Shown: positions 1 to 64,000 of the stretch, piece after piece
Layout: every line of letters starts with the position of its first letter
Position numbering within the stretch: the stretch's first letter is position 1
Origin: Candidatus Binatia bacterium
GTDB lineage: Bacteria > Desulfobacterota > Binatia > Bin18
Length of the DNA: 64,000 nucleotides
Assembly: GCA_965231765.1 (NCBI GenBank)
Contig: OZ246887.1
Location: forward strand, 5,203,823 to 5,267,822
Direction: 5' to 3'
The notes under the pieces: model-generated
Database searches by the model: none
What the model was told of the DNA's origin: nothing
Seen by the model: the letters and a program-made list of their open reading frames with translations, nothing else
Made by a program: the position numbers and the translations under genes

Positions 1-864
1 GCTGGAGTCAATTATTCTGATCTCGGTCGTCGCCAAGGAAGCTACGCCATTCCTCAGCCGCTACCGACTGTGCCTGGCTTAGAGGTGGCTGGAACAGTGA
101 GCCACGTTGGAGCGGAAGTCACCGACTTTGTCCCTGGCCAACGGGTCATGGCTTGGGTTGGTGGAGGCGGATATGCCGAATATGCCAAAGCTTCAGTTGA
201 GGCCGTGTATGCTATTCCTGACACACTGGGCTTTGAGGCGGCGGCGGGAATGCCAGTGGTTTTCTTGACGGCGTACCATATCCTTAAAACTTGCGCTCGT
301 GTCCAGCCGCACGAGTTTGTCCTTGTCCAGGCCGGGGCGAGTGGGGTTGGCACGATTGCTGTCCAGCTGGCAAAGCTGTGGGGCGCGCGGGTGTTTGCGA
401 CCGCTTCTACGGAAGAAAAACTCCAGCGTATCCGTGAGCTGGGGGTTGAGGAGGTCATCAATTATTCCGAGAAGGACTTTGTGTCTGAAGTCCTGCGGAT
501 GACTGACCGACGGGGGGTCGATATTGTTCTCGAATGTGTTGGGGGCGAGGTGCTGACCAAAAGTCTGGCCTGTTTGGTACCAATGGGTAGGTTGGTTATT
601 TATGGTCGGGCCAGCGGTTCCCTGCCAGTCTTGGATAGCGCCCAGATTCTGACCCGTAACATCACGGTGAGTGGTTTACACCTAGGCATGCCGCCTTGGC
701 ATGCGGCTATGCATCGGCAGGCTATGCACGAGCTGCTCGAAATGGTCCAAACTGGAAGACTCCGGCCAATTATAGATCGTACGTTTCGACTCGCCCAGGC
801 GGATGACGCCCATCGGTATCTGGCTGCACGTAAGACGATGGGGAAGGTTGTTTTGGTGCCGTGA
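1..864 (+). CDS. NADPH:quinone oxidoreductase / zinc-type MDR-family dehydrogenase; 5' end lies outside the window
   Basis: Frame 1 is open from base 1 with no stop before 864. The Rossmann motif AGASGVGTIAVQLAKLWGARV and the overall MDR/Qor-like sequence are visible. The ORF track starts at the first internal Met (70). Confidence 0.8.
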   Translation, partial: AGVNYSDLGRRQGSYAIPQPLPTVPGLEVAGTVSHVGAEVTDFVPGQRVMAWVGGGGYAEYAKASVEAVYAIPDTLGFEAAAGMPVVFLTAYHILKTCARVQPHEFVLVQAGASGVGTIAVQLAKLWGARVFATASTEEKLQRIRELGVEEVINYSEKDFVSEVLRMTDRRGVDIVLECVGGEVLTKSLACLVPMGRLVIYGRASGSLPVLDSAQILTRNITVSGLHLGMPPWHAAMHRQAMHELLEMVQTGRLRPIIDRTFRLAQADDAHRYLAARKTMGKVVLVP

Positions 865-880
865 GCTCCCCCACTGAGTC

Positions 881-2002
881 TCAACGCTCCTTGTCTTTCC
901 TGTTTTTTTGCTGCGAATGAGATTTGGCAAATTCTTTCCCGGCCCGTCCCGAGCTGTCTGATTGGCTGTCCGACGGCGCCTCGACGGCGCCTGTCTTCTC
1001 CGACTGGCTTTCCTGCAGCTGTTCACGGGGTTTTTGCTCAGTATTCGGAGCCACTGGATTCGTCCCCGCAGGTTGCTCTGCTAACCGGGTTCTGCTTTTT
1101 TGCGGATGCCACCAGCCGCCGAGGGCAGAATTTTTTGTTGCCAGGGAAAATCCAAAGGTCCGGGCAATCTCTTGCCACACCCGAGTGCGTAAATGGCGGA
1201 AAAAGTCGCTGTTCTCAAACTCTTTCTCAAGAACCGCAGCTGTGGTGTTGGAGACTAATCGTTGCATCCAGCTGTCAAAGGGAATAGGCGGCAGGAAGGC
1301 AAAGGCTCTGAGTTTATTGGCCATGTCCATTAAACCTGCGCTGACTTTATTGGCTAAAAAATAGCTGCGCGATCGGTGCTGGAGGCGTTTATTGATCTCG
1401 GTGATTTCAATGAACATCTGCAGCGAGGTGCGCCAGCTGATGTCGTCTTCTTCAAGCACAATCAGGTTCATATCGCTGAGTGTTGCGGCAGCCAGGCTGA
1501 GGCTGCCTAAACCAGCCTGCGTATCGAAAATCAGAAAGTCGATAGGCAACGCCTTGTCCACAAAACGTCGCAGTCGCCTGAGCTTTTCGACCGCCATATC
1601 GAGATCGATACGAGAAACCTGGGTCCAGTCTGGACGTTCACTTTCTGTAGAAGCTGGCAGGATAAAAGTATTCTCCATCCGCCGATACAGAGAGGGCGAT
1701 TGGGCTCCTTGTCCCTCACCGTCTCCCTCACCATTCATGGCAATTCCTTTTTGCAAGGCTGCTAAGAGGGTGTTTTCCTTATCCGGGTCAACAGACAGAT
1801 ACTCGATCAGTGACAAAGGGACCTGATCAAGCTCAATTTTATTACGGTACGCCAAGAGGGTCAGCCCACTGACGGACAGATCGAGATCGACCAATAAGAC
1901 GTTGCAGTTTGCTTCCTGCTGGATGATACGAGCGAGGCTGGTGGACAGGAGTGTTTTGCCCACGCCACCTTTCCCGCTACACAGCGTGATCGTTCTCAGC
2001 AT
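881..2002 (-). CDS. ParA/MinD-family P-loop ATPase with a long low-complexity Gln/Ser/Lys-rich C-terminal tail
   Basis: The N-terminus reads ITLCSGKGGVGKTLLSTSLA (deviant Walker A KGGxGK[ST]) followed by LLVDLDL. The C-terminal ~100 aa are compositionally biased. Confidence 0.7.
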   Translation of the reverse strand: MLRTITLCSGKGGVGKTLLSTSLARIIQQEANCNVLLVDLDLSVSGLTLLAYRNKIELDQVPLSLIEYLSVDPDKENTLLAALQKGIAMNGEGDGEGQGAQSPSLYRRMENTFILPASTESERPDWTQVSRIDLDMAVEKLRRLRRFVDKALPIDFLIFDTQAGLGSLSLAAATLSDMNLIVLEEDDISWRTSLQMFIEITEINKRLQHRSRSYFLANKVSAGLMDMANKLRAFAFLPPIPFDSWMQRLVSNTTAAVLEKEFENSDFFRHLRTRVWQEIARTFGFSLATKNSALGGWWHPQKSRTRLAEQPAGTNPVAPNTEQKPREQLQESQSEKTGAVEAPSDSQSDSSGRAGKEFAKSHSQQKNRKDKER

Positions 2003-2184
2003 AGTGTCCTCCGAGCTTCAAGGGCAAAGGATGATTGACCTTCATAGAGGCTCCTCCTATGTTGATGCTCCCGAATGGTCAAGAGGCGTTGCCTGCATTA
2101 TGGTGCAGAGTATCCCAAATGAGTCAAATGCGCTGGCGAGATTGCCAGATAATATTGCAAATATACCAGTACAACAGGGGCACC

Positions 2185-3972
2185 ATGAGTAAAGGACACG
2201 CCAAAAAGAATAAACAGGCTCAGCCCAATCAACGCGATGCCCGGACTGGGCAAGCTGCCCGAACTGTACAGGACACCAAATCCGCGCAGAGCACGGAATC
2301 GAAGCAGGTTATTTTTTCCTTAATTGGGGTTGGCCGTATTCATCCACCGAAGCGCTATGTGCTCAAAGACATCTCCTTGTCCTTCTATTATGGGGCCAAA
2401 ATCGGCGTGTTGGGACTCAACGGCTCAGGCAAGAGTTCCTTGCTGCGCATTATCGCTGGGGTGGATAAGGACTACCTGGGTGAGGTGACGTTTTCCAAAG
2501 GCTATTCGGTTGGTTTATTAGAGCAAGAGCCCGTGCTGGAGGCAGGGAAAACCGTCCGCCAAATCGTTGAGGAAGGGCGCCACGAGCTGATCGCTATTCT
2601 GCACGAGTATGAGGAAGTCAGTCATAAGCTCGGCGAAGATATTACTCCTGACGAGATGGAATCCTTGCTTGAAAAACAGGCCAAGCTGCAAGACAAGATT
2701 GAAGCGGCAGGTGGCTGGGATTTAGAAAATCAACTCGAACTGGCCATGGACGCGCTCCGCTGCCCACCAGCTGACTCGCCCGTCGATATTTTATCTGGCG
2801 GTGAGCGCCGACGGGTTGCCTTATGCCGTCTGTTGATTCAACAACCCGATATTCTGCTACTCGACGAGCCGACGAACCACCTCGATGCCGAGTCCGTGCA
2901 ATGGCTGGAGCAGCATCTGCAACGCTATGCGGGGACTGTCATTGCCGTTACTCATGACCGTTATTTCCTTGATAATGTTGCAGGTTGGATTTTGGAGCTG
3001 GATCGGGGCCAAGGCATTCCTTTTCAGGGTAATTATTCCTCATGGTTAGAGCAGAAGAGCGCCCGGCTGGAGAGCCAAGAGAAGACGGAATCCAAGCGCC
3101 GCAAGACTTTGGAGCGGGAACTGGAGTGGATTCGGATGTCGCCCAAGGGCAGGCAGGCCAAGGGTAAGGCGCGGGTGAATCGGTATGAGGAACTGGTCAG
3201 CCAGGAGTATGACCAGGGCGCAGAAGACCTGGAAATTTATATTCCACCTGGTCCTCGTCTGGGTGATGTGGTGGTTGAGGCCGACGCGGTCAGCAAATCG
3301 TTTGGGGGCAAGCTCTTGTTTGAAAACGTGGATTTCAAGCTCCCCCGGGGCGGCATAGTTGGTGTCATTGGGCCGAACGGAGCGGGTAAGACTACCTTGC
3401 TACGGATGATGATTGGCCAAGAAGAGTCAGATACCGGATCGTTCAAAGTTGGCGAGACAGTTCAGGTGGGCTACGCTGACCAAAGTCGGACCTTGGATGG
3501 CGAGAAGAACGTGTGGGAGGTGATCTCAGACGGCCAGGATATTATCCCGCTTGGCAAACGTGAGATGAATTCCCGGGCGTATGTTGGTCGCTTCAATTTC
3601 GGTGGCTCTGATCAGCAGAAAAAGGTCAAAGATTTGTCGGGTGGAGAACGCAACCGGGTCCATATGGCCCGGATGCTCAAAGAAGAAGCCAATCTGTTGT
3701 TGTTTGATGAGCCGACCAACGACCTGGATGTCAATACGCTCCGCGCTTTAGAAGAGGGGATTGAGCAGTTTGGTGGCTGCTGCATGGTCGTCAGTCATGA
3801 TCGCTGGTTTCTCGACCGAGTTGCGACCCATATTCTTGCGTTTGAAGGCGACAGTAAAGTCGTGTGGTTTGAAGGCAATTACAGCGATTATGAGACAGAT
3901 CGGAAAAAGCGTCTGGGCAAGGCCGCCGATCGGCCACATCGGATTCGGTATCGCAAGTTGACCCGCGATTAA
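2185..3972 (+). CDS. ettA: ABC-F family energy-dependent translational throttle protein EttA
   Basis: Two ABC cassettes are present (GLNGSGKSS...LSGGERRRVALCRLL...LLLDEPTNHLD and GPNGAGKTT...LSGGERNRVHMARML...LLFDEPTNDLD), with an inter-domain linker and no TM domain. The start is moved to ATG 2185 (MSKGHAKK), which is in frame with the 2035 ORF. Confidence 0.85.
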   Translation: MSKGHAKKNKQAQPNQRDARTGQAARTVQDTKSAQSTESKQVIFSLIGVGRIHPPKRYVLKDISLSFYYGAKIGVLGLNGSGKSSLLRIIAGVDKDYLGEVTFSKGYSVGLLEQEPVLEAGKTVRQIVEEGRHELIAILHEYEEVSHKLGEDITPDEMESLLEKQAKLQDKIEAAGGWDLENQLELAMDALRCPPADSPVDILSGGERRRVALCRLLIQQPDILLLDEPTNHLDAESVQWLEQHLQRYAGTVIAVTHDRYFLDNVAGWILELDRGQGIPFQGNYSSWLEQKSARLESQEKTESKRRKTLERELEWIRMSPKGRQAKGKARVNRYEELVSQEYDQGAEDLEIYIPPGPRLGDVVVEADAVSKSFGGKLLFENVDFKLPRGGIVGVIGPNGAGKTTLLRMMIGQEESDTGSFKVGETVQVGYADQSRTLDGEKNVWEVISDGQDIIPLGKREMNSRAYVGRFNFGGSDQQKKVKDLSGGERNRVHMARMLKEEANLLLFDEPTNDLDVNTLRALEEGIEQFGGCCMVVSHDRWFLDRVATHILAFEGDSKVVWFEGNYSDYETDRKKRLGKAADRPHRIRYRKLTRD

Positions 3973-4217
3973 TTCCTCACACCCATGCGGGCTGATGGAC
4001 GGTCATACGGTATGCGTATCCCAGATACGGCGCTCAAATATATTCCGTTTCAGCGGATTGGGTATCCACTCTTTACCAACCGTGTTTTTTTCGCGCAGTG
4101 CGAAAAATCCTGCCTTTTTTGAGCGTCGATTAAAGCGTATTGACCGCCTGTCTGTTCCAGCGTGCAGCATCATCGCCGAAGAAAAAAAACACGTCCGCGT
4201 CCTGTGCCATAAATAAG

Positions 4218-5024
4218 ATGAATCAAATAGACGACGCGGAGTATCTCCGTTCGACGCAGTATCGCCAGGCACATAATCTCCGGGCCCGACTCGACGTGCT
4301 GAATCGCTATCGGAGCCATCCAACCCCTTGGTATGTATGGCTCTTTGAGCATATTCAGCTACCACCGATTGCTGCTATCCTTGAAGTCGGCTGCGGTTTG
4401 GGAAACCTGTGGATTGAAAATCTCACCCGCATTCCAACCCAGTGGCATCTCACCCTGTCAGACTTCTCGCCAGGCATGTTGGTCTCTGTCCAGCAGCATC
4501 TAGCTGCCCAGCTTCCGGTTGCGGATTACACCGTACTTGATCTGCAAGCCCTCCCATTTCCTGAGGCGTGCTTCGACGCAGTTATTGCCAATCACATGCT
4601 GTACCATGTGCCGGATCGCCCCACAGCTTTGGCTGAAGTCCAACGAGTACTCAAACCACACGGCCGTTTCTATGCCTCGACAGTTGGACAACAGCATCTG
4701 CTTGAGTTGGCAGATATTGTGCAGCGTTTTGATCCGAATCTTGCGCTGTGGAACGGGTGGCCTATGGAGTCGTTTATTGTGGAGAACGGCTCTGCGCAGC
4801 TTGTCCCTTGGCTGACGCAGATAAGCCTGGATCGGTATACCGATTCGATGATCGTGGACCAAGCCCAAGGGCTCGCTGCGTATGTCTTGTCCAGCACTGC
4901 CGTCCCAAAAGAGCAACATCACGCATTTCAACATTTTGTTGAAGCGGAGTTGCGGAGTCAGGGAGGCAGGCTTCGGGTGACGAAAGAGTTCGGACTGTTT
5001 TCCGGAGTGCGAGGCGAGGCCTAG
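4218..5024 (+). CDS. class I SAM-dependent methyltransferase
   Basis: Motif I ILEVGCGLGNLW and post-I VLDLQALPFPEACFDAVIANHMLYHVPD are present. The internal ATG at 4218 gives a ~268 aa product. Confidence 0.75.
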   Translation: MNQIDDAEYLRSTQYRQAHNLRARLDVLNRYRSHPTPWYVWLFEHIQLPPIAAILEVGCGLGNLWIENLTRIPTQWHLTLSDFSPGMLVSVQQHLAAQLPVADYTVLDLQALPFPEACFDAVIANHMLYHVPDRPTALAEVQRVLKPHGRFYASTVGQQHLLELADIVQRFDPNLALWNGWPMESFIVENGSAQLVPWLTQISLDRYTDSMIVDQAQGLAAYVLSSTAVPKEQHHAFQHFVEAELRSQGGRLRVTKEFGLFSGVRGEA

Positions 5025-5027
5025 GGT

Positions 5028-5579
5028 ATGGATTCCCTACGCTACAGTGTTGCGTTCCTGTTTCTACTGGGCTTACCACCTGGTCTTTTCTTCTGGCTTT
5101 GCATTCATCCGTTTGCCGCGTTTTGGCGGCGGCTGGGATTAGGCTGGGCGTATGGGCTTGTCGGGGCGACCATGCTGGTGCTCATGGCTGGGATCTATCT
5201 GGTTCGCACGCCCCTTTTGGCGACCCAGCTTGGGACCAACTTTTTATGCCTTGGCCTGGCGCTGGTGTGTCTGACTGGTGCGGGATTGATTGCCTTCCAA
5301 CGTCGTCAGTATCTGACGGTTCGTATCATGATAGGCATCCCAGAACTCAGGACCGAAGACCAGCCCGGCGCTCTTTTGACTGAAGGCATCTACGCCCGCA
5401 TCCGGCATCCACGCTATGTTGAGGTGTTCTTGGCCGTGTACGCTTGGGCGGTACTGAGTCTGCCCGTACTCTACGCCATTGTGGTCCTGGAAGAGCGGGA
5501 ATTAGGTCACCGGTTTGGGCAAGTCTATATTGACTACTGTCGTCACGTTCCCCGATTCATTCCCCGTTTCTACGCCTGA
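5028..5579 (+). CDS. isoprenylcysteine carboxyl methyltransferase (ICMT)/phospholipid methyltransferase family membrane protein
   Basis: Multi-TM N-terminus plus the C-terminal ICMT signature EGIYARIRHPRYVEVFLAVYAWAV...EERELGHRFGQVYIDY. Confidence 0.7.
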   Translation: MDSLRYSVAFLFLLGLPPGLFFWLCIHPFAAFWRRLGLGWAYGLVGATMLVLMAGIYLVRTPLLATQLGTNFLCLGLALVCLTGAGLIAFQRRQYLTVRIMIGIPELRTEDQPGALLTEGIYARIRHPRYVEVFLAVYAWAVLSLPVLYAIVVLEERELGHRFGQVYIDYCRHVPRFIPRFYA

Positions 5580-5709
5580 CTTTTTGATCTGCAACGAAAC
5601 CCTGCCAGGGAAGCAACATCAAAAGAACGGTTCTCCTGATGCTTTGCTTTTTTTCAAAGTGTCGAGCTATGCTGCGAGGCGAATAGACGAGAGGAAAGGA
5701 AATATTGCC

Positions 5710-7302
5710 GTGCGTAGAGTTTTTCTGGTGTTTGTCGTTGCCGTTGTTGGGGCGTCTGTTGCAGCTGCGTTTTCAGAGCCGTCGCTGCTGTGGTCGTGGG
5801 TCGTTCTTGGCCCGCTGATTGGCTTGGGATTCTTTGACTATTTCCAGACGTCGCGCGCCATATTGAGAAACTTCCCCATTATGGGCCACGGACGCTATCT
5901 CCTGGAAACGATCCGGCCAGAGATCTACCAGTATTTTGTGGAAAGTGACACTGAAGGCGTTCCATTTGACCGAGATCAACGTTCGCTTGTCTATCAGCGG
6001 GCCAAACAGGTCCGTGACACTGTCCCCTTTGGCACGAAGACGAATGTGTATGAGACGAATTATGAGTGGGCGAATCACTCTTTGGTACCGCTCCACTTGG
6101 CAGTTGATGACCTCCGAGTACAGGTTGGCGGTCCTGACTGCAAACAACCATACTCGGCCAGTATCTTAAATATCTCGGCTATGAGTTATGGATCGCTGAG
6201 CCAAAACGCCGTCTTGGCCTTAAATCAAGGCGCAAAACTGGGTAATTTTGCGCATAATACCGGTGAAGGTGGGCTCAGCCCGTATCATTTGCAAGGTGGT
6301 GGAGACATCATCTGGCAGGTTGGAACGGGGTATTTTGGCTGCCGGACCCTAGATGGGGAATTTTCTCCCGAGAAATTTATGGAAAACGCGACCAAACCTC
6401 AGGTCAAGATGATTGAATTGAAACTGTCCCAGGGCGCGAAGCCAGGGCATGGCGGGATTCTGCCGGCCGCGAAGCTGACGCCAGAGATTGCGGCTATTCG
6501 TGGCGTCCCGCTTGGCCAGGACGTGCTCTCGCCGCCCGGACATTCAGCTTTTTCAACTCCTGTTGGATTGCTCGAATTCATCGCCCAGCTGCGAGAACGG
6601 TGTGGTGGGAAGCCCGTTGGATTTAAACTGTGTGTAGGTAAACGGCGTGAATTTCTGGCTATTTGTAAAGCTATGGTGCAGACGGGGATTACGCCCGACT
6701 TCATTACCGTCGATGGTGGGGAAGGTGGCACTGGGGCAGCCCCGCTCGAATTTACCGACCATATTGGCACACCATTGATCGAAGCCCTGATCTTTGTCCA
6801 TAACGCCCTGGTTGGCTATTCTTTACGAGACGAGATCCGAGTCGCTGCCAGCGGCAAGGTCACGTCAGGTTTTGAGCTGGTGAAAAGACTCTCGCTCGGC
6901 GCAGACTTTTGCAATTCAGCTCGGGGCATGATGATGGCCTTAGGCTGCATTCAGGCGCTCAAGTGCAATTCGAACCATTGTCCGGTAGGCATCACTACCC
7001 AGAATCCCCAATTAGTGGCTGGCCTCGTTCCTGCGGAAAAAAAAGTCAGAGTGATGGGCTTTCACAAAGAGACGATTGAAAGCGTTGGTGAGATCATGGG
7101 CGCAATGGGCATTGCGCGGCCAGCTGATCTGCACCCCTGGCATATCATACGTCGTATTTCGTCGACTGAAATCAAACACTACGGCGAGATTTACGAATTC
7201 CTCAAAGAGGGCGACCTGCTACAAGAGCCATTTCCGGACACGTATAGGCGAGCTTGTGAAGCAGCCTCGGCTGAGACATTTGCGCATCTCGAGGATGTGT
7301 GA
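5710..7302 (+). CDS. glutamate synthase (GltS) FMN-binding domain family protein with N-terminal TM segment
   Basis: LRNFPIMGHGRYLLETIRPEIYQYF, ISAMSYGSLS, GEGGLSPYHLQGGGDIIWQVGTGYFGCR and DGGEGGTGAAPLEF match the GltB central (FMN/[3Fe-4S]) domain. The ORF opens at 5515 but overlaps the upstream gene, so the start is placed at in-frame GTG 5710; the start is uncertain. Confidence 0.7.
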   Translation: MRRVFLVFVVAVVGASVAAAFSEPSLLWSWVVLGPLIGLGFFDYFQTSRAILRNFPIMGHGRYLLETIRPEIYQYFVESDTEGVPFDRDQRSLVYQRAKQVRDTVPFGTKTNVYETNYEWANHSLVPLHLAVDDLRVQVGGPDCKQPYSASILNISAMSYGSLSQNAVLALNQGAKLGNFAHNTGEGGLSPYHLQGGGDIIWQVGTGYFGCRTLDGEFSPEKFMENATKPQVKMIELKLSQGAKPGHGGILPAAKLTPEIAAIRGVPLGQDVLSPPGHSAFSTPVGLLEFIAQLRERCGGKPVGFKLCVGKRREFLAICKAMVQTGITPDFITVDGGEGGTGAAPLEFTDHIGTPLIEALIFVHNALVGYSLRDEIRVAASGKVTSGFELVKRLSLGADFCNSARGMMMALGCIQALKCNSNHCPVGITTQNPQLVAGLVPAEKKVRVMGFHKETIESVGEIMGAMGIARPADLHPWHIIRRISSTEIKHYGEIYEFLKEGDLLQEPFPDTYRRACEAASAETFAHLEDV

Positions 7303-7578
7303 GTGCAAGAGTCGGGCGAGCTGGTAGACTTTAGATGAGGCTGAAGTACGTCTATTGTGCGGTGGCTTCTCAGCTGACCCAAATGCCACGTTGCTAAAGA
7401 GAAAGCGTGGAGGTCCCAATTTTCTCTTATCTGAAAGAAATGTAAGAAAAATAAGTAACTGACAAACGTTTTTGCTGGAATTCAGAATGACGTCTTGACT
7501 GGTGGAATTGAGGAATACCGGATAGATCGGGCTGAAACGCCTGGTTGCTACACTCTGTGGGCAGGAATGTCCCGGCTT

Positions 7579-8478
7579 TTATGTTTCCGACTTGTTCGAC
7601 TTGGCTTTCTCGCTTTGCCAGCGCTCTTCGGTATAGGTCAGATACTCAAGTTTGCCCCTGCATTGTTTACAGATCAGATTTCTTCTTCTGCGCTCAGCCG
7701 TTGCGACCCAACAGCCCCGCTCGCATTTCATGATATAGCGCGGGGGCGCAAACTGCACGCCATAACAACGCTGTCCGCTACAGCCAATCTGGCGTGCCTG
7801 TGTTTGCCAGACCTGATCATGGTTGTGATCTTTTCCCACCAATGCATGGGCAATTTCATGTAAGATGGTATCTCTAACCTCCTCCGCTGGGGCGCGTTTG
7901 GCGAATTCATGCGATAGCGAGATTAACTGAGTCGTAAAATGACACGCGCCAGCTCTGCGGGTGCCTGTGTCAAACTGAAAACTCCACTGACTCAGCTGAT
8001 ATTGCGCCATCAGCGCGCGTGCCTGATCGGCGATGCGAGCCAACTCTACTTGGCCGCGGACTCCATCTGTAGATGCATCTGTAGACGGAGAGGTTTTTGG
8101 CACCTGCTGTAACAGGCCGTACGGCACACGATATTCTTTGCCGTCTTCACATACGATATGCCCAGTACTAGGATTGAGCCGAGCGATAACTCCATACGAT
8201 AGGGTGCCACGACTCTGAAAACTGACGCGATCTCCAGTATTGAACTGCGCCCGTCGCCGCTCATTTGCGGTTTGGACCGGGGAGGCGGCTGTCCCGACAA
8301 TCTTTTGCAAGCGCTGATAAGGGACGCGGAACTCCTGGTCGTTTTCGCATACGATATATGCATGCTGATTGCCTTTTTTGGCAATAGTCCCCTCCCAATT
8401 TCGGCCCTTATGAGAAAAAAGAACACGATCGGATATCTTGGCCTGTGAGGGATTGGTCATGCGACGTGTTTTGCCCAT
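7579..8478 (-). CDS. SprT-like zinc metalloprotease domain protein with two tandem ~45-aa N-terminal repeats and C-terminal Cys4 zinc ribbon
   Basis: HEIAHAL (HExxH) lies inside an SprT-like region. The C-terminus has CERGCW...CKQCRG. The N-terminus repeats DRVLFSHKGRNWEGTIAKKGNQHAYIVCENDQEFRVPYQRLQKI and DRVSFQSRGTLSYGVIARLNPSTGHIVCEDGKEYRVPYGLLQQV. Confidence 0.65.
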   Translation of the reverse strand: MGKTRRMTNPSQAKISDRVLFSHKGRNWEGTIAKKGNQHAYIVCENDQEFRVPYQRLQKIVGTAASPVQTANERRRAQFNTGDRVSFQSRGTLSYGVIARLNPSTGHIVCEDGKEYRVPYGLLQQVPKTSPSTDASTDGVRGQVELARIADQARALMAQYQLSQWSFQFDTGTRRAGACHFTTQLISLSHEFAKRAPAEEVRDTILHEIAHALVGKDHNHDQVWQTQARQIGCSGQRCYGVQFAPPRYIMKCERGCWVATAERRRRNLICKQCRGKLEYLTYTEERWQSEKAKSNKSET

Positions 8479-8578
8479 ATCTTGCGTCTTCTATCACGCT
8501 TGTATTCTCCTGCAAGTATATCCTCCGAACCGAAGAAAAGGGGCGGTTTTCAGGCTCCTCAGATGATGTGGACGTCTT

Positions 8579-9805
8579 TTACGCTTTGAGTGCCTCGGCG
8601 ATTCGCTGCAGAGCCGTCTCGACGTTTTCCCGACTATTAAAGGCACTGATCCGCGCATACCCTTCGCCACACTTGCCAAATCCCGCCCCTGGGGTGCAGA
8701 CAACCCCGGCTTTATTCAGCAACAGATCAAAAAATTCCCAGGAGTCTGCGTTGGCTTTAATCCACACATACGGGGCGTGCTCGCCACCCGTACAGGTGTA
8801 GCCTAAACCGCTCATGGCTTGGCGAATGAGAGCGGCGTTGGCCATATAATAATCGCTTAGCTCGCGGACTTGCTGCTTGCCTTCAGGCGAATAGACTGCT
8901 TCGGCCGCGCGCTGCACAGGATAAGACACGCCATTAAACTTAGTGGATTGGCGACGATCCCATAAGGGGTGCAGGGCCTGAGCGTTGCCTTGTGAGTCGT
9001 AGACTTTGCACTGCTTGGGAATGACGGTGTAGGCACACCGGGTGCCGGTGAAGCCAGCCGTCTTTGAGAAGCTGCGGAATTCAACGGCAACGTCCTTGGC
9101 TCCATCAATCTCGTAAATACTCTGTGGCAGTGATGCATCGCGGATGAACTCAACGTACGCCGCATCGTACAGAATGAGTGCTTTGTTGTCCTTCGCGTAG
9201 TCTACCCAAGATCGCAGCTGGTCTGTGGTGATCATGCTGCCAGTCGGGTTATTGGGAAAGCACAGGTAGATCAGATCGACCTTTTCTTGAGGGGGAGATG
9301 GAATGAAATTATTTGTCTCAGTTGATTCCAAGTACAGCATGCCTTGGTAACGGCCATCTTGCCAGCCGGTTGAGCGGCCAGCCATGACATTTGTATCAAC
9401 ATAGACGGGATACACCGGATCGGGCACGGCAATACGTGTCGCGTCAGCAAACAGCTCCTGGAAATTGCCAGAATCACATTTGGCGCCGTCACTGATGAAG
9501 ACCTCATCGGCAGCCAGATCGATCCCGCGCACCTGAAAATCCTGCTCGGCCACTTTTTCGCGTAAAAAACCATACCCTAGCTCAGGGCCGTAGCCACGAA
9601 ATGTGGCATCCTCGGCCATCTCATCGACTGCCGTATGGAGGGCTGTAATACACGCCGCTGGGAGTGCCCGGGTGACATCGCCAATACCCAGTCGGATAAC
9701 ATTTCGGTCAGGGTTTTGTTCTTGGAATGCATTCACCCGCTTGGCGATATCAGAAAACAAATACGATGCTTGCAGCTTCAAATAATTTTCGTTCATGACA
9801 ATCAT
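8579..9805 (-). CDS. dapL: LL-diaminopimelate aminotransferase
   Basis: The N-terminal signature [24 protein letters not shown]...RLGIGDVT is typical of DapL. The length (408 aa) and overall sequence fit a fold-type I PLP enzyme. Confidence 0.85.
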
Positions 9806-9940
9806 TGCTCACATCCTCCTCGTGCCATACCGTGTGGCAGAAAGCTGAAAAAAAGGGAAGGGGGCAGCCTACTGGTGTTGCCCAACAGGACGACAGAACT
9901 AAGGATTGGGATTGATCTGATTCCGTGGCGCAGGAAAGTC

Positions 9941-11035
9941 TCAGTGTACATCTTGTTGTAAATCTTGAGCAGCTGGATAGCCAGGAATGCCGGCCGCTGC
10001 CCGAGCCGCCCGGACAATCGCTTCAGCCATGACCTCGGCGGCCAGTGCGCCAATTCGCAATACTGAGCTCTGAGCCTCATGTGTACCAGTCGCGACAGCA
10101 AAAACCGTGTCACCGTCATACGGAGTATGTACCGGCGAAATGGCTCTGGCTAAGCCATCGTGAGCCATTTGGGCGACTTTTGTTGCCTGCACCTTGCTGA
10201 GCGGAACATTTGTTGCCACAACGCCGATCGTTGTATTTGCTCCTGTTTGACTCTGGGGTGGAGAGGCAGCCCGGAGCAGCTTCCGACTGTCCGCGAGTCC
10301 TTTGCCATCCGCTGTCCGAACTCCGGCGACAATCTGACCATCCATTGGATCAATGACATCTCCAACCGCGTTGACTGCAACTAAGGCGGCGATGATGACA
10401 CCATTCGGCAAGGTGATGGACGCCGTACCAATGCCAGATTTCATCGCTCTGGCTGCGCCTTTGAGTTTCCCGACTGTTGCTCCAGCTCCGGCACCGACGT
10501 TGCCTTCTTGAATGGGGCCGCTATGTGCGTGGCTGGCGGCTTGATACCCACAGTCTGCGGTCGGTCGAATGGTGTGATCACCAATGCCCAAATCGTATAA
10601 AATAGCGGCTGGAACAATCGGCACCTTAGTGGCTGGGGTCTCAAACCCAATCTCACGTTCCTCCAGGTATTGCATGACCCCGGTTGCCGTCGCCAGCCCA
10701 AACGCACTGCCTCCTGACAAGACAATCGCTTGGACTTTCTCGACCCGACCCAGGGGGTGTAAGAGCGCCGTCTCTCTGGTCCCAGGAGACGATCCACGCA
10801 CATCGACACCAGCAACTGCACCTGCTTCAAGCAGAACAACCGTACAGCCTGTTGGTCGTTCGGTCAGCGTATGCTGACCGACCTTGATCCCCTGTATTGC
10901 CGTCAGACCAGTCGTGGCAGACGTAGGGCTGAGTGACGGAGGTGGGGAAACGTCCGCAGGAGCAGCCATAACCGTGTCGCTAGGCCTCCAGCTCAAAATC
11001 AAGAAAAGAATAAGAATAATCACGACTCTCCTCAC
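9941..11035 (-). CDS. P1-family (S58, DmpA/OAT-type) L-aminopeptidase, secreted
   Basis: N-terminal signal peptide. GIKVGQHTLTERPTGCTVVLLE...AGVDVRGSSPGTRETALL matches DmpA/peptidase S58. Confidence 0.8.
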   Translation of the reverse strand: MRRVVIILILFLILSWRPSDTVMAAPADVSPPPSLSPTSATTGLTAIQGIKVGQHTLTERPTGCTVVLLEAGAVAGVDVRGSSPGTRETALLHPLGRVEKVQAIVLSGGSAFGLATATGVMQYLEEREIGFETPATKVPIVPAAILYDLGIGDHTIRPTADCGYQAASHAHSGPIQEGNVGAGAGATVGKLKGAARAMKSGIGTASITLPNGVIIAALVAVNAVGDVIDPMDGQIVAGVRTADGKGLADSRKLLRAASPPQSQTGANTTIGVVATNVPLSKVQATKVAQMAHDGLARAISPVHTPYDGDTVFAVATGTHEAQSSVLRIGALAAEVMAEAIVRAARAAAGIPGYPAAQDLQQDVH

Positions 11036-11069
11036 TTAGAGAAGTCAGGTGCGCGGAGTTGGTCATTCC

Positions 11070-12773
11070 TCAGGTAACGACATTTGCCCGTTCGACTCCG
11101 CACCGTTCGCGCAGTTCTAAGAGACGAACCGTGTCTTGAATCAACGCGGCCAGCATGCTGTCGGGCTGTGCATTGCCAGCCTGGGGATCATAGCGTTCTG
11201 CATAGACGCGGAGTGTCGCAGTCCCTGTCCCCGTACCAGATAGACGACATACAATACGAGAGCCATCGGCCAGCTGGATGCGCAGACCCTGCTGGGCGCT
11301 CACGCTGCCATCGACTGGATCGGTATAACTGAAGTCGTCCGCCTCACATATGGAGCTGCCTGCGAGCGAATTGCCTACCAGTGTTGGGAGTGTCTCCCGA
11401 AGAGCGGCGATAGCTGCGGTGGCAGTTGCAGCGTCAAGTCCTTCAAAGTCATGGCGTTGATAATAGCTGCGGCCAAAACGTTGCCAGTGCTCGTGCACGA
11501 GGTGAGACACCGACTTGCCTGTTGTGGCCAGGATAGATAGCCAGCACAGGACTGCCCATAGACCGTCTTTTTCACGGATATGGTTCGAACCGGTGCCAAA
11601 GCTTTCTTCTCCACACAGCGTGCACAGACCGGCGTCCATCAGATTGCCAAAAAATTTCCAGCCTGTCGGCGTTTCATAGCACGAGATCTGCAACGCCTTG
11701 GCCACCCGGTCTACAGCTGTACTTGTCGGCATAGAGCGCGCAACACCAGCCAGGCCAGCCTGATAGCCGGGAATGCAACTGGCGGCGTGCTCAGCGATAA
11801 TAGCCAGCGAATCGCCGGGGCTGACAAAACACTGGCGGCCGAGGATCAGGTTGCGATCACCATCGCCATCGCACGCCGCTCCAAAATCCGGGACCGTCTC
11901 ATTACGTACGGTCCCATCTGGAGATAAGCGGGCGACTAACTCCGCAGCATGCACTAAATTGGGGTCGGGGTGTAAACCGCCAAAATCTTCAAGCGGGGTT
12001 CCACGGATGACCGTGCCTATGGGGGCTCCGAGACACTCTTCAAAAATATGCTGGGCATACGGCCCGGTGATGCCGTGCATGGCGTCGAACAACATGCGGA
12101 AGCCGTTACGAAAGAGAGATTGCAAAGCATCAAAGTCGAACAGGTCTTGCATCACCGCCGTATAATCGGCCAGCGGATCGAAAACGCAAACATGGGTTGT
12201 GCCGAGGATTGTGCTGATGACTGTTTCGTCCAGGGTGTCGAGGTCTATATCCGGAGTATCGACTGTTGCGTATGAAGACAGGCGCTGAGAGTGAGTATAG
12301 ATTGCCTCAGTCACTCGCTCAGGAGACGGGCCCCCATTACGCATATTATATTTGATGCCGAAGTCTTCATTCGGGCCTCCAGGATTATGGCTGGCGCTCA
12401 GGATCAGGCCGCCCAGGACCTGTTGGCGACGGATCACGGCCGACATGGCTGGAGTGGACAGTAGCCCTCCGCGTCCGACGAGAATGCGTTTGAAGCCGTG
12501 GGCGGCAGCCATGCGGATAATCTGCTGGATGGCTTCGCGGTTGTAGTAGCGCCCATCTCCGCCAACGACGAGAGTTTCTTGCCGGAGGTCAGTCCGTGTG
12601 CTGTGTGCCGAATCTTTCTGGATGGTATTGAAGACCGCCTGGACAAAGTTTTCCAGATAATGCGGCTGCATAAAAACCTGGGTTTTTTTGCGGAGCCCAG
12701 AGGTGCCAGGCCGTTGGTCTGAAAAAGAGGTTGTTGTGACGTATTGGATCGGGATCTGGCTCATTGTACTCAT
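11070..12773 (-). CDS. pgm: phosphoglucomutase (alpha-D-glucose phosphate-specific)
   Basis: Contains SDQRPGTSGLRKK, the active-site loop SASHNPGGPNEDFGIKYN, metal-binding DGDGDRN and GEESFG. Length is 567 aa. Confidence 0.85.
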   Translation of the reverse strand: MSTMSQIPIQYVTTTSFSDQRPGTSGLRKKTQVFMQPHYLENFVQAVFNTIQKDSAHSTRTDLRQETLVVGGDGRYYNREAIQQIIRMAAAHGFKRILVGRGGLLSTPAMSAVIRRQQVLGGLILSASHNPGGPNEDFGIKYNMRNGGPSPERVTEAIYTHSQRLSSYATVDTPDIDLDTLDETVISTILGTTHVCVFDPLADYTAVMQDLFDFDALQSLFRNGFRMLFDAMHGITGPYAQHIFEECLGAPIGTVIRGTPLEDFGGLHPDPNLVHAAELVARLSPDGTVRNETVPDFGAACDGDGDRNLILGRQCFVSPGDSLAIIAEHAASCIPGYQAGLAGVARSMPTSTAVDRVAKALQISCYETPTGWKFFGNLMDAGLCTLCGEESFGTGSNHIREKDGLWAVLCWLSILATTGKSVSHLVHEHWQRFGRSYYQRHDFEGLDAATATAAIAALRETLPTLVGNSLAGSSICEADDFSYTDPVDGSVSAQQGLRIQLADGSRIVCRLSGTGTGTATLRVYAERYDPQAGNAQPDSMLAALIQDTVRLLELRERCGVERANVVT

Positions 12774-12813
12774 GGCTCCACCCTGGCCTAGCCTGGCTTA
12801 GCCTGCTTTACCC

Positions 12814-13605
12814 TTACCCCGGCATCGCTTGATAATATCCATTCGCCTGAACGAGGTGGACTGAGGTGTCAAACAGCATGCTCAAATTGGCATCGGTACA
12901 GATGTCCGATTTTGCACCGTCGGCAACGATCTTGCCTTCTTTTAACAACACGACCCGTGATACCTCAGGCGGAATCTCGTGAATATGGTGGGTGACGAGG
13001 ACGATCGTTTTACCTGCCTGCATAAGGCCACGGATGATGGCGAGGTACTGGAAGCAGGCTTTCACGTCCAAACCGCTCGTCGGCTCGTCCAGCACGAGTG
13101 CATCCGGATCATGGACGAGCGCCCGACCGAGCAGGAAGCGGCGTTGCTCGCCAGTCGATAGGCTTGCATACAATCTCTCTTTGAGTTCAGTAATGCCGAG
13201 CGTGTGCATAATGTCATACGCACGCTCAACATCGGCTTCCCGAAACTCTTGATGGTCCCAGATATTATTGCTGGAGTAATAGCCTGACAAAATAATACTC
13301 AGCCCCCGAACATTGCCCATGTACTGCTGTTGAAGATCCTGGGATACCAGGCCAAAGTGCGCCCGTAGTGCCCACACATTCCAGCGCTCCTGGCCATAGA
13401 TGCGAACAGAGCTGCCGGCGCGCTGGACTGGGTACAACTCGCGTGACAGTAGTTTGAGCAGAGTTGATTTCCCGGCTCCGTTGGGACCCAGGATGGCAGT
13501 ATTACAGCCCTCAGGAATAGCGATGGAGAGATCGCTGAAGACCTCATTTTGTTGGCGGTATACGCTTGCGTTTGTGATTTCAATAATATTTCGGCTGTTG
13601 TCCAT
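12814..13605 (-). CDS. orphan ABC-type ATPase (YlmA/ModF-like), no adjacent permease
   Basis: Walker A GPNGAGKST, signature LSTGEQRRFLLGRAL, Walker B LVLDEPTSGLD and H-loop VLVTHH are present. Confidence 0.7.
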   Translation of the reverse strand: MDNSRNIIEITNASVYRQQNEVFSDLSIAIPEGCNTAILGPNGAGKSTLLKLLSRELYPVQRAGSSVRIYGQERWNVWALRAHFGLVSQDLQQQYMGNVRGLSIILSGYYSSNNIWDHQEFREADVERAYDIMHTLGITELKERLYASLSTGEQRRFLLGRALVHDPDALVLDEPTSGLDVKACFQYLAIIRGLMQAGKTIVLVTHHIHEIPPEVSRVVLLKEGKIVADGAKSDICTDANLSMLFDTSVHLVQANGYYQAMPG

Positions 13606-13814
13606 AGTGACCTGTTTGGGTTTGGAGTCGTGCGGAGTCTTTAGCTCTGAGAAGCACCGCCGTCATATTGCGGAGGGGAAGTGCCAGCTGTCAACTGCCA
13701 CACCAATACCTGTCGTTTCAGGTGTGCGGAAATGCTATGTGTGACACAACACAGGTCATGCTGTAGTAAGCTGATAGCTGCCTCACTGAGGCAGGAATGT
13801 ATAAGGAGAAAAAT

Positions 13815-14702
13815 ATGCCAGCACGGATCCCGCAGATTTTGACCGACGGTCTTCGATTTCCCGAAGGGCCAGTCTGGGCGCCGGACGGAGCGCTGTATGT
13901 GACTGAGATTGAAGGCGGCTGTATTACCGCCATCGCACCAGATGGCTCCAAACGACTATTCGCTGATACCGGCGGCTCGCCAAATGGCGCTGCGCTTGGT
14001 CCTGACGGGTATCTGTACGTGACGAATAACGGTGGCCGAGGACCTGGTTGCATTCAGCGTATTGACCAGCACGGGACGGTCGAGACGCTGTATGATAAAT
14101 GGAACGGCCAGGCCTTCCAGAGTCCCAACGATCTGGTCATGGATGCCCATGGCGGTTTCTATTTTACCGACCCCGGTATGGTGAACCGTGAAGGCATTAA
14201 ATTCGGCCACCTGTATTACGCGCTTCGGGACGGCAGTCAGGTCACGCGCCTGCAATATTATTTGTACTTGCCAAACGGAATTGCGCTGACCCCTGATGGT
14301 GCCAGGCTGATTGTCTTGGAGTCGATCACTGGTCGTATCTGGTCGATTCCAATTGAAAGCCCTGGGGTCCTGGCCCAGGTCGATGCGGGTGCCCGCTCTG
14401 GCTCTCCACGCGCATGGCCAGTGTCTGCTTTACTGACGACTGTCCCGCAGCCTTCAGCCCCGGATGGGATGTGCTGTGATGCTGCCGGTAATCTGCTGAT
14501 TTGTGCCCATAATGCTGGTGTCGTGTCAGTCCATGCACCAGATGGAACGCCACTTGCCCCGATCGAGGTTGAGGACAAAAGACTGACAAACTGTTGCTTT
14601 GGCGGGGATGACTTTCAGACTTTGTATATCACCGAGTCCGGTCTGGGACGGGTGGTGACGGTACGCTGGGAACGGCCCGGGTTGCGGTTGAATGATTCCT
14701 AA
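13815..14702 (+). CDS. SMP-30/gluconolactonase/LRE-family hydrolase
   Basis: Repeated beta-propeller motifs PEGPVWAPDGALYVTE, PNGAALGPDGYLYVTNNGG and PNGIALTPDG. ATG 13815 is preceded by AAGGAGA. Confidence 0.75.
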   Translation: MPARIPQILTDGLRFPEGPVWAPDGALYVTEIEGGCITAIAPDGSKRLFADTGGSPNGAALGPDGYLYVTNNGGRGPGCIQRIDQHGTVETLYDKWNGQAFQSPNDLVMDAHGGFYFTDPGMVNREGIKFGHLYYALRDGSQVTRLQYYLYLPNGIALTPDGARLIVLESITGRIWSIPIESPGVLAQVDAGARSGSPRAWPVSALLTTVPQPSAPDGMCCDAAGNLLICAHNAGVVSVHAPDGTPLAPIEVEDKRLTNCCFGGDDFQTLYITESGLGRVVTVRWERPGLRLNDS

Positions 14703-14783
14703 AAAGTAGAGGGGGTGGATGCGCTGCGCTGATCCACCCTCCATCCTCTTGGAGAGCCAGCCGCTGGGCTGATCAGAAATAGT

Positions 14784-16010
14784 TTATTCCAACACTTCGT
14801 CAAGCACTAATTGTGTCACTTGCTCTTCGCTATAGCCCAGGATTTTTTCGAGCACGTACTGGTTTTCACGACCCAGGGTTGGCGCACACCCACCGACTTG
14901 GGCTGGCGTGCGGGAGAGTTTAAAGCGTGAGCCTTCCACCGTTGTTTTGCCGTGTTTGGGATGTTCGAGGTCAACAAAGTGTTCACGATGAAGCAGCTGG
15001 GGGTCTTCGGACAGCTGGTGCATGGTGCGGACTGCACTGGCTGGAACTTTATGTTTCTGGAATGTCGTCTCTGCCACAAATACGTCTTGCTGACTTGTCC
15101 AAGCAGAGATGGCAGCGGCGAGCTCATCTTGATGTGCTCGCCGCCCCTCCGTTGTGGCGAACTGTTCATCGCGGGCTAACTCCGGACGTTCGATGACGTG
15201 GCACAGGGCTTGCCACTGCTCCTCATTTTGCACCGCAACCGCAATCCACACATCACTACCCGCTGCCGGATAGACTCCATGCGGAGCATAGTTTTGGTCT
15301 TGGTTACCTATCCGACTCTGGACAGTACCATTAGCAGTATAGTCAAGCAGGGCAGGGCCCATAAAGTGGAGTGATGCTTCAGCCTGTGCCAGATCAATGT
15401 GCTGGCCTGTGCCGGTGCGGCGTTTGTGTTCAAGCGCGGTCAAGATAGAAGCCGCATTATACCAGGGTGCAATATAATCCGTATACGCGCCAAACGGACC
15501 GGCCGGCGGCCGGTCAGGCCAGCCGGTGGGATCAAAAAATCCAGAAACCGCAGCAGCCAGATTGCCAAAACCGGCAAACTTGGCCAGCGGTCCCGTCTGT
15601 CCCATGAGACAGGTGCTGAGCATAATGATGTCCGGCTTGACTTTGCACAGCGATTCATAATCGAGTCCCCAGGCAGTCATGGCACGCGGGGAAAAGGACT
15701 CTGTCACCACATCTGCCCAACGGACCAGATCTAAAATCACCTCTTTGGCAGGGGCTTTGGACATATTTAGCGTCATCGGCAGCTTGCCAGTGTTCATATT
15801 GTAAAACAGACCAGAGCCCTCAGGGCTAGGTTGCCCATCGTGGAAAGGGCCGACCATGCGCACCGCGTCGAAATGGGTTGTTGATTCAACCCGGACAATT
15901 GTCGCTCCGTAATCAGCCAGAATGCGGGTTGAACCCGGGCCGGCCATGGCCCACATGAAATCGAGAATCTTCACATCTGCCAATGGTTTTCCGTTGTCCA
16001 CGCTATCCAT
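14784..16010 (-). CDS. family III CoA-transferase (CaiB/BaiF family)
   Basis: The N-terminus LADVKILDFMWAMAGPGSTRILADYGATIVRVE and the overall length are typical of the family. Confidence 0.8.
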   Translation of the reverse strand: MDSVDNGKPLADVKILDFMWAMAGPGSTRILADYGATIVRVESTTHFDAVRMVGPFHDGQPSPEGSGLFYNMNTGKLPMTLNMSKAPAKEVILDLVRWADVVTESFSPRAMTAWGLDYESLCKVKPDIIMLSTCLMGQTGPLAKFAGFGNLAAAVSGFFDPTGWPDRPPAGPFGAYTDYIAPWYNAASILTALEHKRRTGTGQHIDLAQAEASLHFMGPALLDYTANGTVQSRIGNQDQNYAPHGVYPAAGSDVWIAVAVQNEEQWQALCHVIERPELARDEQFATTEGRRAHQDELAAAISAWTSQQDVFVAETTFQKHKVPASAVRTMHQLSEDPQLLHREHFVDLEHPKHGKTTVEGSRFKLSRTPAQVGGCAPTLGRENQYVLEKILGYSEEQVTQLVLDEVLE

Positions 16011-17251
16011 TAGATGACCCCTTTCGCCTGGAGTTCGCTCAGTTGGGCTCGGCTTAAGCCGAGCTCGCCACTATACACTTCCTGGTTGTGTTCACCAACG
16101 GTTGGCGGACGACGACGATAAGTGATCGGCGCTGCACTAAACTTGGCAAATGGTCCGGGGTAGCGTACGGCTTGGCCCAGCTCGCCATGATCTACTGTCG
16201 TCCAGTAGTCACGCGAGGCAAGTTGCTCACTCTTCACGACCTCGTCTAGCGTCGTGACGGGAGCCACCAATAAACCACGATCGAGCGCACCCTGGAGCAA
16301 TTCCGCTTTGGTTTTGGTTTTGGTGAAATCTTCTACAATGCATGTCAAGCGTTTATAGTCTTCGATGGCTTCTGGGCCGCTGAACAGATAGCCACCGTAG
16401 GCCACCCAGTCCGTCTGATGGGTTTGTTCATCACACAAACCTTCTTCGAATATCCAGTCCATGAGCCGTTTAGTGAAATGGGCAAAGGCAGAGCCAAAAA
16501 GATAGGTAATGGCAACAAAGCCGTCTTTTGCCGGCCAGACCAAACGAATCGGCAAGGCGCCGATTTTCATCCCGCCTGACATGCGGGCAATATCCGAGTC
16601 GCTCAGCGGACCAGCCAAAATACTCGATTGGGTTGCCTGCGTAACAGCCTGTTGGGCTGAGATGTCAATATACTGGCCCTTCCCCGAGCGATGTCGCTCG
16701 TGTGAGGCAATTAAGGCCGCCACAGCGGCAGCGGCACTGGCGTGTAAATAGGCTTGGGGGACGCTGGTTCGCACTGGCGGGCGGTCATCGTCTCCCGTCA
16801 GCACCAGCGGCCCTCCAGAGGCGAGAATGACAAGATCACTGTCTGCATAGCTTGCCTTTGGACCATCCTGACCAAAGGGGCTAATCGAGACATACACCAA
16901 GCCAGGGTTCGCGGCTGCTAAGGCCTCATACCCCAAACCCAGGTCGGAAAACGTACCAGGCATATCCGATTCAATGAAGAAGTGGGCACTTTTGGCCAAG
17001 CGTAGTAGCAGCTCCTTGCCTTCACTTGTGGTCACATCTAGCGTAATGCCGCGTTTGTTGCGGTTATACGCCCACCAAAAGAGGGAGCCTTCTGTGTCAG
17101 GTGTGTGCTGAAAGAAAGGTGCCAGCTTGCGTGCCGGAGAGCCTCCTGGTGGCTCGATTTTTATGACATCTGCACCTAGGTCGCCCAAAATCTGACCACT
17201 TAACAGTCCGCGTTCAGTCGTCAGATCAAGGACCCGGTAGTGATCTAACAT
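16010..17251 (-). CDS. family III CoA-transferase (CaiB/BaiF family), second tandem paralog
   Basis: The N-terminus reads YRVLDLTTERGLLSGQILGDLGADVIKIEPPGG. Its stop overlaps the start of the downstream paralog. Confidence 0.8.
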   Translation of the reverse strand: MLDHYRVLDLTTERGLLSGQILGDLGADVIKIEPPGGSPARKLAPFFQHTPDTEGSLFWWAYNRNKRGITLDVTTSEGKELLLRLAKSAHFFIESDMPGTFSDLGLGYEALAAANPGLVYVSISPFGQDGPKASYADSDLVILASGGPLVLTGDDDRPPVRTSVPQAYLHASAAAAVAALIASHERHRSGKGQYIDISAQQAVTQATQSSILAGPLSDSDIARMSGGMKIGALPIRLVWPAKDGFVAITYLFGSAFAHFTKRLMDWIFEEGLCDEQTHQTDWVAYGGYLFSGPEAIEDYKRLTCIVEDFTKTKTKAELLQGALDRGLLVAPVTTLDEVVKSEQLASRDYWTTVDHGELGQAVRYPGPFAKFSAAPITYRRRPPTVGEHNQEVYSGELGLSRAQLSELQAKGVI

Positions 17252-17433
17252 AGCGGCCCTCCTCCTGATTGTGTGTTTTATAACAACCTATAAGGTGGCT
17301 TCTGTATAGCCTGCCAGCTGACAACTGGAAATCCCCTGTCTTGAGGATATGGCACGAAGACGCTGAATAGCGTAGAGGGAGAAACCAGAACAGTCGGATA
17401 GACGCAAATAGACGAGAGACGAAAGATATTAAG

Positions 17434-17607
17434 ATGTATTGTCCGCATTGTCGTACAAAGATGCAGGTTCAGGCCCACCGGCCGCATAAACACGAAAAAT
17501 GGTACTGTCCTCAGTGTGGGACTGTCCGTATGAAACCGGCCATCTATCAGCGCAACTCTCGCAAGTCTCGGAAAGCCGGCAGACCAGGCAATTGGCAGTA
17601 TGAATAG
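17434..17607 (+). CDS. small (57 aa) zinc-ribbon protein (CxxC-x17-CxxC), basic C-terminal tail
   Basis: ATG 17434 opens MYCPHCRTKMQVQAHRPHKHEKWYCPQCGTVRMKPAIYQRNSRKSRKAGRPGNWQYE*. It sits in an otherwise gene-free gap and is below the 60-aa ORF-track cutoff. Confidence 0.4.
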   Translation: MYCPHCRTKMQVQAHRPHKHEKWYCPQCGTVRMKPAIYQRNSRKSRKAGRPGNWQYE

Positions 17608-17753
17608 CCAGAAAGAGACAGAAAGAGCTGGGGAGAGAGGGATTCGAATGGAGGTCCATACGTACGCAGTGCTCTTGTTTGCTCTCGGCTGGTCGGGGTG
17701 GAGCAGAAGAGGGATAGGTATTGGGGGCGCTTCGTGTTCTGTGCGTATTTCTA

Positions 17754-18218
17754 TTACCGAGCCTCAGTCTGTGCTGCCTGTTTTTGAGACGCGACATACG
17801 CTGCCATTAAGCCTGGGATATCCACCGGAGACTCCGTGTCACGGATTTTACCACCGGGTCCAAGAATGCGGTCTGAACCACCCAAGGACAAAACCATATA
17901 TAAACCGCCTAATAAACCCCGTGTTTTGATTGAGGCGATAGCATCTTCCTGGATTTCTATGCCGTCGTGGACACTCAATGTCACCCGTGCCCGATCGTTG
18001 ATGCGTTGAATGAAATCCACCCGACCGACCTCGACCCCAGCAATCTCGACCACTGAGCCTGGTTCTAGTCCGCTTGCGTTTATGAAATCCGCTTGCAGGG
18101 TGTACTGCTGGCCCCACTGAAGATGTGTTTCGCCTAACACGCTGAACAGGTAGGCGAACGCCAGCCCGCCCAAGAGCAAGAAGCCAACCACACTGGCACT
18201 GATTCTGAATGTCTGCAT
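17754..18218 (-). CDS. MlaD/Mce-domain protein
   Basis: An N-terminal TM helix is followed by the Mce core QYTLQADFINASGLEPGSVVEIAGVEVGRVDFI. The start is taken at internal Met MQTFRISAS; the upstream part of the ORF has no domain support. Confidence 0.55.
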   Translation of the reverse strand: MQTFRISASVVGFLLLGGLAFAYLFSVLGETHLQWGQQYTLQADFINASGLEPGSVVEIAGVEVGRVDFIQRINDRARVTLSVHDGIEIQEDAIASIKTRGLLGGLYMVLSLGGSDRILGPGGKIRDTESPVDIPGLMAAYVASQKQAAQTEAR

Positions 18219-18574
18219 GCAGGCCAAGTCTAGCAGGCAGGCGAAATAAGGCCAATACGGCAAATGACGAATTATGAACGCTGAATGATGAATAGGGAAA
18301 TAAAAAAGGCTAGAGAACGGTTTGGCTGTTCTCAAGTTCCCTCTCCCGCAGGGTGAGGGTGGTACACAGCTTATGAGATCCGAAAACCACCCTAGGGGAG
18401 CGGATCTTCAGTCTGTGCAGGATGTGGATTGTGGGTCATGATGATATTGGCTTGGCTCTCTACAGTCGCGGTTCCACACTCTGCATTGTGTAAAGCAACT
18501 GATACGGAGCGTCACACAGTGACTTGCGCCGGATCGGGTTTCTTCATACAACCACGGAAGGAGGGGAACGACAG

Positions 18575-19504
18575 ATGGAGGGAAGACTGGGAGCCGGAAG
18601 CCGAAGATTTCTGGCGCGTCTGATCGCCTGTCTGGCTTGCGGTGCTGGGCTAAGCGGCCTGATACCGTACGCTTGTGCCGAAGAAGATCCGACTGCGACA
18701 GATCCCATAGCACGTGGCCAGTATGTGTTTGCCTTAGCCGGTGGCTGTGGCTGCCATACCGCGGCTGATGGCCAGGTGAATGCTGGGGGCCGGCCGCTCA
18801 GCACCCCGTATGGCACGTTTTATGGTACAAATATTACGCCTGACTCGACGCATGGCATAGGCAGCTGGACAGATCGTCAGATCATTGACGCGATTCGCTT
18901 GGGCGTCCGACCTGATGGCTCAGTGATGAGTCCGGTGATGCCATATCCTGCCTTGAGCGGGATGAGTGATGAAGATGTGGCGGCGTTGGTCGTCTATCTG
19001 CGCAGTTTACCAGCTGTTGCGCAGGAAAATCAGCCGCATCGTCTTTCGCTGCCATTTGCCAGTATGGCGATGAAAGTGTGGTACTGGCTGTTCTTTGAGC
19101 CTGTTGAGGCTCCCGCTCGTGCACCACAACAGGGGCTGGCGCGAGGGGCATATATCAGTGAGCATGTCGCCCACTGCCAGGAGTGTCATACGCCGCGTAC
19201 ACTCGTTGGAACGCTGGACCGGTCTCGGTATTTGGCTGGTAACCCAGACGGCATTGATGGGGAGATCGCGCCGAATATTACGCCTGATCCCAAGACCGGT
19301 ATTGGCGAGTGGAGTGAAGGTGAAATGATTACCCTGGTACGGACTGGATTTCTGCCGAATTTTGACAATGTACAAGGGCTTATGGCGCTCGTGATTGAAG
19401 GGATCCCGGAAGGAGGGTACAAAGATATGAGTGACGCAGACGTCCAGGCGGTTGCGCAGTATTTCAGAAGTGTACCGGCTGTGGAACAGAAGATTGGACG
19501 TTAA
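18575..19504 (+). CDS. diheme c-type cytochrome, Tat/Sec-exported
   Basis: Two CxxCH motifs (CGCHT and CQECHT), each in a ~110-aa c-type domain. The N-terminus has a twin-arginine-like SRRFLARL plus a hydrophobic stretch. A GGAAGGAGGGG RBS precedes ATG 18575. Confidence 0.75.
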   Translation: MEGRLGAGSRRFLARLIACLACGAGLSGLIPYACAEEDPTATDPIARGQYVFALAGGCGCHTAADGQVNAGGRPLSTPYGTFYGTNITPDSTHGIGSWTDRQIIDAIRLGVRPDGSVMSPVMPYPALSGMSDEDVAALVVYLRSLPAVAQENQPHRLSLPFASMAMKVWYWLFFEPVEAPARAPQQGLARGAYISEHVAHCQECHTPRTLVGTLDRSRYLAGNPDGIDGEIAPNITPDPKTGIGEWSEGEMITLVRTGFLPNFDNVQGLMALVIEGIPEGGYKDMSDADVQAVAQYFRSVPAVEQKIGR

Positions 19505-19634
19505 GACGTTAAGCTGTTGAGGAAACGAGAGAGGCAGCCGAGCCAACCGTCTCGTAACTTGGTGACTCGAAACGTGTTTTAAGCATGGGCTGTAATAGAA
19601 TCACATTGGAAAAGTCGGCATAGGAGGGAAGAGA

Positions 19635-20111
19635 ATGAAGTGGATGATTTTTGCACTCGTGGCGGTGGCAGTTGCTTTTGGTGCCGAGTGGAGTGGCGCG
19701 GACGGAGAGGAGCATAGTCATAGTGTGTCCAACCCGGATGACCCAATTGCCGTCCGGATGTATCTGATGGAGAATGTTGGCGCGAATGCCAAAGCGCTCA
19801 AAGGTAAGCTTGATGCGGGAAAGATCAAAGATGCTGCGCTGAATGCTCAGGCGATCGCTTTGCATGCGACCCAGATTCCAGTTTTATTCCCTGAAGGCAG
19901 CACATCCGAGACCTCGCGTGCCTTGCCTGAGATCTGGCAGAAATGGGACGATTTTGTGCAAAGCTCACATGCTTTACGCGATACCGCACAGGCGCTTGGA
20001 CATGCCGCTGCTGAGGACAAAGCGGACGAAGCTAAGGCCAAGCTCGGAGAGGTTTTTGGCACCTGCAAAGGCTGTCATGATAGCTTTCGCAAACCGGAAG
20101 AGAAGTCTTAG
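19635..20111 (+). CDS. cytochrome c' / class II (four-helix-bundle) c-type cytochrome
   Basis: Signal peptide, predominantly helical sequence, and a single C-terminal CKGCH heme-binding motif, as in cytochromes c'/c556. Confidence 0.65.
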   Translation: MKWMIFALVAVAVAFGAEWSGADGEEHSHSVSNPDDPIAVRMYLMENVGANAKALKGKLDAGKIKDAALNAQAIALHATQIPVLFPEGSTSETSRALPEIWQKWDDFVQSSHALRDTAQALGHAAAEDKADEAKAKLGEVFGTCKGCHDSFRKPEEKS

Positions 20112-20128
20112 ATATGGGTTCGATACAG

Positions 20129-20150
20129 TCAGTGGGAACGCTTCTCACTG
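20129..20150 (+). terminator. possible stem-loop downstream of the cytochrome c' gene (no U-tract)
   Basis: CAGTGGGAA-cgc-TTCTCACTG is an imperfect 9-bp stem lying 18 nt after the stop. It is not followed by a T-run. Confidence 0.2.
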
Positions 20151-20321
20151 GCTGTGGGTCTGTCTCATGCAGAAAAAGTTTCCATGAAACGTTGTGTTCC
20201 CGCGTTGCATCTTGCGTTTAGATCTTGTGTGTAGAATAAATGAAGCAAGACTTTACTTGAGCCGGACAGAGAAACATGAGATGAAATCTTGCGATGACGC
20301 TCCGCTAAGGAGGTACCTACC

Positions 20322-21623
20322 GTGCCGGGTCCTGTCTCATTCCAGTCCCTCTCCAGCCGTGAGGCTGTCTTAAGCAGTGCCGAAAATTTTGTTCTCTATC
20401 TCTTGCTGGAAGCCAAGACGCAAGCAGAAGGAGGAGGGGGCGTCAGACTGCCCTTAAACCTAGGTGTTGTACTCGACCGGAGTGGCTCGATGTACGACGA
20501 AAAGCGGCTGGATTATGTCATCGAAGCCGTGAACTACCTGGTCGATAGTCTGGGGCCAGAAGATCGTGTCTCAATTGTGGCATTTGCCGATAGTGCGGCC
20601 GTTGTTGCCACCGCAGATCAAGTTCAGAGCGATAAAAGCCGGGTCAAACGGGCGATGGACGATATCGATCTGTTAGAAATTGGCGGTGGCACCCAGATGG
20701 CACTCGGCATGCAAGCCGCTCTGAGCGAGGTTGAAAAAAATCACTCAGGCAACTATCTGAACCGCATCTTGTTGCTGACCGATGGCCAAACCTACGAAGA
20801 GCGCAAATGTTTGGAAATTGCGCGTCAGCAGCGCGAGCGGGTTTCCTTTAGCACGCTCGGGGTTGGCATCGAGTTTAATGAAAAGCTGCTGATGGAGATT
20901 GCTGAAGAGGGGGGGGCCAATTACCACTTTATTGGCGATCCCTCGACCATCCCAGGGATTTTTTCCAGCGAACTGCAAGGCCTGCGCAATGTCGCCCTCA
21001 CCAACGCCCGGATCGAAGTCCAGCTGAGTGCTGGGGTCCAAGTCCGAGAGGCCTTCCGCGCTAGCCCGCAAATCTATCCGGTCAAAGACGCCAGCCCAGA
21101 TGCTAATCGGGTTGTCTCTATCCCGCTCGGAGATCTGGAATCTGGGGTGCCCAACTCCGCACTCTTAGTGTTGGTATTGCCGCCACGCCGGCCTGGGCGG
21201 GTCCGTCTGGCCCAATCGCAGTTGTGCTACGATACCACAGATGCGCGCGATCTACGCGAGAAGGCAGAATCGGTTATCACCTATACGCTTGACCGCGGCT
21301 CAGTTGGTAAGGCAAACGGCTATGTCATGAATCTGGTCGATCAGGTCAGTGTTGCCAAGCTGCAGAATCAGGCTGAGGCTGCCATTTCAGCTGGCAATAT
21401 GGACAAAGCAACCCGCTTGCTTGGTAACGCCATTTCCGGCACCCAGCGTCTGGGCAACTCCAAGGCCACTCAAGCCCTAGAATCATTGCAGAGTGAAGTC
21501 AAAAAAACACAAAGCCTGGCCAGCCGAGCCGCCAAAACACAACTGCTCACGGCTCAGGCCTCGTTGCGTAAGACCCAACTGCTTGATCCTGATAGTGTGA
21601 AAGATGCCCTGCGGGATGATTAA
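20322..21623 (+). CDS. cytoplasmic von Willebrand factor A (vWA) domain protein
   Basis: MIDAS motif VVLDRSGSMYD, then SIVAFADSA and LLTDGQ. No signal peptide. The C-terminal ~200 aa are of unknown function. Confidence 0.75.
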   Translation: MPGPVSFQSLSSREAVLSSAENFVLYLLLEAKTQAEGGGGVRLPLNLGVVLDRSGSMYDEKRLDYVIEAVNYLVDSLGPEDRVSIVAFADSAAVVATADQVQSDKSRVKRAMDDIDLLEIGGGTQMALGMQAALSEVEKNHSGNYLNRILLLTDGQTYEERKCLEIARQQRERVSFSTLGVGIEFNEKLLMEIAEEGGANYHFIGDPSTIPGIFSSELQGLRNVALTNARIEVQLSAGVQVREAFRASPQIYPVKDASPDANRVVSIPLGDLESGVPNSALLVLVLPPRRPGRVRLAQSQLCYDTTDARDLREKAESVITYTLDRGSVGKANGYVMNLVDQVSVAKLQNQAEAAISAGNMDKATRLLGNAISGTQRLGNSKATQALESLQSEVKKTQSLASRAAKTQLLTAQASLRKTQLLDPDSVKDALRDD

Positions 21624-21668
21624 AAGAAGTAGTGAGGACTGAGAACTTATGTGTAAGGAGGCCTAGGT

Positions 21669-22343
21669 ATGATCCGCTGTGCCGAGTGCGACGTAGAAAA
21701 CATGGATGGGGTCGAGTATTGTGATGGCTGTGGCCACAAGCTTGAAGCCGTCGCTGATGGTGCTGAAGCAGTCCCGGTTGCAACTGAAGAAGCACCTGTA
21801 GACGGAGCAGCTACGACTGAAGTGAGGGACAGTGTAGACGAGGCCCCAGCCGCAGCTGAGGCTGTTCAAGAGGTGCCAGAAGCTGCTGAAGAAGCACCAG
21901 CTGTTGAGCCCATTGTCGAAGAGCCCATTGTCGAAGAGCCTATTGTCGAAGAGCCTGCACCGGTCAGTGCTCCTGCGCCGGAGCCAGCAGCCCCACCCGT
22001 AGCTGCTGCAGCTGGCCAGACCGCTAAGCTGACTGTTATGCGGGGCGGCACAATTGGCAAAGAGTTTCCGCTGCAAGCTGGAGATAATCTCATCGGACGT
22101 TGGGACCCGGACTCCGGATCTTTCCCGGAAGTCGATTTAGAAACCGACGATACCGAAGCCCGTATTTCACGCAAACATGCCCTCATTAAATTCGGAGATA
22201 CAATAACGATTGAGGACATTGGCAGTCTGAATGGCACGTTTGTGAATAGAGGCCAGCGTCTTGAGCCTGGTTCTCCTGCCACGTTGAAAGACGGGGATGA
22301 GATCATTATTGGCAAAACGTTCTTCAAAGTTGCTATTGCCTAA
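21669..22343 (+). CDS. zinc-ribbon + acidic Pro/Glu-rich linker + FHA domain protein
   Basis: N-terminal CAECDV...CDGCGH. Tandem EPIVEEPIVEEPIVEEP from three 15-bp DNA repeats. C-terminal FHA (LIGRWD...ARISRKHALI...NGTFVN). Confidence 0.75.
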   Translation: MIRCAECDVENMDGVEYCDGCGHKLEAVADGAEAVPVATEEAPVDGAATTEVRDSVDEAPAAAEAVQEVPEAAEEAPAVEPIVEEPIVEEPIVEEPAPVSAPAPEPAAPPVAAAAGQTAKLTVMRGGTIGKEFPLQAGDNLIGRWDPDSGSFPEVDLETDDTEARISRKHALIKFGDTITIEDIGSLNGTFVNRGQRLEPGSPATLKDGDEIIIGKTFFKVAIA

Positions 22344-22391
22344 GACCGAGGACTACCTGAGTTGCTGAGTTGCTGAATCTACTGGTGATAC

Positions 22392-24116
22392 ATGACCGCT
22401 ACCCTTCCTTCGATTCCTGCCCTGGACACGGATATTGGGGCGTGTCCACAGTGTGGTGAGGACAATCCGCCTGAAGAGACTTTCTGCCTGTCGTGTGGTG
22501 TCGCGCTTGACGAAGAGAGCGAAACGACGCTCGATACGCTCAATCACAGCGAAGCCCTTTCTCCTCTGTCGGTCGGGGACGTGGTTGCCGAGCGTTGGAT
22601 TATTGAATCTGTTCGAACACATGGCGATGAGAATCGCTACCAGGCACGCTCGCAGGGAGAGGATGCGGCTCGGGTTATACTGCGCGAACGGGCGAGTGAG
22701 AATGCCGAGTCCTTGTTGGCACTTGAGGCGCGAACGACAAGATTGTCAGATGCTCCCCATCCCGCTTTACTCATCCCTGAGCCGAGCGTCGCATATGAGG
22801 GACGCGTCTATGTCGCTTTTCCCCATATTGCAGGCATGCATCTGGCCGACCGCATCGGACTCACCTCAGAACGGGAAGCTGTCGGCTGGGGCGTGCAGCT
22901 GTGTCAGATTCTCGGCTTTTTGCACCGGCATGACATGGTGTGTTTAGAATTGCCGCCCGAAGGCGTGATTTTGGATAAAACGGGCCGACTCCGGCTCGCT
23001 CAATTTGAAACCTTAACGGAAAAAGGAGCCCAGCACGAACCGCTGTTCCTGTCCGATGGTTACAGCGCTCCTGAGCTATATAAATCGGGCGAGTTGCACG
23101 AGACTGCCGATGTTTTTGCCATTGGTGCTTTGCTGTACTCTCTTGTTGTTGGTCTGCGCCTGCCGACAGAAAGCTGGGTGGTCCAGCCCGAGCCACCACT
23201 TTTTTACCCAGAAAAAGTCTTGTCACCCGATTTAGAACGTGTTTTGCGTCAGGCGCTTGCCTTTGAGGCTGAAGATCGGCATCAGACCGTTGGCGAACTC
23301 AAATCAGCCTTGCTGGAACTGACACACGAGACTCGTATCCGTTCTGCTTGGCGGACTGATGTTGGCCAGTGGCGCGATCACAACGAAGATGCTGTTCTGG
23401 TCAAAGAGGTTGGCCAAGGGACGATCGACGGCAACACCTCTCGTGGGCTGTATGTTGTGGCTGACGGCATGGGCGGTGCGGAAGCTGGCGAAATTGCCAG
23501 TGAGATCAGCATCACGGTTGTCGCCGAACATATTGAGCAAGCGTGGTCTCAAGATCGGTCGGATTCGGATAATGTCGAGCGGGACGATGCGGCTTGGGAA
23601 GTCTGTTTGCGAGAAGCCGTTGAGGCGGCCAATACCGCAATTGTGGGCTATGCCACAGCGCATCCTGAAGCGGAAGGCATGGGCTCCACTATTGTGGCAG
23701 TCCTACTCACCGAACACAGCCAGATATTGGCCTGGGTCGGAGATAGCCGGATCTACCTCTTAGAAGGTGGACAGTTGAGTCAGTTGTCACGCGATCACTC
23801 TCTGGTTGAGCGTTTGGTCGAAATCGGCCAACTGACTCCTGAAGAGGCGCGCACTCACGAGCACCGGAATGTCCTCATTCGTTCCCTTGGCAGCAAGGCG
23901 CAGGTGACAGTCGATACGCTGACCCGTCCCTTCAAACGCGGCGGCCGCCTACTCTTGTGTAGCGACGGTCTCACAAGTCATGTGGAGGATCCGGCGCTGG
24001 CAGACATTCTCAGTCGGCATCGAGAACCCAGAGATGCGGCGTTGGAGTTGGTGGTGGCGGCGAATACCGGTGGAGGGAGCGATAACGTCTCGGTGATTGT
24101 CGTTTTTAACGAATAG
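22392..24116 (+). CDS. zinc-ribbon / degenerate kinase-like domain / PP2C Ser-Thr phosphatase fusion
   Basis: N-terminal CPQCG...CLSCG. The central kinase-like fold has no GxGxxG, has HRHDMVCLELPPEGV in place of HRDLKPxN and has no DFG. C-terminal PP2C (DHNEDAVL, VVADGMGGAEAGEIAS, LLCSDGLTSHV). Confidence 0.75.
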   Translation: MTATLPSIPALDTDIGACPQCGEDNPPEETFCLSCGVALDEESETTLDTLNHSEALSPLSVGDVVAERWIIESVRTHGDENRYQARSQGEDAARVILRERASENAESLLALEARTTRLSDAPHPALLIPEPSVAYEGRVYVAFPHIAGMHLADRIGLTSEREAVGWGVQLCQILGFLHRHDMVCLELPPEGVILDKTGRLRLAQFETLTEKGAQHEPLFLSDGYSAPELYKSGELHETADVFAIGALLYSLVVGLRLPTESWVVQPEPPLFYPEKVLSPDLERVLRQALAFEAEDRHQTVGELKSALLELTHETRIRSAWRTDVGQWRDHNEDAVLVKEVGQGTIDGNTSRGLYVVADGMGGAEAGEIASEISITVVAEHIEQAWSQDRSDSDNVERDDAAWEVCLREAVEAANTAIVGYATAHPEAEGMGSTIVAVLLTEHSQILAWVGDSRIYLLEGGQLSQLSRDHSLVERLVEIGQLTPEEARTHEHRNVLIRSLGSKAQVTVDTLTRPFKRGGRLLLCSDGLTSHVEDPALADILSRHREPRDAALELVVAANTGGGSDNVSVIVVFNE

Positions 24117-24131
24117 TGAGAACGTTTCCCA

Positions 24132-26660
24132 TTGATGTCCCGCAATGAAAGTGGCCAACTTGAGCCCGGAAGTCTCCTTGCTGGGCGGTACCGCGTTGAG
24201 CGCTTTCTGGCTGGCGGCGGCATGGGTGTGGTCTATATTGGGACCGATCAGCGTCTGGCTGAGCGCCAGTGTGCGATTAAAGAAATTTTTGATCGCTTCA
24301 CCACCCCTGAAGAGCGAGCCCAGGCGATAGAATATTTCCACCGCGAAGCCGACACACTGTCGCAGCTCAACCATCCCGCCATTCCCGCCATTTTTGACCG
24401 TTTTGGTGAGGGCAACTGCCATTACCTAGTCATGGATTTCATTGAGGGCAGGAATCTTGAAGAAGTGTTAGTTGAACAAGAGGGACCCTTGCCTGAGAGC
24501 CGGGTCGTTGAGATTGCTCGTGAGCTGTGCGATGTGCTCAGCTATCTGCACAGTTTTGACCCGCCTGTTATCTACCGCGACATGAAGCCCGGCAATGTGA
24601 TTGTGAAGCCCGACGGCCATGTGGCTTTGATTGACTTCGGTATTGCTCGCATCTTTTCGCCGCAAGGGAAAGCGACGCTGATCGGCACGCCCGGTTTTGC
24701 TCCGCCTGAACAGTACGCTGGGAAAGTTGATCAACGCTCCGATATCTACAGCTTAGCTGCTAGCTTGCATTACATGGTCACCGGGCGAGATCCGGAAAAG
24801 CACCCGCCTTTCTCGTGTCCGCCCGTCCTGTCTGAAAAGCCCGACGTTTCGCCATTTTTAGCCCAAGCCGTAGATAAGGCGCTCGCGTATAAGGTAGGAG
24901 AGCGTCCATTTAGCGCCGAAGAATTCAAGGAAATGTTTCTGTATGGACGTGGTCTGAGCGCGACAGCTCCCTCGTCTAGTGCCAAGGCGGCAACCCAGCC
25001 GCTTGAACCTTTGGAGGAAATTGCGGAGGCTGCTGCAGAAGCTGAAGTATTTGCGCCAGCCCCAAACCTTCGCCGAAAACGACGCTGGACCAGACGTATT
25101 GCGGCTTTGCTCTTTATTGGACTCCTGGCGAGTAGTGCCTATGGGCTGTACACCAATCCAGAAGTCCTGCCCGCAGCGTTTGAAGGGAATGCTATGGAAC
25201 GTGTCGGCGAACAGATTCCCTGGCAGAAAATTGAAGCCTGGCTGCCAGAACCAGGCCAAGTCTGGCTGCGGGAATTTGTGGCAGACTTGCCCTGGGAACG
25301 CGAAAAGCGACTGCGGGCCTTACGCGCAGACCCGGTCGAGTTAGTATCGCTCAAAATCTTCAATACCTCACGGGATGGAACTCCGGTTACGGAGCCCCAA
25401 GAAAAATACAGCGTTGGACAAGTCAAATATCTGACCTGGGAAGTGGTCCTCAAAAACCGTTTAGCAGGCATCGAAGGAATACACTACCAACTGGAAGGCC
25501 GATTTTTTGATCCGGAAGGTGGCTTAGCTGGAAAAAGCAAAGCGGGGCGTTATGTGCGGCCTGAGGAAGAGCAGCTGGAGTTCCGTGGGATTACGCTGTT
25601 AGAAGGACTCAGAGAGCGAGCGAAAGGCGATTACCAGCTTGACGTGTACCTGGGCGATACAAAGCTGGTCGATCAGAAGCTGCTCATTGAGGCCGAACCT
25701 ACACTCGTTGCGAAAAAAGATGCTCCCTCAGCAAAAGAGACCAGAATCGCCACGGCTCCGCCTGTCCTGCCCGGTCCCTCTGCAACGGCGATTGCGGCGG
25801 CAGAGGCCGAGCGCAAGCGACGGGCCGGGGATGCCAAACGCGTGGCCTTAATTCAGGAACGGAGTAAAAAGCCGCTCGAAATTGTGAGAGTCAGATTTAT
25901 CAACACGGCCAAGAATGGCAAACGTCTGTCAGAGCCGAGCAAGAGTTTTGCCGCCTCAAAGATCCGTTTTATGGCCTGGGAAGCTGAGTTCAAGAACCGA
26001 CTCCATAGCTTGACACCTGCCTACCATCGGGTCGAGGCGACCTATTATGCCCCGAATGGCCAACCCTTGGGCACAGTTCAGGATGGCAAAGAGGTGAAGG
26101 TCAACAGCAAACGGACAACCTTCACCGGCCGGATTGGGAATGCCAGCGGCGGGGCATTTATACCAGGAAAGTATCGGGTTGATTTTTATGTGAATGGCTG
26201 GCCGCTGTCGTCCGAAGAGTTTATCGTACAGGACGATCGGAAGGGAATCCAAGTCGTGGACCGTGATGAGCAGCCTTGGAGCGGCCTTGCAGGGGGGGGG
26301 CCAGGAAGACAAGCTTCCACCCCTGAACGTCCCGGTATTGGCCCTGCATTGCGTCACCACACTGGCAGTCTGCTCGGTTTGGTTTCTGGGCGCGAGGTGC
26401 CCCTTGAGATCACCTTCCGTCCTCAGCGCAACGGTTCCTTACGCGGGAGGCTCATCATTCACGAGCCGGGCTATGGGGTTGCACCATTGGAAGGCCAGGT
26501 GCAGGGGAGTCAGATTGAATTTCGGAGTCCACTCGGCCGCGATACCTATTATTTCAAAGGCTGGCAAGAAGGCGACCGCCTGACGGGAACGTACCGAGTC
26601 TCCCCGACGCGCAAGGATGGCCGCTGGTCGGTGCGTATCAGTGAGCGGCCAGCCTCCTGA
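24132..26660 (+). CDS. receptor-type Ser/Thr protein kinase with single TM and duplicated extracytoplasmic domain
   Basis: GGGMGVVYIG...AIKEI...VIYRDMKPGNVIV...DFGIAR...GTPGFAPPE is a Hanks-type kinase. A TM helix (IAALLFIGLLASSAYGLY) lies ~aa 320. Two ~120-aa repeats follow (KIFNTSRDGTPV... and RFINTAKNGKRL...). Confidence 0.85.
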   Translation: MMSRNESGQLEPGSLLAGRYRVERFLAGGGMGVVYIGTDQRLAERQCAIKEIFDRFTTPEERAQAIEYFHREADTLSQLNHPAIPAIFDRFGEGNCHYLVMDFIEGRNLEEVLVEQEGPLPESRVVEIARELCDVLSYLHSFDPPVIYRDMKPGNVIVKPDGHVALIDFGIARIFSPQGKATLIGTPGFAPPEQYAGKVDQRSDIYSLAASLHYMVTGRDPEKHPPFSCPPVLSEKPDVSPFLAQAVDKALAYKVGERPFSAEEFKEMFLYGRGLSATAPSSSAKAATQPLEPLEEIAEAAAEAEVFAPAPNLRRKRRWTRRIAALLFIGLLASSAYGLYTNPEVLPAAFEGNAMERVGEQIPWQKIEAWLPEPGQVWLREFVADLPWEREKRLRALRADPVELVSLKIFNTSRDGTPVTEPQEKYSVGQVKYLTWEVVLKNRLAGIEGIHYQLEGRFFDPEGGLAGKSKAGRYVRPEEEQLEFRGITLLEGLRERAKGDYQLDVYLGDTKLVDQKLLIEAEPTLVAKKDAPSAKETRIATAPPVLPGPSATAIAAAEAERKRRAGDAKRVALIQERSKKPLEIVRVRFINTAKNGKRLSEPSKSFAASKIRFMAWEAEFKNRLHSLTPAYHRVEATYYAPNGQPLGTVQDGKEVKVNSKRTTFTGRIGNASGGAFIPGKYRVDFYVNGWPLSSEEFIVQDDRKGIQVVDRDEQPWSGLAGGGPGRQASTPERPGIGPALRHHTGSLLGLVSGREVPLEITFRPQRNGSLRGRLIIHEPGYGVAPLEGQVQGSQIEFRSPLGRDTYYFKGWQEGDRLTGTYRVSPTRKDGRWSVRISERPAS

Positions 26661-26686
26661 CATGAAATTTTTGAGCTGACAACTGA

Positions 26687-27559
26687 GTGACTATGGAACT
26701 CTCACGCGAGCGACTCATTTTGTATACTGGGGCAGGATTTCTGGGTGGGCTGGCCGGTTGGGCAGCCGCAGACCCATTGGCAAGTCTCGGCAATGTCTAC
26801 GTTCGGGCTCTTGCCCTGGGAGCTGTCATCGGGGTGTTTATTGGTGCGTTTATTGCCTCTATTGAGGGGCTCAGTCGCGGCCACAAAAACCAGATCATGC
26901 AGGGTCTGCAACTCGGTGGGCTAGCTGGTTTGATTGGTGGTGGGACTGGGCTGTTGATGGGCGAACTGGTGTTTGGCCTATTCGGAGGACTGGGCGGCCG
27001 GATTATTGGCTGGGGCATATTTGGTTTGATTGCCGGACTGGGCGTTGGCTGGGTTGGCCGTTCGGTTGCCCGGATGCGGAATGGCATGATTGGTGGAGCA
27101 ATCGGCGGAGCGACTGGTGGAGCACTGTACCAGATTGTGACAGGCTTATTACCTCAGACCGCAGGGCGTGGCCTTGCGCTTGCGCTGCTCGGGGCGATGA
27201 TTGGTTTGTGGATTGGCCTGGTCGGAGAAATCCTCAAGCGAGGCTGGTTTATGGTCATTCGTTCCCAGAGCCGGAATGCCAGAGAAGGCAAAGAATATCC
27301 ACTGGTGAAGGCCAAAACCACGATCGGTCGGGCTGAGGAGAGTGATGTCGGGCTGTTCGGGGATCGCTCAATCTCGGATATGCACGCCGTTGTTGAGCGT
27401 CAGAAAGGGAAATTCCTGCTGGCTCGTGGGCAAGGCATAGTCAAGGTCAATCAGTCGTCAGTGACCCAGCCGGTCCAGCTCAAGAATGGAGACCGAGTTG
27501 AGGTCGGGGGAACACTCCTCCTGTTTCGTGATCGCGCGGCTGTCCCTGAAGAGGCATAA
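26687..27559 (+). CDS. polytopic glycine-zipper membrane protein with C-terminal FHA domain
   Basis: Four or five Gly-rich TM segments (GxxxG repeats). The C-terminal FHA reads TIGRAEESDVGLFGDRSISDMHAVV...NGDRVEVGGTLLLF. Confidence 0.7.
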   Translation: MTMELSRERLILYTGAGFLGGLAGWAAADPLASLGNVYVRALALGAVIGVFIGAFIASIEGLSRGHKNQIMQGLQLGGLAGLIGGGTGLLMGELVFGLFGGLGGRIIGWGIFGLIAGLGVGWVGRSVARMRNGMIGGAIGGATGGALYQIVTGLLPQTAGRGLALALLGAMIGLWIGLVGEILKRGWFMVIRSQSRNAREGKEYPLVKAKTTIGRAEESDVGLFGDRSISDMHAVVERQKGKFLLARGQGIVKVNQSSVTQPVQLKNGDRVEVGGTLLLFRDRAAVPEEA

Positions 27560-27605
27560 GAAGCATACGGGACCGAGACGTCAACACACAGAAAAGTGAA
27601 GCTGT

Positions 27606-29168
27606 ATGGGAAAGCATAACTATTTTTATCAATATTGCATTGCCAGTCTCTCGTTTGTCGCGTGCGTGGCCGTCCAGACGTTGGCCTGGGCGGTAGACAC
27701 TGCGGTGGTGTCCCTGACCAATCCACAGCTGGAGACTTTTTCAAATGGCGGTGCAGTTGGCTTGTATTTTAGTGTGACCGACACCCGCGGACAGCCCGTC
27801 GGACAGCTCAGCCTAGACCAGGTGCAAATTCTCGAAGACGGCCAGATAGCAAAAGTCATTGATTTCCGAGGTGAAGAACAGGGACGACCGGTCGATATCG
27901 TGGTTGTCTTTGATATCACCGAGAGTATGGGACCCTTTATCGACGGCATGAAAGAGGCGACAAATGCCTTTGCCGATGGGCTATCGAAAGCCAACCGCGA
28001 TTATCGTTTGGGCCTGGTGACCTTTGAGGATTATGTCACTCGTGATGAGAAGGTGTTTACCCGGAGCGCGACAGAATTCAAAAGCTGGATTGGAGCCTTG
28101 CAGGCAGTTGGCGGCGGGGACATTCCAGAGAACTCGCTCGACGCGTTGATGATCGCCAGCCGTTTTCCTTTTCGGCCAGATGCCCAGGCCGTCGTCATCC
28201 TCATCACCGATGCGCCCAATCATTCTAAAGGGGATGGCTCGGAGAAGAATAATCCGTATGGACATGAGATTAGCCAGGTTTCCGCAGGCGAAGTGGTAGA
28301 GGAACTGAAACGGGCGAATCTGAGCGTGTTTGCAATCACCCCGCCTCCGTTTGTGGCACCCGACCTGCACAGAATGGCCAAAGAAACCGGAGGCAAGCAC
28401 TACAATATTGTGAGTGAAGGCCGCCGTTTTCCTGAGCTGATCGGCAAAATTGGCCGCTCGCTGGCATCGCAGTATTTCCTGACGTATGAGAGCCCACGGC
28501 CGGTCGAAGATGGGACCAGACGGGAAGTCGTACTCAAAATCAGCCATCCAAACGGTGCCGGTGAGGTACGCAGTAAGTACCAGCTGCGCGGAATTGGCGG
28601 CGGTGCCCGAGCTGTCGTGTCGAGCTCTGTTGCTGGCGTTGCTCCAGCTGAAAATATGCTCACCTACAGCTGGTGGAATATGCTTGTGCCGCTCTTGTCC
28701 GGAGCGGGACTCCTCCTGTTGGCGCGGGTGCGGCTGAGTGAACTACCGGCTGATGTCATGAGACGTCTCAAAACAGCTTCGAGCGCAGTCAGTGCTGCTG
28801 CCGGTACAGCCGCCAGCGCGGCTGCCGGCACCGTGGCTGCCGTTAAACCAGATAAACCTGCCGCCTATGCCCGCTTAATCCGTCAAACGCCACTTGACGA
28901 GGTACCGCGCGAGATTGCCTTAACCCGCGAGGAGTTTGTGATTGGGCGTGGTGAAGAGTGTGATATCGTCATTCCCCACACCTCAATTTCGCGTGAGCAT
29001 GCGCGTTTAAAAAAGCTCAAACCTGGCTTTGTGTTGTTTGACCTGAAGAGCAGAAACGGAACCTTTGTGAATGGCCGGAAAGTGGTTGAGAACCTGCTCA
29101 AAGAAGGCATGACGGTCAAGATTGGCGATATTGAGTTTGTCTTTTATGGGGCGAACCCATCGGCCTAA
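27606..29168 (+). CDS. signal peptide / vWA domain / TM / cytoplasmic FHA domain protein
   Basis: Signal peptide. vWA MIDAS VVFDITESM. TM helix WWNMLVPLLSGAGLLLLARV. C-terminal FHA FVIGRGEECDIVIPHTSISREHARL...NGTFVNG. Confidence 0.75.
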   Translation: MGKHNYFYQYCIASLSFVACVAVQTLAWAVDTAVVSLTNPQLETFSNGGAVGLYFSVTDTRGQPVGQLSLDQVQILEDGQIAKVIDFRGEEQGRPVDIVVVFDITESMGPFIDGMKEATNAFADGLSKANRDYRLGLVTFEDYVTRDEKVFTRSATEFKSWIGALQAVGGGDIPENSLDALMIASRFPFRPDAQAVVILITDAPNHSKGDGSEKNNPYGHEISQVSAGEVVEELKRANLSVFAITPPPFVAPDLHRMAKETGGKHYNIVSEGRRFPELIGKIGRSLASQYFLTYESPRPVEDGTRREVVLKISHPNGAGEVRSKYQLRGIGGGARAVVSSSVAGVAPAENMLTYSWWNMLVPLLSGAGLLLLARVRLSELPADVMRRLKTASSAVSAAAGTAASAAAGTVAAVKPDKPAAYARLIRQTPLDEVPREIALTREEFVIGRGEECDIVIPHTSISREHARLKKLKPGFVLFDLKSRNGTFVNGRKVVENLLKEGMTVKIGDIEFVFYGANPSA

Positions 29169-29200
29169 AAGGACACAATGAGCCCCCTTGGCGTCTTTTT

Positions 29201-31276
29201 TTACTGGTACAGCTCTTCACTCTGAACGCCATTATCTGGCACACGAATCTTGGGATATAATGACGGTATACCGTTGCGGCCGAGGAGCAGAAAATCGACC
29301 GGTACAAAAGGCATTGGGACTTCCATTCCGACAAAGGCGCTGCGTTGATCTTTACCAAAGGCCAAACGTGTGCCCAGCACTTCTTTGGGCAGCGTCCCCC
29401 GAACATCAATGCTTGTCCCAGACGTACTTCCGGTCAGATAGGGTAGGGCCCGCCACCCTGCGGAAGTGTGTTTTTCCTGGCTGCTCTTGAGCGTAATATC
29501 GGCCTCTTCTGCCCCGAGAGCCAAACGGGCGAGTTCACGATCGCCATCTTGGCTGGCTCGTTCAAAACCTTTCTCCCGGAAACGCCGCCAAAATTGCTTC
29601 CAGGCGTTTGTTGGCACGCCAAAGACCCTGATACGTGGACCATCATCGGTCTGGATCAGGAGAGAAATCTCTTGATCTGCCAGGATGGTAATCCCGCCCT
29701 CGGCCAGCTCAACATTGTCCCAGTCCCCGTCGAGCAATTCGGTTTTGAGGCTCAAGCCCCGAGGGCCGATCAGGTCGGGATTTTCTTTGAGAAAGGCTTT
29801 GCTGAGTTGGATGCCCTGCGCTTCCCAGCGACTTAAGGCCAGGAGTTGTGGGGCTGCTTCTTGAGCCGCATCGGTATTTGGATAGCGCTCAACCAAGGTC
29901 CGCAGGGCTGTGATTTTCTCCGAGCGATGGGGCGATTGTTTTGCCTGTTCGAGCAAACCTTCGGCCGCCTGTTCTTCGAGCTCTGGGATTTTGTCTTCCT
30001 GTCCAGCGAGTTTATAGTAGTTGATAGCTTGATCGATTTTGCCTTCGCGCTGATACGATTTGGCTAACAGGGGATATACTTCGGGCGTACGTTTTTCGGG
30101 TGGCGTTTTGTGCAGATAGGTCTTGGCTTCCGTAATCACCTCTTCGTGTGATACCGGGTTACTCGTCATCACTTGCCATAATTTACCGCCGAGCTGTACC
30201 GCAGACAGGGCACCAAAGGTTGCGGCCCCGACCAAGCCTTCAGTCGCCACTTGGACTCCAGCCACCACAAAATTATCTTTGACAAACGAGCTGCCAGGCA
30301 TGACATATTTGAAGGTCTCGACTTGATGGTCCCACTCTGCCTGTTTGACTCGCTCGTAGGGGTCCTCCGGTTGTTGTTCTCGGAGCGGTTGGAGCTGCTG
30401 CAAACGGGCTTCGACTTGACGGATACCGGCGTGCGCGTCAGCCGATTCTTCGTCTATCATCAACGCCAGCTGATAGTGAAAATTTGCTCTCCAATAGTCC
30501 TGCTGTGCAAAGGCGGCTTTGGCCTGGGCAAGTTCATCTTTGAGGAGGGCGTTTGTGCGTCGAACTTCGAGTGCCTGGGCTTTTTCCCGCACCTGTGCGG
30601 CACGTTGATCCTGTGGAGCACGTCGCAGAAATTCTTGATACAGCACGAGTGCCTTCCGTTCGCGCGGGGTGGGGGAATCGTCAGCATTGCGCAAAGACGA
30701 GATCACGCCTTGGGCGGAATACGGACTCGGGCTGCGTGGGGTGCCTAAAAACAGACTGCCGACGTCAAATGTTGACAGCACCCAGTTAAAAACGCGGGCG
30801 ACACGTCCGCGTTTTTCCTCTGCGAGCAGTGTATCGGCTCGGACAAGGAGTTCATCCGGCCCAATGTCGAGATCCGCAGCAGTCGGCTGGTCGTGGTTCG
30901 GCTGGCTGTTTTGGGATTCTTGCGGAGCGGCAAGTGCGTGCACATAGGCGGTTAAGCCAGTTGGTTTCTCGCCCTGAAGAATGAGTTGGGCATCATACTC
31001 AGACAGCTCACGAGCATGGGCTTTGACGGCCTCTGGATCTTGCAAATAGGCATCAACAATGGCATTGGCGACTTGTTTGCCGATTGCATCCGGAAAATAA
31101 CGGTCAGCTGGGATGGGTGCTATAAACGGATTATAGCGGGGGAATACATCCGTCAGTTTGGAGAGCAGTGGGTCGGAAAATTCCTGGCCAAACTCTGGGT
31201 CATAGTCCTGAGCGTGGACTGGAGGCAGCAGCAGGACACACAAAAGAATGCCGATAAGGTATTGTGCTCGTTGCAT
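29201..31276 (-). CDS. hypothetical secreted protein with TPR-like helical region
   Basis: 690-aa ORF with an N-terminal signal peptide (MQRAQYLIGILLCVLLLPPVHAQ). No catalytic motif is recognised. The start is taken at the Met before the signal peptide. Confidence 0.5.
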   Translation of the reverse strand: MQRAQYLIGILLCVLLLPPVHAQDYDPEFGQEFSDPLLSKLTDVFPRYNPFIAPIPADRYFPDAIGKQVANAIVDAYLQDPEAVKAHARELSEYDAQLILQGEKPTGLTAYVHALAAPQESQNSQPNHDQPTAADLDIGPDELLVRADTLLAEEKRGRVARVFNWVLSTFDVGSLFLGTPRSPSPYSAQGVISSLRNADDSPTPRERKALVLYQEFLRRAPQDQRAAQVREKAQALEVRRTNALLKDELAQAKAAFAQQDYWRANFHYQLALMIDEESADAHAGIRQVEARLQQLQPLREQQPEDPYERVKQAEWDHQVETFKYVMPGSSFVKDNFVVAGVQVATEGLVGAATFGALSAVQLGGKLWQVMTSNPVSHEEVITEAKTYLHKTPPEKRTPEVYPLLAKSYQREGKIDQAINYYKLAGQEDKIPELEEQAAEGLLEQAKQSPHRSEKITALRTLVERYPNTDAAQEAAPQLLALSRWEAQGIQLSKAFLKENPDLIGPRGLSLKTELLDGDWDNVELAEGGITILADQEISLLIQTDDGPRIRVFGVPTNAWKQFWRRFREKGFERASQDGDRELARLALGAEEADITLKSSQEKHTSAGWRALPYLTGSTSGTSIDVRGTLPKEVLGTRLAFGKDQRSAFVGMEVPMPFVPVDFLLLGRNGIPSLYPKIRVPDNGVQSEELYQ

Positions 31277-31335
31277 AGAGTCAGATCCCCGAGCGTGCAT
31301 GAAACGTAAAAAGACCTGAAAACTTCATCAAAGCT

Positions 31336-32349
31336 TCATCTTCCCAAGCGTCCGATTTTGGCGATATAGGCTTCCAGCGCTTGGAGTTTACCTTTGGCTT
31401 CGAGTTTTTCGATCACGCCGTCTTCTTGGGTGACTTGGGCGTACTGATTCAGGGCGGCTTGGCCTAATTCTTCAAAAACAGTTGGGTTAAAGCTGAGGCT
31501 TTCCGGGTCGTTTTGAGACACATATTCCTCGGCCAAACTGCTATAAAAATCGCCCAATTCTATCCGGTATTGGTAGCGATTTTTGCTCTCTGTATGGGTG
31601 TCGAGCAGTTGCCGGTAAGCCACGATGACGCTCTCATTGCCGTCTTGGATTTGATACCGATTGAGGGTCAGGAAGGTCACTTTGGCCATGTCTAAGCGTT
31701 CGGCTTCTTCAAGGGCGAGCGATTCGTACGGCGTGCCTGCCAATTCTTGGCTGAGGGCACGCCAGGCAACGGCTTGATCGTCTAGGGCTTTGAGGTATTC
31801 GACTGGGGTGCTGGCTGAGAACTGACGCTCGGTCAGCTCTTTGAATTTGGTCAGCGCGGCAACTGATTTTGTGGCTTCGTCCTTTAGACGGTGGTTGGTT
31901 TGGCTGACACGTTCATACTCCTCAAAGGCTTCTTGGTAAGCGTGCAGTCCCTCATAGGCGCGTCCACGCGTATATGCGATCAGGACAGGATACGCGCCTG
32001 GGTGTTTGGACTGATAGTCTTGGAGTCGTTTCAGGGTCGCTTTATGCGCATTTGCGCCAGTCACGTCCTCGGGCAAAGGAAAGCGGTAGGTATCCTTGGT
32101 CGCAACGCGCTGAAATTCGGCGGTGACTTTGAGCAGATCTTCTTCGGTTTCATACTGCGGGTTGCTGTCTGCCGCAGTGTTTTTGGACAGACCTGGGATC
32201 ATGTCGCGTATCTGTGAAGTGGTTGAGGAAACGCGTGGGCCAGTTGCGGTTGGTTGTGAACGAAAAAGGGAACACGCTGATAGCAGACAGGCGGAGAGGA
32301 GAAGAACGATGAGAGGCAGGAACGAAAAGGGCGTGTTCTGCATCTGCAT
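31336..32349 (-). CDS. hypothetical lipoprotein (TPR-like)
   Basis: Lipobox-like LLSAC|S after a hydrophobic N-terminus. Helical repeat-like body. The start is ambiguous between Met codons at 32367, 32349 and 32343. Confidence 0.5.
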   Translation of the reverse strand: MQMQNTPFSFLPLIVLLLSACLLSACSLFRSQPTATGPRVSSTTSQIRDMIPGLSKNTAADSNPQYETEEDLLKVTAEFQRVATKDTYRFPLPEDVTGANAHKATLKRLQDYQSKHPGAYPVLIAYTRGRAYEGLHAYQEAFEEYERVSQTNHRLKDEATKSVAALTKFKELTERQFSASTPVEYLKALDDQAVAWRALSQELAGTPYESLALEEAERLDMAKVTFLTLNRYQIQDGNESVIVAYRQLLDTHTESKNRYQYRIELGDFYSSLAEEYVSQNDPESLSFNPTVFEELGQAALNQYAQVTQEDGVIEKLEAKGKLQALEAYIAKIGRLGR

Positions 32350-32506
32350 AATCCCACGATATGACATAGCTGATCGGGCTCAGGCGTGCGTAATAGTACC
32401 CACCTTAATGTGAGCGAGACAGGGTGTCAAACCGGGTTTTTGGGGTTTCTTGGCTTGGGCTTGCCAGCAGTCATTACTTCCAGATAATATCCGACACGAT
32501 GCTAGT

Positions 32507-32591
32507 GCCGGGGTGGTGGAATTGGCAGACACACAGGACTTAAAATCCTGTGAGCTTTTTGCTCGTACGGGTTCAAGTCCCGTCCCCGGCA
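32507..32591 (+). tRNA. tRNA-Leu (anticodon UAA), type II with long variable arm
   Basis: Acceptor stem GCCGGGG/CCCCGGC with discriminator A. Anticodon stem CAGGA/TCCTG with loop CUUAAAA. Long variable arm GAGCTTTTTGCTC. T-arm GGGTTCAAGTCCC. Length 85 nt. Confidence 0.8.
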
Positions 32592-32986
32592 TAAGAAAAT
32601 TAACTACTTATGCCCCCTCTCAGCTGCGGAGGCGCGCGAAATTCCGGTCAAGGACACGATCCGAGTGTCGGCTGCACCCGGGACAGCGGAACGGCGCTGG
32701 GCGACCGCGACTTGGACACCACATGCTGCACGCTGAGGCAAACTCTGTGTGGCTCCGGGCCCGGACCGGGTTAGCGGACAGGCTCAAGCGCCAGGCCGAG
32801 GACTTTGCGTTTCATCTGCTGGTTGACTTGGAGGAAGCCCGGGCCGAGGGCCTGACCGACGTGGCTGTGATCGCGGAGCGCTATGGCGTCCCGCGTGAGA
32901 TGGTGCTGCTGGGGCGGGTGGCGTGAGAGAGAACACTCATACCCCACTTCACGCAGGAGCACGGATTACATAACGAGGAACCCTTA

Positions 32987-33850
32987 ATGGTAGACCGTAA
33001 AGCCGATACCGAGCCTCCGCAATTCACGAGGGCTGGCATCGAAAGAGGCATCACCAAGTTAAACCGTCGCATTAAAGACCTGAAAGGTCTCGATCCGAGC
33101 GAAGTCCATCAGTACGCTCCCTCAGTTCAAGTCGTCGAGTCGAACATCCGCGCAGCTATTCATGATGTATTTGGCAAGAATTCCCTGGAGTCTAAGCTGA
33201 AAGGGCTTTCTCTAATACTGTCGCCCGACGGATACAACAATAAGAAAAGTGACGCTGAGCGCCGAGAGGAGTCCTCCAAAATACTCGATCGCGCAGTCAC
33301 GATACTGGAGGGACATATCTTGCGTCTTAAAGAGAAACGCGAAGACCTGGAAGCAGATCAGGGGACTGAGCAGTCGGGTACACTTTCTTCGGACAAGTCA
33401 TCTACGAACAGCCGCCGAGTCTTCGTGGTCCACGGGCGGGACGTGGCAGCGAAGGAGGAAGTTCGCAGGCTTCTAACTCAGTTGAAGCTTGAGCCCGTGA
33501 TCCTTGGTGAACAGCCAGACCAGGGTCAGACGGTCATTGAGAAGTTCGAGGGGAACGCGGACGTGGGCTTCGCGGTGGTCCTTTTGACGCCCGACGACAA
33601 GGGTGGACTGGCTGACTCATCTAATGAGCCTCAGCGACGAGCGCGCCAGAATGTGATCTTCGAACTCGGTTTCTTCGTTGGCAAGCTCGGCAGAAAGAAG
33701 GTCTGCACCCTGTACAAGGGCAATGTCGAGATCATGAGCGATTATCAGGGTGTCATATATGTTCCCATGGATGATGAGGGCTGGCGATTGAATCTCGCAC
33801 AGGAGATTAAGAGCGCTGGCATCAATGTGGATCTGAATCACCTATGCTAG
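32987..33850 (+). CDS. coiled-coil + TIR-like (PF10137-type, predicted nucleotide-binding TIR-like) domain protein; candidate defence effector
   Basis: The C-terminal ~140 aa ([64 protein letters not shown]...[28 protein letters not shown]) match, from memory, the conserved TIR-like family motif set ([35 protein letters not shown]). The N-terminal ~150 aa are charged, helical and coiled-coil-like. Confidence 0.6.
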
Positions 33851-33934
33851 CGCGGTGTTTCATGTCGGCAAGGATGATCGGGTGCTCGGCCTTGTGGCTG
33901 GGCCGCTGACGGTGGGTAAGGAGAACGCATCACC

Positions 33935-34684
33935 ATGAGATCTCGGCTTTGGCTTTCCATTTGTGTCGCCTTAGTGTGGGCCTGGGTGGCGCCACAGCCA
34001 GCAGCGGCGCAAGATGCTGAGGTCGCGGACTGCCTCAAGACCGATCTGGCGCCCGCAGCGAAGGTCGCCGCGTGCCGAGCCGCCGCGGAAAACGGAGACG
34101 CGGATGCGCAGCTCAGGCTCGGTGTCATGTACGACAACGGCCAGGGCGTGGCGCAGGACTATGCGGAGGCGATGACGTGGTTCCGCCGGGCCGCTGCGCA
34201 GGGAAATGCAGGTGCGCAGGTCGCTCTCGGCGTCATGTACGCCGGCGGTCAGGGCGTGCCACAGGACTATGCGGAGGCGATGACATGGTATCGCCGGGCG
34301 GCTGCGCAGGGAAATGCAGGTGCGCAGGTCAATCTTGGCGTCATGTACAGTAAGGGCCGGGGCGTGGCGCAGGACCATGCGGAGGCGCTGGTGTGGTATC
34401 GCCGGGCGGCTGCGCAGGACTATGGGCTTGCGCAGTACAATCTCGGCGTCATGTACAGTAAGGGCCGGGGCGTGGCGCAGGATTATACGCTGGCCCATAT
34501 GTGGTTCAATCTCGCCAGCGCAAGTGGCTACAAGGATGCGTCTGAGGCCCGCAATGAGATGGCAAAGCGCATGACCCTGGCCCAGATCGCTGAAGCCCAA
34601 CGGTTGGCGCGGGAGTGGACGCAGGCATATACGGTAGGGGGGCAAGTAGTGCCAGCCGGGCCAGGCACGGCTGAACGATTTTAG
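33935..34684 (+). CDS. Sel1-like repeat (SLR) protein, secreted
   Basis: Signal peptide. Five tandem Sel1 repeats (LGVMYxxGxGVxQDYAEAMTWYRRAAAQGNAGAQ). Confidence 0.8.
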   Translation: MRSRLWLSICVALVWAWVAPQPAAAQDAEVADCLKTDLAPAAKVAACRAAAENGDADAQLRLGVMYDNGQGVAQDYAEAMTWFRRAAAQGNAGAQVALGVMYAGGQGVPQDYAEAMTWYRRAAAQGNAGAQVNLGVMYSKGRGVAQDHAEALVWYRRAAAQDYGLAQYNLGVMYSKGRGVAQDYTLAHMWFNLASASGYKDASEARNEMAKRMTLAQIAEAQRLAREWTQAYTVGGQVVPAGPGTAERF

Positions 34685-34895
34685 GGAAAAGGACAGACCG
34701 GCCGACGATTCTTCAGTGCGGAGCTTGGGGGTGGGGCCGAACGGCTGCCAAGTCGCCTTCAAAAAGCGCAGCCGTCATTGCACCTCAATAATCACAAAAT
34801 TCTGGCTTGCCTCTTGCCACTCGACCGTCACTGTTGTGTCCGGCTCGGGGAAGTCAGGCAGATTGTACACGCCACTCGCACCTGTCAGACGAACT
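34671..34895. repeat. direct repeat copy A (~97% identical to 41870-42095)
   Basis: A ~225-bp block is almost identical to copy B, with about six mismatches. Weaker homology extends a further ~100 bp upstream into the Sel1 gene 3' end. Confidence 0.7.
34780..34895 (-). pseudogene. remnant 3' end of an LRR/PPC surface-protein gene (paralog of 41981..44773)
   Basis: The reverse strand encodes ...LTGASGVYNLPDFPEPDTTVTVEWQEASQNFVIIEVQ*, identical to the last 37 aa of the 930-aa LRR protein. It has no upstream coding continuation. Confidence 0.6.
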
Positions 34896-34899
34896 GCTG

Positions 34900-37824
34900 C
34901 ATGAGCTTTCGCAGCACAGTCTTCAGATTCAGAGCCGCTATTTCCCCGAGGACAGCGAGTTATGGGTTGACCGCCAACTTGACCGGAACCTGGAAGAGGC
35001 TGTCGGCCGGGACGTCGTTTTTGTCGTTGCCGAGTCGGGTCTCGGCAAAAGCATAGCGTGTCACAAACGCCTGACGGCGCATGTTGAGATGGGAGGGTTT
35101 GGGCTGGTCATTCCGCATCAAATCATTGCTGACTCCCTGTCACTTGAGCAAGCGGTCGGTACGACGCTACGACAGCTCCATCCTTCTCTTGCCTCCGACG
35201 CGGGGAGCGAGGCGCGCGCGCTGGCGTCGGAACGCAAACCATTGTTGATGGTCGTGGAGGATATCAACAAATTTGGACAGCCAATCTCGCTCATCGAACG
35301 GCTGGCGAGCTGGAGCGCGCAGCGGGCAGAACGCAATCAGGTGGCCAGCTGGCAGATTCTTTGTCCGGTTTGGCCTCGGATACTCACAGCGCTTGGTGAT
35401 CAAGCCCGCAAGAAGATCAATGAGTTAGTGCTCACGGCATCTTCCTTCACACCAGAGGAAGGCGCTGCTGCCGTAAACCGCCGTCGCCACCAGGCAGGGA
35501 TTCCAATAACGCAGCTCGACGCAGAAGCGGTGGCGTCGGCTCTGGGTTACGATCCCTTTCTTATCGCCCTACAAGACCTTACGGCAACGCCAGACCCCAA
35601 CCATGTCATTCAAGCCTTTATCAAAGGCAGTCTCGAACGGCTCGCCGAAAGTCGCGGCGAGTTTACAGCGGGGGAATATCGAGAGGGATTGAGGCATCTC
35701 GCTGCCACAATGCTTGAACGGCGACGCCTTGATCTTTCTATGACTGACGTTGCCGCCTAGTTTGAAGACACACCCAGCACCGTAAACATGCTCCGGCATA
35801 TCGTCCGTTTCGGTGAGATCATTCGCGTTACTGGATCTGCCTCGAACGAGCGCTTGGCATTTCGCCATGACCGCGTTCTTGACTGGCTTCTTGCCGATGC
35901 GGCGGCAGACCTCATGCGCCATGGTGCCATCCCCCAGACCGTGCTGACGGAACCGTATTTTGCAGAAATCATCGGTGCTGCACTGGTCCGTGATGCCATC
36001 CCACTTGCAACGGTTGAACAGGTAAGAGTCACTAATCCCCTCGCGCTGTTCTGCGCAATGTCCGTGTTCGGCGAGCCGTGATCTGCACTGTGCCGTCCTC
36101 AAAGCTGCCGAGGCGTGGCTGGACGACGAGACAACACACACACCACACCACGAGAATCTTCGTTGGGCCGCGCGCCGTGTTCTCTCGGAATGTGATGCGT
36201 CCTATGTCATTTCGCTCGTCAAGCGCTTTCGTGAAGAACGAAACGATCGGTGGGGGCTACGCGCCCGTTTCCGCAATGGAGATTTTGGGGCGGGCCTCGT
36301 ACTTTGCAGTCTGTACCAGCCTGGGTTCGGCGTAGTCGGGCATGTGGAATTAATCGATCATGTTCAGCGGCGCCGAGGCAGAGCGCTTGTTCGCACGCTC
36401 AATGCTTTTCTGCGTCACGATCAACTCCCAGCTGCCGGCAGGTCTGGCGCTCTGAGGCTAGCCGGCTACCTCGCTGACCCGACGCTAGCCAGCGCAATTA
36501 AAACGTCCTGGTTGGCCGATACCGGCCGGGATGAGAGGCTCACGGATTATTTATGGGCTAGCGCGCAATGCGGTGGCGAGGATGCAGCCGGACTGTTGGC
36601 ACCGGTCTGCGATAAGTGGGCCGCGCTGCCCGATAAAGCAGACAGAGAGCATTCAGTCTCCTCCCGTAATAATCTCGCAGCGCATGAAATTCGATGGGCG
36701 TTTCGGGACAGAGTCCCTGAGTCGGCAATCCACTACTTCATCGAACAGGCAAAAACATCTGCATTGCGATGGCCGATCACCTTTATGCTGCACGGTATTG
36801 ATCACCCTGACGCGGTTGAGTTTGTTACTCGAGAACTCGCTGCAACTGAAAACTTTTCGCCGTTCGCGATGAACGCAGAAGATGAATGGAAGCGGCAGCA
36901 AGAAAAAACGGGCCGTGCGATGTCGGACGCTTCACGGAACCGGCTGCGTGAATTATGGACGAACAAACAGAATGGAAAACATCTGAGGAATTGGGCTACT
37001 GGTGGCAGGTAGGGCGGTATATCTGGTCGGATGAGCTGACTGAAAGTCTTGATGAGGCGCTAGGCCGGCGGAGCGACCGGGTGGAACGAGCTTGGGACTT
37101 CAATAATGAGATCTCGGCTGACTGTATTCTATCCGAGCGCCTGGTGGAGCTTCCAACGCCGACCGTGGAAGGATTACTGATCAAGCACTGGGATCATTTG
37201 CGTTTTTCATTTTACTATGTGCAAGCGGCTCTTTACACCGTGACTCCCCGACTCATGGAGATGGTCGCGCAAACGGTTGCCAGATGCCCGAACCCCAAAT
37301 CTATGTTTGAGCTCGCAACCAGGCATTTTGGAATCAGGACTAAAGAGCGAACGGGGATCGTGCGCATTGCGCAGCTTCAAGCCCTGTTGCCTTACCTTGA
37401 TCATCTTAGCGATCTGGATGTCCTAAACCTTTGGGAGACGTGCAACGATCATGGCTGGTTTGAATGGCGCCGTCAGCACCTCGATTCGCGTTTAAGGATT
37501 GGCAGGGCAAAAATATATGAAAATGACAACCGAGCAATGGCAGATCTTGACGACATGTTTCCCAAAGGGCTCTGGACTAATCATTGGGCTGACGAGTTTC
37601 TCAAAACCGGTATCTCCGTTGATCACATGATGGAAGTTGTACAGAACTGGTTGAGCCGACAAACAGACATTAGGGCTCTAACGATGGCAGCAGCCATTGT
37701 CGCCCATGCTGGTCAGCGTCGCCATATAAGTATCTTGTCCAGCCATAATATTGAGGCGACAGATCAGACTGGGCCCATCATTGAAGATACGCTTTTTGCG
37801 CTGAAACGGCGGTCTCCAAATTAG
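34900..37824 (+). pseudogene. frameshift-fragmented large P-loop NTPase (STAND/AAA-like) with helical-repeat C-terminal region
   Basis: Consecutive same-strand ORFs (34807-35760, 35788-36081, 36078-36335, 36344-37012, 36955-37824) run frame 1, then 1, 3, 2, 1 with overlaps. The first carries Walker A VVAESGLGKS and Walker B LLMVVEDINKF. The later pieces are alpha-helical. This is consistent with one ~950-aa gene broken by frameshifts. Confidence 0.4.
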
Positions 37825-38263
37825 GAGCAGCCCCCATGGCAGAAACACCCCTCCCTGAACTTCAGCCGGCTTCCGATAACCCATGGTACAGACTCGCTAC
37901 CGCTGGAGAAGATCACACGGACAACATGCGCCGTTGGAATGGCTACATGCGCCATCTGGTTGGGGAGGAGGAGGCGGCCAATTTGAAGCGGGACGATGGA
38001 AAGAATTGCTTCCCGGCAGATCGGCAGAGGCTTCGAGATCGGTGTTTTCAACGGACGCGGTGTACATTGGCGCGGAATGGACGACGGTGGCACCCAGGAA
38101 CGCGACCTTGTCCAAAGTACCGAGGCTGGGCAAAGCTGCGCGCCTTTGACTATCCCTTATGTCAGCAGTGTCCTTGAAAGCCTCGCGGCCAGCTATGACC
38201 GCGAGGCGAAGAGGGCAGATGACAGAGTGGAAATCAGAAAGAGGCTGGGACGTCGAACAAAAC

Positions 38264-38683
38264 TCATGCTCTTCCCCGACCTTTCAGCCCGTGTGGGGCG
38301 AGGATCGGCACGGAAAACACCAGAGCCAGGGTCAGCAGGTCCTCGTCACCCGTCACCAGGGCATCAGCCTGGCCCACCAGCGCCAGTTCGAGAAAAGGAC
38401 GGTCGAACGGGTCACGACACGCCGGGACGGCCGACGGTTCCGACACGCTGACCGTCTCGCACCAGGGCAGATAGTCGGCCAACAGATCTTCTCGCTCATC
38501 GTCGGTTAGCTGGAACTTGGCGTAGGACAGCACCCGAATCAATTCCGCCGTCGTCTCGCGGCTGGCCAGCGGCACAACGGCTCGCGCCTGCCACGCGTCG
38601 CGCAGCCAAGACACCGTTCCTGACGGGAACAGCAAGGCCGACACCAGGACATTGGTATCGAGCACCAACCGCCGAAAACTCAT
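38264..38683 (-). CDS. vapC: PIN-domain (VapC-type) toxin
   Basis: LVLDTNVLVSALL (first acidic residue), then a conserved ...TGDEDLL... acidic cluster. The start overlaps the antitoxin stop (ATGA). Confidence 0.7.
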   Translation of the reverse strand: MSFRRLVLDTNVLVSALLFPSGTVSWLRDAWQARAVVPLASRETTAELIRVLSYAKFQLTDDEREDLLADYLPWCETVSVSEPSAVPACRDPFDRPFLELALVGQADALVTGDEDLLTLALVFSVPILAPHGLKGRGRA

Positions 38684-38904
38684 TGAGCCTGGCGTGCCCA
38701 CGCCACGGCTTCTGCCACGTCCGTTTCGGACAAGCCCAGCTCGGCCAGTTTCGCCCGCACGGCATTAGCTCGGGTGAGCCGCACAGGGGTCAGCACGAGC
38801 CGCCCATTTTCGTGGGTGACATCGAAGTACTCTGTCCCCTGGAAGGCGGACACCAGCGCTTTCGGCAGGGTGAGTTGGTTCTTGGAAGTCAGTTTGGCAA
38901 GCAT
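38680..38904 (-). CDS. vapB: AbrB/MazE/SpoVT-family antitoxin
   Basis: 74 aa with a swapped-hairpin motif (LTSKNQLTLPKALV). It lies immediately upstream of the PIN gene and overlaps it. Confidence 0.65.
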   Translation of the reverse strand: MLAKLTSKNQLTLPKALVSAFQGTEYFDVTHENGRLVLTPVRLTRANAVRAKLAELGLSETDVAEAVAWARQAQ

Positions 38905-39210
38905 GGAGACATCTTCCTTATTCTGTTGTAAGGAAACAAGGATAAAGAAGATCCTTTCTCAGGGCAAGAGGAGGGACGACCGTCGCCTCACTTGATCCGA
39001 CCGTCGTTTTTGCTGTCTTTTGTCACTGGAGGGATCTCACTCGGCCCAGCCTGGTGGACGAACTGAGGGCGGGAGCAGGGCAGACTTGGTTTCTGCTCTC
39101 TGCGGCCGCTCCCTTAATCATCGGTTCCCTCTTGATGAATAGTATACATATAACTAAACTTTTTCTATCTGTGCCAAGGAGAAGGGAAAGGAGGGGAGGG
39201 GAGGATGCTT

Positions 39211-39590
39211 TGACGCAAATTGTCGCTGAGGGAAAATGGGGAAGGGTCGAGTGGGCGACAGACCGAAACGGGAATATGCCCGCGCGGTCTTATTATTCGG
39301 ACCTTCCTGATAGCGACAAAGCAAAAATCCTCGCTCTTTTCAACTTTTTGCGATTTCTTCAAAACCGGGAGAAACTCAAAAAACTAGGCAGTAAGGCAAA
39401 AGGGAAAGACTCAGAATTGTGGGAATTCAAGAGCTTTCAACATCGTTTTCTCGGTGATTATAGGCCACACAGCCGCTTTATTATCGCGCGTGCGCTTCAG
39501 AAAAAAAGCGATAACTTGCCAACATCTGATATTGCACGAGCCATTCGTATTCTCCCAGAAAACGACCAGCGAGAGGAAGGAATGCCATGA
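39211..39590 (+). CDS. higB: HigB/RelE-superfamily (Gp49-like) toxin
   Basis: ...GKDSELWEFKSFQHRFLGDYRPHSRFIIARALQKK... resembles the Gp49/HigB family. The ORF opens at 39054; the start is placed at TTG 39211 after GGAGGGGAGGGGAGG, and is uncertain. The stop overlaps the downstream HTH gene (ATGA). Confidence 0.5.
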
Positions 39591-39940
39591 ATCGCCCCTC
39601 CACGGACTATGAACTTTTTGAGCAATCCTCAGATCACAACAGACGGCTTCTGCGAGAGGAAGAGTTGATCCTGGAGGTGACAGAAGCGGTCAGCGCGGTG
39701 ATGCAGGAAGAAGGCATCTCTAAAGCCCGGCTCGCAAAGCGCCTGGGGAAAACCAAAGGATTCATTTCCCAGCTCTTGTCGGGCGGACGGAATCTGACCC
39801 TGCGGACGCTCGCTGGCCTTGTTGATGCGTTGGGATATCGGGTCACCATTACGGTTTCCAAGAATCGTGATAGCAGGTCTGTCGGCAGCGAGTCTCCTGA
39901 CCTCAGAGTCATCAATATCGAATCTTGGTCTTCCCCCTAG
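39587..39940 (+). CDS. higA: HTH (XRE/HigA-like) antitoxin with short C-terminal extension
   Basis: HTH reads ISKARLAKRLGKTKGFISQLLSGGRNLTLRTLAGLVDALG, and a ~25-aa tail follows. Its position after the toxin matches a HigBA-type reversed TA arrangement. Confidence 0.6.
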   Translation: MNRPSTDYELFEQSSDHNRRLLREEELILEVTEAVSAVMQEEGISKARLAKRLGKTKGFISQLLSGGRNLTLRTLAGLVDALGYRVTITVSKNRDSRSVGSESPDLRVINIESWSSP

Positions 39941-40017
39941 ACCCAGCCGCCGGTTTGGAGGGAACCCACTGTCAGTATTCCTCTCCAAACCTCAGTTAGT
40001 GACTATGGAGCAGCAGC

Positions 40018-40494
40018 ATGAGCAAGGCAGCTGATGGCCTGAAACGATTGATTGCGGAGGTCGAGATTGAAGGGGTGCGCCTCGTTGAAGCAAACGCGGA
40101 AACGAAGGTGCGGTCGCCGGAAGACACTGGCGCTGTTGATCTCTTGGTCAATCGAACGGCCGGGATTAGCGAGCGTCAAGAAAACGGGATGTTTTTTGTT
40201 GTGGCAACCATCAGGGCTCAACTTGTCTCTGAAGAGGCGAAGGAGGAGCCTCTGGTCTCGATCGAGACGAGTTTTGAACTCCAGTATCGCCTCCCTGAAG
40301 GATTGCGCGTCGATCCTCAAGCTCTGACAACCTTTGCCGAGACGAACGGGATCTATAATGCCTGGCCCTATTGGCGTGAGTTTGTGCAAAGCACGTTGGC
40401 CCGGATGGGACTCCCGCCAGTCGTGCTCCCGTTGTTACGCGCTCGGGAGGTGAAGGAGAAGACAGAAGCCGAGAAGGCAGAGGGGGTGGTATGA
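40018..40494 (+). CDS. SecB-like chaperone (TAC-system-type)
   Basis: 158 aa. Blocks align to E. coli SecB: VEANAET vs FEAPNAP, FFVVATIRAQLVSEE vs YEVVLRVTVTASLGEE, and AWPYWREFVQSTLARMGLPPVVLPLL vs [26 protein letters not shown]. Confidence 0.55.
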   Translation: MSKAADGLKRLIAEVEIEGVRLVEANAETKVRSPEDTGAVDLLVNRTAGISERQENGMFFVVATIRAQLVSEEAKEEPLVSIETSFELQYRLPEGLRVDPQALTTFAETNGIYNAWPYWREFVQSTLARMGLPPVVLPLLRAREVKEKTEAEKAEGVV

Positions 40495-41306
40495 AGTCAG
40501 ACCTCATTAGCAAAGCGACCCGGAACGCGTTTCGAGAAACTCTTGTGAATTACTCTCTTCGTCAGATAGACACGATTTTTGATGGGGCAGGACTGAGTCC
40601 CAAATTGGATCACAATCCGAGCGTACCAGGCCAACGGCGCACCTTGGTCGAGCAGTATTACGCTGGTATCGACTTTCGCTCTCCGAGCGATATCGACCAA
40701 CTCCTCTCTGCTTACGGAGAGCTAGTATTGCAAATGGGAGGCTCCGACGAACCGCTCTGCAGAGATCTTCTGCAACGCATGGAACAGGATGGGTACTCCT
40801 ATCAAGCAGGGAGCTTCATTCAGCTGCCAAACAGACAACAACCTCTCGTCGCCACTATCCAGTCTTACGCGGTCGCTCTTGATCTCGAAGGACTGCAAAG
40901 CCAAATCCATCGTCTTACTCAGGCTGCTGAAAATGATCCCCCTCTAGCCGTGGGAACAGCAAAGGAGATGGTGGAGACAATCTGCAAGACTATCCTTGAA
41001 AAAAGAGGTGTATCTACAGATGACAAAGAACTGCCAAAGCTTGTCCGTGCGACAGCTAAAGAACTCGCCCTACTGCCGGGGACTGTTCCCGACAATGCGA
41101 AAGGTTCAGAGGCCATTCGTCGGCTGCTCAGCAACTTGAACCAAGTCGCCCAGGGGATGGCGGAGCTCCGTAACCTCTATGGCACCGATCATGGTCGCGC
41201 TGGACGTGTCAAGGGTATACAGCCTCGACACGCTAGGCTCGCCGTCGGAGCGGCGACAACCCTGGCCACTTTCTTGCTGGAAACACATCTGGAGCGCAGT
41301 CCGTAG
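40491..41306 (+). CDS. HEPN-superfamily / Abi_C-like (abortive-infection C-terminal domain) protein
   Basis: The start overlaps the SecB-like stop (ATGA). The C-terminal ELRNLYGTDHGRAG carries an Rx4-6H HEPN motif in the position typical of Abi_C-family proteins. Confidence 0.55.
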   Translation: MKSDLISKATRNAFRETLVNYSLRQIDTIFDGAGLSPKLDHNPSVPGQRRTLVEQYYAGIDFRSPSDIDQLLSAYGELVLQMGGSDEPLCRDLLQRMEQDGYSYQAGSFIQLPNRQQPLVATIQSYAVALDLEGLQSQIHRLTQAAENDPPLAVGTAKEMVETICKTILEKRGVSTDDKELPKLVRATAKELALLPGTVPDNAKGSEAIRRLLSNLNQVAQGMAELRNLYGTDHGRAGRVKGIQPRHARLAVGAATTLATFLLETHLERSP

Positions 41307-41869
41307 GTGCCAGCCTCATGGTTCGCAGACAAGGACTCAAATGCATAACCGACGTGCTGGCCTGGATCAAAGCGCAGGGTGCCAGCTATCAGACCCGGAT
41401 GAACGCCGTGTTCCGGGCCTTCCAGGAAGCCACCAGATAATCGGGGGTCCGGAGATTCTCCTACACTGACGAGGGTAGACCCCTCACAGTCGAGCGAAGA
41501 GCCGGGGCAACAGAGACAAAAAAGGAGGAGGAAATCATACCCAGATGCAACATCTTATTGCGTCGTCTAGGAGACAGGTTTGGGCCGGTCTTCTCGGCTC
41601 GTTCTCCTCTGCTCTTGTCGTTGTTAAAATCCTCGGGTTTGGAAAGCAGGTTACAATAACCGGGAAAGTAGACTCCGTTGACCTGATATCTATTTATCTG
41701 AAGGAATGTGAATTGGTCGATGAGTAGATTTCGCGCAATCCTGCCGGCAGGCCACAGGCAAACGCCTCCCACTTCCAAGCTTGACACTTTGTCCCTTACC
41801 AGACGGAGCGGGTGGCGCGGCCTTATGTGGGCGGAGGAAAATCAGGGACTTACAGAGCCAGTCGAGCCC

Positions 41870-42095
41870 GGCGGGGCTGGACGATTTTAGAGAAAAGGAC
41901 AGATCGGCCGACGATTCTTCAGTGCGGAGCTTGGGGGTAGGGCCGAACGGCTGCCAAGTTGTCTTCAAAAAGCGCAGCCGTCATTGCACCTCAATAATCA
42001 CAAAATTCTGGCTTGCCTCTTGCCACTCGACCGTCACTGTTGTGTCCGGCTCGGGGAAGTCAGGCAGATCGTACACGCCACTCGCGCCCGTCAGA
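41870..42095. repeat. direct repeat copy B (partner of 34671-34895)
   Basis: Covers the last ~115 bp of the LRR gene plus ~110 bp of downstream sequence. Upstream of it (41700-41890) lies a degenerate remnant resembling the Sel1 gene C-terminus (...EPVEPGGAGRF* vs ...VVPAGPGTAERF*). Confidence 0.7.
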
Positions 42096-44773
42096 AACGT
42101 CTCGCCCAGGGTGGTGACGGTAAACGTTGCCCGCCCAAACTCTTTGCCGTCGGCTAAGGCCCGCACGGTGTGCTCGCCGTCGCCGAACTCGTTCCAGTTC
42201 AGCCGCAGTCCGAAGCCGGTGTTGGTGTCGTCGCATAGCTCCGTCATATCCTCCCGACTCGCGCCAAAGGCGGCCTCAAAGGTCGCCGTGCCATCAATTT
42301 CAATCTCGACCTGCTCGGCCCCACACACCCAGCCCGACACGAGGCCGATTCCGCTCTGGAACGAGCCGGCAACAGGATTTTCCAACATGCCGGGCAGATC
42401 GCTCTGGGCGGCCGGATCGCTCTGGGCGGGCGGACTCTCGGCAGGAGGTGAAACCGCGGCAATCACAAAGTTCTGCAATGCCTCTTGCCACACGAGCCGT
42501 ATCTGTTGCCCCATGTCGGGAAAGTCGCTCAGCAGGTAGTCGCCCTGTACGCCGGTCAGGAACTCCACGCCGAGCGTTGTCACGCTAAAGGTGGCCGTGC
42601 CGAACTCCAGCCCATCGGCCAAGGCTCGCACTGTATGCTTGCCGTCGCCGAGCAGATTCCAGTTCATCCCCAGTACGAAGCCATTATTCCGGTCGCCGCA
42701 GGGCTCCAGGCTATCCTCCCGGTCGGTCCCGTATGGAGCGGTCAGGACGGCTTCGCCGTCGATTTCCAGCTCGACCAGCTCAGCCTCACATACCCAGCCC
42801 GAAATGAACCCGATACCACTCTGAAAAGTCTCGGGTCCCAGTATGTCCAAGGCACCAACAACGAAGTTGACGACGAGCGTGTACTGCCCGGTCAAGGCGC
42901 CATAGCCCCGCACCGCTACCTCATACGTCCCGGCGGCGACGGGCGCGACCAGCAGGAAATTCTGGCCGTCGCCGCTATCGTCGTCTCTCGCAATCTCCTC
43001 GCCCGCTTGCCACAGGGTCCCGACGGTGTCCATATGGCCGGTCGTCTCGACTGTCAGCGTCCCGGCTTGGGGCACGGCAATTTGGAAGTAATCGACATCA
43101 CCCGCCGGTCCAATCTGGCCCGAGGTTGATGAAGCGGGCTCGACGTGCGTAGCGGTGCCTGGCACATCAGCGTGGGCGTCAACGGGCGGAGTCAGCGGGG
43201 CGACGTCCGGTTCAAACGGTTCGCTTGATACGGTCGGCATCAAACCCCGGTAGCAGGGGAGGTCGAGGAAGGAGCAGGAGTCGCTTGGAAGCGCCGGCGC
43301 GGCACCCAGCGTGATCCGTACCGGGCCTCCAGTCGGGATGACGGTAATCGCGTCGCTGGTGACGCCGCCCCTAGCCACGGTGACCGACGGAGCTGACAAG
43401 GTCGCGCCGGTCACGGACAGGTCGACCGTCATGGCGAACGGCGCGCCGGAAGCGACCTTGACGGCGACTCCACCGGAAGGCGTGGTGTTCTCCAGCGTCA
43501 TCGCCACGGGAAAGGGGGCACCAGGGTTGGCGTTGAGCCACACTTGCCGCAGGCTGGTGAGACCGGCAAACACCTTGGGCGGCAGGCTGGTAAGGTGGTT
43601 GCCGCTGAGATCTAAGACCTGCAGGCTGCTCAGGCCGGCGAAGAGCGTCGGTGGCAGGGTGGTGAGTTGATTCGTGTCAATCTCTAATCTCACTAGATTG
43701 GTCAGGCCGGTAAAGACATCGGGCGGGAGGGCGGTGAGGCGGTTGCGGTCAAGGAACAGGATCCCCAGATTGGTCAGGCCGCTAAACACGTCGGGCGGGA
43801 GGGCGGTGAGATCGTTTTCGTGGAGATACAAGCTTTGCAGATTGGTCAGGCCGGTAAAGATGCCGGGGGGGAGGGTGGTGAGGTGGTTGTCGTGGAGATA
43901 CAAGCTTTGCAGATTGGTCAGGCCGGTAAAGATGCCGGGGGGGAGGGTGGTGAGGAAGTTATTCCTGAGCGATAAGTATTCCAAGCTGGTGAGGTTGGCA
44001 AACACGTCGGGGGGAAGAGTAGTGAATTCGTTTCCAGAGACCACCAGGGTCTCCAGATTGGTCAGGCCGGCAAAGAGGCCGGGGGGGAGGGTGGTGAGGC
44101 GGGTGTCGTTGAGCCACAAGTACACCAGATTGGTCAGGCCGGCAAAGACGTTGGGCGGGATGTCGGCGAAGTCGTTGTCGTCCAGATCCAAAATTCTCAA
44201 GTTGGTCAGGCCGGCGAAGACGTTGGGGGAGAGGCTGGTGAGATCGTTGTGCCACAGATTCAGCTGTCGCAAGTTGGTCAGGCCGGCGAAGACGTTGGGG
44301 GGAAGGGTGGTGAGGTCGTTGCCGTAGAGATCCAACTGCTCCAAGTTGGTGAGACCGGCAAAGTCACCCGACTGTAATGTTTCTATGCGTTCGGAGCCCA
44401 GACTCAAAACACTAATGCGGCCGAGCTGGTCGGGCGTCACATCGGCGCAGGTTACCTCGCCTCCGACTATAGCGACGAGGGCGTCTCGCACCTGTGGGGT
44501 CCGGTCGCAGACACCAGACTGCGTCTGCGCCTGAGCGGTGGAAGACAGCGCTAGCAGGCTCATGGTCAGGAGGAAGAGAAGGCAGGCTCTTCCTATGCTC
44601 CAGTGGTGGCATCCCTGCTCCTGAGGCCCCCGGCCTAGTGGACAGGCAGCCAGAAAAAGACAAGACATGGCGAACTGCGCCACGCCTGGGACATTATTGT
44701 AGGTGCTGGAGGGGGAATCCATTCTGTCTGTGCCTCTTAAGCGGTGCATCATAATAGACAGCTGCCATACCAA
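41981..44773 (-). CDS. secreted leucine-rich-repeat (LRR) protein with PPC (pre-peptidase C-terminal) domain and two tandem ~135-aa C-terminal domains of unknown type
   Basis: About 13 units of LTNLxxLxLxxNxLTTLPPxxFAG (24-aa LRR). Then GDVDYFQIAVPQAGTLTVETTGHMDTVGTLW (PPC-like). Then two homologous domains (FQSGIGxxSGWVCxAExVExEIDG...HTVRALADGxEFGxATFxVTTLG...WQEAxQNFVI). The signal-peptide-like N-terminus makes the exact start uncertain. Confidence 0.8.
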   Translation of the reverse strand: MVWQLSIMMHRLRGTDRMDSPSSTYNNVPGVAQFAMSCLFLAACPLGRGPQEQGCHHWSIGRACLLFLLTMSLLALSSTAQAQTQSGVCDRTPQVRDALVAIVGGEVTCADVTPDQLGRISVLSLGSERIETLQSGDFAGLTNLEQLDLYGNDLTTLPPNVFAGLTNLRQLNLWHNDLTSLSPNVFAGLTNLRILDLDDNDFADIPPNVFAGLTNLVYLWLNDTRLTTLPPGLFAGLTNLETLVVSGNEFTTLPPDVFANLTSLEYLSLRNNFLTTLPPGIFTGLTNLQSLYLHDNHLTTLPPGIFTGLTNLQSLYLHENDLTALPPDVFSGLTNLGILFLDRNRLTALPPDVFTGLTNLVRLEIDTNQLTTLPPTLFAGLSSLQVLDLSGNHLTSLPPKVFAGLTSLRQVWLNANPGAPFPVAMTLENTTPSGGVAVKVASGAPFAMTVDLSVTGATLSAPSVTVARGGVTSDAITVIPTGGPVRITLGAAPALPSDSCSFLDLPCYRGLMPTVSSEPFEPDVAPLTPPVDAHADVPGTATHVEPASSTSGQIGPAGDVDYFQIAVPQAGTLTVETTGHMDTVGTLWQAGEEIARDDDSGDGQNFLLVAPVAAGTYEVAVRGYGALTGQYTLVVNFVVGALDILGPETFQSGIGFISGWVCEAELVELEIDGEAVLTAPYGTDREDSLEPCGDRNNGFVLGMNWNLLGDGKHTVRALADGLEFGTATFSVTTLGVEFLTGVQGDYLLSDFPDMGQQIRLVWQEALQNFVIAAVSPPAESPPAQSDPAAQSDLPGMLENPVAGSFQSGIGLVSGWVCGAEQVEIEIDGTATFEAAFGASREDMTELCDDTNTGFGLRLNWNEFGDGEHTVRALADGKEFGRATFTVTTLGETFLTGASGVYDLPDFPEPDTTVTVEWQEASQNFVIIEVQ
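43821..43964. repeat. two near-identical tandem 72-bp LRR coding units
   Basis: 43821-43892 and 43893-43964 are identical for the first ~62 bp (tggagatacaagctttgcagattggtcaggccggtaaagatgccgggggggagggtggtgag). G7/C7 homopolymer runs recur in neighbouring units. Confidence 0.7.
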
Positions 44774-45104
44774 TTCCGCACACAGCGGTCAAGAACCGCA
44801 CCTCCGTCTGTGTCTCCACAAAGAAAACGGCGCCGCCCGCCCGACCCCACCCGTTCGCGCTCAGTCGGGCGCGAGGGAAGCCACACCGCCTAGTCCGTCC
44901 ATGGCACGAGACGACCCGCTGATCCCCGACGCGGCGACGTGGCAGAAATTGCAGCGGCGTCGAAGCCGGCCGCCTTTACTTCTCCCGCTCCACTCTCCTC
45001 CCTTTTTCCCTCTGTCCATCTTGTCTCTACATCGGGGAGGTAGTACAGGTGAGGGTAGGGTATGCATTGTGTGACACAACAATGCCACTCTGCAGGAAGA
45101 AACA

Positions 45105-45509
45105 GTGATGAAAACAGTTCAGAGTTTCGTGACGGCCGGGGCGCTAGTGGCTTGGGCGACCCTCTTCAACGTCGGAGCAGCGCCAGGAGAAGCTGCGGCT
45201 GTGCTGGAGGAAAGAGAGCTGGTGACCAGGCAGCAATGCCGCGTGGACGAGCATGCCCCTTTGCTGCTGGTCCACGGACGATCCCGTCATTCCTCCCCCC
45301 ATCCTCCCCCCTATTACCCGCTCCCGCCCTATCCTCCGCTTGTCTATCCCCCGTCTTCCCCCTACTATTCCCCGTACTCCGCTGCCGCCATCTGTCGCAA
45401 CCAACTCCGGTTCTGTCACCTGAAGGTCGCCATGCCAGTCGGCGCGCCGTGTGTTTGTGCTGCGCCGGTTGGCGGGGTGTGGTTCAGTGGTTGGGTGACG
45501 TTCTATTAG
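45105..45509 (+). CDS. small secreted Pro/Tyr-rich hypothetical protein
   Basis: Signal-peptide-like N-terminus (MMKTVQSFVTAGALVAWATLFNVGAAPGEA) followed by PHPPPYYPLPPYPPLVYPPSSPYYSPY. It lies in a gene-poor GC-rich stretch. Weak. Confidence 0.3.
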   Translation: MMKTVQSFVTAGALVAWATLFNVGAAPGEAAAVLEERELVTRQQCRVDEHAPLLLVHGRSRHSSPHPPPYYPLPPYPPLVYPPSSPYYSPYSAAAICRNQLRFCHLKVAMPVGAPCVCAAPVGGVWFSGWVTFY

Positions 45510-46176
45510 GCTGAAGCGATATTGAGGGGACCACAGAGCGCACAGCGGCGAGACCTGGTGCTCGCCCGGGGCGCGGCTCCCACCGCGGGGAGCGCGTTCG
45601 ACCTTCCAGAACAGCGTCCCATCCCTGATCCCCCACGCCCGGCCTCCATCCGATCCCTCGTCAACGTCCCCCGGTCCAGCACCGCTCCTGGGCCATATGA
45701 ATTCCTTATCCAAGGAAACGGGAAAGGCCGCCAGAGCTATATCCTACCCAGTATTGGGTCGTTTCCGCGGACCCAGGTTGTCTCCAAAAACGGGGGGTTG
45801 ATGAAATAGTGGAGAACTTTCTTCGGGCTAGGAATTCGTTCTAAAGACCCTCAAATTTCCCCTCCGCGGTCGCACCGCCCCTTCCCCAGGGGAGGACCCG
45901 GGAAGCCTGGCGGTGAGACAGACGACGGCTCTCAGGCCCCGTTCTCCTCGTGGCTCAGCTTGACACACTACAGACGTAAAACTGGCCCCTTTGCGGCCGA
46001 TTTGCCGGGGTTCCTGGCCGATCTGCGCGAATCGCGGGTCAACCGGCCGCAAAGGGGGGGGGCCTGGATGACCGGAGGCGGGCGGAACGGCGAATGGCGT
46101 GGCGATCCCTGCCAGACTTACGGGGTGCCCGCATGTATGCTAGGAGAGGGAGCGCATTGCTGTAAGGAGGTGTCGG

Positions 46177-47046
46177 ATGCGAAGCAAGCAGATCGTGTGT
46201 GGGCTGGTCGTAGTTGCCCTGATGGGCGGGGTCAGCTCGCGTGTGCGGGCCCAGGTCTTCCCGTGGTGGGCGTTTGACAGCGTCATTGAGGAGGTCCAGG
46301 ACCGGGGGACGTTGCGCGTCGGGCTCGGGCTATTCGAGCCCTGGTCGGCGTGTAATGCCGACGGCGAGCTGATCGGCTTTTGGGTCGATGTCGCGACAAA
46401 AGTGGCCGAGGACATGGGGGTGGAGGTGGAATTTGCGCGGACGAACTGGAACTACATCATCCCGTCGCTGATCGCCGAGGAGTTTGATCTCATCAGTGGG
46501 ATGACGATTCTTCCGGCCCGCGCCCTCAAGGTCAATTTCACGTCCTCGTACAACTCTACCGGACTCTACCTGGTGGCGAATGCGGCGCAAAGCGCCGGCC
46601 TGGCCACACTGGCCGATTTCAACAGTCCCAGCGTCACGATTGCGACCCGGCGGGGCGCCTCGTCCATCCCTGCTCTCGAGAATACCTTTCCCGCTGCCCT
46701 GCTCCTGCTCTTTGATACCGACAATGCGGTCCTCCAGGCCGTCGTCGCCGGGGAGGCGCATGCGGCGGCGGCATATTCAACGACGCGGCGGGACACGTGG
46801 GTGGACGCCCACCCGGAGACGTTGCACCTGCCCTTCGCGGAACCGTTTGCCGCGGGCGTGGAGGGGTTCGGCGTGCGCAAAGGGGACCTGGATACCTTAA
46901 ATTTTCTCAATGGCTGGATTGCGGTGCGCCAGGCCGATGGCTGGCTCGCCCAGCGCCGCCAATATTGGTGGGAGACTCACGAGTGGGCCGATCAGGTCGT
47001 GACCGATCCGGACACCGTGGCGGCGTGCGAGGACTCCTTTCAATAG
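46177..47046 (+). CDS. family-3 solute-binding protein (SBP_bac_3), orphan
   Basis: Signal peptide. TLRVGLG...PW...DGELIGFWVDVATKVAEDMGVEVEF...WNYIIPSL...FDLISGMTI matches polar amino-acid/MoxJ-type binding proteins. No permease or ATPase gene is nearby. Confidence 0.75.
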   Translation: MRSKQIVCGLVVVALMGGVSSRVRAQVFPWWAFDSVIEEVQDRGTLRVGLGLFEPWSACNADGELIGFWVDVATKVAEDMGVEVEFARTNWNYIIPSLIAEEFDLISGMTILPARALKVNFTSSYNSTGLYLVANAAQSAGLATLADFNSPSVTIATRRGASSIPALENTFPAALLLLFDTDNAVLQAVVAGEAHAAAAYSTTRRDTWVDAHPETLHLPFAEPFAAGVEGFGVRKGDLDTLNFLNGWIAVRQADGWLAQRRQYWWETHEWADQVVTDPDTVAACEDSFQ

Positions 47047-47301
47047 CCGGCTGCGGGGCAAGCTGCCCGGATAGGCAGCCCCCCCCGCGCTGAACATTCT
47101 TCGGCCAGGTCGCCGGCTTCCCTAAAATCCTTCAGCCGCGCCGCGCCAGCCTCGGCCCGTAACTCCCTGATATTCCTGCACTCACACACGGCCAGCTCGC
47201 TGCGTCCGATAAGGGGTGCAGGGTCAACTTCAGTCCAGCCGCTGGCCGCGCCGCCAGGCCCAGCAGGTTGTCTCGCAAAACAGGGGTTTTCTCGGGACGC
47301 C

Positions 47302-47703
47302 TCAGGCTCTGTTGGCACGCCGCCAGAAGCGGATGGCCGAGACGCCCGTGATAACGATCACCGCCGGGGCAAAGAGGTTCCAAATGGTGGCGCTGGCCTC
47401 AAAATGCTCCGAGAACTTGAGCACGTAGTTATGCAGGTAGACCAGGCCGACATACGCGGTGACCATGGTGAACAGCTCGACCGGCCGCTGGTGCCGCTCC
47501 GGCTCCACACCAAGAGTCTGGAGTGAATCACGAACGTTGAGGGTGACCACCAAGCCCAGGACAAGCAGCGTCAGCGGATCAACCACATAGTCCCAGATCG
47601 GCTGGACACCGGCCGGGTTGAGCGGGAAGTACGTGTTGCAGCAGAGGACGGCGACTGCGGTGATCCCACACAGGAGGGAGACGAGTCTGAAGAGGCTGGC
47701 CAT
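47302..47703 (-). CDS. hypothetical 4-TM membrane protein
   Basis: Hydrophobic segments run throughout. The start is taken at MASLFRLVSLL; the upstream Glu/Pro-rich ORF extension is unlikely to be coding. Confidence 0.45.
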   Translation of the reverse strand: MASLFRLVSLLCGITAVAVLCCNTYFPLNPAGVQPIWDYVVDPLTLLVLGLVVTLNVRDSLQTLGVEPERHQRPVELFTMVTAYVGLVYLHNYVLKFSEHFEASATIWNLFAPAVIVITGVSAIRFWRRANRA

Positions 47704-48010
47704 GGGAATCACTCCTCTCATAGACAATTGGGGGCTTGGGCTTGCCGGGGTGAAGGACGACGGCTCCTCTTCTCCTCCTGGCTCCTCTTCCCTCCTCACA
47801 CAACTGCTAACTCCCCCGCTTGCAAGCCCCGCTTTCCTGGGGTTTTTGGGGGTGGGTGGAGCGTGGCGAAAAAGCCCAACAAAATCACGCCGGAAACTTC
47901 ACATAATACAACTTTATCAGATGTAATCACGCGGGTCAGTCCGGGAGATCTTTGAGATACAGGAGATCCTCCGGCAGGTGCGCGCGGCCCCAATTTCGGG
48001 CGACCTGAAC

Positions 48011-49348
48011 CTACTCTGCTGGGAGATTCTTTGCCCGGCGCAGGTCGGCCCGGCGCAGGTCGGCCCCGCTCAGGTCGGCCCGGCGCAGGTCGGCCCCGCT
48101 CAGGTCGGCCCGGCGCAGGTCGGTCCCGCTCAGGTCGGCCCCGCTCAGGTTGGCCCGGCGCAGGTCGCCCCGGCGCAGGTCGGCCCCGCTCAGGTTGGCC
48201 CGGCGCAGGTCGCCCCCGCGCAGGTCGGCCCGGCGCAGGTCGGCCTGGCTCAGGTCGGCCCGGCTCAAGTCGGCCCCGCTCAGGGTGGCCTCGCTCAGGG
48301 TGGCCTCGCTCAGAGTGGCCTCGCTCAGGGTGGCCCCGCTCAGGGTGGCCCCGCTCAGGGTGGCCCCGCTCAGGTCGGCCCCGCTCAGGTCGGCCCGGCG
48401 CAGGTTGGCCCCGCTCAGGTCGGCCTGGCTCAGGGTGGCCCAGATCAGGTTGGCCCGGCGCAGGTTGGCCCCACTCAGGGTGGCCTGGCTCAGATTGGCC
48501 CCGCGCAGGGTGGCCTCGCGCAGGGTGGCCCCGCTCAGGTCGGCCCAGATCAGGTTGGCCTCGCTCAGGGTGGCCCCGCTCAGGTCGGCCTGGCTCAGGT
48601 CGGCCCCACTCAGGTTGGCCTGGCTCAGGTCGGCCCGACGCAGGGAGGCCTCGCGCAGTTTGGCCAGGTTCAGGTCGGCCCGGCGCAGGGAGGCCCCGCT
48701 CAGGTCGGCCCGGCGCAGGGTGGCCAGGATCAGGGTGGCCCGGTGCAGGGTGGCCAGGCTCAGGGTGGCCCCGCTCAGGTCGGCCCGGCGCAGGGTGGCC
48801 CCGCTCAGGTCGGCCCCGCTCAGGTCGGCCTCGGGTATGACGACCCCGGCCAAATGCGTGTTGCGTAAATCAAGACGATCATCGCGCCTGTTCGGGCCCG
48901 GTGTTGCCCGCCGGCCAATAACGGTCAGGATCGCTTGGATGTCGGGAGGCGGCTTTTGGGCGGCGTTTGGAGAGAAGTCCCCCTGTCTGGGCGCCCGCTC
49001 TCGGACGTAGGCCGTCAAGGCTTCCAGGATCAGGCCGTGGTCTTGCTCTGAATCTGTGGCCAGCTGGCCCAGGGCCTCAATCCCGCACAATCGGATTGCC
49101 AGGGTGGCATCTGCCAGTTGCGCAATCGCTTGGGGCACATCCGGCTTGTCGCGGCAGCCCGTTACTTGTGCACTCAGCAACGGGGGAACGCACCAGAAGA
49201 GAGCCACCACTACCGCGAGTAGGGAGATGCGCCAGCTGAGGCAGAATGTCTTCACATCAGAGAATGCCATGCTCACCATCATAGCCCGCCCGGGAGCGCC
49301 GCAAAAAAATAATTTCAAGGCGATTCCCCCTTCCTCAGTGAACGTCAA
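48011..49348 (-). CDS. pentapeptide-repeat protein with N-terminal membrane anchor and helical domain
   Basis: More than 50 consecutive A(D/N)LSx pentapeptides (ADLSGADLSGATLRRADLSGATLS...). The N-terminal region has a hydrophobic helix. The true start may be at MMVSMAFSD (49282). Confidence 0.75.
   Translation of the reverse strand: MTFTEEGGIALKLFFCGAPGRAMMVSMAFSDVKTFCLSWRISLLAVVVALFWCVPPLLSAQVTGCRDKPDVPQAIAQLADATLAIRLCGIEALGQLATDSEQDHGLILEALTAYVRERAPRQGDFSPNAAQKPPPDIQAILTVIGRRATPGPNRRDDRLDLRNTHLAGVVIPEADLSGADLSGATLRRADLSGATLSLATLHRATLILATLRRADLSGASLRRADLNLAKLREASLRRADLSQANLSGADLSQADLSGATLSEANLIWADLSGATLREATLRGANLSQATLSGANLRRANLIWATLSQADLSGANLRRADLSGADLSGATLSGATLSGATLSEATLSEATLSEATLSGADLSRADLSQADLRRADLRGGDLRRANLSGADLRRGDLRRANLSGADLSGTDLRRADLSGADLRRADLSGADLRRADLRRAKNLPAE
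48041..48830. repeat. 15-bp-periodic coding repeat (caggtcggccccgct / caggtcggcccggcg variants)
   Basis: The pentapeptide-repeat gene DNA is composed of ~50 tandem degenerate 15-mers. This creates long spurious ORFs in all frames on both strands. Confidence 0.7.
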
Positions 49349-49717
49349 AACTCAAACATTTGAATGCCCGACTCCTATGAAACATAAGGGCAAAACACAA
49401 ATCCGCCATGCATCATAAAAGCATCTGTACTCAAAAAATCTGGAAATACAATACGGCAGAATGCATCGAAAAAGATTTTCTCTCTTCCGCTGGAGGAATA
49501 ATTCTCACTTGCCTGCTTGAACTGACAGGACGAACCCTCACGATGGAAAGCTTTTTAAGGGTAAAAATAAGCTGTGTGACATGAGCCGAGAGGGGATAGC
49601 AGCGTTGGGACCAGAGGGGCTCTAGCTTCGCACAGGAATGTGCTAGGTAGGGAACAGTCAAGATAAGAACAAGATAAGAAAAAAATACGCAAGACGAGCA
49701 AGGAGGCTGTGAGCCGT

Positions 49718-50653
49718 ATGCCTGCATTCAACCTGACCCGACGCGATTTTTTGGTCACCAGTTTAGCGGCTGGGTTTGCGCTCGCCGCACGGCCAGTCTC
49801 GGCCGAGACAATCACCACAGATACCGAAGGGCTGAAAGCCGGTGAGGTCAGCATCCCAACTCCTGATGGACAGATGCCTGCCTACCATGCCCGCCCGGCA
49901 ACGCCTGGCCCGTTTCCAGTGATCTTAGTCGTACAAGAAATATTTGGCGTTCACGAACATATCAAGGACGTCTGCCGGCGCCTTGCCAAGCGTGGTTATC
50001 TGGCTGTCGCACCTGAACTCTACGCTCGCCAGGGAGATGTCTCGACGCTGAGTGATATTCCGGACATCCTCAAGATTGTACGCCAAGTACCGGATGCGCA
50101 AGTCATGCAGGACCTGGATGCGAGCGTGCAGTGGGCGGAGCAGACCAGTCAGGGCAATGGCAGACAGCTCGGCATCACCGGTTTTTGCTGGGGCGGGCGG
50201 ATTGTCTGGTTGTACGCTGCGCATAATCCGCAGCTCAAGGCTGGGGTTGCCTGGTATGGCCGTTTGATTGGGGAAAAGACTCCTCTGGCTCCTCAGCACC
50301 CAGTTGATATTGTGGCCAAGTTGCGTGCCCCGGTACTGGGTCTGTACGGTGGGGCCGATCGTGGCATTCCAGCAGAAAACGTAGAGCAGATGCAGACTGC
50401 GCTCAAGGCGGCCAGCAAATCGGCCGCTGCGTCACAGATTATTGTCTACCCAGACACGCCCCACGGCTTTCACGCTGACTATCGGTCCAGCTATCGGAAG
50501 AAGTCGGCTGAGGATGGCTGGAACCGGATGCAGGTGTGGTTTATGAAAAATGGACTTTCTGTAGACGGGGGTGGGATGCCGTTACCGAAAGAATCACGCC
50601 GGAGTTCCAGGAGGCGCAGTCGGACCAACGAGCGAATGGCTGCGCGAACGTAA
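49718..50653 (+). CDS. dienelactone hydrolase family protein, Tat-exported
   Basis: Tat motif TRRDFLV. DLH core [36 protein letters not shown]...GFCWGG...HGF. ATG 49718 has AGGAGG at the proper spacing. The unusual Arg/Ser-rich C-terminal ~30 aa may reflect a 3' frame problem. Confidence 0.75.
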
Positions 50654-50692
50654 CGCGTCCCGCAGCCATTCAACAAGAGAGGGCAGGGAAGC

Positions 50693-51796
50693 ATGCAAAC
50701 GATCCTCGTGACTGGCGGAGCAGGTTTTATTGGGGCGAATTTTGTCAGATTGGCACTCGCGCAGATGGATGCGCAGGTGGTGGTATGCGACAAACTCACC
50801 TATGCCGGTAGCCTGGACAATCTCGTCGAGATTCAGGAGGACCCTCGGTTCACCTTCGTGCAGGCTGATATTGCTGATCGATCCGCAGTCACCGCCCTGT
50901 ATCGTCAGTACCGCCCGAGCTGGATCGTGAATTTTGCCGCTGAATCGCATGTTGATCGTTCAATTGATGGGCCGCGCATCTTTGTCCAGACGAACGTGCT
51001 TGGAACTTTTGAGCTACTCGAAGCCGCGCGGCTGTATGCCGCGGAACTGGACGCGTCTGCCAAGTCAGGCTTCCGTTTTTTGCACGTCTCAACTGACGAG
51101 GTGTACGGCAGTTTAGGCACCGACGGCTGGTTTACAGAAACGACGCCGTATGCTCCCAATTCTCCGTACTCGGCTTCCAAGGCGGCTGCCGATCATTTTG
51201 TCCAGGCGTATCACGTCACGTATGGTCTGCCGACTTTGTTGACCAACTGTTCCAATAATTATGGCCCGTATCAGTTTCCCGAGAAACTGATTCCATTGAC
51301 CCTCTTGAATGCGATTGAGGGACATCCTGTGCCGATCTATGGCGATGGCAAAAACGTCCGCGACTGGCTATTTGTCGAGGATCATTGTGAAGGCATTCTG
51401 CGTGTGTTGGGCCAAGGGAGCGTTGGGCACAAGTATCATATCGGCGGGCAAAATGAACGGACCAATGTGGAAGTGGTTGACTGCATTTGTGGCGTGCTCG
51501 AGGAATTACTGCCCGCGGCTCAGAACGCTGCTCTGGTCCAACACGGGCTAGCAGGCTACGCTGACCTGAAAACCTTTGTGGCCGATCGGCCGGGGCATGA
51601 CCAGCGCTACGCTGTCGATGCGAGCAGAATCCGACAAGAGCTGGGGTGGCAGCCACAGTACGATTTTCATACTGGTATGAGACGAACAGTTGAGTGGTAT
51701 CTGGCTCATCGCGATTGGTGTACGGCAGTCCAAGCCGGTCAGTATCAGCGCCAGCGGCTCGGGCTGCCGGCCGCTGCTGCTGGCGAAAAGCACTGA
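50693..51796 (+). CDS. rfbB: dTDP-glucose 4,6-dehydratase
   Basis: [16 protein letters not shown], the YSASKAAAD catalytic YxxxK, and [17 protein letters not shown] are present. Confidence 0.85.
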
Positions 51797-51822
51797 GCTG
51801 GCCTGCGTATGAGGAGCAGGGT

Positions 51823-52692
51823 GTGAAAGGAATTATTCTGGCCGGAGGATCCGGCTCGCGTCTGTATCCTGCCACTCGGGCCGTGAGTAAGCAGCTGATG
51901 CCCGTGTATGACAAACCGATGGTGTATTATCCACTGTCAACACTGATGTTGGCTGGTATTCAAGATATTTTGATTATTACCACCCCGCATGAACAAGCTG
52001 GGTTTCAGAACTTGCTCGGTGATGGCCACAGCCTCGGGCTCAATTTTTCCTACGCTGCCCAGCCACGACCGGAAGGCATTGCCCAGGCGTTTCTGATTGG
52101 CAAGACATTCATTGGCAATGCCGCTGTTGCATTAGCCTTAGGCGACAATATTTTCTATGGCCACGGATTTCCCGACTCCCTGCACCGGGCAACCAGCCAC
52201 TCTGCTGGAGCGACCATCTTTGGCTACTGGGTGCGCGACCCGGAACGCTATGGAGTGGTGGAGTTTGACTCCACAGGTCAGGCCGTGTCATTGGAGGAGA
52301 AACCTGTCCAGCCGCGCTCTCCGTATGCGGTAACCGGTTTGTATTTCTACGATAATGAGGTGGTGGAGATTGCCGCCGGACTCACGCCTTCGGCGCGGGG
52401 TGAGTTAGAGATTACCGATGTCAATCTCGTGTATCTTGAGGCTGGGGCCCTCCACGTTGAGGTCCTTGGGCGCGGTATTGCGTGGCTTGATATGGGGACG
52501 CATGAGTCGCTCCTGCAAGCATCGAATTTTATTCAGGCGGTTGAGGAGCGCCAGGGGCTGAAGATTGCGTGTCTTGAAGAGATTGCCTGGCGAATGGGGT
52601 ATATTGATCAGGACGAAGTCCGGCAGAGTGCTGCGCGCATGGAAAACAGTACGTATGGACAGTATTTGCTGAGCTTGATTGAGCACAAGTGA
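51823..52692 (+). CDS. rfbA: glucose-1-phosphate thymidylyltransferase
   Basis: [48 protein letters not shown] 51823 follows GAGGAGCAGG. Confidence 0.85.
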
Positions 52693-52698
52693 GAAACC

Positions 52699-53238
52699 AT
52701 GAAGGTCTTGCCCACTGCGTTGCCAGAGGTTCTGATTATTGAATCGCATGTCTACCAGGATAAGCGCGGTTTTTTTCTCGAAACCTATCATGCGCAGAAA
52801 TATCGTGACGCTGGTATTCCAGAAACCTTTGTGCAGGATAATCATTCCCGTTCGGTTGGTCACACGTTGCGCGGATTACATGCGCAACGCTGCCATCCCC
52901 AAGGCAAGCTCGTGCGCACTGTTCAAGGGGAAATTTTTGATGTGGCGGTAGATATCCGACCGCACTCAAAGACCTTTTGCCACTGGGTCGGTGTGCTATT
53001 GTCTGCACAGAACTTTCGCCAGCTCTATATCCCGCCTGGCTTTGCCCACGGCTTTTGCACGACGAGCGACAGTGCCGAAGTCGAGTATAAATGTACGGAC
53101 TTCTATGATCCGGACGATGAGATTGGGATACGCTGGAATGATCCGCGGATTGGGATTGCGTGGCCGGTTACGGACGCACTCCTGTCTGACAGAGATCGGA
53201 CTGCACCCTCCATCAGTGAAATTCTGCATCTGCTGTAA
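52699..53238 (+). CDS. rfbC: dTDP-4-dehydrorhamnose 3,5-epimerase
   Basis: DKRGFFLETY...LRGLHAQ...QGKLVRTVQGEIFDVAVDIR, RmlC cupin. Confidence 0.85.
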   Translation: MKVLPTALPEVLIIESHVYQDKRGFFLETYHAQKYRDAGIPETFVQDNHSRSVGHTLRGLHAQRCHPQGKLVRTVQGEIFDVAVDIRPHSKTFCHWVGVLLSAQNFRQLYIPPGFAHGFCTTSDSAEVEYKCTDFYDPDDEIGIRWNDPRIGIAWPVTDALLSDRDRTAPSISEILHLL

Positions 53239-53298
53239 GTGCCCTGATTGTGCGGCATGGCATGGATTCAGCCGGAATTGTGATGAAAGCTGGACTGC

Positions 53299-54438
53299 TC
53301 ACTTCCCAATTTGCTGGGCGACAAAATACTCTTGTATAAGGTCTACGACATAACGCTGTTGCTCTTCAGTCAGCTCAGGGTAAATTGGCAGGGCTAAAGA
53401 CTCTTGCGCAGCGGCCTCGGCGTGTGGAAAATCTCCCGGCCGATAATTGAGCTGCTGAAAACACTCCTGGAGATGGAGGGGCACGGGATAATAGATTTCG
53501 GTGCCGACGCCTCGCTCGTTTAAGAAATCGCGGAGCTGGTCACGGTGAGGAACCCGGATATTAAATTGATTATAAATATGGCCAGCAGAATCTTGGGGCA
53601 GGGTGATCCAGTCCAAGAGATCAGCTCGGGTAATCAGATTCCGGTAGCGCGCTGCATTCTCTCGTCGCTTGGCCGTCCACGCCTCCAAATAGGGTAATTT
53701 GACCCGTAGTACGGCTGCCTGCAGGGCATCGAGCCGAAAATTCCCGCCGATCACCGGGTGATAGTACTTCGGTTTGCCGCCGTGAACGCGCAGGCTCCGC
53801 AGGCTGTCGGCCAGTTTTTCATCGCTTGTCACAACCATGCCAGCGTCACCAAAAGCGCCAAGATTTTTGCTTGGAAAAAATGAAAAACACCCCATCGCAC
53901 CAGTCGTGCCAGCCTGATTGCCGTGTGTGTCAGTTGCCCTAATGGCTTGGGCAGCATCCTCAATAATCGGAATATTGCGCTCCTGAGCGAGCGACAGTAA
54001 TTGTGTCAGATCGACACATTGACCATACAAGTGGACGGGAATAATGGCTTTTGTCCTGGCGTTGAGCTTGGCTGGGACAGCTGTCGGGTCAATATTAAAC
54101 GTATTGGGGTTGATGTCGACAAAAACCGGCCGCGCTCCCAACCGAGCCACCACCCCAGCCGTCGCAAAGAAAGAGTAGGGGGTGGTCACGACTTCATCAC
54201 CTGGACCGACTTCGAGCGCCATCAGGGCAACCAGTAAGGCATCGGTGCCGGACGAGACTCCAATCGCAAAACGGGCGCCACACACCTGTGCGAGTTCCTC
54301 CTCTAGGGCGGAGACTTCCGGGCCGAGGATGAAGTGCTGCGATTCACACACGCGGTCAATTGCCGCTCGGATTTCCGACTGAATAGTGACGTACTGGGCT
54401 TTGAGGTCCAAAAGTGGGACTTGGAGTGGAACGTTCAC
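53299..54438 (-). CDS. DegT/DnrJ/EryC1/StrS-family PLP-dependent sugar aminotransferase
   Basis: Family-typical N-terminus (LLDLKAQY...HFILGPEV...[11 protein letters not shown]) and the conserved lysine region ([18 protein letters not shown]). Confidence 0.85.
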
Positions 54439-54527
54439 AGTGCTGTTAGCCTCCCGTCGCCTTTCTCATAGCGCTTGGGTTCATCACATTCAACGCTGGC
54501 GCTGGACCAAAATGATCGTGCCAGGCG

Positions 54528-57500
54528 CTAATACCGTTGCCGCCAAATAATATCAGCTCCGCTCGACCCTTTTGAACTCGTTGTCGTTCTCAGGTCTATG
54601 TTGGGGCTAATCTCATAATCGATGGCAACTTCTTGGCCAGCTTTTCCGCCCACGCTGTGCGAGGCAGAAATCCGGGTTTTACGATTGAGATTGCGTCCAA
54701 ACCTGACTTGCCCCCCCGAAAAACCAACATCGCTGAGATTTAAGCCGAGACCTAAGTCGAGTTCACTCAAGCCCAGTGCATCTGCCACAGATCGGCCAAT
54801 AGCCGAGGCGGCATAGCCGGTGAGAGACACGGCTTGTTGCTGGAGATTGGCCTGTTCACCTTTGCCGAGTGCGCTGGCAGGCTTGCCAAACAGGAGGACG
54901 GACAAAATATCGGCCTGTTCCAGGGCGGGGTTGCTACGCAGGTCCAGGCTCGGCTCTTCTCTCGTGCCGCTGACCACTGCATCTATGCGGTAGTCCTCAT
55001 GTTCGTACTGAGCCACGATATCGAGTCGAGGGTTAATCTTGGTCCCGCCAGTAAAAGTGATCTTGCCCTGATCCAGCTCGAAGCGGTGACCCTGAAAGCC
55101 GACCCAGCCGCGGGGTAATGCAATAGCCCCGGCAACGCGGGACTCCTCTCCGCGTTTTTTGCTCACATCAAGGTCGCCAGTCAAGGTTATATTGGCGTTC
55201 TGATGCAGGATACGGGTGTTCTGATGCAGGTGGATGGCCAGTTGCATTGCCAGATTGAGAAAAGGGTCCCCTTCAGATGGGGTGGCGGCGGATGTGGTCT
55301 CCGGTGTGGCTTCTGTCATGGGAGGCGCCTCAGCACTCGAACGGACAATAATCGTCTCGTCCCGACTCAGAGGATGGGCTGACAAGAAAGACAGGGCCGG
55401 TTGCAAGGTGGCTTGCCACACATCAACCTGGCCGTTGACTGTGGGAGCCTTGAGAGGCCCTTGGGCTTTGATTTGACTGTCAATTTCAACTTGATATTGG
55501 CGTGTCCAAATCACCGGCCAGTGATCAGCTGTCATGCTGAGGTCTAGTATCTCAGGCTGGTAGTCTTTAAGGGCGAAGGTGGCCTGCGTCTCAAACGTGC
55601 CTTCACGGGCTTTGGCTAACAGCTGCGTGATCTGGATCTGCTCAGGACTGACGGTTCCAGTGAGAGTAATGGGGGCAACCGTGAGGCCCAAAGGTTTGAC
55701 CGTGGCCTGTCCCCCTTTCAGCTCAAACGTGCCGTTGACACGGGGCTTTTCAACCGGGCCGTCGGCTTGTATATCGAGGTGAATCTCGCCCCCAATGTCA
55801 TGCACGGATTTGCCGCTCAGCCCATTCAGAAAGGCAAGACTCAGGCCCTCTGAATGGACATGAAAAGAGGGCTCGCCTACGAGTGCAGACTGAAATCCGT
55901 TTGCCCAACTGAGCGAGATCGGCAAATAGCCCTGTGCCTGGAGGGTGTGGTCCGTATCTTGCTGAAAAGTCAGATCCAGACTGACCTTTTTTTGCTGATA
56001 ATCGATTCTTGTCTTCAGCCCTGCGTAGGCTTGAGACGCAATCTTCAGGGCGTCTAAGCCCGCCTGACCAGATATGGTTGGCGCAGCTGCCGTTCCCGTA
56101 AGCTGAATATCCGCCGAGAAAATGCCACTGACCTCGAGGCCGGGTGGCAGGAAATCTGTGAGGTTATCCAAGAAGAAGTCTGTAATCTGCAACTGTAAAT
56201 CCTGTGGGCCTGTGGTGGCGACCGAGCCGTTCAGCAATATCTGCTGGTTCTGCTGGGCTTGATTCGTCAGGACAAAACGGTCGATGCTCAGCCCGCTTGG
56301 CTGGTGCTGAATCGTGACTGGCCGGGCGAGCTGCCAGGTGCCGATGGGCAAGGCCAAGGACAACTCCTGGAGTTGGGCGTGTATCTGGTCTGCCTGGGCG
56401 AGGACCTCAGCTTGCAAGCGATGGCGGCGCTGAGGGGCTTCTTTCTCTTGGGCCTTGAGGCTGATGTGTACCCGTTGAGTGTCTGCTGTTTGGGCTGGCA
56501 GGAGTTGAATATCTGCATCAACCGATTGCAGCGCCAGGCCGGCATCCAGATCTGTGAGACGAACGCTGACGGTTGCCTGAGGGTGGGCTTGGCCAAGCTC
56601 AGCCGCCTGAAACTGCATAGCGGCATTGGCAAGTGTGAAGCCGGGTAATGTGAGGGCTTTGGCGCGGAGTGTTCCCTCGGTCTGTAAATTGGCCAGACTG
56701 CCCGTCGCCGCGCCTTTGAGCGCGATTTGGCCGGAACCGTCTTGGCCGGCCAAGGCCAGCCAGGGCGTGAGTTGATCGACCTGGAGCGAGTACGACAGCT
56801 GGCCAATCTCTTCAAGGGCAGTGCCGAGTTCGCCCTCAATACTGACTGACGCATCTGGGGTAATGAGGGTGCCTTCAGACAGGTGAATACGGCCATTTGC
56901 AATCTGAGCAATAAACCGCCCATGTGTGACCTGTACGGGGCCGACCGTAGACGGCTGAATAGTGAGATCGGCCTGTGTATGCATACTTGGCAGGTCAAAT
57001 CCTGTTCCCTGGACCGTGCCGGATACGTTGAGTTCTCCGCCAAGAGATTCCTGCCCAGCAACAACTTTCTGCAAGGACAGATGGTCAGCGGCAAAGCTCA
57101 GGTCATAGCGGGGGGGCTCTGGCAGAGCAAGCGTGGCCTGCCATGTTGCGTGGCCGACACTGCCTGTCAGCTCTCCGCTCAGCGTGGCCATCTCGTGCGC
57201 AATGGAACCCTGGACTGATACTGTCCCCAGCCGCATATCTGCCACTTGCAGCCCGCTGATAGCGAGGTCGGTTGTGGCTTCTAAGGACGGGAAAGAAGCG
57301 CCGACTCCGCGTGCCTGGAGCGTGCCGTCGACAACCGCCCGCACGTCGCCGACATCGCGGATGAGTTGCGGGATATCAAGCTGGGTGAGAGAGACTGTCG
57401 CCTGATAGGTTTGATACGCCTGATCGTCTTGATTCAGGTTTGCCTGTGCCTTGACCTGAATAGTAGCGTCGGCGGTTTTGATCAGCCCAGTCGTATGCAG

Positions 57501-58418
57501 ATCGCCGAGTGGGCCCGTCACCTGTATATGGCCAACAATATCATGTTTGAGCGGCACATCAGGGGCCAGCTGGAGAATATCGACTAAGGCCAATTTTTCG
57601 AGCGTCAGTTCGAGATGTGTGTCCAGCTTGGTCTGGGGCATATCCAGGTTGTTGACGCTGCCTGTCAGCTGGAGTTGGGATGCGTCTGTTTCCAGCCGAA
57701 GATGCTCAATCTGGGCCGAGGGCGGAGTCGCGGTGTTCTGATAGCTGGCTGCTACGGCTAGACTGACAGGCGGCAGGCCCTGAGCCAATGCCCGCAAGGA
57801 AAAATTGCGAACAGTCGCTTTGAGACCCGCTGGCACGATATCAAGCTGGGCGTCGAGGTCGATGTCTTCCAGCTGGTAGGCGTGATCCGGCCGGCGAAAG
57901 GACATGGCGCCAGCCTGTATTTTAAGGCTTTCCAAGGCGATGACCAGACTTGATTGGCTGGTTTCTTCCTCTTCGGGTGTATCTTCTGTTTCTCCCGTTT
58001 CTCCCGTTTCTTCTTGCGTTCGCGGCGACACGGCTTCGAGGATATTCAAGTTTCCCTGGGCATCCTGCTCAAGATGAATAACCGGCTTCAGCAACGTAAT
58101 CTGTGATACCTCAACCCGTCCGTCGAATAGCGGCCGGAGATTATAGCGCGCAATCACTTGAGGGATATGGACAAGCGTTTCCCCATCGTGTTCCAGGCCG
58201 ACATTGTCCAGGATGAGAGAGCCCCAGAGTGTCCCTTCAATCCGCTCCAGGCTGATTGTTCCGGTCAGAGTTTCATTCAAGGTGCCCACAACTTGGTCAC
58301 GGGCCAGTGCCCGAAACTGTTGTGTTTGTAGGAACAGCAAACCGCCACCCACCAGCAAGACCAGCCCAACAACAAAGAGGAGAGCACTCCAGCGGACTAT
58401 TTTCCAGACTGTTTTCAT
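54528..58418 (-). CDS. tamB: translocation and assembly module subunit TamB (AsmA-like/DUF490)
   Basis: 1296 aa. N-terminal TM anchor. Long repetitive beta-rich body. C-terminal DUF490-like region. Lies immediately downstream of the Omp85 gene. Confidence 0.8.
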   Translation of the reverse strand: MKTVWKIVRWSALLFVVGLVLLVGGGLLFLQTQQFRALARDQVVGTLNETLTGTISLERIEGTLWGSLILDNVGLEHDGETLVHIPQVIARYNLRPLFDGRVEVSQITLLKPVIHLEQDAQGNLNILEAVSPRTQEETGETGETEDTPEEEETSQSSLVIALESLKIQAGAMSFRRPDHAYQLEDIDLDAQLDIVPAGLKATVRNFSLRALAQGLPPVSLAVAASYQNTATPPSAQIEHLRLETDASQLQLTGSVNNLDMPQTKLDTHLELTLEKLALVDILQLAPDVPLKHDIVGHIQVTGPLGDLHTTGLIKTADATIQVKAQANLNQDDQAYQTYQATVSLTQLDIPQLIRDVGDVRAVVDGTLQARGVGASFPSLEATTDLAISGLQVADMRLGTVSVQGSIAHEMATLSGELTGSVGHATWQATLALPEPPRYDLSFAADHLSLQKVVAGQESLGGELNVSGTVQGTGFDLPSMHTQADLTIQPSTVGPVQVTHGRFIAQIANGRIHLSEGTLITPDASVSIEGELGTALEEIGQLSYSLQVDQLTPWLALAGQDGSGQIALKGAATGSLANLQTEGTLRAKALTLPGFTLANAAMQFQAAELGQAHPQATVSVRLTDLDAGLALQSVDADIQLLPAQTADTQRVHISLKAQEKEAPQRRHRLQAEVLAQADQIHAQLQELSLALPIGTWQLARPVTIQHQPSGLSIDRFVLTNQAQQNQQILLNGSVATTGPQDLQLQITDFFLDNLTDFLPPGLEVSGIFSADIQLTGTAAAPTISGQAGLDALKIASQAYAGLKTRIDYQQKKVSLDLTFQQDTDHTLQAQGYLPISLSWANGFQSALVGEPSFHVHSEGLSLAFLNGLSGKSVHDIGGEIHLDIQADGPVEKPRVNGTFELKGGQATVKPLGLTVAPITLTGTVSPEQIQITQLLAKAREGTFETQATFALKDYQPEILDLSMTADHWPVIWTRQYQVEIDSQIKAQGPLKAPTVNGQVDVWQATLQPALSFLSAHPLSRDETIIVRSSAEAPPMTEATPETTSAATPSEGDPFLNLAMQLAIHLHQNTRILHQNANITLTGDLDVSKKRGEESRVAGAIALPRGWVGFQGHRFELDQGKITFTGGTKINPRLDIVAQYEHEDYRIDAVVSGTREEPSLDLRSNPALEQADILSVLLFGKPASALGKGEQANLQQQAVSLTGYAASAIGRSVADALGLSELDLGLGLNLSDVGFSGGQVRFGRNLNRKTRISASHSVGGKAGQEVAIDYEISPNIDLRTTTSSKGSSGADIIWRQRY

Positions 58419-58443
58419 CTAATCCTCCGCGTGAGCCCGTCTC

Positions 58444-60414
58444 TTAAAAAAACTGTCCGACGCTGAAATGGACCTGTACCGGAGCATCGCCAGACGGAGG
58501 ATTAAAGGGAAAGCCGAGATACAGCTGAAGCGGACCGAGCGGGGTGTCATAGCCCACACCAAAACCGGTTGAAAACTGCAAGTCATCAATTGGAACGTCA
58601 TGCGCTTGGGTGGAAACCTGACCAAAGTCGAAGAACACAGTCCCACTGACCCCCTTCCAGACTGGCCGCCTGAGTTCTACCGAGCCTTCCATACGGCCCA
58701 GCCCGCCGAGGGGATCGTCGGCACTGCTGATCGGTCCCAACCGATGCCGTCCATACCCCCGTACGCCCTTCTCGCCGCCAGCATACAAGCGCTCAAAAAT
58801 AGGCAAGTTGGTCTGTTTGCCAAGCGCATCGGCAATACTGAGTTTCACACGTCCAGCCAGGACGGTCTGCCAGCCAATAGAATGATATTTTTTGGCTTCA
58901 GTGGTAACAGTATAAAATTTATAATCCCCACCCCAAAATTTGCCAATTTGGTCAGCAGTGAGGGACAGAATAGTCCCGTACTGGGGGGTAAGAGGGTCTT
59001 CGGTCGTATCCCAAATGAGCCCGGAGGTTAGGCCAGATACAAAGCCCTCACGTTTAATCCCGCCAATTTCACGGATCGTTGCAGAGGACAAGTTATTGAG
59101 TTTTACAAATTCAAACCGGTAGCCGAGAAAGCCAGACAATTGTGGGCTCAAATGATGTTCCAGCCGGGGCCGTAAGCGGCTGAAGTTCAACAGATACGTC
59201 TCTTCATCTTCTTGGCCTTGAGTCAGATCAATAATCACTTGAGAGCGTTTGGTCGGGAAATACGGTTGCACAAACTGCGCGCCGAGCGAACGGGTAATAG
59301 GGGAAAAGGTCAAGAGCGCAGACAGGCGTCGGCCACCGCCAAACCAATTCCGATTATGCCACTCGAACAGGCCTCGAAACTGATCTTCGGTCCCGAAACC
59401 CAAGCCGACCTTTATATCCCGGGGCTCGTCTTCTTCGACCCGGATTCGCATGGGGACATCTGCCGGGTGCCCATCTGCAGGAGCTGGCGTGATCTGGACT
59501 GAATGAAACAAGCCGAGGTCTATGATTTTCGACCGCGAGGCTTTGAGTTGATCGAGCGAGAACTGCTCACCGGGCTGATAGGTGATTTCACGCGTGACCA
59601 ATTCAGGCGCAATCTGTTGTAAGCCTTCGATCTCGGTTGCACCAAAAACGGTTAACGGACCGGGAGCAACGCTATACTTCAGCTGAGCGACACCTTGGTC
59701 CACAATGACTTCTGCCCGGCGCTCGACCTCGGTCCAGCCATAGCCACGTTCCAGAAAAAATGCCTTGAGCTGTGCTTCGGCTGACTGGTAGCTGTCCTCT
59801 ACAAAGATATCCCCTTTTTGGAGGGGGAGACTTGCCTGGATTGCGGGTAATGCCGTCTTAAAAGCGGCTTGGGTAGCCATATTGGGCTGGGTGAGATCAC
59901 CGTTTGACCCATTTTCTTCCTTATGCTGACCCAGCACGATATCCACTTGAGCCACGCGTACGGGCTCACCTTCGCTGACCGTAATCAGTGCAGTCACAAG
60001 AGCCGCTTGTCTGTCGTTTTGGGCGAGTGTCTTCTGATTTGTTCCGGTTTGCCCGGCTTGAGAGGTAAGTTCATAGCTGACCGAGACGTCATAATAGCCA
60101 TGCGACTGATAGAAGCGGGTCAGGCGTTCCAGATCAGTCGCAAACGCGATCGGGTCCAGCAGCATATGTTTGCGCCATGGGGTATACCACGGGCGAATTT
60201 TTGCCGTCAGCGCACCTCGGAGATCGGCCTCGGTAAAGTTCGTATTACCGGAAAAGCTCAATTCTGCGAGGCGCCATTCCTTGGCTGGATCAAGATCGTC
60301 AAGGGTCAGGGCAAAAGCTGGGGGCGGGAGGACAAAGGAGAGAACGCATAGGAGACAGATGAGACATTGTTTCCTAACGGCGCATGAACGTACTGTTAAA
60401 CGAAAAGTTCGCAC
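58444..60414 (-). CDS. Omp85-family outer-membrane protein assembly factor (BamA/TamA-like)
   Basis: Signal peptide (RKQCLICLLCVLSFVLPPPAFA), POTRA-like repeats, and a C-terminal 16-strand barrel ending GFPFNPPSG...HFSVGQFF. There is no ATG before the signal peptide, so the start is placed at in-frame GTG 60414. The ORF is open to 60579 and the start is uncertain. Confidence 0.75.
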   Translation of the reverse strand: MRTFRLTVRSCAVRKQCLICLLCVLSFVLPPPAFALTLDDLDPAKEWRLAELSFSGNTNFTEADLRGALTAKIRPWYTPWRKHMLLDPIAFATDLERLTRFYQSHGYYDVSVSYELTSQAGQTGTNQKTLAQNDRQAALVTALITVSEGEPVRVAQVDIVLGQHKEENGSNGDLTQPNMATQAAFKTALPAIQASLPLQKGDIFVEDSYQSAEAQLKAFFLERGYGWTEVERRAEVIVDQGVAQLKYSVAPGPLTVFGATEIEGLQQIAPELVTREITYQPGEQFSLDQLKASRSKIIDLGLFHSVQITPAPADGHPADVPMRIRVEEDEPRDIKVGLGFGTEDQFRGLFEWHNRNWFGGGRRLSALLTFSPITRSLGAQFVQPYFPTKRSQVIIDLTQGQEDEETYLLNFSRLRPRLEHHLSPQLSGFLGYRFEFVKLNNLSSATIREIGGIKREGFVSGLTSGLIWDTTEDPLTPQYGTILSLTADQIGKFWGGDYKFYTVTTEAKKYHSIGWQTVLAGRVKLSIADALGKQTNLPIFERLYAGGEKGVRGYGRHRLGPISSADDPLGGLGRMEGSVELRRPVWKGVSGTVFFDFGQVSTQAHDVPIDDLQFSTGFGVGYDTPLGPLQLYLGFPFNPPSGDAPVQVHFSVGQFF

Positions 60415-60662
60415 GATTGCGGCACGCACAGTAGCTGGGAATCTCACCGTTGTAAAGCGTCTAAAAAGTCTCGCCCAGCGGCCATAGCTGGTGAGCGAGT
60501 ACAAGCCAAAAGCAGAACCATTCTGATTTGCTGTAGTCTTCTCCGTGTGTGTCGAGATGCTCAAGTTGCAGATGCTCAAGTCCCGCGCCTCGCTGGTCCA
60601 GTTTCACCAAGCCTATCGATAGCTGGTTGTATCTTGCTACAATGGCGGTGGAGGATGCAGGT

Positions 60663-62378
60663 ATGGAAGCATGTATGCAACTTGGGGATTTTCTGGTGGC
60701 GTATCTGCGCAAGCTTGGGGTGAGCCATCTGTTTGGCATTCCGGGCGATCTGGTCATTCAGCTGTTCATGAAGTTTGGTAAGCCGCAGGGGATGAAGGTC
60801 ATTACCTTTTCTCATGAACCCGGGGCTGGCTTTGCCGTTGATGGGTATGCCCGAGGAACCGGAGAGCTTGGCGTGCTGTGTGTGACGTATGGCGCGGGTG
60901 GGCTGAATGTCGTGAATGCCGTTGCTGGCTCCTATTCTGAGCGTGTACCGGTCTTGGTGATAAGCGGCGGGCCAGGTGAGGAAAAACGCAAGCTCGACAT
61001 TCTGGTCCACCACCAAGCCAAAGAAATTGAATCGCAGTTCCGCGTCTTTAACGAAATTACCTGCGCGGCCAAGATCATTGATAATCCACAGACGGCGGTT
61101 GAAGATATTAACCACGTGTTACAAGAGATCTGGGAGCATCAACAGCCAGGCTATATTGAGATTCATCAAGATATGGTCGAGCAGGAAATCACCGTCCCGC
61201 CACACATCCTGGCTTGGAATCCTGAGATGATTGAGACCTGGGGCGGGTTTTTTCCACAGCCGATTTCTGATGATAAAAAGCTGGCTGAAGCTGCGCGCGA
61301 TACCGTCGAGCGATTTAAGGACGCAGACAAACCGTTCATTATCATCGGGATTGAAACGTTTCGGATGCATCTGGCCGAGAAGGCGGTTGCCCTGGTTGAG
61401 AAAATGGGGGCACCGTGTGCCACGACGGTGTTGGCCAAAGGCGCGTTTCCTTCAGACCATCCCCAGTACATGGGCGTGGATATTGGTGCGCTTTCGCCAC
61501 AGGCGATTCGGAAACGGGTGGACGAGGCTGATCTGGTGCTCAACCTTGGGGCGCTGCTGACAGATATGAACCTGGGCTCTCAACTGCCTCTGCTGCCGCG
61601 TGAGAAACTTGTCTGGGCGTCCGATAATAAAGTTGATATCAGCCATCATACGTATACTGATGTTGTATTAAGCGATTATATTCAGGCGTTGCTTGATTCG
61701 CCCCTTAAGCAGCACCAAGAGACGGTCGCTTATCATGATAATCTGGCACCGCAGCCTCCTGGCATAGACCGTTCCATCACGGTCGCTGATATGCTGTGTG
61801 AGGTGAATGCTTTCTTGCATGCCAATCCCGACTATTTGGTTGTCGCTGAGGCAGGGGATATGTTGTTCGCCGGTCTTGATGTCAAGGTCGGCCATCAGGG
61901 CGGGTACTTGGCCCAAGGCTATTATGCCTCAATGGGGTTTGGCATCCCCGGTGCACTGGGAGCCCAGATCGGAACCGGCCAGCGGCCATTCATTTTATGT
62001 GGAGATGGCGCGTTTCAAATGACCGGTCCAGAAATCGCCCAGGCACCTCGACATGGACTCAATCCGATCGTCGTGTTGATGAATAACGGCGGCTGGGGAA
62101 TATTCCGGCCGGTGTCTGAACGTGAAGACTTGCTGGCTACGCCGCCGTGGCCATATGCTGAGCTTGCCGAGGCCTGGGGCGGGAAGGGCATACAAGTCAA
62201 AACGGTTGGCGAACTCCGGACGGCGCTCAAAGAGGCGGATACCATTTCGTCCTTTGTCATCATTGAAGTGATGGCTGATGCCCATGATCTGTCGCCGGTC
62301 ACCGTGAAGTATATTATGGCTTCAGTTGGGGAGAAGCCGTCAGCTGAGGAGCCTGAAGAGGGTGACGGGTTCCGATAA
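60663..62378 (+). CDS. thiamine-pyrophosphate-dependent alpha-keto-acid decarboxylase (indolepyruvate/pyruvate decarboxylase family)
   Basis: N-terminal Pyr domain LGDFLVAYLRKLGVSHLFGIPGD...GYARGTGELGVLCVTYGAGGLN. C-terminal PP domain GDGAFQMTGPEI...NNGGWG. Confidence 0.8.
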   Translation: MEACMQLGDFLVAYLRKLGVSHLFGIPGDLVIQLFMKFGKPQGMKVITFSHEPGAGFAVDGYARGTGELGVLCVTYGAGGLNVVNAVAGSYSERVPVLVISGGPGEEKRKLDILVHHQAKEIESQFRVFNEITCAAKIIDNPQTAVEDINHVLQEIWEHQQPGYIEIHQDMVEQEITVPPHILAWNPEMIETWGGFFPQPISDDKKLAEAARDTVERFKDADKPFIIIGIETFRMHLAEKAVALVEKMGAPCATTVLAKGAFPSDHPQYMGVDIGALSPQAIRKRVDEADLVLNLGALLTDMNLGSQLPLLPREKLVWASDNKVDISHHTYTDVVLSDYIQALLDSPLKQHQETVAYHDNLAPQPPGIDRSITVADMLCEVNAFLHANPDYLVVAEAGDMLFAGLDVKVGHQGGYLAQGYYASMGFGIPGALGAQIGTGQRPFILCGDGAFQMTGPEIAQAPRHGLNPIVVLMNNGGWGIFRPVSEREDLLATPPWPYAELAEAWGGKGIQVKTVGELRTALKEADTISSFVIIEVMADAHDLSPVTVKYIMASVGEKPSAEEPEEGDGFR

Positions 62379-62532
62379 ATTTCGGTTGCATCGGAAACAC
62401 CATTACGAACCGCTTTGATATTTTTACTTGACAAATAAGTCGTATTGCTTGTATTTGCGATGAGCGAAACTTAACAGAAAATTCTTGGAAGCAGTTTCTT
62501 CGGCCTTCTTTAGTCGGAGAAAGGAGGACGCT

Positions 62533-63957
62533 ATGTTGCACGATTCCAATACGGGGCGTGATTTTCCTCAGTCAGCCCCACCCGACCGCCCAATACAGAG
62601 GACTACGAACGGGACTGTGCATCCTGCTCATCCTGCTCCGCGTTTTCAGGTGTACACCGAACGCCATCTCGATCAGATTCCGCAGCTCGCTCGGCTTTCT
62701 GCCCAGCAGCGTTTTGACATGCGGGTGGTGGCCAATGTGCTCCCTTTTCGGGTCAATCAGTACGTCATTGAGCAGCTGATCGACTGGGACCGGGTGCCTG
62801 ACGATCCCATGTTTCAGTTAACCTTTCCCCAACAGGGGATGATTGCGCCCCAAGAGTTTTCCCGCATGGCTGACGCCCTCCGACGCGGAGCAGACCGAGC
62901 GGCTGTCCGCGCTGTGGCGGACAAAATTCGGATTGGACTGAATCCACACCCAGCCGGACAACAGCAAATGAACGTGCCTGAGCTTGGGAGTAAGGCGCTG
63001 CCAGGCATGCAGCATAAATATCGTGAGACGGTCTTGTTTTTTCCCAGTCAGGGCCAGACCTGCCACGCCTACTGCACGTTTTGTTTTCGCTGGGCACAAT
63101 TTGTGGGCAATCAAGAATTGCGTTTTGCCTCAAATGACGCTGGGCTGATGCATCAGTATTTAGCCGCTCATGCCCAGGTCAGCGATCTGCTGATGACTGG
63201 CGGTGACCCGATGGTGATGAAAACCCATCACATGGCCGACTACCTGTTGCCCTTACTTCATCCGGAGTTTGATCATATTCAGACGATCCGGATTGGGACC
63301 AAGGCGCTGACCTACTGGCCATACCGCTTTACGAGTGATGCCGATGCTGACGACATGCTGCGCCTGTTCGAGCGGCTGGTGGTTGGCGGGAAGCATGTGG
63401 CGCTCATGGCGCATTACAATCACTGGCGCGAGTTGGAGACACCACACGCCCGCAAGGCCATTCGACGGATTCAGGAGACTGGGGTGGTGATTCGTGGGCA
63501 GGGGCCCTTGTTGGCGCATATCAATGACGAGTCCGCCGTGTGGGCACGTCTATGGCGGACCCAGGTTCGTTTGGGGATCATTCCATACTACCTGTTTGTT
63601 GAACGGGATACCGGAGCCCGGCGCTACTTCGAAGTGCCATTGGTGAAAGCGTGGCAGATTTACCGCGAGGCGATGAGTCAGGTGTCTGGGTTAGCCCGAA
63701 CCGTGCGTGGGCCGTCGATGAGTGCCGGACCGGGCAAAGTTGAAATCCAAGGTGTGACAGAGATTGGTGGCGAACGGGTCTTCGTGCTGCGCTTCATTCA
63801 GGGCCGTAACGCAGATTGGGTCGAACGCCCATTCTTTGCCCGCTTTGATCCGACGGCGACCTGGCTTGATGGACTGCGGCCTGCTTTTGGCGAGGAGCAC
63901 TTCTTCTTTGAGGAGGAGTATCAGGCGATGCAGGCGCATGCCGTAGGCGGACACTAA
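62533..63957 (+). CDS. KamA-family radical SAM aminomutase (lysine 2,3-aminomutase-like)
   Basis: Cluster-binding CHAYCTFCFRW (CxxxCxxC), typical KamA N-terminal helical region, and PLP-binding region. AAGGAGGA precedes ATG 62533. Confidence 0.8.
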   Translation: MLHDSNTGRDFPQSAPPDRPIQRTTNGTVHPAHPAPRFQVYTERHLDQIPQLARLSAQQRFDMRVVANVLPFRVNQYVIEQLIDWDRVPDDPMFQLTFPQQGMIAPQEFSRMADALRRGADRAAVRAVADKIRIGLNPHPAGQQQMNVPELGSKALPGMQHKYRETVLFFPSQGQTCHAYCTFCFRWAQFVGNQELRFASNDAGLMHQYLAAHAQVSDLLMTGGDPMVMKTHHMADYLLPLLHPEFDHIQTIRIGTKALTYWPYRFTSDADADDMLRLFERLVVGGKHVALMAHYNHWRELETPHARKAIRRIQETGVVIRGQGPLLAHINDESAVWARLWRTQVRLGIIPYYLFVERDTGARRYFEVPLVKAWQIYREAMSQVSGLARTVRGPSMSAGPGKVEIQGVTEIGGERVFVLRFIQGRNADWVERPFFARFDPTATWLDGLRPAFGEEHFFFEEEYQAMQAHAVGGH

Positions 63958-64000
63958 AAGTAGGAATCGGCTACACCTTCAAGCTCAGGCTCTCCCTGTT

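Follow-up and report, generated by a model that had tools for sequence, protein, structure and literature searches.

Positions 20322-29168 of the 64-kb stretch of DNA analysed here (the window) harbor six open reading frames, g1 to g6, all on the plus strand and separated by gaps of 45, 48, 15, 26 and 46 bp, in that order, which bears out the earlier description of the locus as six same-strand genes with short gaps (15-48 bp). A strong AAGGAGG sequence is located closely upstream of the GTG start codon of g1, promoter-like and terminator-like sites inside the cluster are not above chance, and the six genes look like a single operon. All domain architectures named in the earlier note are backed by Pfam and NCBIfam. 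The cluster is preceded by genes for MlaD, a c-type cytochrome and cytochrome c', the last of these separated from g1 by 210 bp; on the other side, a TIR/Abi_C/LRR island begins approximately 3 kb downstream of g6, at a tRNA-Leu gene, and does not include g1-g6, and TamA and TamB genes are located at 54-60 kb of the window.

The first gene, g1 (20322-21623, plus strand), encodes a predicted cytoplasmic ArnB-like scaffold of 433 aa, in which neither a transmembrane (TM) segment nor a signal peptide was found. Pfam search detected the vWA domain (1.7e-21) and no other family; the MIDAS is intact (D52-x-S54-x-S56, T124 and D154) and its residues show no variation across 32 relatives. [quoted passage not shown] The top four Foldseek matches of this model are 4FX5 (E 1e-27), ArnB, which appears twice (8s05, E 1e-23), and ArnE (5a8j, E 2e-22), with the next matches about nine orders of magnitude worse in E-value, and a phmmer search of the PDB with the g1 sequence retrieved 5a8j (6e-10) and 4fx5 (2e-9). 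The modelled structure thus identifies g1 as a putative ArnB-type protein with the ArnB tripartite fold rather than a generic vWA protein.

The second gene, g2 (21669-22343, plus strand; 224 aa), encodes a Zn-ribbon (C4-x2-C-x3-N-x6-C-x2-C21), an acidic, Pro/Glu-rich linker with an EPIVE repeat that corresponds to a 15-bp tandem repeat (3.3 copies, nt 21906-21955), and an FHA domain (aa 145-215; Pfam FHA 1e-14, with the Zn-ribbon matches being weak). The sole PDB sequences whose match to g2 spans the Zn-ribbon as well as the FHA domain (query residues 3-201) are ArnA 5a8i (E 1.4e-4) and chain C of 8s05 (2.8e-4), and g2 is accordingly predicted to be an ArnA-like reader. The earlier note listed the two vWA proteins and the Zn-ribbons of the FHA adaptor and the phosphatase among the unusual features, an assessment that does not hold for the cytoplasmic g1/g2 pair, which is the ArnB/ArnA module known from Sulfolobus, where it has been characterised structurally and biochemically (PMC6509490, PMC12852372). 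In that module, the ArnA Zn-finger contacts the beta-sandwich and helix bundle of ArnB, and the Hanks kinase ArnC phosphorylates threonines of the bundle, after which FHA binding follows (PMC6509490, PMC12852372).

Six T-[Q/R]-x-[L/I/M] motifs, whose threonines are T364, T374, T383, T396, T406 and T418, lie in the C-terminal part of g1 that comprises the helix bundle and the tail (21318-21620, plus strand; aa 333-433). Only 0.20 such motifs would be expected in the C-terminal 79 aa, and no shuffle out of 100,000 gave as many as six; across 88 representatives of the g1 family, the motif density in the last 100 aa is 21.5-fold higher than in the body of the protein. The motif positions are retained in the orthologues from Methylomirabilota, Binatia and Chloroflexota, and A363-T364-x-x-L367 hardly varies (28 of the 32 relatives have the T). 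The published ArnB phosphosites lie within the same bundle, in peptides that read ...IETTRR followed by I, so that T-[Q/R]-x-L of g1 stands against E-T-T-R-R-I of ArnB; however, the bundles of the two proteins show no detectable sequence similarity and cannot be aligned by sequence, and the g1 tail alone produced no match in the PDB. We regard the six threonines as candidate phospho-acceptor and FHA-docking sites. Alternatively, they could be structural residues of a helix repeat because four of the six are within confidently predicted helices of the AF2 model, with T396 at a helix end and T418 alone in the flexible tail.

The predicted eraser and writer are encoded by g3 (22392-24116, plus strand; 574 aa) and g4 (24132-26660, plus strand; 842 aa), respectively. 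The g3 protein consists of a Zn-ribbon (aa 18-35) with a C-x2-C-x3-N-x6-C-x2-C pattern identical to that of g2, a kinase-like region (approximately aa 60-318) and a PP2C domain (aa 322-571), and scores above the NCBIfam equivalog cut-off for Stp1/IreP (233.4 bits vs 230). The kinase-like region has rightly been called a pseudokinase: the glycine loop is gone, the HRDLKPxN position reads C-L-E-L-P-P-E-G, and alignment with g4 shows substitution of the catalytic loop Asp by Glu, Lys by Pro and Asn by Gly, and of DFG by QFE. These same substitutions are conserved in 13 g3 orthologues, in which the PP2C metal and catalytic motifs and the Cys and Asn residues of the Zn-ribbon are all invariant, so that g3 is predicted to combine an active PP2C phosphatase with a Zn-ribbon and a dead kinase in one protein. 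The g4 protein is a predicted catalytically intact receptor kinase, with a Hanks kinase domain (aa 20-268), a TM helix (aa 323-341) and an outside region of about 500 aa that comprises, in this order, a helical segment, two beta-sandwiches (aa 402-520 and 582-700), a Gly/Ser linker and an avidin-like, 8-stranded beta-barrel (aa 742-835). The two beta-sandwiches are homologous (23% identity in a gap-free alignment, E 3e-19). The juxtamembrane segment of g4 carries A-T288-Q-P-L, with T-x-x-L being conserved; this motif and the T-[Q/R]-x-L repeats of the g1 tail, which are likely phospho-acceptor and docking motifs, had been missed by the earlier note.

The remaining two genes encode membrane FHA proteins. 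The product of g5 (26687-27559, plus strand) has a glycine-rich polytopic part (approximately aa 10-183, 4-6 helices), for which no Pfam family match was found, followed by a predicted cytoplasmic FHA domain (aa 200-282; Pfam FHA 3.7e-9, Yop-YscD_cpl 1.6e-9). In g6 (27606-29168, plus strand), a signal peptide or anchor (aa 1-29, AWA/VD) precedes a predicted periplasmic vWA domain (aa 97-278) with a variant MIDAS, D-I-T-E-S, a TM helix (aa 359-377), an Ala/Ser-rich linker and a predicted cytoplasmic FHA domain (aa 445-507). The phosphothreonine-binding GR and S-x-x-H residues are retained in all three FHA proteins (g2, g5 and g6), and the FHA domain of g5 has lost the NG motif.

The genes g1-g5 are found in the same order in metagenome-assembled genomes labelled Methylomirabilota and Binatia, hence in two or more phyla going by the labels, and g5 is present at all loci from these groups that extend far enough. 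The expected co-conservation was thus recovered for g1-g5 but not for g6, which is limited to the loci of the window type (L001-L004, L084 and L085) and missing from all Binatus-type loci; g6 is therefore a lineage-specific gene outside the conserved core. In L002-L004 and L084, which represent two lineages, g5 and g6 share one reading frame, with g6 as the C-terminal part and its 'signal peptide' turned into an internal TM segment. The best-conserved protein of the cluster is g1 (75-81% identity among window-type loci, 60% to Binatus), compared with 77-81% and 53%, respectively, for g5. Upstream of g1, the window, L001-L004 and L084 all carry the genes for MlaD and both cytochromes (49-75% identity), and this fixed chromosomal position among relatives that are only 54-81% identical, together with the housekeeping genes that flank the Binatus cluster, indicates vertical inheritance rather than a mobile island.

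Beyond these lineages, the four-gene core (vWA, Zn-ribbon-FHA, PP2C and Hanks kinase) is widespread in bacteria. Cassettes encoding homologous proteins are present on plasmids of Deinococcus sp. QL22 and Nostoc linckia NIES-25, the latter in the same gene order as in the window (vWA, FHA, PP2C, STK), and a related cassette of Roseiflexus/Chloroflexus (Chloroflexota) includes two PP2C genes. The Deinococcus sp. QL22 proteins are 30% (E 1e-32), 30% (5e-18), 29% (1e-26) and 35% (3e-38) identical to g1, g2, g3 and g4, respectively, whereas the Deinococcus radiodurans DRA0331-0334 operon, for which experimental kinase/FHA/PP2C antagonism has been reported, is likened here by its identical composition (vWA, STPK, FHA and PP2C; bioRxiv 10.64898/2026.01.23.701218). 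The Deinococcus vWA tail carries the same motif as g1 (MTQRL, MTQVL, KTQTL), and Zn-ribbons recur among the components of the cassettes, where the kinase rather than the phosphatase bears one; residues 17-307 of g3 are alignable to the Zn-ribbon-kinases of Deinococcus and Nostoc. The cassettes lack g5 and g6, the C-terminal parts of their kinases differ (TPR repeats in Nostoc; three TM helices reported for DRA0332), and the N-terminal extension of the D. radiodurans PP2C is annotated as KI-FHA, whereas that of g3 is clearly kinase-like. Loci from Sericytochromatia and Oscillatoriaceae keep the Zn-ribbon-FHA, pseudokinase-PP2C and receptor kinase genes with no vWA gene within 10 kb, which implies that docking on a vWA scaffold is not obligatory for the Zn-ribbon.

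Taken together, these observations suggest, with a probability of roughly 60%, that g1-g6 form a Ser/Thr phospho-switch complete in itself, with a bacterial pair of the ArnB/ArnA type at its center and connections to the membrane. An extracytoplasmic cue perceived at the beta-sandwiches or avidin-like barrel of g4 would activate the kinase, which would phosphorylate its own juxtamembrane T-x-x-L motif and the T-[Q/R]-x-L threonines of the g1 bundle and tail, loosening the bundle as in ArnB. The resulting phosphothreonines might then be read by the three FHA domains: soluble g2 would be pre-tethered to g1 by its Zn-ribbon, and membrane-anchored g5 and g6 would pull the g1 scaffold to the membrane, coupling it to the periplasmic vWA domain of g6 and the glycine-rich membrane domain of g5. 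The switch would be reset by g3, recruited through its Zn-ribbon, by docking of the g2 type, and/or through pairing of the pseudokinase with g4. Such a system resembles the ArnA/ArnB module of Sulfolobus acidocaldarius, which represses motility (PDB 5A8I, 5A8J, 8S05), in the adjacent genes for a vWA/beta-sandwich/four-helix-bundle protein, its MIDAS intact, and for a protein made up of Zn-ribbon, linker and FHA domain, in the threonine clusters of the C-terminal bundle and in the Hanks kinase as the writer. However, the proteins share only about 17% sequence identity, the bacterial host has no archaellum, and the window operon itself encodes the kinase (the archaeal kinases being ArnC/ArnD) and the phosphatase, which is not PP2A but a PP2C with a pseudokinase and a Zn-ribbon fused to it, and adds two membrane FHA proteins and a periplasmic vWA domain. 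The transmembrane phospho-relay proposed in the earlier note is a reasonable view, and its uncharacterised status applies to the membrane-wired bacterial version but not to the core, which is of a named kind. No description was found anywhere of a Zn-ribbon-pseudokinase-PP2C protein, a glycine-rich polytopic FHA protein, a periplasmic-vWA-TM-FHA protein or the sensor of g4, with its two beta-sandwiches and avidin-like barrel.

The common logic of FHA, PP2C and Hanks-kinase triads, namely writer, eraser and FHA reader, also admits a regulator of the envelope or cell growth of the actinobacterial FhaA/FhaB-PstP-PknA/B type, or a secretion switch akin to PpkA-PppA-Fha1 of the T6SS threonine phosphorylation pathway, in which the vWA proteins would be incidental. 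In both of these systems, docking occurs via juxtamembrane or substrate pThr-x-x-hydrophobic motifs. Envelope genes are indeed nearby (MlaD upstream, TamA/TamB farther off), the FHA domains partially match FhaB/FipA and TagH, and g4 partially matches PknB; these NCBIfam matches, however, are far under the cut-offs and cover single domains only. The Pseudomonas aeruginosa PpkA carries a vWA domain, C-terminal to the kinase domain (PMC1262709), whereas the vWA domains of the window reside on separate scaffold and reader proteins. Furthermore, g4 lacks PASTA domains and has a different sensor fold, g3 has no TM anchor, in contrast to PstP, and the absence of T6SS and cell-division genes noted earlier next to the cluster extends to the entire 64-kb window, where no rodA, pbpA, ftsW, T6SS or T3SS genes were found. 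The conservation of g1, the highest in the cluster, also marks it as more than an incidental partner, and we consider this scenario unlikely.

Quite unlikely, too, is a TerY-P-like or other conflict (anti-phage) system, in which a threshold switch made of vWA protein, PP2C and kinase would free the glycine-zipper protein g5 upon infection as a membrane-damaging effector of abortive infection. TerY-P triads, some of them defensive, likewise encode a vWA protein (TerY), a PP2C and a Hanks kinase together, and one of their two enzymes, the kinase, bears a Zn-ribbon; glycine-zipper proteins have been discussed as effectors of TerY-P-like systems (PMC11090510). Both they and the window system are predicted metal- and phosphorylation-dependent switches, related four-gene cassettes occur on plasmids, one of them a conjugative Nostoc plasmid, and the TIR/Abi_C/LRR island is close. 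Nevertheless, the cluster is outside that island and, as argued above, probably vertically inherited; FHA readers, central in the window, are absent from TerY-P, and the window kinase is a transmembrane receptor. PADLOC was blank for g1, g2, g5 and g6 and produced only generic kinase and PP2C models for g3 and g4, the Pfam vWA-TerF-like score is under the cut-off (26.5 vs 29.4), and g1 bears the larger ArnB fold. Least probable, and indeed very doubtful, is redox- or NO-linked sensing, with the kinase/FHA machinery regulating, or regulated by, the c-type cytochrome and cytochrome c'. Their position upstream of g1 recurs at L001-L004 and L084, but none of the Binatus-type loci has the cytochrome genes, nor do the cassettes of Deinococcus, Nostoc and Chloroflexota, the 210-bp spacer lies between cytochrome c' and g1, and the common gene order might stem merely from shared ancestry in one clade.

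Finally, the g1 model also matches the Sec23/Sec24 core of COPII (Zn-finger, vWA trunk, beta-sandwich and helical domain; Foldseek E ~1e-12), a resemblance of fold only; the window system has no gelsolin domain or GTPase partner, and the title of PDB entry 8S05 refers to an archaeal orthologue of the Sec23/24 core motif.

The six genes at 20322-29168, here g1 to g6, all lie on the plus strand with intergenic gaps of 15-48 bp, and a consensus scan inside the cluster found promoter- and terminator-like sites no more often than in shuffled sequence; the genes are arranged as a single operon would be. Searches of Pfam and NCBIfam bore out all six domain architectures listed in the earlier note. 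The product of g1 (20322-21623; 433 aa), whose GTG start codon is preceded by AAGGAGG, has a vWA domain only and no hydrophobic segment; g2 (21669-22343; 224 aa) joins a Zn-ribbon to an FHA domain; g3 (22392-24116; 574 aa) combines a Zn-ribbon, a weakly matching Pkinase domain and PP2C; g4 (24132-26660; 842 aa) has a Pkinase domain, one transmembrane (TM) segment and approximately 500 aa outside; g5 (26687-27559; 290 aa) has a glycine-rich hydrophobic N-terminal half followed by FHA; and g6 (27606-29168; 520 aa) consists of a signal peptide, vWA, TM and FHA. Finer details also held: the EPIVE linker of g2 is encoded by a 15-bp tandem repeat of 3.3 copies (21906-21955), the Zn-ribbons of the FHA protein g2 and the phosphatase g3 are both N-terminal, and the suggested duplication of the outside domains of g4 is confirmed by homology between the two halves (23% identity over 120 gap-free columns, E 3e-19). 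The mechanical ORF of g4 begins at TTG 24132, and identical database proteins are 841 aa long, implying a start at the ATG one codon downstream.

The ArnA/ArnB switch is among the few structurally understood archaeal phospho-signalling modules, and g1 and g2 are a bacterial ArnB/ArnA-like pair, because the fold, the sequence matches in the PDB and the published architecture agree. [quoted passage not shown] The AF2 model of g1 (pLDDT 89.7; structure models were computed on database homologues of the locus ORFs) predicts the same tripartite fold, with the vWA domain (residues 45-222) inserted in an eight-stranded beta-sandwich, the first two strands of which are N-terminal (5-33; sandwich 224-322), and a C-terminal four-helix bundle (helices 333-416). 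The top Foldseek matches in the PDB were the Catenulispora vWA protein 4FX5 (E 1e-27, TM 0.77), ArnB in the ArnAB complex 8S05 (chains A/B, E 1e-23) and the ArnB paralogue ArnE/vWA2 (5A8J, E 2e-22), with TM-scores of 0.60-0.79; the next match, ITIH1, trailed these by roughly nine orders of magnitude and was itself followed by Sec23/24. A plain sequence search recovered the same structures (5A8J, 6e-10; 4FX5, 2e-9; 8S05_A, 2e-5), and the MIDAS (DxSxS...T...D) is intact, D52, S54, S56, T124 and D154 being invariant in 27-32 aligned relatives. The resemblance of the modelled bundle to that of ArnB is structural only: g1 matches no Pfam family beyond the vWA families at E ≤ 0.01 and so lacks a match to the ArnB C-terminal domain signature (InterPro IPR040929, cited in PMC12852372), and the g1 tail alone retrieved no ArnB or ArnE chain, nor anything significant, from the PDB. 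The g2 gene adjoins g1, 45 bp downstream, and its product carries an N-terminal C-x2-C-x3-N-x6-C-x2-C Zn-ribbon and a C-terminal FHA domain with the pThr-binding residues GR and SxxH. Among PDB sequences, only ArnA (5A8I, E 1.4e-4) and 8S05_C align with g2 over both domains (residues 3-201); the Zn-ribbon alone yielded nothing significant in the PDB.

Candidate phosphorylation sites are concentrated in the tail of g1. Its last 79 residues contain six T-[Q/R]-x-[L/I/M] motifs (KATRLL, GTQRLG, KATQAL, KKTQSL, AKTQLL and RKTQLL), against 0.20 predicted from composition, and none of 100,000 shuffles reached six. The motif positions are the same in orthologues from Methylomirabilota and Binatia, Chloroflexota orthologues have similar motifs, and the vWA homologues encoded on Deinococcus and Nostoc plasmids have three and one, respectively. 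An exhaustive HMMER search with the C-terminal half of g1, more useful than a word-indexed search that returned mainly fragments of close relatives, yielded 178 representative proteins at E ≤ 1e-3, mostly of 410-470 aa with an N-terminal vWA domain. Across the 88 full-length members, motif density in the final 100 residues exceeds that of the remaining sequence 21.5-fold, and 78 of them have at least one tail motif; the threonine of the first motif, A-T-x-x-L, is kept by 28 of 32 relatives, making this motif nearly invariant. The published ArnB phosphopeptides (RMELIETTRR and ISESIETTRR, then IGTVEQTR) put T-R-R-I at bundle positions comparable to those of the g1 motifs. Outside the g1 tail, the motif is confined, within the six proteins of the cluster, to the cytoplasmic juxtamembrane segment of g4 (KAATQPLEP at T288, and RRWTRRI at T320, adjoining the TM), and T-x-x-L is kept in the T288 region by all 15 g4 orthologues. 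Four of the six g1 threonines fall inside confidently predicted helices, and in the model only T396, at the end of a helix, and T418, in the flexible tail, seem readily accessible; going by the precedent of ArnB, bundle-internal threonines could serve as phospho-sites as well. The six motifs and the active kinase of the operon indirectly support multi-site threonine phosphorylation of the g1 bundle by a Hanks kinase, which would create FHA binding. Two very large proteins from the HMMER search (P0326 and P0334, of 3258 and 7585 aa) contain 10-13 tandem copies of a domain that matches the g1 beta-sandwich (query residues 43-116 of the C-terminal half).

The putative writer, g4, retains the glycine loop, the beta-3 lysine, Y-R-D-M-K-P-G-N and D-F-G. 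The kinase-like domain of g3 has no glycine loop, its catalytic loop reads C-L-E-L-P-P-E-G and its DFG reads Q-F-E; these substitutions are conserved in 13 orthologues (52-89% identity), and the equivalent domain is degenerate also in proteins of Binatus and Sericytochromatia. Therefore, g3 contains a conserved pseudokinase, as had been proposed from the sequence. In its PP2C half every metal-binding and catalytic motif is invariant in the 13 orthologues, and the protein scores above the NCBI Stp1/IreP equivalog cut-off (233.4 versus 230 bits). There is no credible TM anchor in g3, the single flagged hydrophobic stretch falling inside the kinase-like domain. The Zn-ribbon pattern is common to g2 and g3 and invariant in g3 orthologues, whereas in the four-gene cassettes of Deinococcus and Nostoc it is the kinase and the FHA protein that carry the Zn-ribbon. 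Residues 17-307 of g3 align with the Zn-ribbon kinases of both cassettes, which suggests that g3 originated as such a kinase, now inactive, fused to PP2C. Long N-terminal extensions of the Deinococcus (locus L086, 10586-12544) and Nostoc (L087, 8910-10697) PP2Cs align with the kinase-like C-lobe of g3 (163-320), and a comparable region upstream of PP2C in D. radiodurans DRA0334 is annotated 'KI-FHA', an annotation that may deserve re-examination.

The FHA domains of g2, g5 and g6 all keep GR and S-x-x-H, and g5 is without NG; the membrane half of g5 matched no family. In loci L002-L004 and L084, g5 and g6 form one reading frame, in which the 'signal peptide' of g6 becomes an internal TM segment right after the g5 FHA domain. 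This fusion agrees with the predicted topology of FHA inside, vWA outside and FHA inside, and argues that g5 and g6 work together.

We located g3 homologues on contigs and GTDB species genomes and compared every ORF in 85 loci with the proteins of the window; the loci sort into five groups. The synteny expected from the earlier note exists in the first of these (L001-L004, L084 and L085, from MAGs labelled Methylomirabilota or Binatia), where the six genes are collinear at 54-82% identity. A Binatus-type group (16 intact loci; Binatus, Binataceae and MAGs with delta-proteobacteria or Proteobacteria labels) runs in the order g1, g2, an additional kinase-FHA fusion gene, a longer g3, g4 and g5, with no g6 in any intact locus and with unrelated housekeeping genes as flanks. 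In Binatus-type clusters (L005-L020 and L024) the gene between g2 and g3, e.g., L010 7547-9277, encodes a soluble active kinase with a C-terminal FHA domain, and the g3 orthologue is longer by 90-165 aa. Sericytochromatia and Oscillatoriaceae encode a Zn-ribbon receptor kinase with a periplasmic-binding-protein sensor, a pseudokinase-PP2C and a Zn-ribbon FHA protein, with no vWA gene within 10 kb, which weakens the idea that the Zn-ribbon is a universal vWA-docking module. In Roseiflexus and Chloroflexus, a kinase gene and two PP2C genes accompany a gene for a g1-like vWA protein that includes the C-terminal half of g1, with an FHA protein next where the locus reaches far enough (L027 and L035); Gemmatimonadota have a different cluster, FHA-kinase-PP2C-FHA. 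The best-conserved protein of the set is g1 (75-81% identity within the window-type group and 60% to Binatus); the g4 kinase reaches 57-69% and 41%, respectively.

A plasmid tblastn search with g1 recovered an annotated vWA, STK, FHA, PP2C cassette on a plasmid of Deinococcus sp. QL22, in the order reported for D. radiodurans DRA0331-0334, and a vWA, FHA, PP2C, STK cassette, which is the order of the window, on a conjugative plasmid of Nostoc linckia. The products of g1-g4 are homologous to all four proteins of each cassette (pairwise BLASTP E 1e-17 to 1e-38) and belong to the DRA0331-0334 type, the compared proteins being those of Deinococcus sp. QL22 and Nostoc, not D. radiodurans' own. For the D. 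radiodurans operon, Mn-dependent PP2C activity and antagonism between the FHA protein and the phosphatase have been reported (bioRxiv 10.64898/2026.01.23.701218).

The best-supported reading of the cluster, to which we assign a probability of about 0.6, is a phosphorylation switch in four steps; folds, catalytic states, motifs, synteny and the g5-g6 fusion are demonstrated, whereas we infer the substrate relationships, docking contacts and output. The receptor kinase g4 would sense an extracytoplasmic cue and phosphorylate its own juxtamembrane region as well as the bundle and tail of g1; the FHA domains of g2, g5 and g6 would read the phosphothreonines, bringing the g1 scaffold to a g5/g6 membrane complex; and g3, recruited via its Zn-ribbon and/or pseudokinase, would reset the system. 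For the output, we can imagine, as a doubtful extension, that g5/g6 might be a transmembrane device in which a glycine-zipper pore or membrane-remodelling domain is combined with a periplasmic MIDAS adhesin, the two FHA domains docking on the multiply phosphorylated ArnB-like scaffold and so setting its state from inside, with the receptor kinase driving and the pseudokinase-tethered PP2C resetting it. If true, a bacterium would have integrin-like inside-out signalling, or a Sec23/24-like coat recruited to the membrane.

Three other explanations each have some support and more evidence against them. That the cluster regulates the envelope or secretion is unlikely: it shares the writer/eraser/reader logic of FhaA/FhaB-PstP-PknB and of the T6SS system PpkA-PppA-Fha1, but none of their defining features. 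There is no PASTA kinase (PknB_PASTA_kin gives g4 183 bits, over the kinase domain only, versus a cut-off of 450), membrane-anchored PP2C or rodA/pbpA linkage, and the window lacks T6SS core genes and a TagH/Fha1-type FHA protein (its FHA domains score 25-35 bits against VI_FHA, far under the cut-off of 120); the earlier statement that no T6SS or cell-division genes are adjacent stands, with no T6SS genes in the 64 kb and no cell-wall genes nearby. A conflict or abortive-infection system is less probable still. The cluster is thematically close to the TerY-P triads of vWA, PP2C and STK-Zn-ribbon proteins (PMC11090510), but PADLOC gave only generic kinase and PP2C models, g1 matched no PADLOC family at E ≤ 0.001 and scored under the cut-off of the Pfam vWA-TerF-like model (26.5 versus 29.4 bits), and in place of the C-terminal Zn-ribbon or OB fold of the TerY-P kinase g4 has a TM followed by a beta-rich periplasmic region; we therefore rejected TerY-P or defence membership. 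We consider a functional link to the cytochromes encoded upstream quite improbable, since these are co-syntenic only within the window-type clade and absent from Binatus-type loci. For the same reason the cytochromes, and the TPR protein and lipoprotein downstream, were not counted as parts of the system.

The core of the proposed phosphorylation switch is already known, as ArnAB in archaea and as the four-gene cassette in bacteria. ArnA/ArnB regulates archaellum expression in Sulfolobus, whereas the host here is a diderm bacterium (TamB, Omp85, MlaD), and no archaellum or type IV pilus genes occur in the 64-kb window. The ArnAB authors noted bacterial structural relatives and considered them mostly not linked to multi-site phosphorylation (PMC12852372). 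The present locus and its relatives point against that view: bacterial ArnB-like proteins are often encoded beside a Zn-ribbon FHA reader, a Hanks kinase and a PP2C, and keep the threonine motif in the same helix bundle. Our literature search returned nothing specific on a bacterial pseudokinase-PP2C fusion or on this six-gene architecture, and we found no description of an explicit link between the bacterial cassette and ArnAB, including the conserved threonine motif, of the Zn-ribbon-pseudokinase-PP2C eraser, of the g4 sensor architecture, or of the glycine-rich TM-FHA protein (g5), the periplasmic-vWA-TM-FHA protein (g6) and their fusion. With uncultured hosts, the impact for now is moderate; with writer, eraser, reader and substrate all predictable from one operon, the model is directly testable in vitro, and the pseudokinase-tethered phosphatase and two membrane FHA proteins added in the window version could reveal the way a switch of this kind is coupled across the inner membrane.

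The neighbourhood offers several further observations. Directly upstream of g1 (17754-20111) are MlaD on the minus strand, a c-type cytochrome (18524-19504) and a cytochrome c' (19635-20111), which occupy the same position in L001-L004 and L084 (49-75% identity). Converging on the end of the cluster from the minus strand (29201-32367) are genes for a secreted protein of 699 aa, weakly similar to TPR/YbgF-like proteins, and for a lipoprotein of 343 aa; L001 and L085 have homologues of both (53-66% identity) at this position, where a toxin-antitoxin pair or a methyltransferase gene separates them from g6. In the stretch 32506-49500, a tRNA-Leu(taa) gene (32506-32592) precedes what is likely a variable or defence island, which encodes a CAP12/Pycsar-type TIR protein (32987-33850), a Sel1-repeat protein (33935-34684), an Abi_C protein (40491-41306) and, on the minus strand, a 930-aa LRR protein (41981-44773) and a 445-aa pentapeptide-repeat protein (48011-49348). 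The GC content is 61-64% across 42-50 kb versus about 54% elsewhere.

Follow-up and report, generated by a model that had tools for sequence, protein, structure and literature searches.

A strain-variable, integrase-free cluster of predicted defence and toxin-antitoxin genes next to tRNA-Leu(UAA) in Candidatus Binatia

Judged from its sequence, the tRNA-side locus analysed here in 64 kb of DNA from Candidatus Binatia (the window) is an ordinary integrase-free cluster of putative phage-defence and toxin-antitoxin genes adjoining a tRNA gene. From position 32604 to about 49300, flanked by tRNA-Leu(UAA) and the gene of a dienelactone hydrolase, the window most probably forms a strain-variable hotspot that consists of independent gene-sized cassettes and was reshuffled by recombination, and in which a tRNA-proximal block would have replaced older genes and thereby disabled an NTPase system. 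To this account as a whole, hotspot and replacement together, we assign a probability of roughly 0.7. tRNA-flanked defence hotspots without an identifiable mode of mobilisation have been described (PMC10250203; PMC10121019); the locus is of this known kind, newly seen here in Binatia. The cassettes, the defence function of which is predicted, comprise a TIR protein (PDC-S35), Abi_2-HEPN plus a large NTPase, VapBC, a HigB-HigA-SecB-like toxin-antitoxin-chaperone (TAC) system, Abi_C, an LRR surface protein and others further rightward (Table 1). All genes listed in the original prediction were found in the sequence.

Table 1. Features of the variable region and its left anchor (window positions).
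Feature	Position	Strand	Evidence or remark
tRNA-Leu(UAA)	32506-32592	+	ARAGORN, Rfam; conserved left anchor
ImmA/IrrE (Peptidase_M78) remnant, 5′-truncated	32612-32926	+	Pfam PF06114 1.1e-5, profile positions 50-118 of 123
TIR-domain protein, CAP12/PycTIR (Pycsar-effector) type	32987-33850	+	Pfam PF10137 4e-38; PADLOC PDC-S35 4e-78
Sel1-repeat protein	33935-34684	+	Pfam 3e-38
Direct repeat copy A	34648-34889		Sel1 3′ end, spacer, 115-nt LRR-gene 3′ tail (34775-34889, minus strand)
Recombination joint	34878-34889		GCACCTGTCAGA common to NTPase gene (12/12) and LRR tail (10/12); three-way comparison
P-loop (AAA+-like) NTPase pseudogene, ~1,240 aa	34878-37824	+	lacks first ~203 codons and upstream Abi_2-HEPN partner
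Gene remnant	37988-38263	-	homologous (89% identical) to L012 DNA spanning the 5′ end of a 168-aa gene and sequence upstream of it
VapC-type PIN_3 toxin	38264-38701	-	Pfam 1.3e-20; TIGR00305 5.6e-16
Small MazE/AbrB-like antitoxin	38680-38904	-	overlaps PIN gene; Pfam PF04014 1.4e-3, under curated cut-off
HigB-like (Gp49/RelE-fold) toxin	39210-39590	+	Pfam PF05973 2.9e-5
HigA, HTH_3 antitoxin	39587-39940	+	117 aa; truncated by TGG>TAG at 39938-39940
SecB-like TAC chaperone	40018-40494	+	best PDB match 5MTW (Rv1957) 1.1e-5; PADLOC PD-T4-9_C 5.4e-5
Abi_C/AbiJ-like HEPN protein	40491-41306	+	PF14355 4e-27; PADLOC AbiJ 4e-12
BrnA-antitoxin C-terminal remnant	41351-41440	+	Pfam PF14384 1.4e-7
Direct repeat copy B	41854-42095		decayed Sel1 3′ tail (stop 41888-41890), spacer, intact LRR gene's 3′ end
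LRR surface protein	41981-44773	-	within variable region; GC3 0.755; 93% identical to sister strain
Remaining variable region	44774-49302		blastn against sister strain; core homology resumes at 49303

Extent and composition of the variable region

The sole close relative compared was sister strain L023, which is ~98% identical in the core flanks. Its positions 1-1046 correspond in blastn to window positions 31558-32603 (98.3% identity), 4214-6343 to 34878-36996 (98.2%), 6498-11132 to 36985-41622 (97.7%), 11499-14870 to 41623-45003 (93.3%) and 20084-20816 to 49303-50035 (96.6%). On the left, homology to the sister stops at 32603 (blastn and alignment), 12 nt past the tRNA, and synteny with all relatives found ends at tRNA-Leu as well; the next ~30 nt of the window resemble the tRNA flank of a distant relative (L003; alignment). 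The sister strain lacks the TIR-Sel1 block. The idea of an island anchored at tRNA-Leu holds with respect to where variability starts, but no evidence speaks for integrase-type anchoring. When the tRNA 3′ end was searched for as stretches of 18-25 nt with up to 4 mismatches, it had no copy near 42 kb, where a search had been suggested, or anywhere else in the 64-kb window or the sister locus. Among the proteins encoded in the interval, Pfam and profile searches yielded neither an integrase nor a transposase, as had been stated before, and no integrase lies between the core flanks of either strain.

The right boundary, placed at 42.1 kb by the original prediction, has to be moved to ~49.3 kb, where sister homology resumes at the dienelactone-hydrolase gene. 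As the variable mosaic extends that far, the LRR gene, previously taken for an ordinary flank, is cargo. Its GC3 deviates from that of core genes (0.568±0.033), and it recurs on its own as a gene-sized cassette with 87-88% identity in other contexts (L013 and L014). At 45550-47927 the window encodes an SBP_bac_3 protein and a 165-aa ORF, where the sister strain has a TetR and a Replicase-family gene instead, and the pentapeptide-repeat gene at 48011-49348 is 85-88% identical between the two. Rather than a conserved gene order with uniform composition, a ~98%-identical sister with a different arrangement and a composition that is mosaic in GC3 were found, which, together with the gene identities, bears out the view of accessory DNA rich in defence and toxin-antitoxin genes. 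The cassettes Abi_2 plus NTPase, Abi_C and LRR recur elsewhere in other contexts with 87-98% DNA identity and sharp ends, and the comparison with the sister strain reveals several broken genes left by reshuffling at the locus.

The locus resembles the hotspots cDHS1/2 of P. aeruginosa and the tRNA-located hotspots of E. coli (PMC10250203, PMC10121019), which are variable defence and toxin-antitoxin arrays between core genes, one of these a tRNA gene. Their content varies among close strains, some instances lack identifiable mobilisation genes, and exchange via flanking homology has been proposed for them, as it is for the present locus. Unlike these, the latter belongs to an uncultured Binatia lineage and its cargo extends beyond defence to Sel1, LRR, solute-binding and pentapeptide proteins; compared with one sister strain, it is a candidate hotspot at the level of a population.

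The joint within the NTPase gene and its possible origins

The two gene-end remnants noticed originally are real and represent the copies of one 242-nt direct repeat (94% identical, with an exact core of 107 nt), each consisting of a Sel1 3′ end, a spacer and the 3′ end of an LRR gene. Copy B is also present in the sister strain, where it is identical across the Sel1 tail, and is therefore ancestral, that is, older than the split of the strains. The spacer parts of copy A, copy B and the sister's copy are three distinct alleles, which indicates additional recombination that the model proposed below does not explain. Between the repeats lies a block of 7.2 kb that the sister strain also has and that differs from it about as much as core sequence does (97.7-98.2% identity); it was for this reason rejected as a recent insert, and the newer piece appears to be the tRNA-proximal TIR-Sel1 block. 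Here the window has 2.27 kb (32604-34877) in place of 3.17 kb in the sister strain, which at this locus possesses intact genes for a 239-aa Abi_2-HEPN protein and a 1,243-aa NTPase. The right breakpoint of the block is a 12-nt microhomology within the NTPase gene. That the resident LRR tail matches it at 10 of 12 positions only is an observation that counts against the route proposed below.

The NTPase fragments form one pseudogene, as intact genes for 1,241-1,243 aa in L012 and the sister strain are 97-98% identical to them in nucleotide sequence, and the cassette of Abi_2 and NTPase is 97.5% identical between these two despite differing contexts. The lesions are deletions of 6 nt at 35563, 5 nt at 36078 and 166 nt at 36991 as well as a TGG to TAG change at 35758-35760; as the window and the sister sequence are both probably metagenome assemblies, single-base differences could include sequencing errors. 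Of the STAND-like NTPase claimed before, the fragmentation was confirmed, whereas no STAND family matched the protein and its fold is AAA+ ORC/Cdc6/DnaA-like.

The common ancestor of both strains would have carried the arrangement tRNA-...-Abi_2-NTPase-VapBC-HigBA-SecB-Abi_C-(Sel1 tail)-LRR. In the lineage of the window, a 2.27-kb block (ImmA remnant-TIR-Sel1-spacer-115-nt LRR tail) would then have replaced the tRNA-proximal 3.17 kb; lost with these were the genes for the Abi_2 HEPN protein, a pentapeptide protein and a protein of 141 aa, along with the NTPase gene up to about codon 203. The likeliest route would be one-sided homologous recombination, with the incoming DNA anchored in the conserved p343/tRNA-Leu flank and its other end joined illegitimately at the 12-nt microhomology. 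This corresponds to homology-facilitated illegitimate recombination (HFIR), an established process by which comparable displacement scars have already been suggested to arise (PMC3240628; PMC5361080). The replacement would have duplicated the Sel1-end/LRR-end segment, giving rise to the 242-nt repeat, and would have killed the NTPase system, which decayed further afterwards. We infer this direction, and HFIR rather than a simple deletion, by parsimony, as there is one close relative and no genome was found with the presumed donor arrangement (tRNA-ImmA′-TIR-Sel1 convergent with a full LRR gene). HFIR scars such as those of T6SS effector-immunity displacement in Vibrio cholerae (PMC5361080; PMC3240628) likewise show a conserved anchor at one end and a joint without homology at the opposite end, with older genes displaced downstream and orphaned 3′ gene ends left as direct repeats; there, however, an immunity gene is preserved, whereas the Binatia joint destroyed a resident putative defence gene and the donor of its block was not found.

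An identical joint with its 12-nt microhomology would also result without import, if an older tandem array, tRNA-ImmA′-TIR-Sel1-LRR(copy 1)-...-Abi_2-NTPase-...-Sel1 tail-LRR(copy 2), had undergone a microhomology deletion from the tail of LRR copy 1 to NTPase codon ~203. This appears possible, if doubtful, as the pseudogene contains other deletions of the microhomology type and additive growth is frequent in tRNA-associated islands (PMC10250203), but such an array was found in no genome, and at least one extra event is needed to account for the sister strain, in which another 1.8 kb, with the pentapeptide and 141-aa genes, separates tRNA and Abi_2 and which bears no trace of TIR-Sel1. A classical genomic island, the kind implied by the original prediction, would have been put by a tyrosine integrase into attB at the 3′ end of tRNA-Leu and would have lost the integrase later. 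Variability beginning 12 nt past the tRNA, an adjoining truncated gene of a kind typical of mobile elements (ImmA/IrrE), the Replicase-family gene in the sister's copy of the hotspot and the translational coupling of full-length TIR homologues to a tyrosine recombinase on plasmids of Burkholderia and Pseudomonas would fit such an origin. It is nevertheless unlikely, given the missing tRNA 3′-end copy and integrase, cargo that was swapped per cassette and not as a unit, and a right joint of the new block that is a microhomology inside a gene and not an att site.

That the 7.2 kb between the repeats entered as circular DNA with a Sel1-end/LRR-end segment, by a single Campbell-type homologous crossover, is very improbable: direct repeats do flank the block and their exact core could host the crossover, but in the sister strain the block is complete, with an intact NTPase and two more upstream genes, next to copy B only, the divergence of the block is as low as that of the core, and its left end falls mid-gene. 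Equally improbable is an artefact of assembly, by which two strains occurring together would have been fused into a chimera across the repeat. Although the sequence probably stems from a metagenome-assembled genome and 242-nt repeats can mislead assemblers, the joint lies at the repeat edge, the 12 nt in common with the NTPase gene are too short as an assembler overlap, and the four further private lesions downstream fit a long-dead gene.

The predicted cassettes

The TIR protein matches the profiles of the PADLOC candidate single-gene system PDC-S35 over its full length and shares its Pfam family with the CAP12/PycTIR effectors of CBASS and Pycsar; in contrast to these, it has no adjoining cyclase or other signal-generating partner. 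It was rejected as Cap12 itself because the NCBIfam Cap12 equivalog score of 43 is far under the 450-bit cut-offs. The ImmA/IrrE remnant upstream (GC3 of 0.76) has no start codon, its frame being open back into the tRNA, and the Sel1 protein downstream (GC3 of 0.72) has a signal-like N-terminal sequence.

Of the toxin-antitoxin genes, the PIN pair is also present in the sister strain. The HigB-like gene probably starts with TTG at 39210, with a GGAGG ribosome-binding site ahead. Together with HigA and the SecB-like protein it would form a TAC system with putative chaperone dependence, as the comparison with HigBAC (M. tuberculosis Rv1955-1957; E. coli NT1F31; PMC5105189, PMC6377645, bioRxiv 10.1101/2024.02.24.581848) suggests: the order of toxin, antitoxin and chaperone, the HigB/Gp49-type toxin and HTH antitoxin, and Rv1957 as the best solved relative of the chaperone agree, as does, in the sister strain, a C-terminal antitoxin tail with spaced aromatics and a stop codon overlapping the chaperone start. 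HigA of the sister strain has 144 aa, whereas that of the window lacks the final 27 residues, among them 3 of the 4 aromatic residues of the tail; the nonsense mutation strips most of this putative chaperone-addiction tail, which at about 55 aa is also shorter than that of E. coli HigBAC (96 aa). The SecB-like protein, to which the Pfam SecB model gave no match, is identical in sequence in both strains.

The HigBA-SecB-HEPN module proposed originally was recovered with regard to HigB, HigA and the SecB-like protein, but Abi_C is no member, as its gene stands in unrelated contexts in all three non-sister loci (95% identity in L024, 89% in L025). The overlap of its start codon with the stop codon of the SecB-like gene probably arose by juxtaposition, with no functional tie between the two. 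With AbiJ/Abi_C abortive-infection proteins, homologues of which are single genes inside other defence islands (e.g., within a type I R-M operon), it shares the C-terminal Abi_C HEPN domain, while its N-terminal ~180 aa match no family. The BrnA remnant travels with the Abi_C cassette and is found in L024, too.

Gene content and limits of the variable region

Downstream of tRNA-Leu a PDC-S35-type TIR gene, a VapBC pair, a HigBA-SecB operon, an Abi_C gene and the dead copy of an Abi_2 + NTPase cassette cluster within 8.7 kb. As profile searches recovered the genes which had been listed in the original prediction, this list was essentially right (see table). The VapBC pair consists of a PIN-domain toxin gene with a small overlapping antitoxin gene ahead of it. 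For the TIR protein, the NCBIfam Cap12 models score far under their cut-offs. Exact-protein searches with the Sel1, TIR, Abi_C and PIN proteins of the window yielded no match, and scans for promoters, terminators and Rfam families revealed nothing further than the tRNA. The rearranged 276-nt fragment is also present in L023, the locus of a sister strain. The 168-aa gene which it resembles lies on contig L012, 5 kb upstream of an intact NTPase cassette and in the opposite relative orientation compared to the window fragment.

Features of the window from the left core flank (343-aa gene and tRNA-Leu) to the dienelactone hydrolase gene, with segments aligned to the sister-strain locus L023
Feature	Position	Strand	Evidence or remark	GC3
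343-aa gene, tRNA-Leu and 11 nt, aligned	31558-32603		L023 1-1046, 98.3% (blastn)	
tRNA-Leu(UAA)	32506-32592		sole tRNA in the window (ARAGORN, Rfam)	
ImmA/IrrE (Peptidase_M78) remnant, 5'-truncated (ImmA')	32612-32926		PF06114 1.1e-5, profile positions 50-118 only	0.76
TIR protein, 287 aa	32987-33850		PF10137 4e-38; PADLOC PDC-S35 4e-78, full length	
Sel1-repeat protein	33935-34684			0.72
NTPase pseudogene	34.8 to 37.8 kb		four ORF fragments	
NTPase, aligned	34878-36996		L023 4214-6343, 98.2% (blastn)	
NTPase lesion	35563		6-nt deletion	
NTPase lesion	35758-35760		TGG>TAG	
NTPase lesion	36078		5-nt deletion	
NTPase end to beyond Abi_C, aligned	36985-41622		L023 6498-11132, 97.7% (blastn)	
NTPase lesion	36991		166-nt deletion	
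Rearranged fragment, 276 nt	37988-38263	(-)	89% identical to upstream region and 5' end of 168-aa gene in L012	
PIN_3 toxin (VapC-type)	38264-38701	(-)	PIN_3 1.3e-20; TIGR00305 5.6e-16	0.74
VapBC antitoxin, 74 aa			upstream of and overlapping the PIN gene; weak MazE/AbrB match 1.4e-3	0.72
Gp49/HigB toxin	from 39210		most likely start TTG, after GGAGG site	0.47
HTH_3 antitoxin (HigA)	39587-39940			
SecB-like protein, 158 aa	40018-40494		closest solved relative Rv1957 (5MTW), 1.1e-5 across 68 residues	
Abi_C/AbiJ HEPN protein	40491-41306			
BrnA antitoxin C-terminal (3') remnant	41351-41440		directly after Abi_C; PF14384 1.4e-7	
Repeat copy B and LRR gene, aligned	41623-45003		L023 11499-14870, 93.3% (blastn)	
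LRR protein, 930 aa	41981-44773	(-)		0.755
SBP_bac_3 / 165-aa ORF	45550-47927		TetR and Replicase in L023	0.80 / 0.78
Pentapeptide-repeat gene, 445 aa	48011-49348	(-)	many internal repeats; 85-88% identical to L023	0.86
Dienelactone hydrolase, aligned	49303-50035		L023 20084-20816, 96.6% (blastn)	

With regard to composition, the region is a mosaic and not uniform. While the 29 core genes in the window have a GC3 of 0.568 ± 0.033, the z-scores of the genes in the region relative to these core genes extend from +8.8 to -3. The TIR, NTPase, HigA, SecB-like and Abi_C genes exhibit GC3 values near those of the core genes. A 1-kb stretch with a GC content of 0.74 corresponds to the pentapeptide-repeat gene.

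The LRR gene, which had been taken as the right flank of the island, is shared with two other loci (L013 and L014; 87-88% nucleotide identity), neither of which gave an empty site. As the LRR gene alone is common to these loci and their flanks are unrelated, it is to be regarded as cargo. Beyond it the sequence remains variable up to approximately 49.3 kb, where the dienelactone hydrolase gene forms the right-hand core flank. The Replicase-family gene which L023 contains in place of window sequence lies inside the hotspot (L023 16639-17280). The C-terminal module of the LRR protein, a duplicated domain of about 2 × 155 aa (window 41981-42900, minus strand), has no Pfam family. It occurs in more than 900 proteins (P0121-P0240 among them) with varied N-terminal parts, including sulfatases, fn3, cadherin, FG-GAP, peptidases and LRR, and looks like a lineage-specific module of secreted Binatia proteins.

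Exchange of the tRNA-proximal segment

With the neighbouring 343-aa protein (59-74% aa identity), 19 distant Binatia loci were found in GTDB genomes and JGI metagenomes, at a distance which is too large to test for an empty site. Synteny with the window extends over the left flank in these loci, with tRNA-Leu(UAA) lying beside the 343-aa gene in six of them and about 1.6 kb off in a seventh (L007). To the right of the tRNA nothing in the 19 loci matches window 32.6-64 kb, and six of them contain well-conserved genes after the tRNA which are missing from the window. As synteny on the left is followed by a lack of any match on the right, tRNA-Leu represents a synteny break. The FHA/VWA signalling block at window 20200-29200, left of a 699-aa gene, is absent in five Binatia genomes (L001-L005) and present in L009, L011 and L018, and is a second, older presence/absence difference nearby.

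A much closer comparison is provided by the sister strain, in which P0241, a protein with 96% aa identity to the Abi_C protein of the window, is encoded on a 5.6-Mb contig (locus L023/L027). In this one sister strain compared, the flanks formed by the 343-aa gene with tRNA-Leu and by the dienelactone hydrolase gene are 96.6-98.3% identical to those of the window, and the intervening sequence differs by the replacement of three segments. The part from VapBC to the LRR gene diverges from L023 to the same extent as the core flanks do. As it is shared with L023, including repeat copy B, it was at the locus in the common ancestor. It is the tRNA-proximal end that differs, with window 32604-34877 (2,274 nt) standing where L023 has 1047-4213 (3,168 nt), so that the earlier view of which part is new had to be revised. 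L023 does not contain any ImmA', TIR or Sel1 genes. Instead, Abi_2 (2887-3606) and NTPase (3606-7337) are both intact there, and ahead of them lie a gene for a pentapeptide-repeat protein and one encoding 141 aa. The island genes are absent from the 19 distant loci and different in the sister strain. At window 41622/41623, 366 nt of L023 (11133-11498), which belong there to a 182-aa ORF, are missing; this is a further deletion in the hotspot.

The two "remnants" which had been reported as separate gene ends are one direct repeat of 242 nt, whose copies (copy A, 34648-34889; copy B, 41854-42095) are 94% identical, lie 7,206 nt apart (repeat search) and share an exact core of 107 nt in their alignment. 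Both contain the last Sel1 codons, a spacer and, on the opposite strand, the 3'-terminal 37 codons of the LRR gene. Copy A, which is joined to the intact Sel1 gene, breaks off at 34889, whereas copy B comprises a decayed Sel1 tail only and runs on into the intact LRR gene. Copy B is also found in L023, and its Sel1-tail part there is identical to that of the window.

On the left, window and L023 part 12 nt after the tRNA, and the next approximately 30 nt of the window resemble the tRNA flank of a distant relative (L003). The right joint reads ...CACTC-GCACCTGTCAGA-CGAACTGC..., and its dodecamer agrees in 12 of 12 positions with the NTPase gene of L012 and in 10 of 12 with the LRR tail (GCGCCCGTCAGA in copy B). 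To the left of the dodecamer lies the LRR tail and to its right the NTPase gene. Because a truncated gene cannot be ancestral to an intact one, the joint of the window is the derived state.

Judged from these alignments, homology-facilitated illegitimate recombination (HFIR) is the most likely explanation and would account for the arrangement by a single event. The donor would have been a strain with tRNA-Leu, ImmA', TIR and a Sel1 gene convergent with an LRR gene, whose DNA would have undergone homologous recombination within the conserved tRNA flank, while its other end would have been joined illegitimately at the microhomology. Entry of the block would have duplicated the gene end and inactivated the resident system, which would then have decayed. 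The anchor flank of 98.3% identity, the 12-nt joint and the replacement of 3,168 nt of L023-type sequence by 2,274 nt are what is expected of an HFIR product. The homologous crossover point was not revealed by the distribution of mismatches in the left flank. HFIR is known from transformation and conjugation (PMC3240628) and has been proposed for scars of "sequential displacement" in T6SS clusters of Vibrio and in Rhs loci, which closely resemble the present case (PMC5361080).

The same joint would also result from a deletion at the microhomology within an older tandem array; however, this requires extra events and therefore comes second to HFIR. A Campbell-type insertion of the whole 7.2-kb block between the two repeat copies is contradicted by L023. 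It is unlikely that the joint is an assembly chimera, as only 12 nt are shared at this position and the pseudogene bears four lesions of its own.

Strain-specific DNA starting 12 nt past tRNA-Leu, atypical composition and a presence that varies between relatives could also be expected from an integrase-type tRNA island. Yet, searches between the core flanks revealed no integrase, transposase or recombinase domain, neither in window 32.5-49.3 kb nor in the sister locus, which confirms the earlier statement that such genes are lacking. The partial tRNA copy which had been proposed as attR did not turn up either: no second copy of the tRNA 3' end (last 18-25 nt, with or without flank) is present in the window or in L023/L027. 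Integrase-mediated anchoring at tRNA-Leu is consequently without support. A motif shared by the cassette boundaries was looked for, and none was seen. Of the accessory/defence island in the original prediction, the kind of region holds, while its right boundary, the part considered new and the link to Abi_C do not, and the implied integrase mechanism is unsupported.

The locus as a whole is similar in its behaviour to the tRNA-flanked "core defence hotspots" of Pseudomonas and E. coli, for which exchange via conserved flanks has been proposed and of which some instances are without a mobility gene. It is a hotspot of this known sort and of modest interest, and none of the findings alters current concepts. 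What it provides is a view, resolved to the base pair, of the turnover of a defence hotspot without a dedicated recombinase in an uncultured phylum (Binatota).

The Abi_2-HEPN and NTPase cassette

The joined conceptual translation of the NTPase fragments matches more than 340 proteins of approximately 1,230 aa which contain no Pfam domain. Its closest relative (P0001, contig L012) is encoded after a gene for a 239-aa Abi_2/AbiD-like HEPN protein (PF07751 7e-6; PADLOC PD-T4-5 7.5e-18), with stop and start codons overlapping. Window 34878-37830 exhibits 97-98% DNA identity to L012; the first ~203 codons of the intact genes and the HEPN partner are missing. The NTPase of the window is a dead copy belonging to this two-gene cassette.

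For the intact NTPase no match was obtained in Pfam, NCBIfam, PADLOC or PDB sequences; the sole family match is a weak one to AAA_22 (0.009) on the N-terminal NTPase fragment of the window. Walker A (GxGK) and Walker B (ED) motifs are invariant in 37 homologues. The AlphaFold model of the P-loop module is confident (pLDDT 91); its resemblance to PAB2304 and to AAA+ proteins of the ORC/Cdc6/DnaA kind comes with low TM-scores (0.4-0.5). Among the top 50 structural matches of this model there was no NLR, Apaf-1 or Avs structure. The description of the NTPase as "STAND-like" is therefore not established.

Between L012 (6558-11086) and L023 (2809-7343) the cassette is 97.5% identical in otherwise unrelated surroundings, with the homology confined to the stretch between 78 nt ahead of the first start codon and 6 nt past the last stop codon. 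In L012, a small serine recombinase gene adjoins it. Relatives occur in many bacteria, and distant homologues adjoin AbiEii, Lit and ImmA genes on plasmids of haloarchaea and of Sphingomonas, Aliarcobacter and Acinetobacter. Some variants carry a fused N-terminal HNH domain instead of a separate HEPN protein. The 4.5-kb cassette, of which the window contains a wreck, might tentatively be considered an uncharacterised anti-phage system that moves as a discrete unit. It is widespread, has no family assignment and, as a candidate defence system, is the most interesting by-product of this analysis.

Toxin-antitoxin-chaperone and Abi_C genes

The genes for HigB/Gp49, the HTH_3 protein and the SecB-like protein follow each other directly on one strand, with the HigB stop overlapping the HigA start, as expected of a toxin-antitoxin-chaperone (TAC) operon. 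At sequence level, the SecB-like protein resembles Rv1957, the SecB-like chaperone of the M. tuberculosis TAC system (5MTW), and PD-T4-9_C, the PD-T4-9/CmdTAC chaperone (5.4e-5); Pfam gave no SecB match. Scans of viral contigs with the SecB-like and Abi_C proteins yielded no relatives.

HigA of L023 (9097-9531) is 144 aa long, and its stop codon and the start codon of the SecB-like gene overlap. The C-terminal ~55 residues are not part of the HTH domain and include W113, W118, W124 and Y140. Two of these aromatics stand in polar-aromatic-small contexts similar to the chaperone-addiction (ChAD) motifs of E. coli HigBAC (ESWSS and SDYGA fit the loose motif). In the window, a TGG>TAG change at 39938-39940 ends HigA at residue 117, by which three of the four aromatics and most of this putative ChAD tail are lost. 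Deletion of the ChAD tail is known to render HigA chaperone-independent (PMC5105189). By analogy, the TAC of the window probably now works as an ordinary HigBA pair, leaving the chaperone orphaned. The higB gene of L023 contains an extra T within a T-run, representing either a frameshift or an error of long-read sequencing. The two sister strains seem to have disabled the same TAC differently, by a truncated antitoxin tail and a frameshifted toxin, or one of the two differences is a sequencing error.

A four-gene HigBA-SecB-Abi_C system, as implied by the HigBA-SecB-HEPN module of the original prediction, has to be rejected, since Abi_C homologues with 66-95% identity are found beside unrelated genes. 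In L024, where Abi_C and the BrnA' tail are conserved at 95% identity, an HNH_5 gene and a type I R-M system are the neighbours, and the DNA homology to this locus begins exactly at the Abi_C start codon. An 89% identical Abi_C lies beside a P63C gene (L025), and a protein of 66% identity is encoded within a type I R-M/defence operon (L026). As these three homologues have no SecB-like or HigBA neighbour, the 4-nt overlap between the SecB-like stop and the Abi_C start is probably a juxtaposition. The BrnA remnant, which is present in L023 as well as in L024, travels with Abi_C between genomes.

The intact cassettes are expected to function independently of one another. All functions being deduced from family membership, the TIR protein is predicted to be an NAD+-consuming effector, VapC and HigB would be RNases restrained by their antitoxins, and Abi_C would be an abortive-infection protein of the HEPN RNase type. 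Full-length homologues of the PDC-S35 TIR protein (39-40% identity) are encoded on B. pseudomallei plasmid p1 (L031) and P. avellanae p5 (L032), small plasmids on which, unlike on Comamonadaceae pOS401, a tyrosine recombinase gene comes directly after the TIR gene and overlaps it by 4 nt.

Follow-up and report, generated by a model that had tools for sequence, protein, structure and literature searches.

The described systems closest to the gene examined here are NAD-depleting effectors, namely, Cap12 TIR-STING, TIR-SAVED, and PycTIR, which ranked best among its relatives by sequence and structure. In the Cap12 TIR-STING protein SfSTING (PDB 7UN8; 9LMQ), roles have been assigned to R78, N80, and E84, and the active site is completed by D110 from the neighboring TIR protomer (PMC9402430). 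Swarozyc, a DUF4062 TIR-like NADase, and RAZR (ZnF + DUF4145; PMC13017515) are single proteins that are switched on when they assemble on a phage ring protein. Swarozyc and RAZR/PD-T7-4, an HEPN RNase, are one-protein abortive-infection systems that join an accessory domain to an oligomerization-dependent effector; they belong to families different from PDC-S35, and their likeness to it is functional, by analogy alone. A described N-terminal module of comparable kind is AbiJ-NTD1, found with DUF4145, Ymh, REase, and flavodoxin-fold deoxyribosyltransferase-like partners (Anantharaman et al. 2013, PMC3710099). PDC-S35 itself is a single-gene defense candidate in PADLOC. PDC families are predictions based on the embedding of homologues in multigene defense operons, and only the nine HEC candidates were assayed in that work; we found no mention of PDC-S35 in the published literature and no experimental report of antiphage activity.

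We analyzed a stretch of 64,000 nucleotides from a Candidatus Binatia bacterium, referred to as the window, in which a sequence-only reading had singled out the open reading frame following tRNA-Leu(UAA) as a TIR-like antiphage candidate. The frame, preceded by a strong SD, was borne out, and its 287-aa product matched the PADLOC model PDLC05005 over its whole length (E 4.4e-78, 260.6 bits, aa 21 to 286 aligned to profile positions 6 to 262 of 264), in the same single-gene layout. This model spans both the N-terminal and the TIR-like domain, while four more PDC-S35 models matched the TIR part. Between the 287-aa protein and PDC-S35 we saw no structural difference, this being its own family, with candidate status; other PDC-S35 submodels have unrelated N termini, as in the 299-aa IncF-plasmid and 253-aa E. 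coli phage proteins. The gene is thus a fresh member of PDC-S35 and not a new system, since PADLOC already lists the family as a defense candidate: the earlier proposal of a defense candidate stands, though with less novelty than it implied, and the result for the window is mostly confirmatory, adding a member to a catalogued, unvalidated candidate family. The protein has 4469 homologues at E<=1e-3, and its AF2 model has a mean pLDDT of 84 and a pTM of 0.57, so that the placement of the domains relative to each other is uncertain.

Table 1. Features of the locus (window coordinates)
Feature	Position	Strand	Basis or comment
tRNA-Leu(UAA)	32506..32592	+	ARAGORN; island insertion landmark
Decayed ImmA/IrrE-like (Peptidase_M78) remnant	32640..32926	+	Pfam, tblastn, DNA alignment
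Conserved leader/RBS block GGATTACATAACGAGGAA	32963..32980	+	Exact matches in relatives
CDS, PDC-S35 (PDLC05005 subtype), 287 aa	32987..33850	+	ORF call, PADLOC profile
N-terminal helical-bundle module, aa 14-129	33026..33373	+	Helices 15-33, 45-62, long 89-129
Low-complexity Ser/Thr/Gln-rich linker, aa 130-143	33374..33415	+	Disorder predicted
PF10137 (Cap12/Pycsar-type) TIR domain, aa 144-287	33416..33847	+	Predicted NAD+ glycohydrolase effector
Active-site motif R220-Q-N222-V-I-F-E226	33644..33664	+	Alignment to SfSTING R78/N80/E84
D252, SfSTING D110 equivalent	33740..33742	+	Alignment; invariant in family

The C-terminal half had been read as a PF10137-type TIR-like domain, and this was confirmed by a full-length Pfam match (profile 1 to 118 of 119, 130.5 bits versus a cut-off of 24.7, E 4.1e-38) and by a TIR/flavodoxin-like alpha-beta fold. 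The alternative profile, PF13676, did not hold: neither it nor PF08937 matched the protein at E<=1 in Pfam, and DUF4062 gave no match either. R220, N222, E226, and D252 align to R78, N80, E84, and D110 of SfSTING (with an 8-residue chain offset for the alignment of R78, N80, and E84), and R220, Q221, N222, V223, and E226, like D252, are invariant among 48 family members. The domain thereby carries an R-x-N-x(3)-E motif with the putative catalytic glutamate on helix alpha-C, together with the trans-acting aspartate; the glutamate that the earlier reading had proposed to look for is E226, conserved with its partner residues. We therefore predict E226 to be catalytic and R220 and N222 to bind the phosphate and ribose of NAD, and the C-terminal domain is, as judged from alignments, a TIR of the Cap12/PycTIR clade in which no residue of the SfSTING NADase site has been lost.

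The protein is nevertheless neither Cap12 nor PycTIR. The Cap12 models NCBIfam NF050171 and NF050172 gave 42.6 and 30.4 bits, respectively, against a cut-off of 450, no STING or SAVED receptor is present, the N-terminal helical bundle is the sole other domain, and no CD-NTase was found at 27.6 to 51.8 kb; the domain order is also opposite to that of SfSTING, the accessory domain here being N-terminal. With PycTIR (PDB 8JSJ), the protein shares a PF10137 TIR bearing the N-V-x-[LF]-E-[LF]-G motif, but similarity is confined to about 60 to 120 residues: the PADLOC PycTIR model matched the TIR part alone (E 3e-9, 34.7 bits), the cNMP-binding domain is absent, and no PycC cyclase was found nearby. 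If active, PDC-S35 proteins would be among the smallest TIR-based immune proteins, with a Cap12-type NADase controlled not by second-messenger signaling but by a helical module of 130 residues instead.

The surroundings agreed with the earlier description of a standalone gene in a tRNA-adjacent accessory island. No cyclase was found at 27.6 to 51.8 kb of the window, and BLAST clustering of the ±5 neighbors at 71 non-redundant homologous loci revealed no conserved partner, the biggest neighbor cluster being present in 10 loci. A Sel1 gene was rejected as a partner, for although it adjoins the gene in the window and the sister genome (L088) and lies nearby in L089, it is absent elsewhere, and its translation reads as starting with a signal-peptide-like sequence. 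A shared upstream partner was rejected as well, since the closest homologues, L001 and L004, are preceded by genes unrelated to one another. The island is variable, rich in TA pairs, and holds AbiJ-like, PIN, and HigB genes; its far border probably lies at about 49.5 kb, as placed from GC profile and synteny alone. Elsewhere, type III R-M operons (Mod/MNT/Res) enclose 10 of the 71 loci, AAA_15/21 (PD-T4-4/AriA-like) genes are neighbors at 3, and PDC-S39 and PDC-S66/ThsB-like genes adjoin in L089 and L004.

We consider it probable, at roughly 0.6, that the gene encodes a one-protein, abortive-infection-type defense effector of the candidate family PDC-S35. The defense role proposed earlier thus remains the best reading, its activity being predicted: it fits the island and the PDC-S35 match, and it fits because homologues are embedded in R-M operons. 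At rest, the TIR domains would be inactive or kept away from each other. A trigger of phage origin might be recognized by, or reorganize, the N-terminal module, which would then drive assembly into a dimer or a higher-order form; this would juxtapose TIR protomers such that D252 completes the E226 site of its neighbor. The assembled enzyme would hydrolyze NAD+, arresting or killing the infected cell.

The N-terminal ~130 residues form an autonomous helical bundle on a disordered linker, residues 130 to 138 of which have a pLDDT of <50 in the AF2 model. This module matched no Pfam family, and its structural matches are generic helical bundles alone, which is why its role as a sensor is a conjecture. 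It had been described earlier as helical and possibly novel; the helices were found, but the module is already part of the PDLC05005 model. Mean identity is 0.38 for the N-domain versus 0.63 for the TIR domain and 0.19 for the linker, so that the N-domain diverges at twice the rate of the TIR domain. An exhaustive phmmer search and a profile search retrieved its relatives, which are fused to PF10137 (24), Ymh (17), TIR_2 (6), DUF4145 (5), and DpnII-MboI (3) domains. The N-domain is 64% identical to the N terminus of a ZnF-DUF4145 protein, the similarity stopping at residue 136, in the linker, which thus appears to be the boundary where domains were swapped. A further parallel with RAZR is that the N-domain of our protein occurs also on a ZnF-DUF4145 effector; the PADLOC PD-T7-4 model did not match the ZnF-DUF4145 chimera at L089. 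Taken together, these comparisons show that the N-domain is a portable module, which is also present on effectors of the Ymh-HEPN, DUF4145-HEPN, TIR_2, and DpnII/MboI REase types. All effector classes that carry it are enzymes whose activity depends on dimerization or oligomerization, and we therefore assign it a putative role in assembly control and propose, as a conjecture, that it senses the trigger and/or mediates assembly.

By its published description, AbiJ-NTD1 resembles the N-domain in being about 140 aa long, mainly alpha-helical, and N-terminal to interchangeable conflict effectors, and the overlap between the two partner lists is striking. Fusions to the AbiJ HEPN (Abi_C) were absent among the 122 + 66 N-domain proteins. 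Kinship of the N-domain with the AbiJ-like protein of the window (hhalign probability 0.6%) and with the N terminus of the IncF PDC-S35 protein (0.1%) was rejected.

Upstream of the gene lies what is left of a Peptidase_M78 gene. Only its C-terminal ~71 codons (32711 to 32926) are in frame (Pfam Peptidase_M78 profile 50 to 118 of 123, E 3e-5; 72% identical to M78 of L089 by tblastn), while the rest, toward the 5' end, is missing or out of frame; DNA alignment with L090 and L088 shows a 5-bp deletion through the HAIGH codons. Intact M78-like relatives, such as that at L089:4955-5536, have HAIGH in place of HExxH, and are thus devoid of the catalytic glutamate; they weakly match PADLOC capP. The block GGATTACATAACGAGGAA, with a chance expectation of 0.02 matches in the window, was found exactly in the window, L088, L089 (twice), L090, and L001-3, and in the relatives it encodes the last residues of the M78 protein and overlaps with the N-domain gene at its start. 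The same tRNA precedes the gene in L088, and at the paralogous locus L090 a tRNA-Leu(CAA) holds the same place relative to M78'-TIR. In this lineage, the TIR-like gene once traveled behind a degenerate ImmA/IrrE-like gene, and since the latter is now a pseudogene in the window, the TIR-like gene stands alone.

These observations allow a broader reading, which we put forward tentatively, that the N-domain is an unannotated portable module for trigger recognition and assembly, with no solved relative, exchanged at the linker between toxic effectors of five or more classes, with cassette exchange at the M78 3' end. It is conceivable, though doubtful at present, that the effector genes of this lineage are interchangeable cargo following an ImmA/IrrE-like gene whose product is catalytically inactive, landing beside tRNA-Leu genes; that the final ~100 bp of the ImmA/IrrE-like gene act as a repeated junction for recombination is a similarly speculative suggestion. 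If true, a single sensor fold would dictate specificity for many effectors; the M78 3' junction would be a new cassette-exchange device for defense genes. If PDC-S35 is active, the ligand of the N-domain, which is also attached to RNases of the HEPN type, further TIRs, and a restriction nuclease, would explain the activation of a whole set of one-protein abortive-infection systems.

The M78 gene also bears on the best-surviving rival to a defense effector, namely, that the protein is an addiction or stabilization toxin of mobile elements, a latent toxin that penalizes loss of the plasmid or island and is restrained by a cotranscribed partner. The M78-like gene overlaps the start codon of the N-domain gene in the closest relatives, L089 and L090; in small plasmids of B. 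pseudomallei and P. avellanae, as well as at L027, L029, and L043, the family gene has a 4-bp overlap with a downstream tyrosine recombinase; and TA pairs are plentiful in the window island. We nonetheless judge such a toxin unlikely. That the partner would be the M78-like protein in this lineage and the recombinase in others is equally improbable, given that neither is conserved family-wide, that the M78-like proteins are devoid of the catalytic glutamate, and that the TIR-like ORF is intact in the window and the sister genome although the M78 gene is a pseudogene in both. R-M operon embedding, moreover, fits defense better. Addiction and abortive infection are mutually compatible.

A nucleotide or nucleoside N-glycosidase of the NDT/MilB/DNPH1 type, acting in defense or ordinary metabolism on a substrate other than NAD+ so as to deplete or modify a nucleotide pool, is quite unlikely: among solved structures, sequence profiles selected Cap12 and PycTIR alone, the equivalents of the SfSTING NAD-phosphate residues (R78 and N80) and of the trans aspartate are conserved, and a patchy distribution on islands and plasmids contradicts a housekeeping role.

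Comparison with the sister genome bears on whether the gene is still functional. The TIR-like gene differs by 12 nonsynonymous and 0 synonymous changes, whereas flanking genes, the FHA-290 gene being left out of this control, have a pN/pS of 0.34 (Fisher P 0.0011 for the contrast); the signal consists of 12 substitutions between two metagenome-assembled genomes. Such a pattern could reflect relaxed constraint in a decaying passenger, functionless since the loss of its M78 partner and the island integrase. In line with this, no integrase was detected among the scanned window ORFs, the tRNA 3' end does not recur in the window at up to 3 mismatches, leaving no att repeat, and a promoter scan recognized none between tRNA-Leu and the gene, the sole one detected upstream being sigma-70-like at 32461 to 32490. 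We regard a passenger as very unlikely, however, since both genomes retain an intact ORF, a strong SD, and every invariant residue, none of the 12 changes falls at an invariant family position, and 0 of 12 synonymous changes is below the neutral expectation (binomial P 0.04). We instead read the 12:0 excess and the divergence of the N-domain as possible arms-race signals, as would suit a defense effector.

Least probable of all is a ThsB-type TIR generating a cADPR-like or other nucleotide messenger for an effector encoded elsewhere, an identity that we rejected since PF08937 and PF13676 did not match, the best relatives deplete NAD, no conserved ThsA/SLOG/Macro-type effector lies nearby, and a systematic Thoeris-like screen left out standalone TIRs as likely effectors.

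The phyletic spread of the family is patchy, reaching from Binatia to Pseudomonas and an archaeon, and the best match among species-representative genomes is a Binatia MAG with 55% identity. Copies are carried on plasmids and phages, and others lie beside integrases; horizontal transfer has scattered the family among R-M operons, integrase-linked cassettes, plasmids, and phages. The plasmid proteins of B. pseudomallei (WP_038727749.1) and P. avellanae (WP_103377637.1) belong to the same PDLC05005 subtype. An IncF-plasmid PDC-S35 relative adjoins pifA/pifC, roughly 1,000 enterobacterial IncF-type plasmid records carrying a relative beside pifA, and further relatives are present in E. coli phages. 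Because of these relatives on Burkholderia pseudomallei, Pseudomonas, and IncF-type plasmids and in E. coli phages, the family is experimentally accessible and clinically widespread.

The open reading frame downstream of tRNA-Leu(UAA) lies exactly where the sequence-only reading had placed it, and its translation contains the very sequence blocks quoted there; a Shine-Dalgarno sequence, GAGGA, precedes the ATG by 7 to 8 nt. The tRNA is likewise where that reading had it, but the gene is not directly next to it, as a decayed gene remnant intervenes. The proposed TIR-like nature of the C-terminal half was borne out by the suggested Pfam search, in which residues 144 to 262 aligned along the full length of PF10137, annotated as "CAP12/Pycsar effector protein, TIR domain" (130.5 bits, cut-off 24.7; E = 4.1e-38). 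The suggested PADLOC search aligned nearly the entire protein (residues 21 to 286) to positions 6 to 262 of the 264 of PDLC05005, a model of the PDC-S35 family (E = 4.4e-78), four other PDC-S35 models covering the C-terminal half only. The PADLOC CBASS "Effector TIR" and PycTIR models matched much more weakly, and the NCBIfam Cap12 equivalogs, whose cut-offs are 450 bits, gave scores of just 42.6 and 30.4. Because of these scores, identity with Cap12 or PycTIR was rejected, the protein sharing a domain clade with both while being neither. Its assignment to PF10137 and PDC-S35 is virtually certain. Guilt-by-embedding is the principle on which the PDC ("phage defence candidate") families rest, only nine "HEC" candidates having been assayed experimentally in the defining study, and our literature searches found no mention of PDC-S35. 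The gene is a further member of this catalogued, experimentally unvalidated family and no new kind of system.

With a family alignment of 48 sequences as input, AlphaFold2 gave a model (mean pLDDT 84) that comprises helices at residues 15 to 33 and 45 to 62, a long helix at 89 to 129, a disordered linker at 130 to 138, and an alpha/beta domain beginning at residue 144. The structural comparison with the Cap12 TIR that had been proposed was favorable: the ten best PDB structures in Foldseek were all bacterial TIR-STING (9LMQ, 7UN8), followed by SPARTA TIR-APAZ and MyD88. Among PDB sequences, the family profile had no matches other than Cap12 (E = 4.9e-10 and 1.5e-7) and PycTIR (2.9e-4). In the profile-PDB alignment (8-residue chain offset), the motif R220-Q-N222-V-I-F-E226 together with D252 corresponds to R78, N80, E84, and D110 of SfSTING. 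E84 is the catalytic residue by cryo-EM, R78 and N80 are ligands of the NAD phosphate/ribose, and D110 is supplied by the opposite TIR protomer (PMC9402430). R220, N222, E226, and D252 are invariant in the 48-member alignment, including the catalytic glutamate that remained to be checked, E226, and so are the blocks F146-V-V-H-G150, E185-K-x-E188, and T201-x-D203. The domain thus keeps an intact Cap12-type catalytic set, trans Asp included. NAD+ is, on balance, the predicted substrate; the rival here is a nucleotide N-glycosidase with a substrate other than NAD+.

The N-terminal helical-bundle module (N-domain) proved portable. Residues 1 to 136 are 64% identical (E = 2e-52) to a 383-aa zinc-ribbon-DUF4145 chimera at L089, a close relative's locus, the likeness ending at the linker. 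Since identity to the protein's own TIR-bearing relatives is 40 to 47% in this module, the swap is recent. Exhaustive phmmer with residues 1 to 135 gave 122 cluster representatives of 88 to 1169 aa, with Pfam fusions to PF10137 (24), the HEPN family Hypoth_Ymh (17), TIR_2 (6), DUF4145 (5), DpnII-MboI REase (3), and TIR (2); many had no C-terminal annotation in Pfam. Searching with a profile extended the set by SHOCT fusions and by numerous forms that are short or stand alone. In RAZR/PD-T7-4, a recently characterized system, DUF4145 is the RNase domain (PMC13017515); the L089 chimera had no match to the PADLOC PD-T7-4 model. By its list of partners the N-domain resembles AbiJ-NTD1, whose spectrum is published (PMC3710099); there were no AbiJ (Abi_C) fusions among the N-domain proteins found, and the window's own AbiJ-like protein showed no similarity to the N-domain (hhalign probability 0.6%). 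Judged from identities, the N-domain evolves at roughly double the rate of the TIR domain within the family (mean pairwise identity 0.38 versus 0.63; among nearest relatives 0.38 to 0.49 versus 0.74 to 0.82, and just 0.10 to 0.22 in the 64-88 loop). This portability and rapid evolution are additions of the present analysis, as are the accessible orthologs and, described below, the degenerate M78 association with its repeated junction.

The 4469 homologs at E <= 1e-3, about 100 of them full-length proteins of ~287 aa, are patchily spread over Binatia, Dehalococcoidia, Spirochaetia, Pseudomonas, Burkholderia, and Bradyrhizobium, and further over Acidobacteriota, Planctomycetota, and one Altiarchaeales archaeon. 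A restriction to conserved core-genome contexts, which would have spoken against the sequence-only reading, was not found, the distribution being patchy and mobile. Clustering of the ±5 neighboring genes in 71 non-redundant loci revealed no universal partner gene. Type III restriction-modification genes recurred (Mod in 10 loci, Res in 8, and an MNT nucleotidyltransferase in 5), the PDC-S35 gene being embedded between Mod and Res; an AAA_15/21 ATPase occurred in three loci and a tyrosine recombinase in eight, three of these overlapping the PDC-S35 stop codon by 4 bp. Three tandem PF10137 genes lie on a Poribacteria MAG contig (L062: 354-815, 909-1436, and 1471-2295), and at L089 the island with the chimera further contains a PDC-S35 TIR gene, then PDC-S39. 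At other loci, PDC-S39 and a PDC-S66/ThsB-like TIR gene adjoin homologs. In the window scan, no ORF near the gene encoded a cyclase, a CD-NTase, or a ThsA-like protein, in agreement with the earlier claim that a cyclase partner is missing. A Thoeris-like signal synthase is a further rival.

Full-length orthologs of 39 to 40% identity are carried by a 12.4-kb B. pseudomallei plasmid (L091) and a 20-kb P. avellanae plasmid (L092), both overlapping a tyrosine recombinase gene. The 4-bp overlap with the downstream recombinase recurs in a subclade (also L027, L029, and L043) and suggests a two-gene mobile or plasmid-resolution unit carrying the TIR-like gene; an addiction toxin of mobile elements is another rival explanation. 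A 299-aa PDC-S35 protein whose N terminus is unrelated (WP_000963206.1) occurs in about 1,000 plasmid records from Klebsiella, Escherichia, and Salmonella. In the one plasmid examined, the conjugative IncF plasmid H31, a 96-aa ORF lies 5' of its gene and overlaps it, and the gene is convergent with pifA/pifC, classically known as the locus that excludes T7. Phages carry the family too: three E. coli myophages have a gene for a 253-aa PDC-S35 protein (PDLC05003, E = 1e-108).

Domain identity, catalytic set, modular N-domain, and partnerless organization, together with the occurrence of homologs in mobile and defense-linked settings, support a one-protein abortive-infection effector, in line with the defense role first proposed; we put the probability of a defense function at about 0.7. 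In such an effector, the N-domain would recognize a phage-derived trigger and/or control self-assembly, assembly would unite TIR protomers and complete the active site, and this site would hydrolyze NAD+. Activation through N-domain-mediated assembly is a tentative proposal, made mainly because the trans-acting D252 is conserved. To our knowledge, TIR, HEPN, and type II REase, all the effector classes paired with the N-domain, require dimerization or oligomerization for activity, with which a role in assembly control is consistent. RAZR (PMC13017515) and Swarozyc show that single proteins of such layout can be switched on when they assemble around phage portal-like rings.

Features of the window and of homolog-bearing loci
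Feature	Locus	Position	Strand	Remark
tRNA-Leu(UAA)	window	32506-32592	+	sole tRNA of the window
M78-3' fragment	window	32711-32980
TIR-like gene, 287 aa	window	32987-33850	+	ATG start; ORF translation
Sel1-repeat protein	window	33935-34684		downstream of TIR-like gene
Four collinear ORFs	window	34807-37824		resemble one disrupted ~1000-aa gene (1 in-frame stop, 2 frame changes); weak AAA_22 match
PIN_3/MazE-like pair	window	38264-38904	-
Gp49(HigB)-like/HTH_3 pair	window	39252-39940
PD-T4-9_C-like and AbiJ-like genes	window	40018-41306
LRR (930 aa) and pentapeptide-repeat (445 aa) proteins	window	within 41984-49348	-
N-domain/Cys4 zinc-ribbon-like motif/DUF4145 HEPN chimera, 383 aa	L089	5536-6687
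M78-3' fragments	L001	6112-6183, 7945-7995
M78-3' fragment	L004	7307-7387
M78-3' fragments	L089	5415-5533, 7927-7998, 12531-12599
M78-3' fragment	L090	7651-8001
PDC-S35 and tyrosine recombinase	L091 (B. pseudomallei plasmid NZ_CP073739)	6001-7841
PDC-S35 and tyrosine recombinase	L092 (P. avellanae plasmid NZ_CP026567)	5956-7796
299-aa PDC-S35 region	L093 (E. coli IncF plasmid NZ_AP026789)	4271-5450
Phage PDC-S35	L094 (Escherichia phage vB_EcoM-689R2)	3270-4031		between DNA polymerase gene and small ORFs

The remnant is a tRNA-overlapping ORF whose Pfam hit, to the C-terminal half of Peptidase_M78 (ImmA/IrrE), comes from its last ~70 codons. At the most closely related paralogous loci, the N-domain gene has an M78-like gene directly 5' of it that overlaps its start: at L089 a full-length, translationally coupled one (193 aa) precedes the DUF4145 chimera, and at L090, another of these loci, a 5'-truncated one (116 aa) precedes an N-domain-TIR gene, likewise directly after tRNA-Leu, but of the CAA isoacceptor. 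By DNA alignment, three lesions mark the decay of the copies in the window and its sister genome (L088): 40 bp lost at the 5' end, 5 bp deleted across the metal-site codons, and 40 bp inserted at the 3' end. In intact relatives, HAIGH replaces the HExxH of the family, and peptidase activity is improbable; PADLOC scores these proteins as weakly CapP-like (E = 1e-5 to 1e-6). The 3'-terminal ~100 bp of M78, including the block GGATTACATAACGAGGAA, exactly conserved 5' of N-domain genes, recur as an orphan fragment 5' of unrelated genes at L001, L004, and L089, resembling the orphan-cassette junctions of Rhs/CDI loci. This recurrence suggests cargo exchange through recombination at the junction, and the fragment may be a device that swaps cargo. 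Right after these fragments lie an 80-aa TM protein, a 178-aa protein, Sel1, N-domain-TIR, and N-domain-DUF4145. Between the tRNA and the TIR-like ORF (32461-32986), the scan found no intrinsic terminator and no sigma-70-like promoter, the only promoter-like site being the tRNA's own; read-through transcription from it is conceivable.

A last rival takes the gene for a decaying passenger. The sister genome is 98% identical over 22982-34888, including the tRNA, the remnant, the TIR-like gene, and Sel1. The TIR-like gene differs there by 12 nonsynonymous changes, no synonymous ones, and one codon indel (Poisson P for 0 synonymous, 0.0016; binomial versus neutrality, P = 0.041), against Sd 25.5, Nd 27.5, and pN/pS 0.34 in three pooled flanking genes (one-sided Fisher, P = 0.0011). 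None of the 12 changes touches a residue invariant in the 48-member alignment. The 12:0 pattern fits diversifying selection, the numbers being small and both sequences metagenome assemblies.

From a level of ~0.54, GC content rises to 0.60-0.68 over the interval from about 33 to about 49.5 kb, and the PIN_3/MazE-like and HigB-like/HTH_3 pairs downstream of the gene agree with the accessory island with toxin-antitoxin systems described earlier. The 7-kb block 34889-41853, which holds these pairs, the disrupted ORFs, and the PD-T4-9_C-like and AbiJ-like genes, is an indel, since it is absent from the sister genome. Beyond it, 41984-49348 has a high GC content (0.62 to 0.68) and is 83 to 93% identical to the sister genome, versus 98% in the upstream flank.
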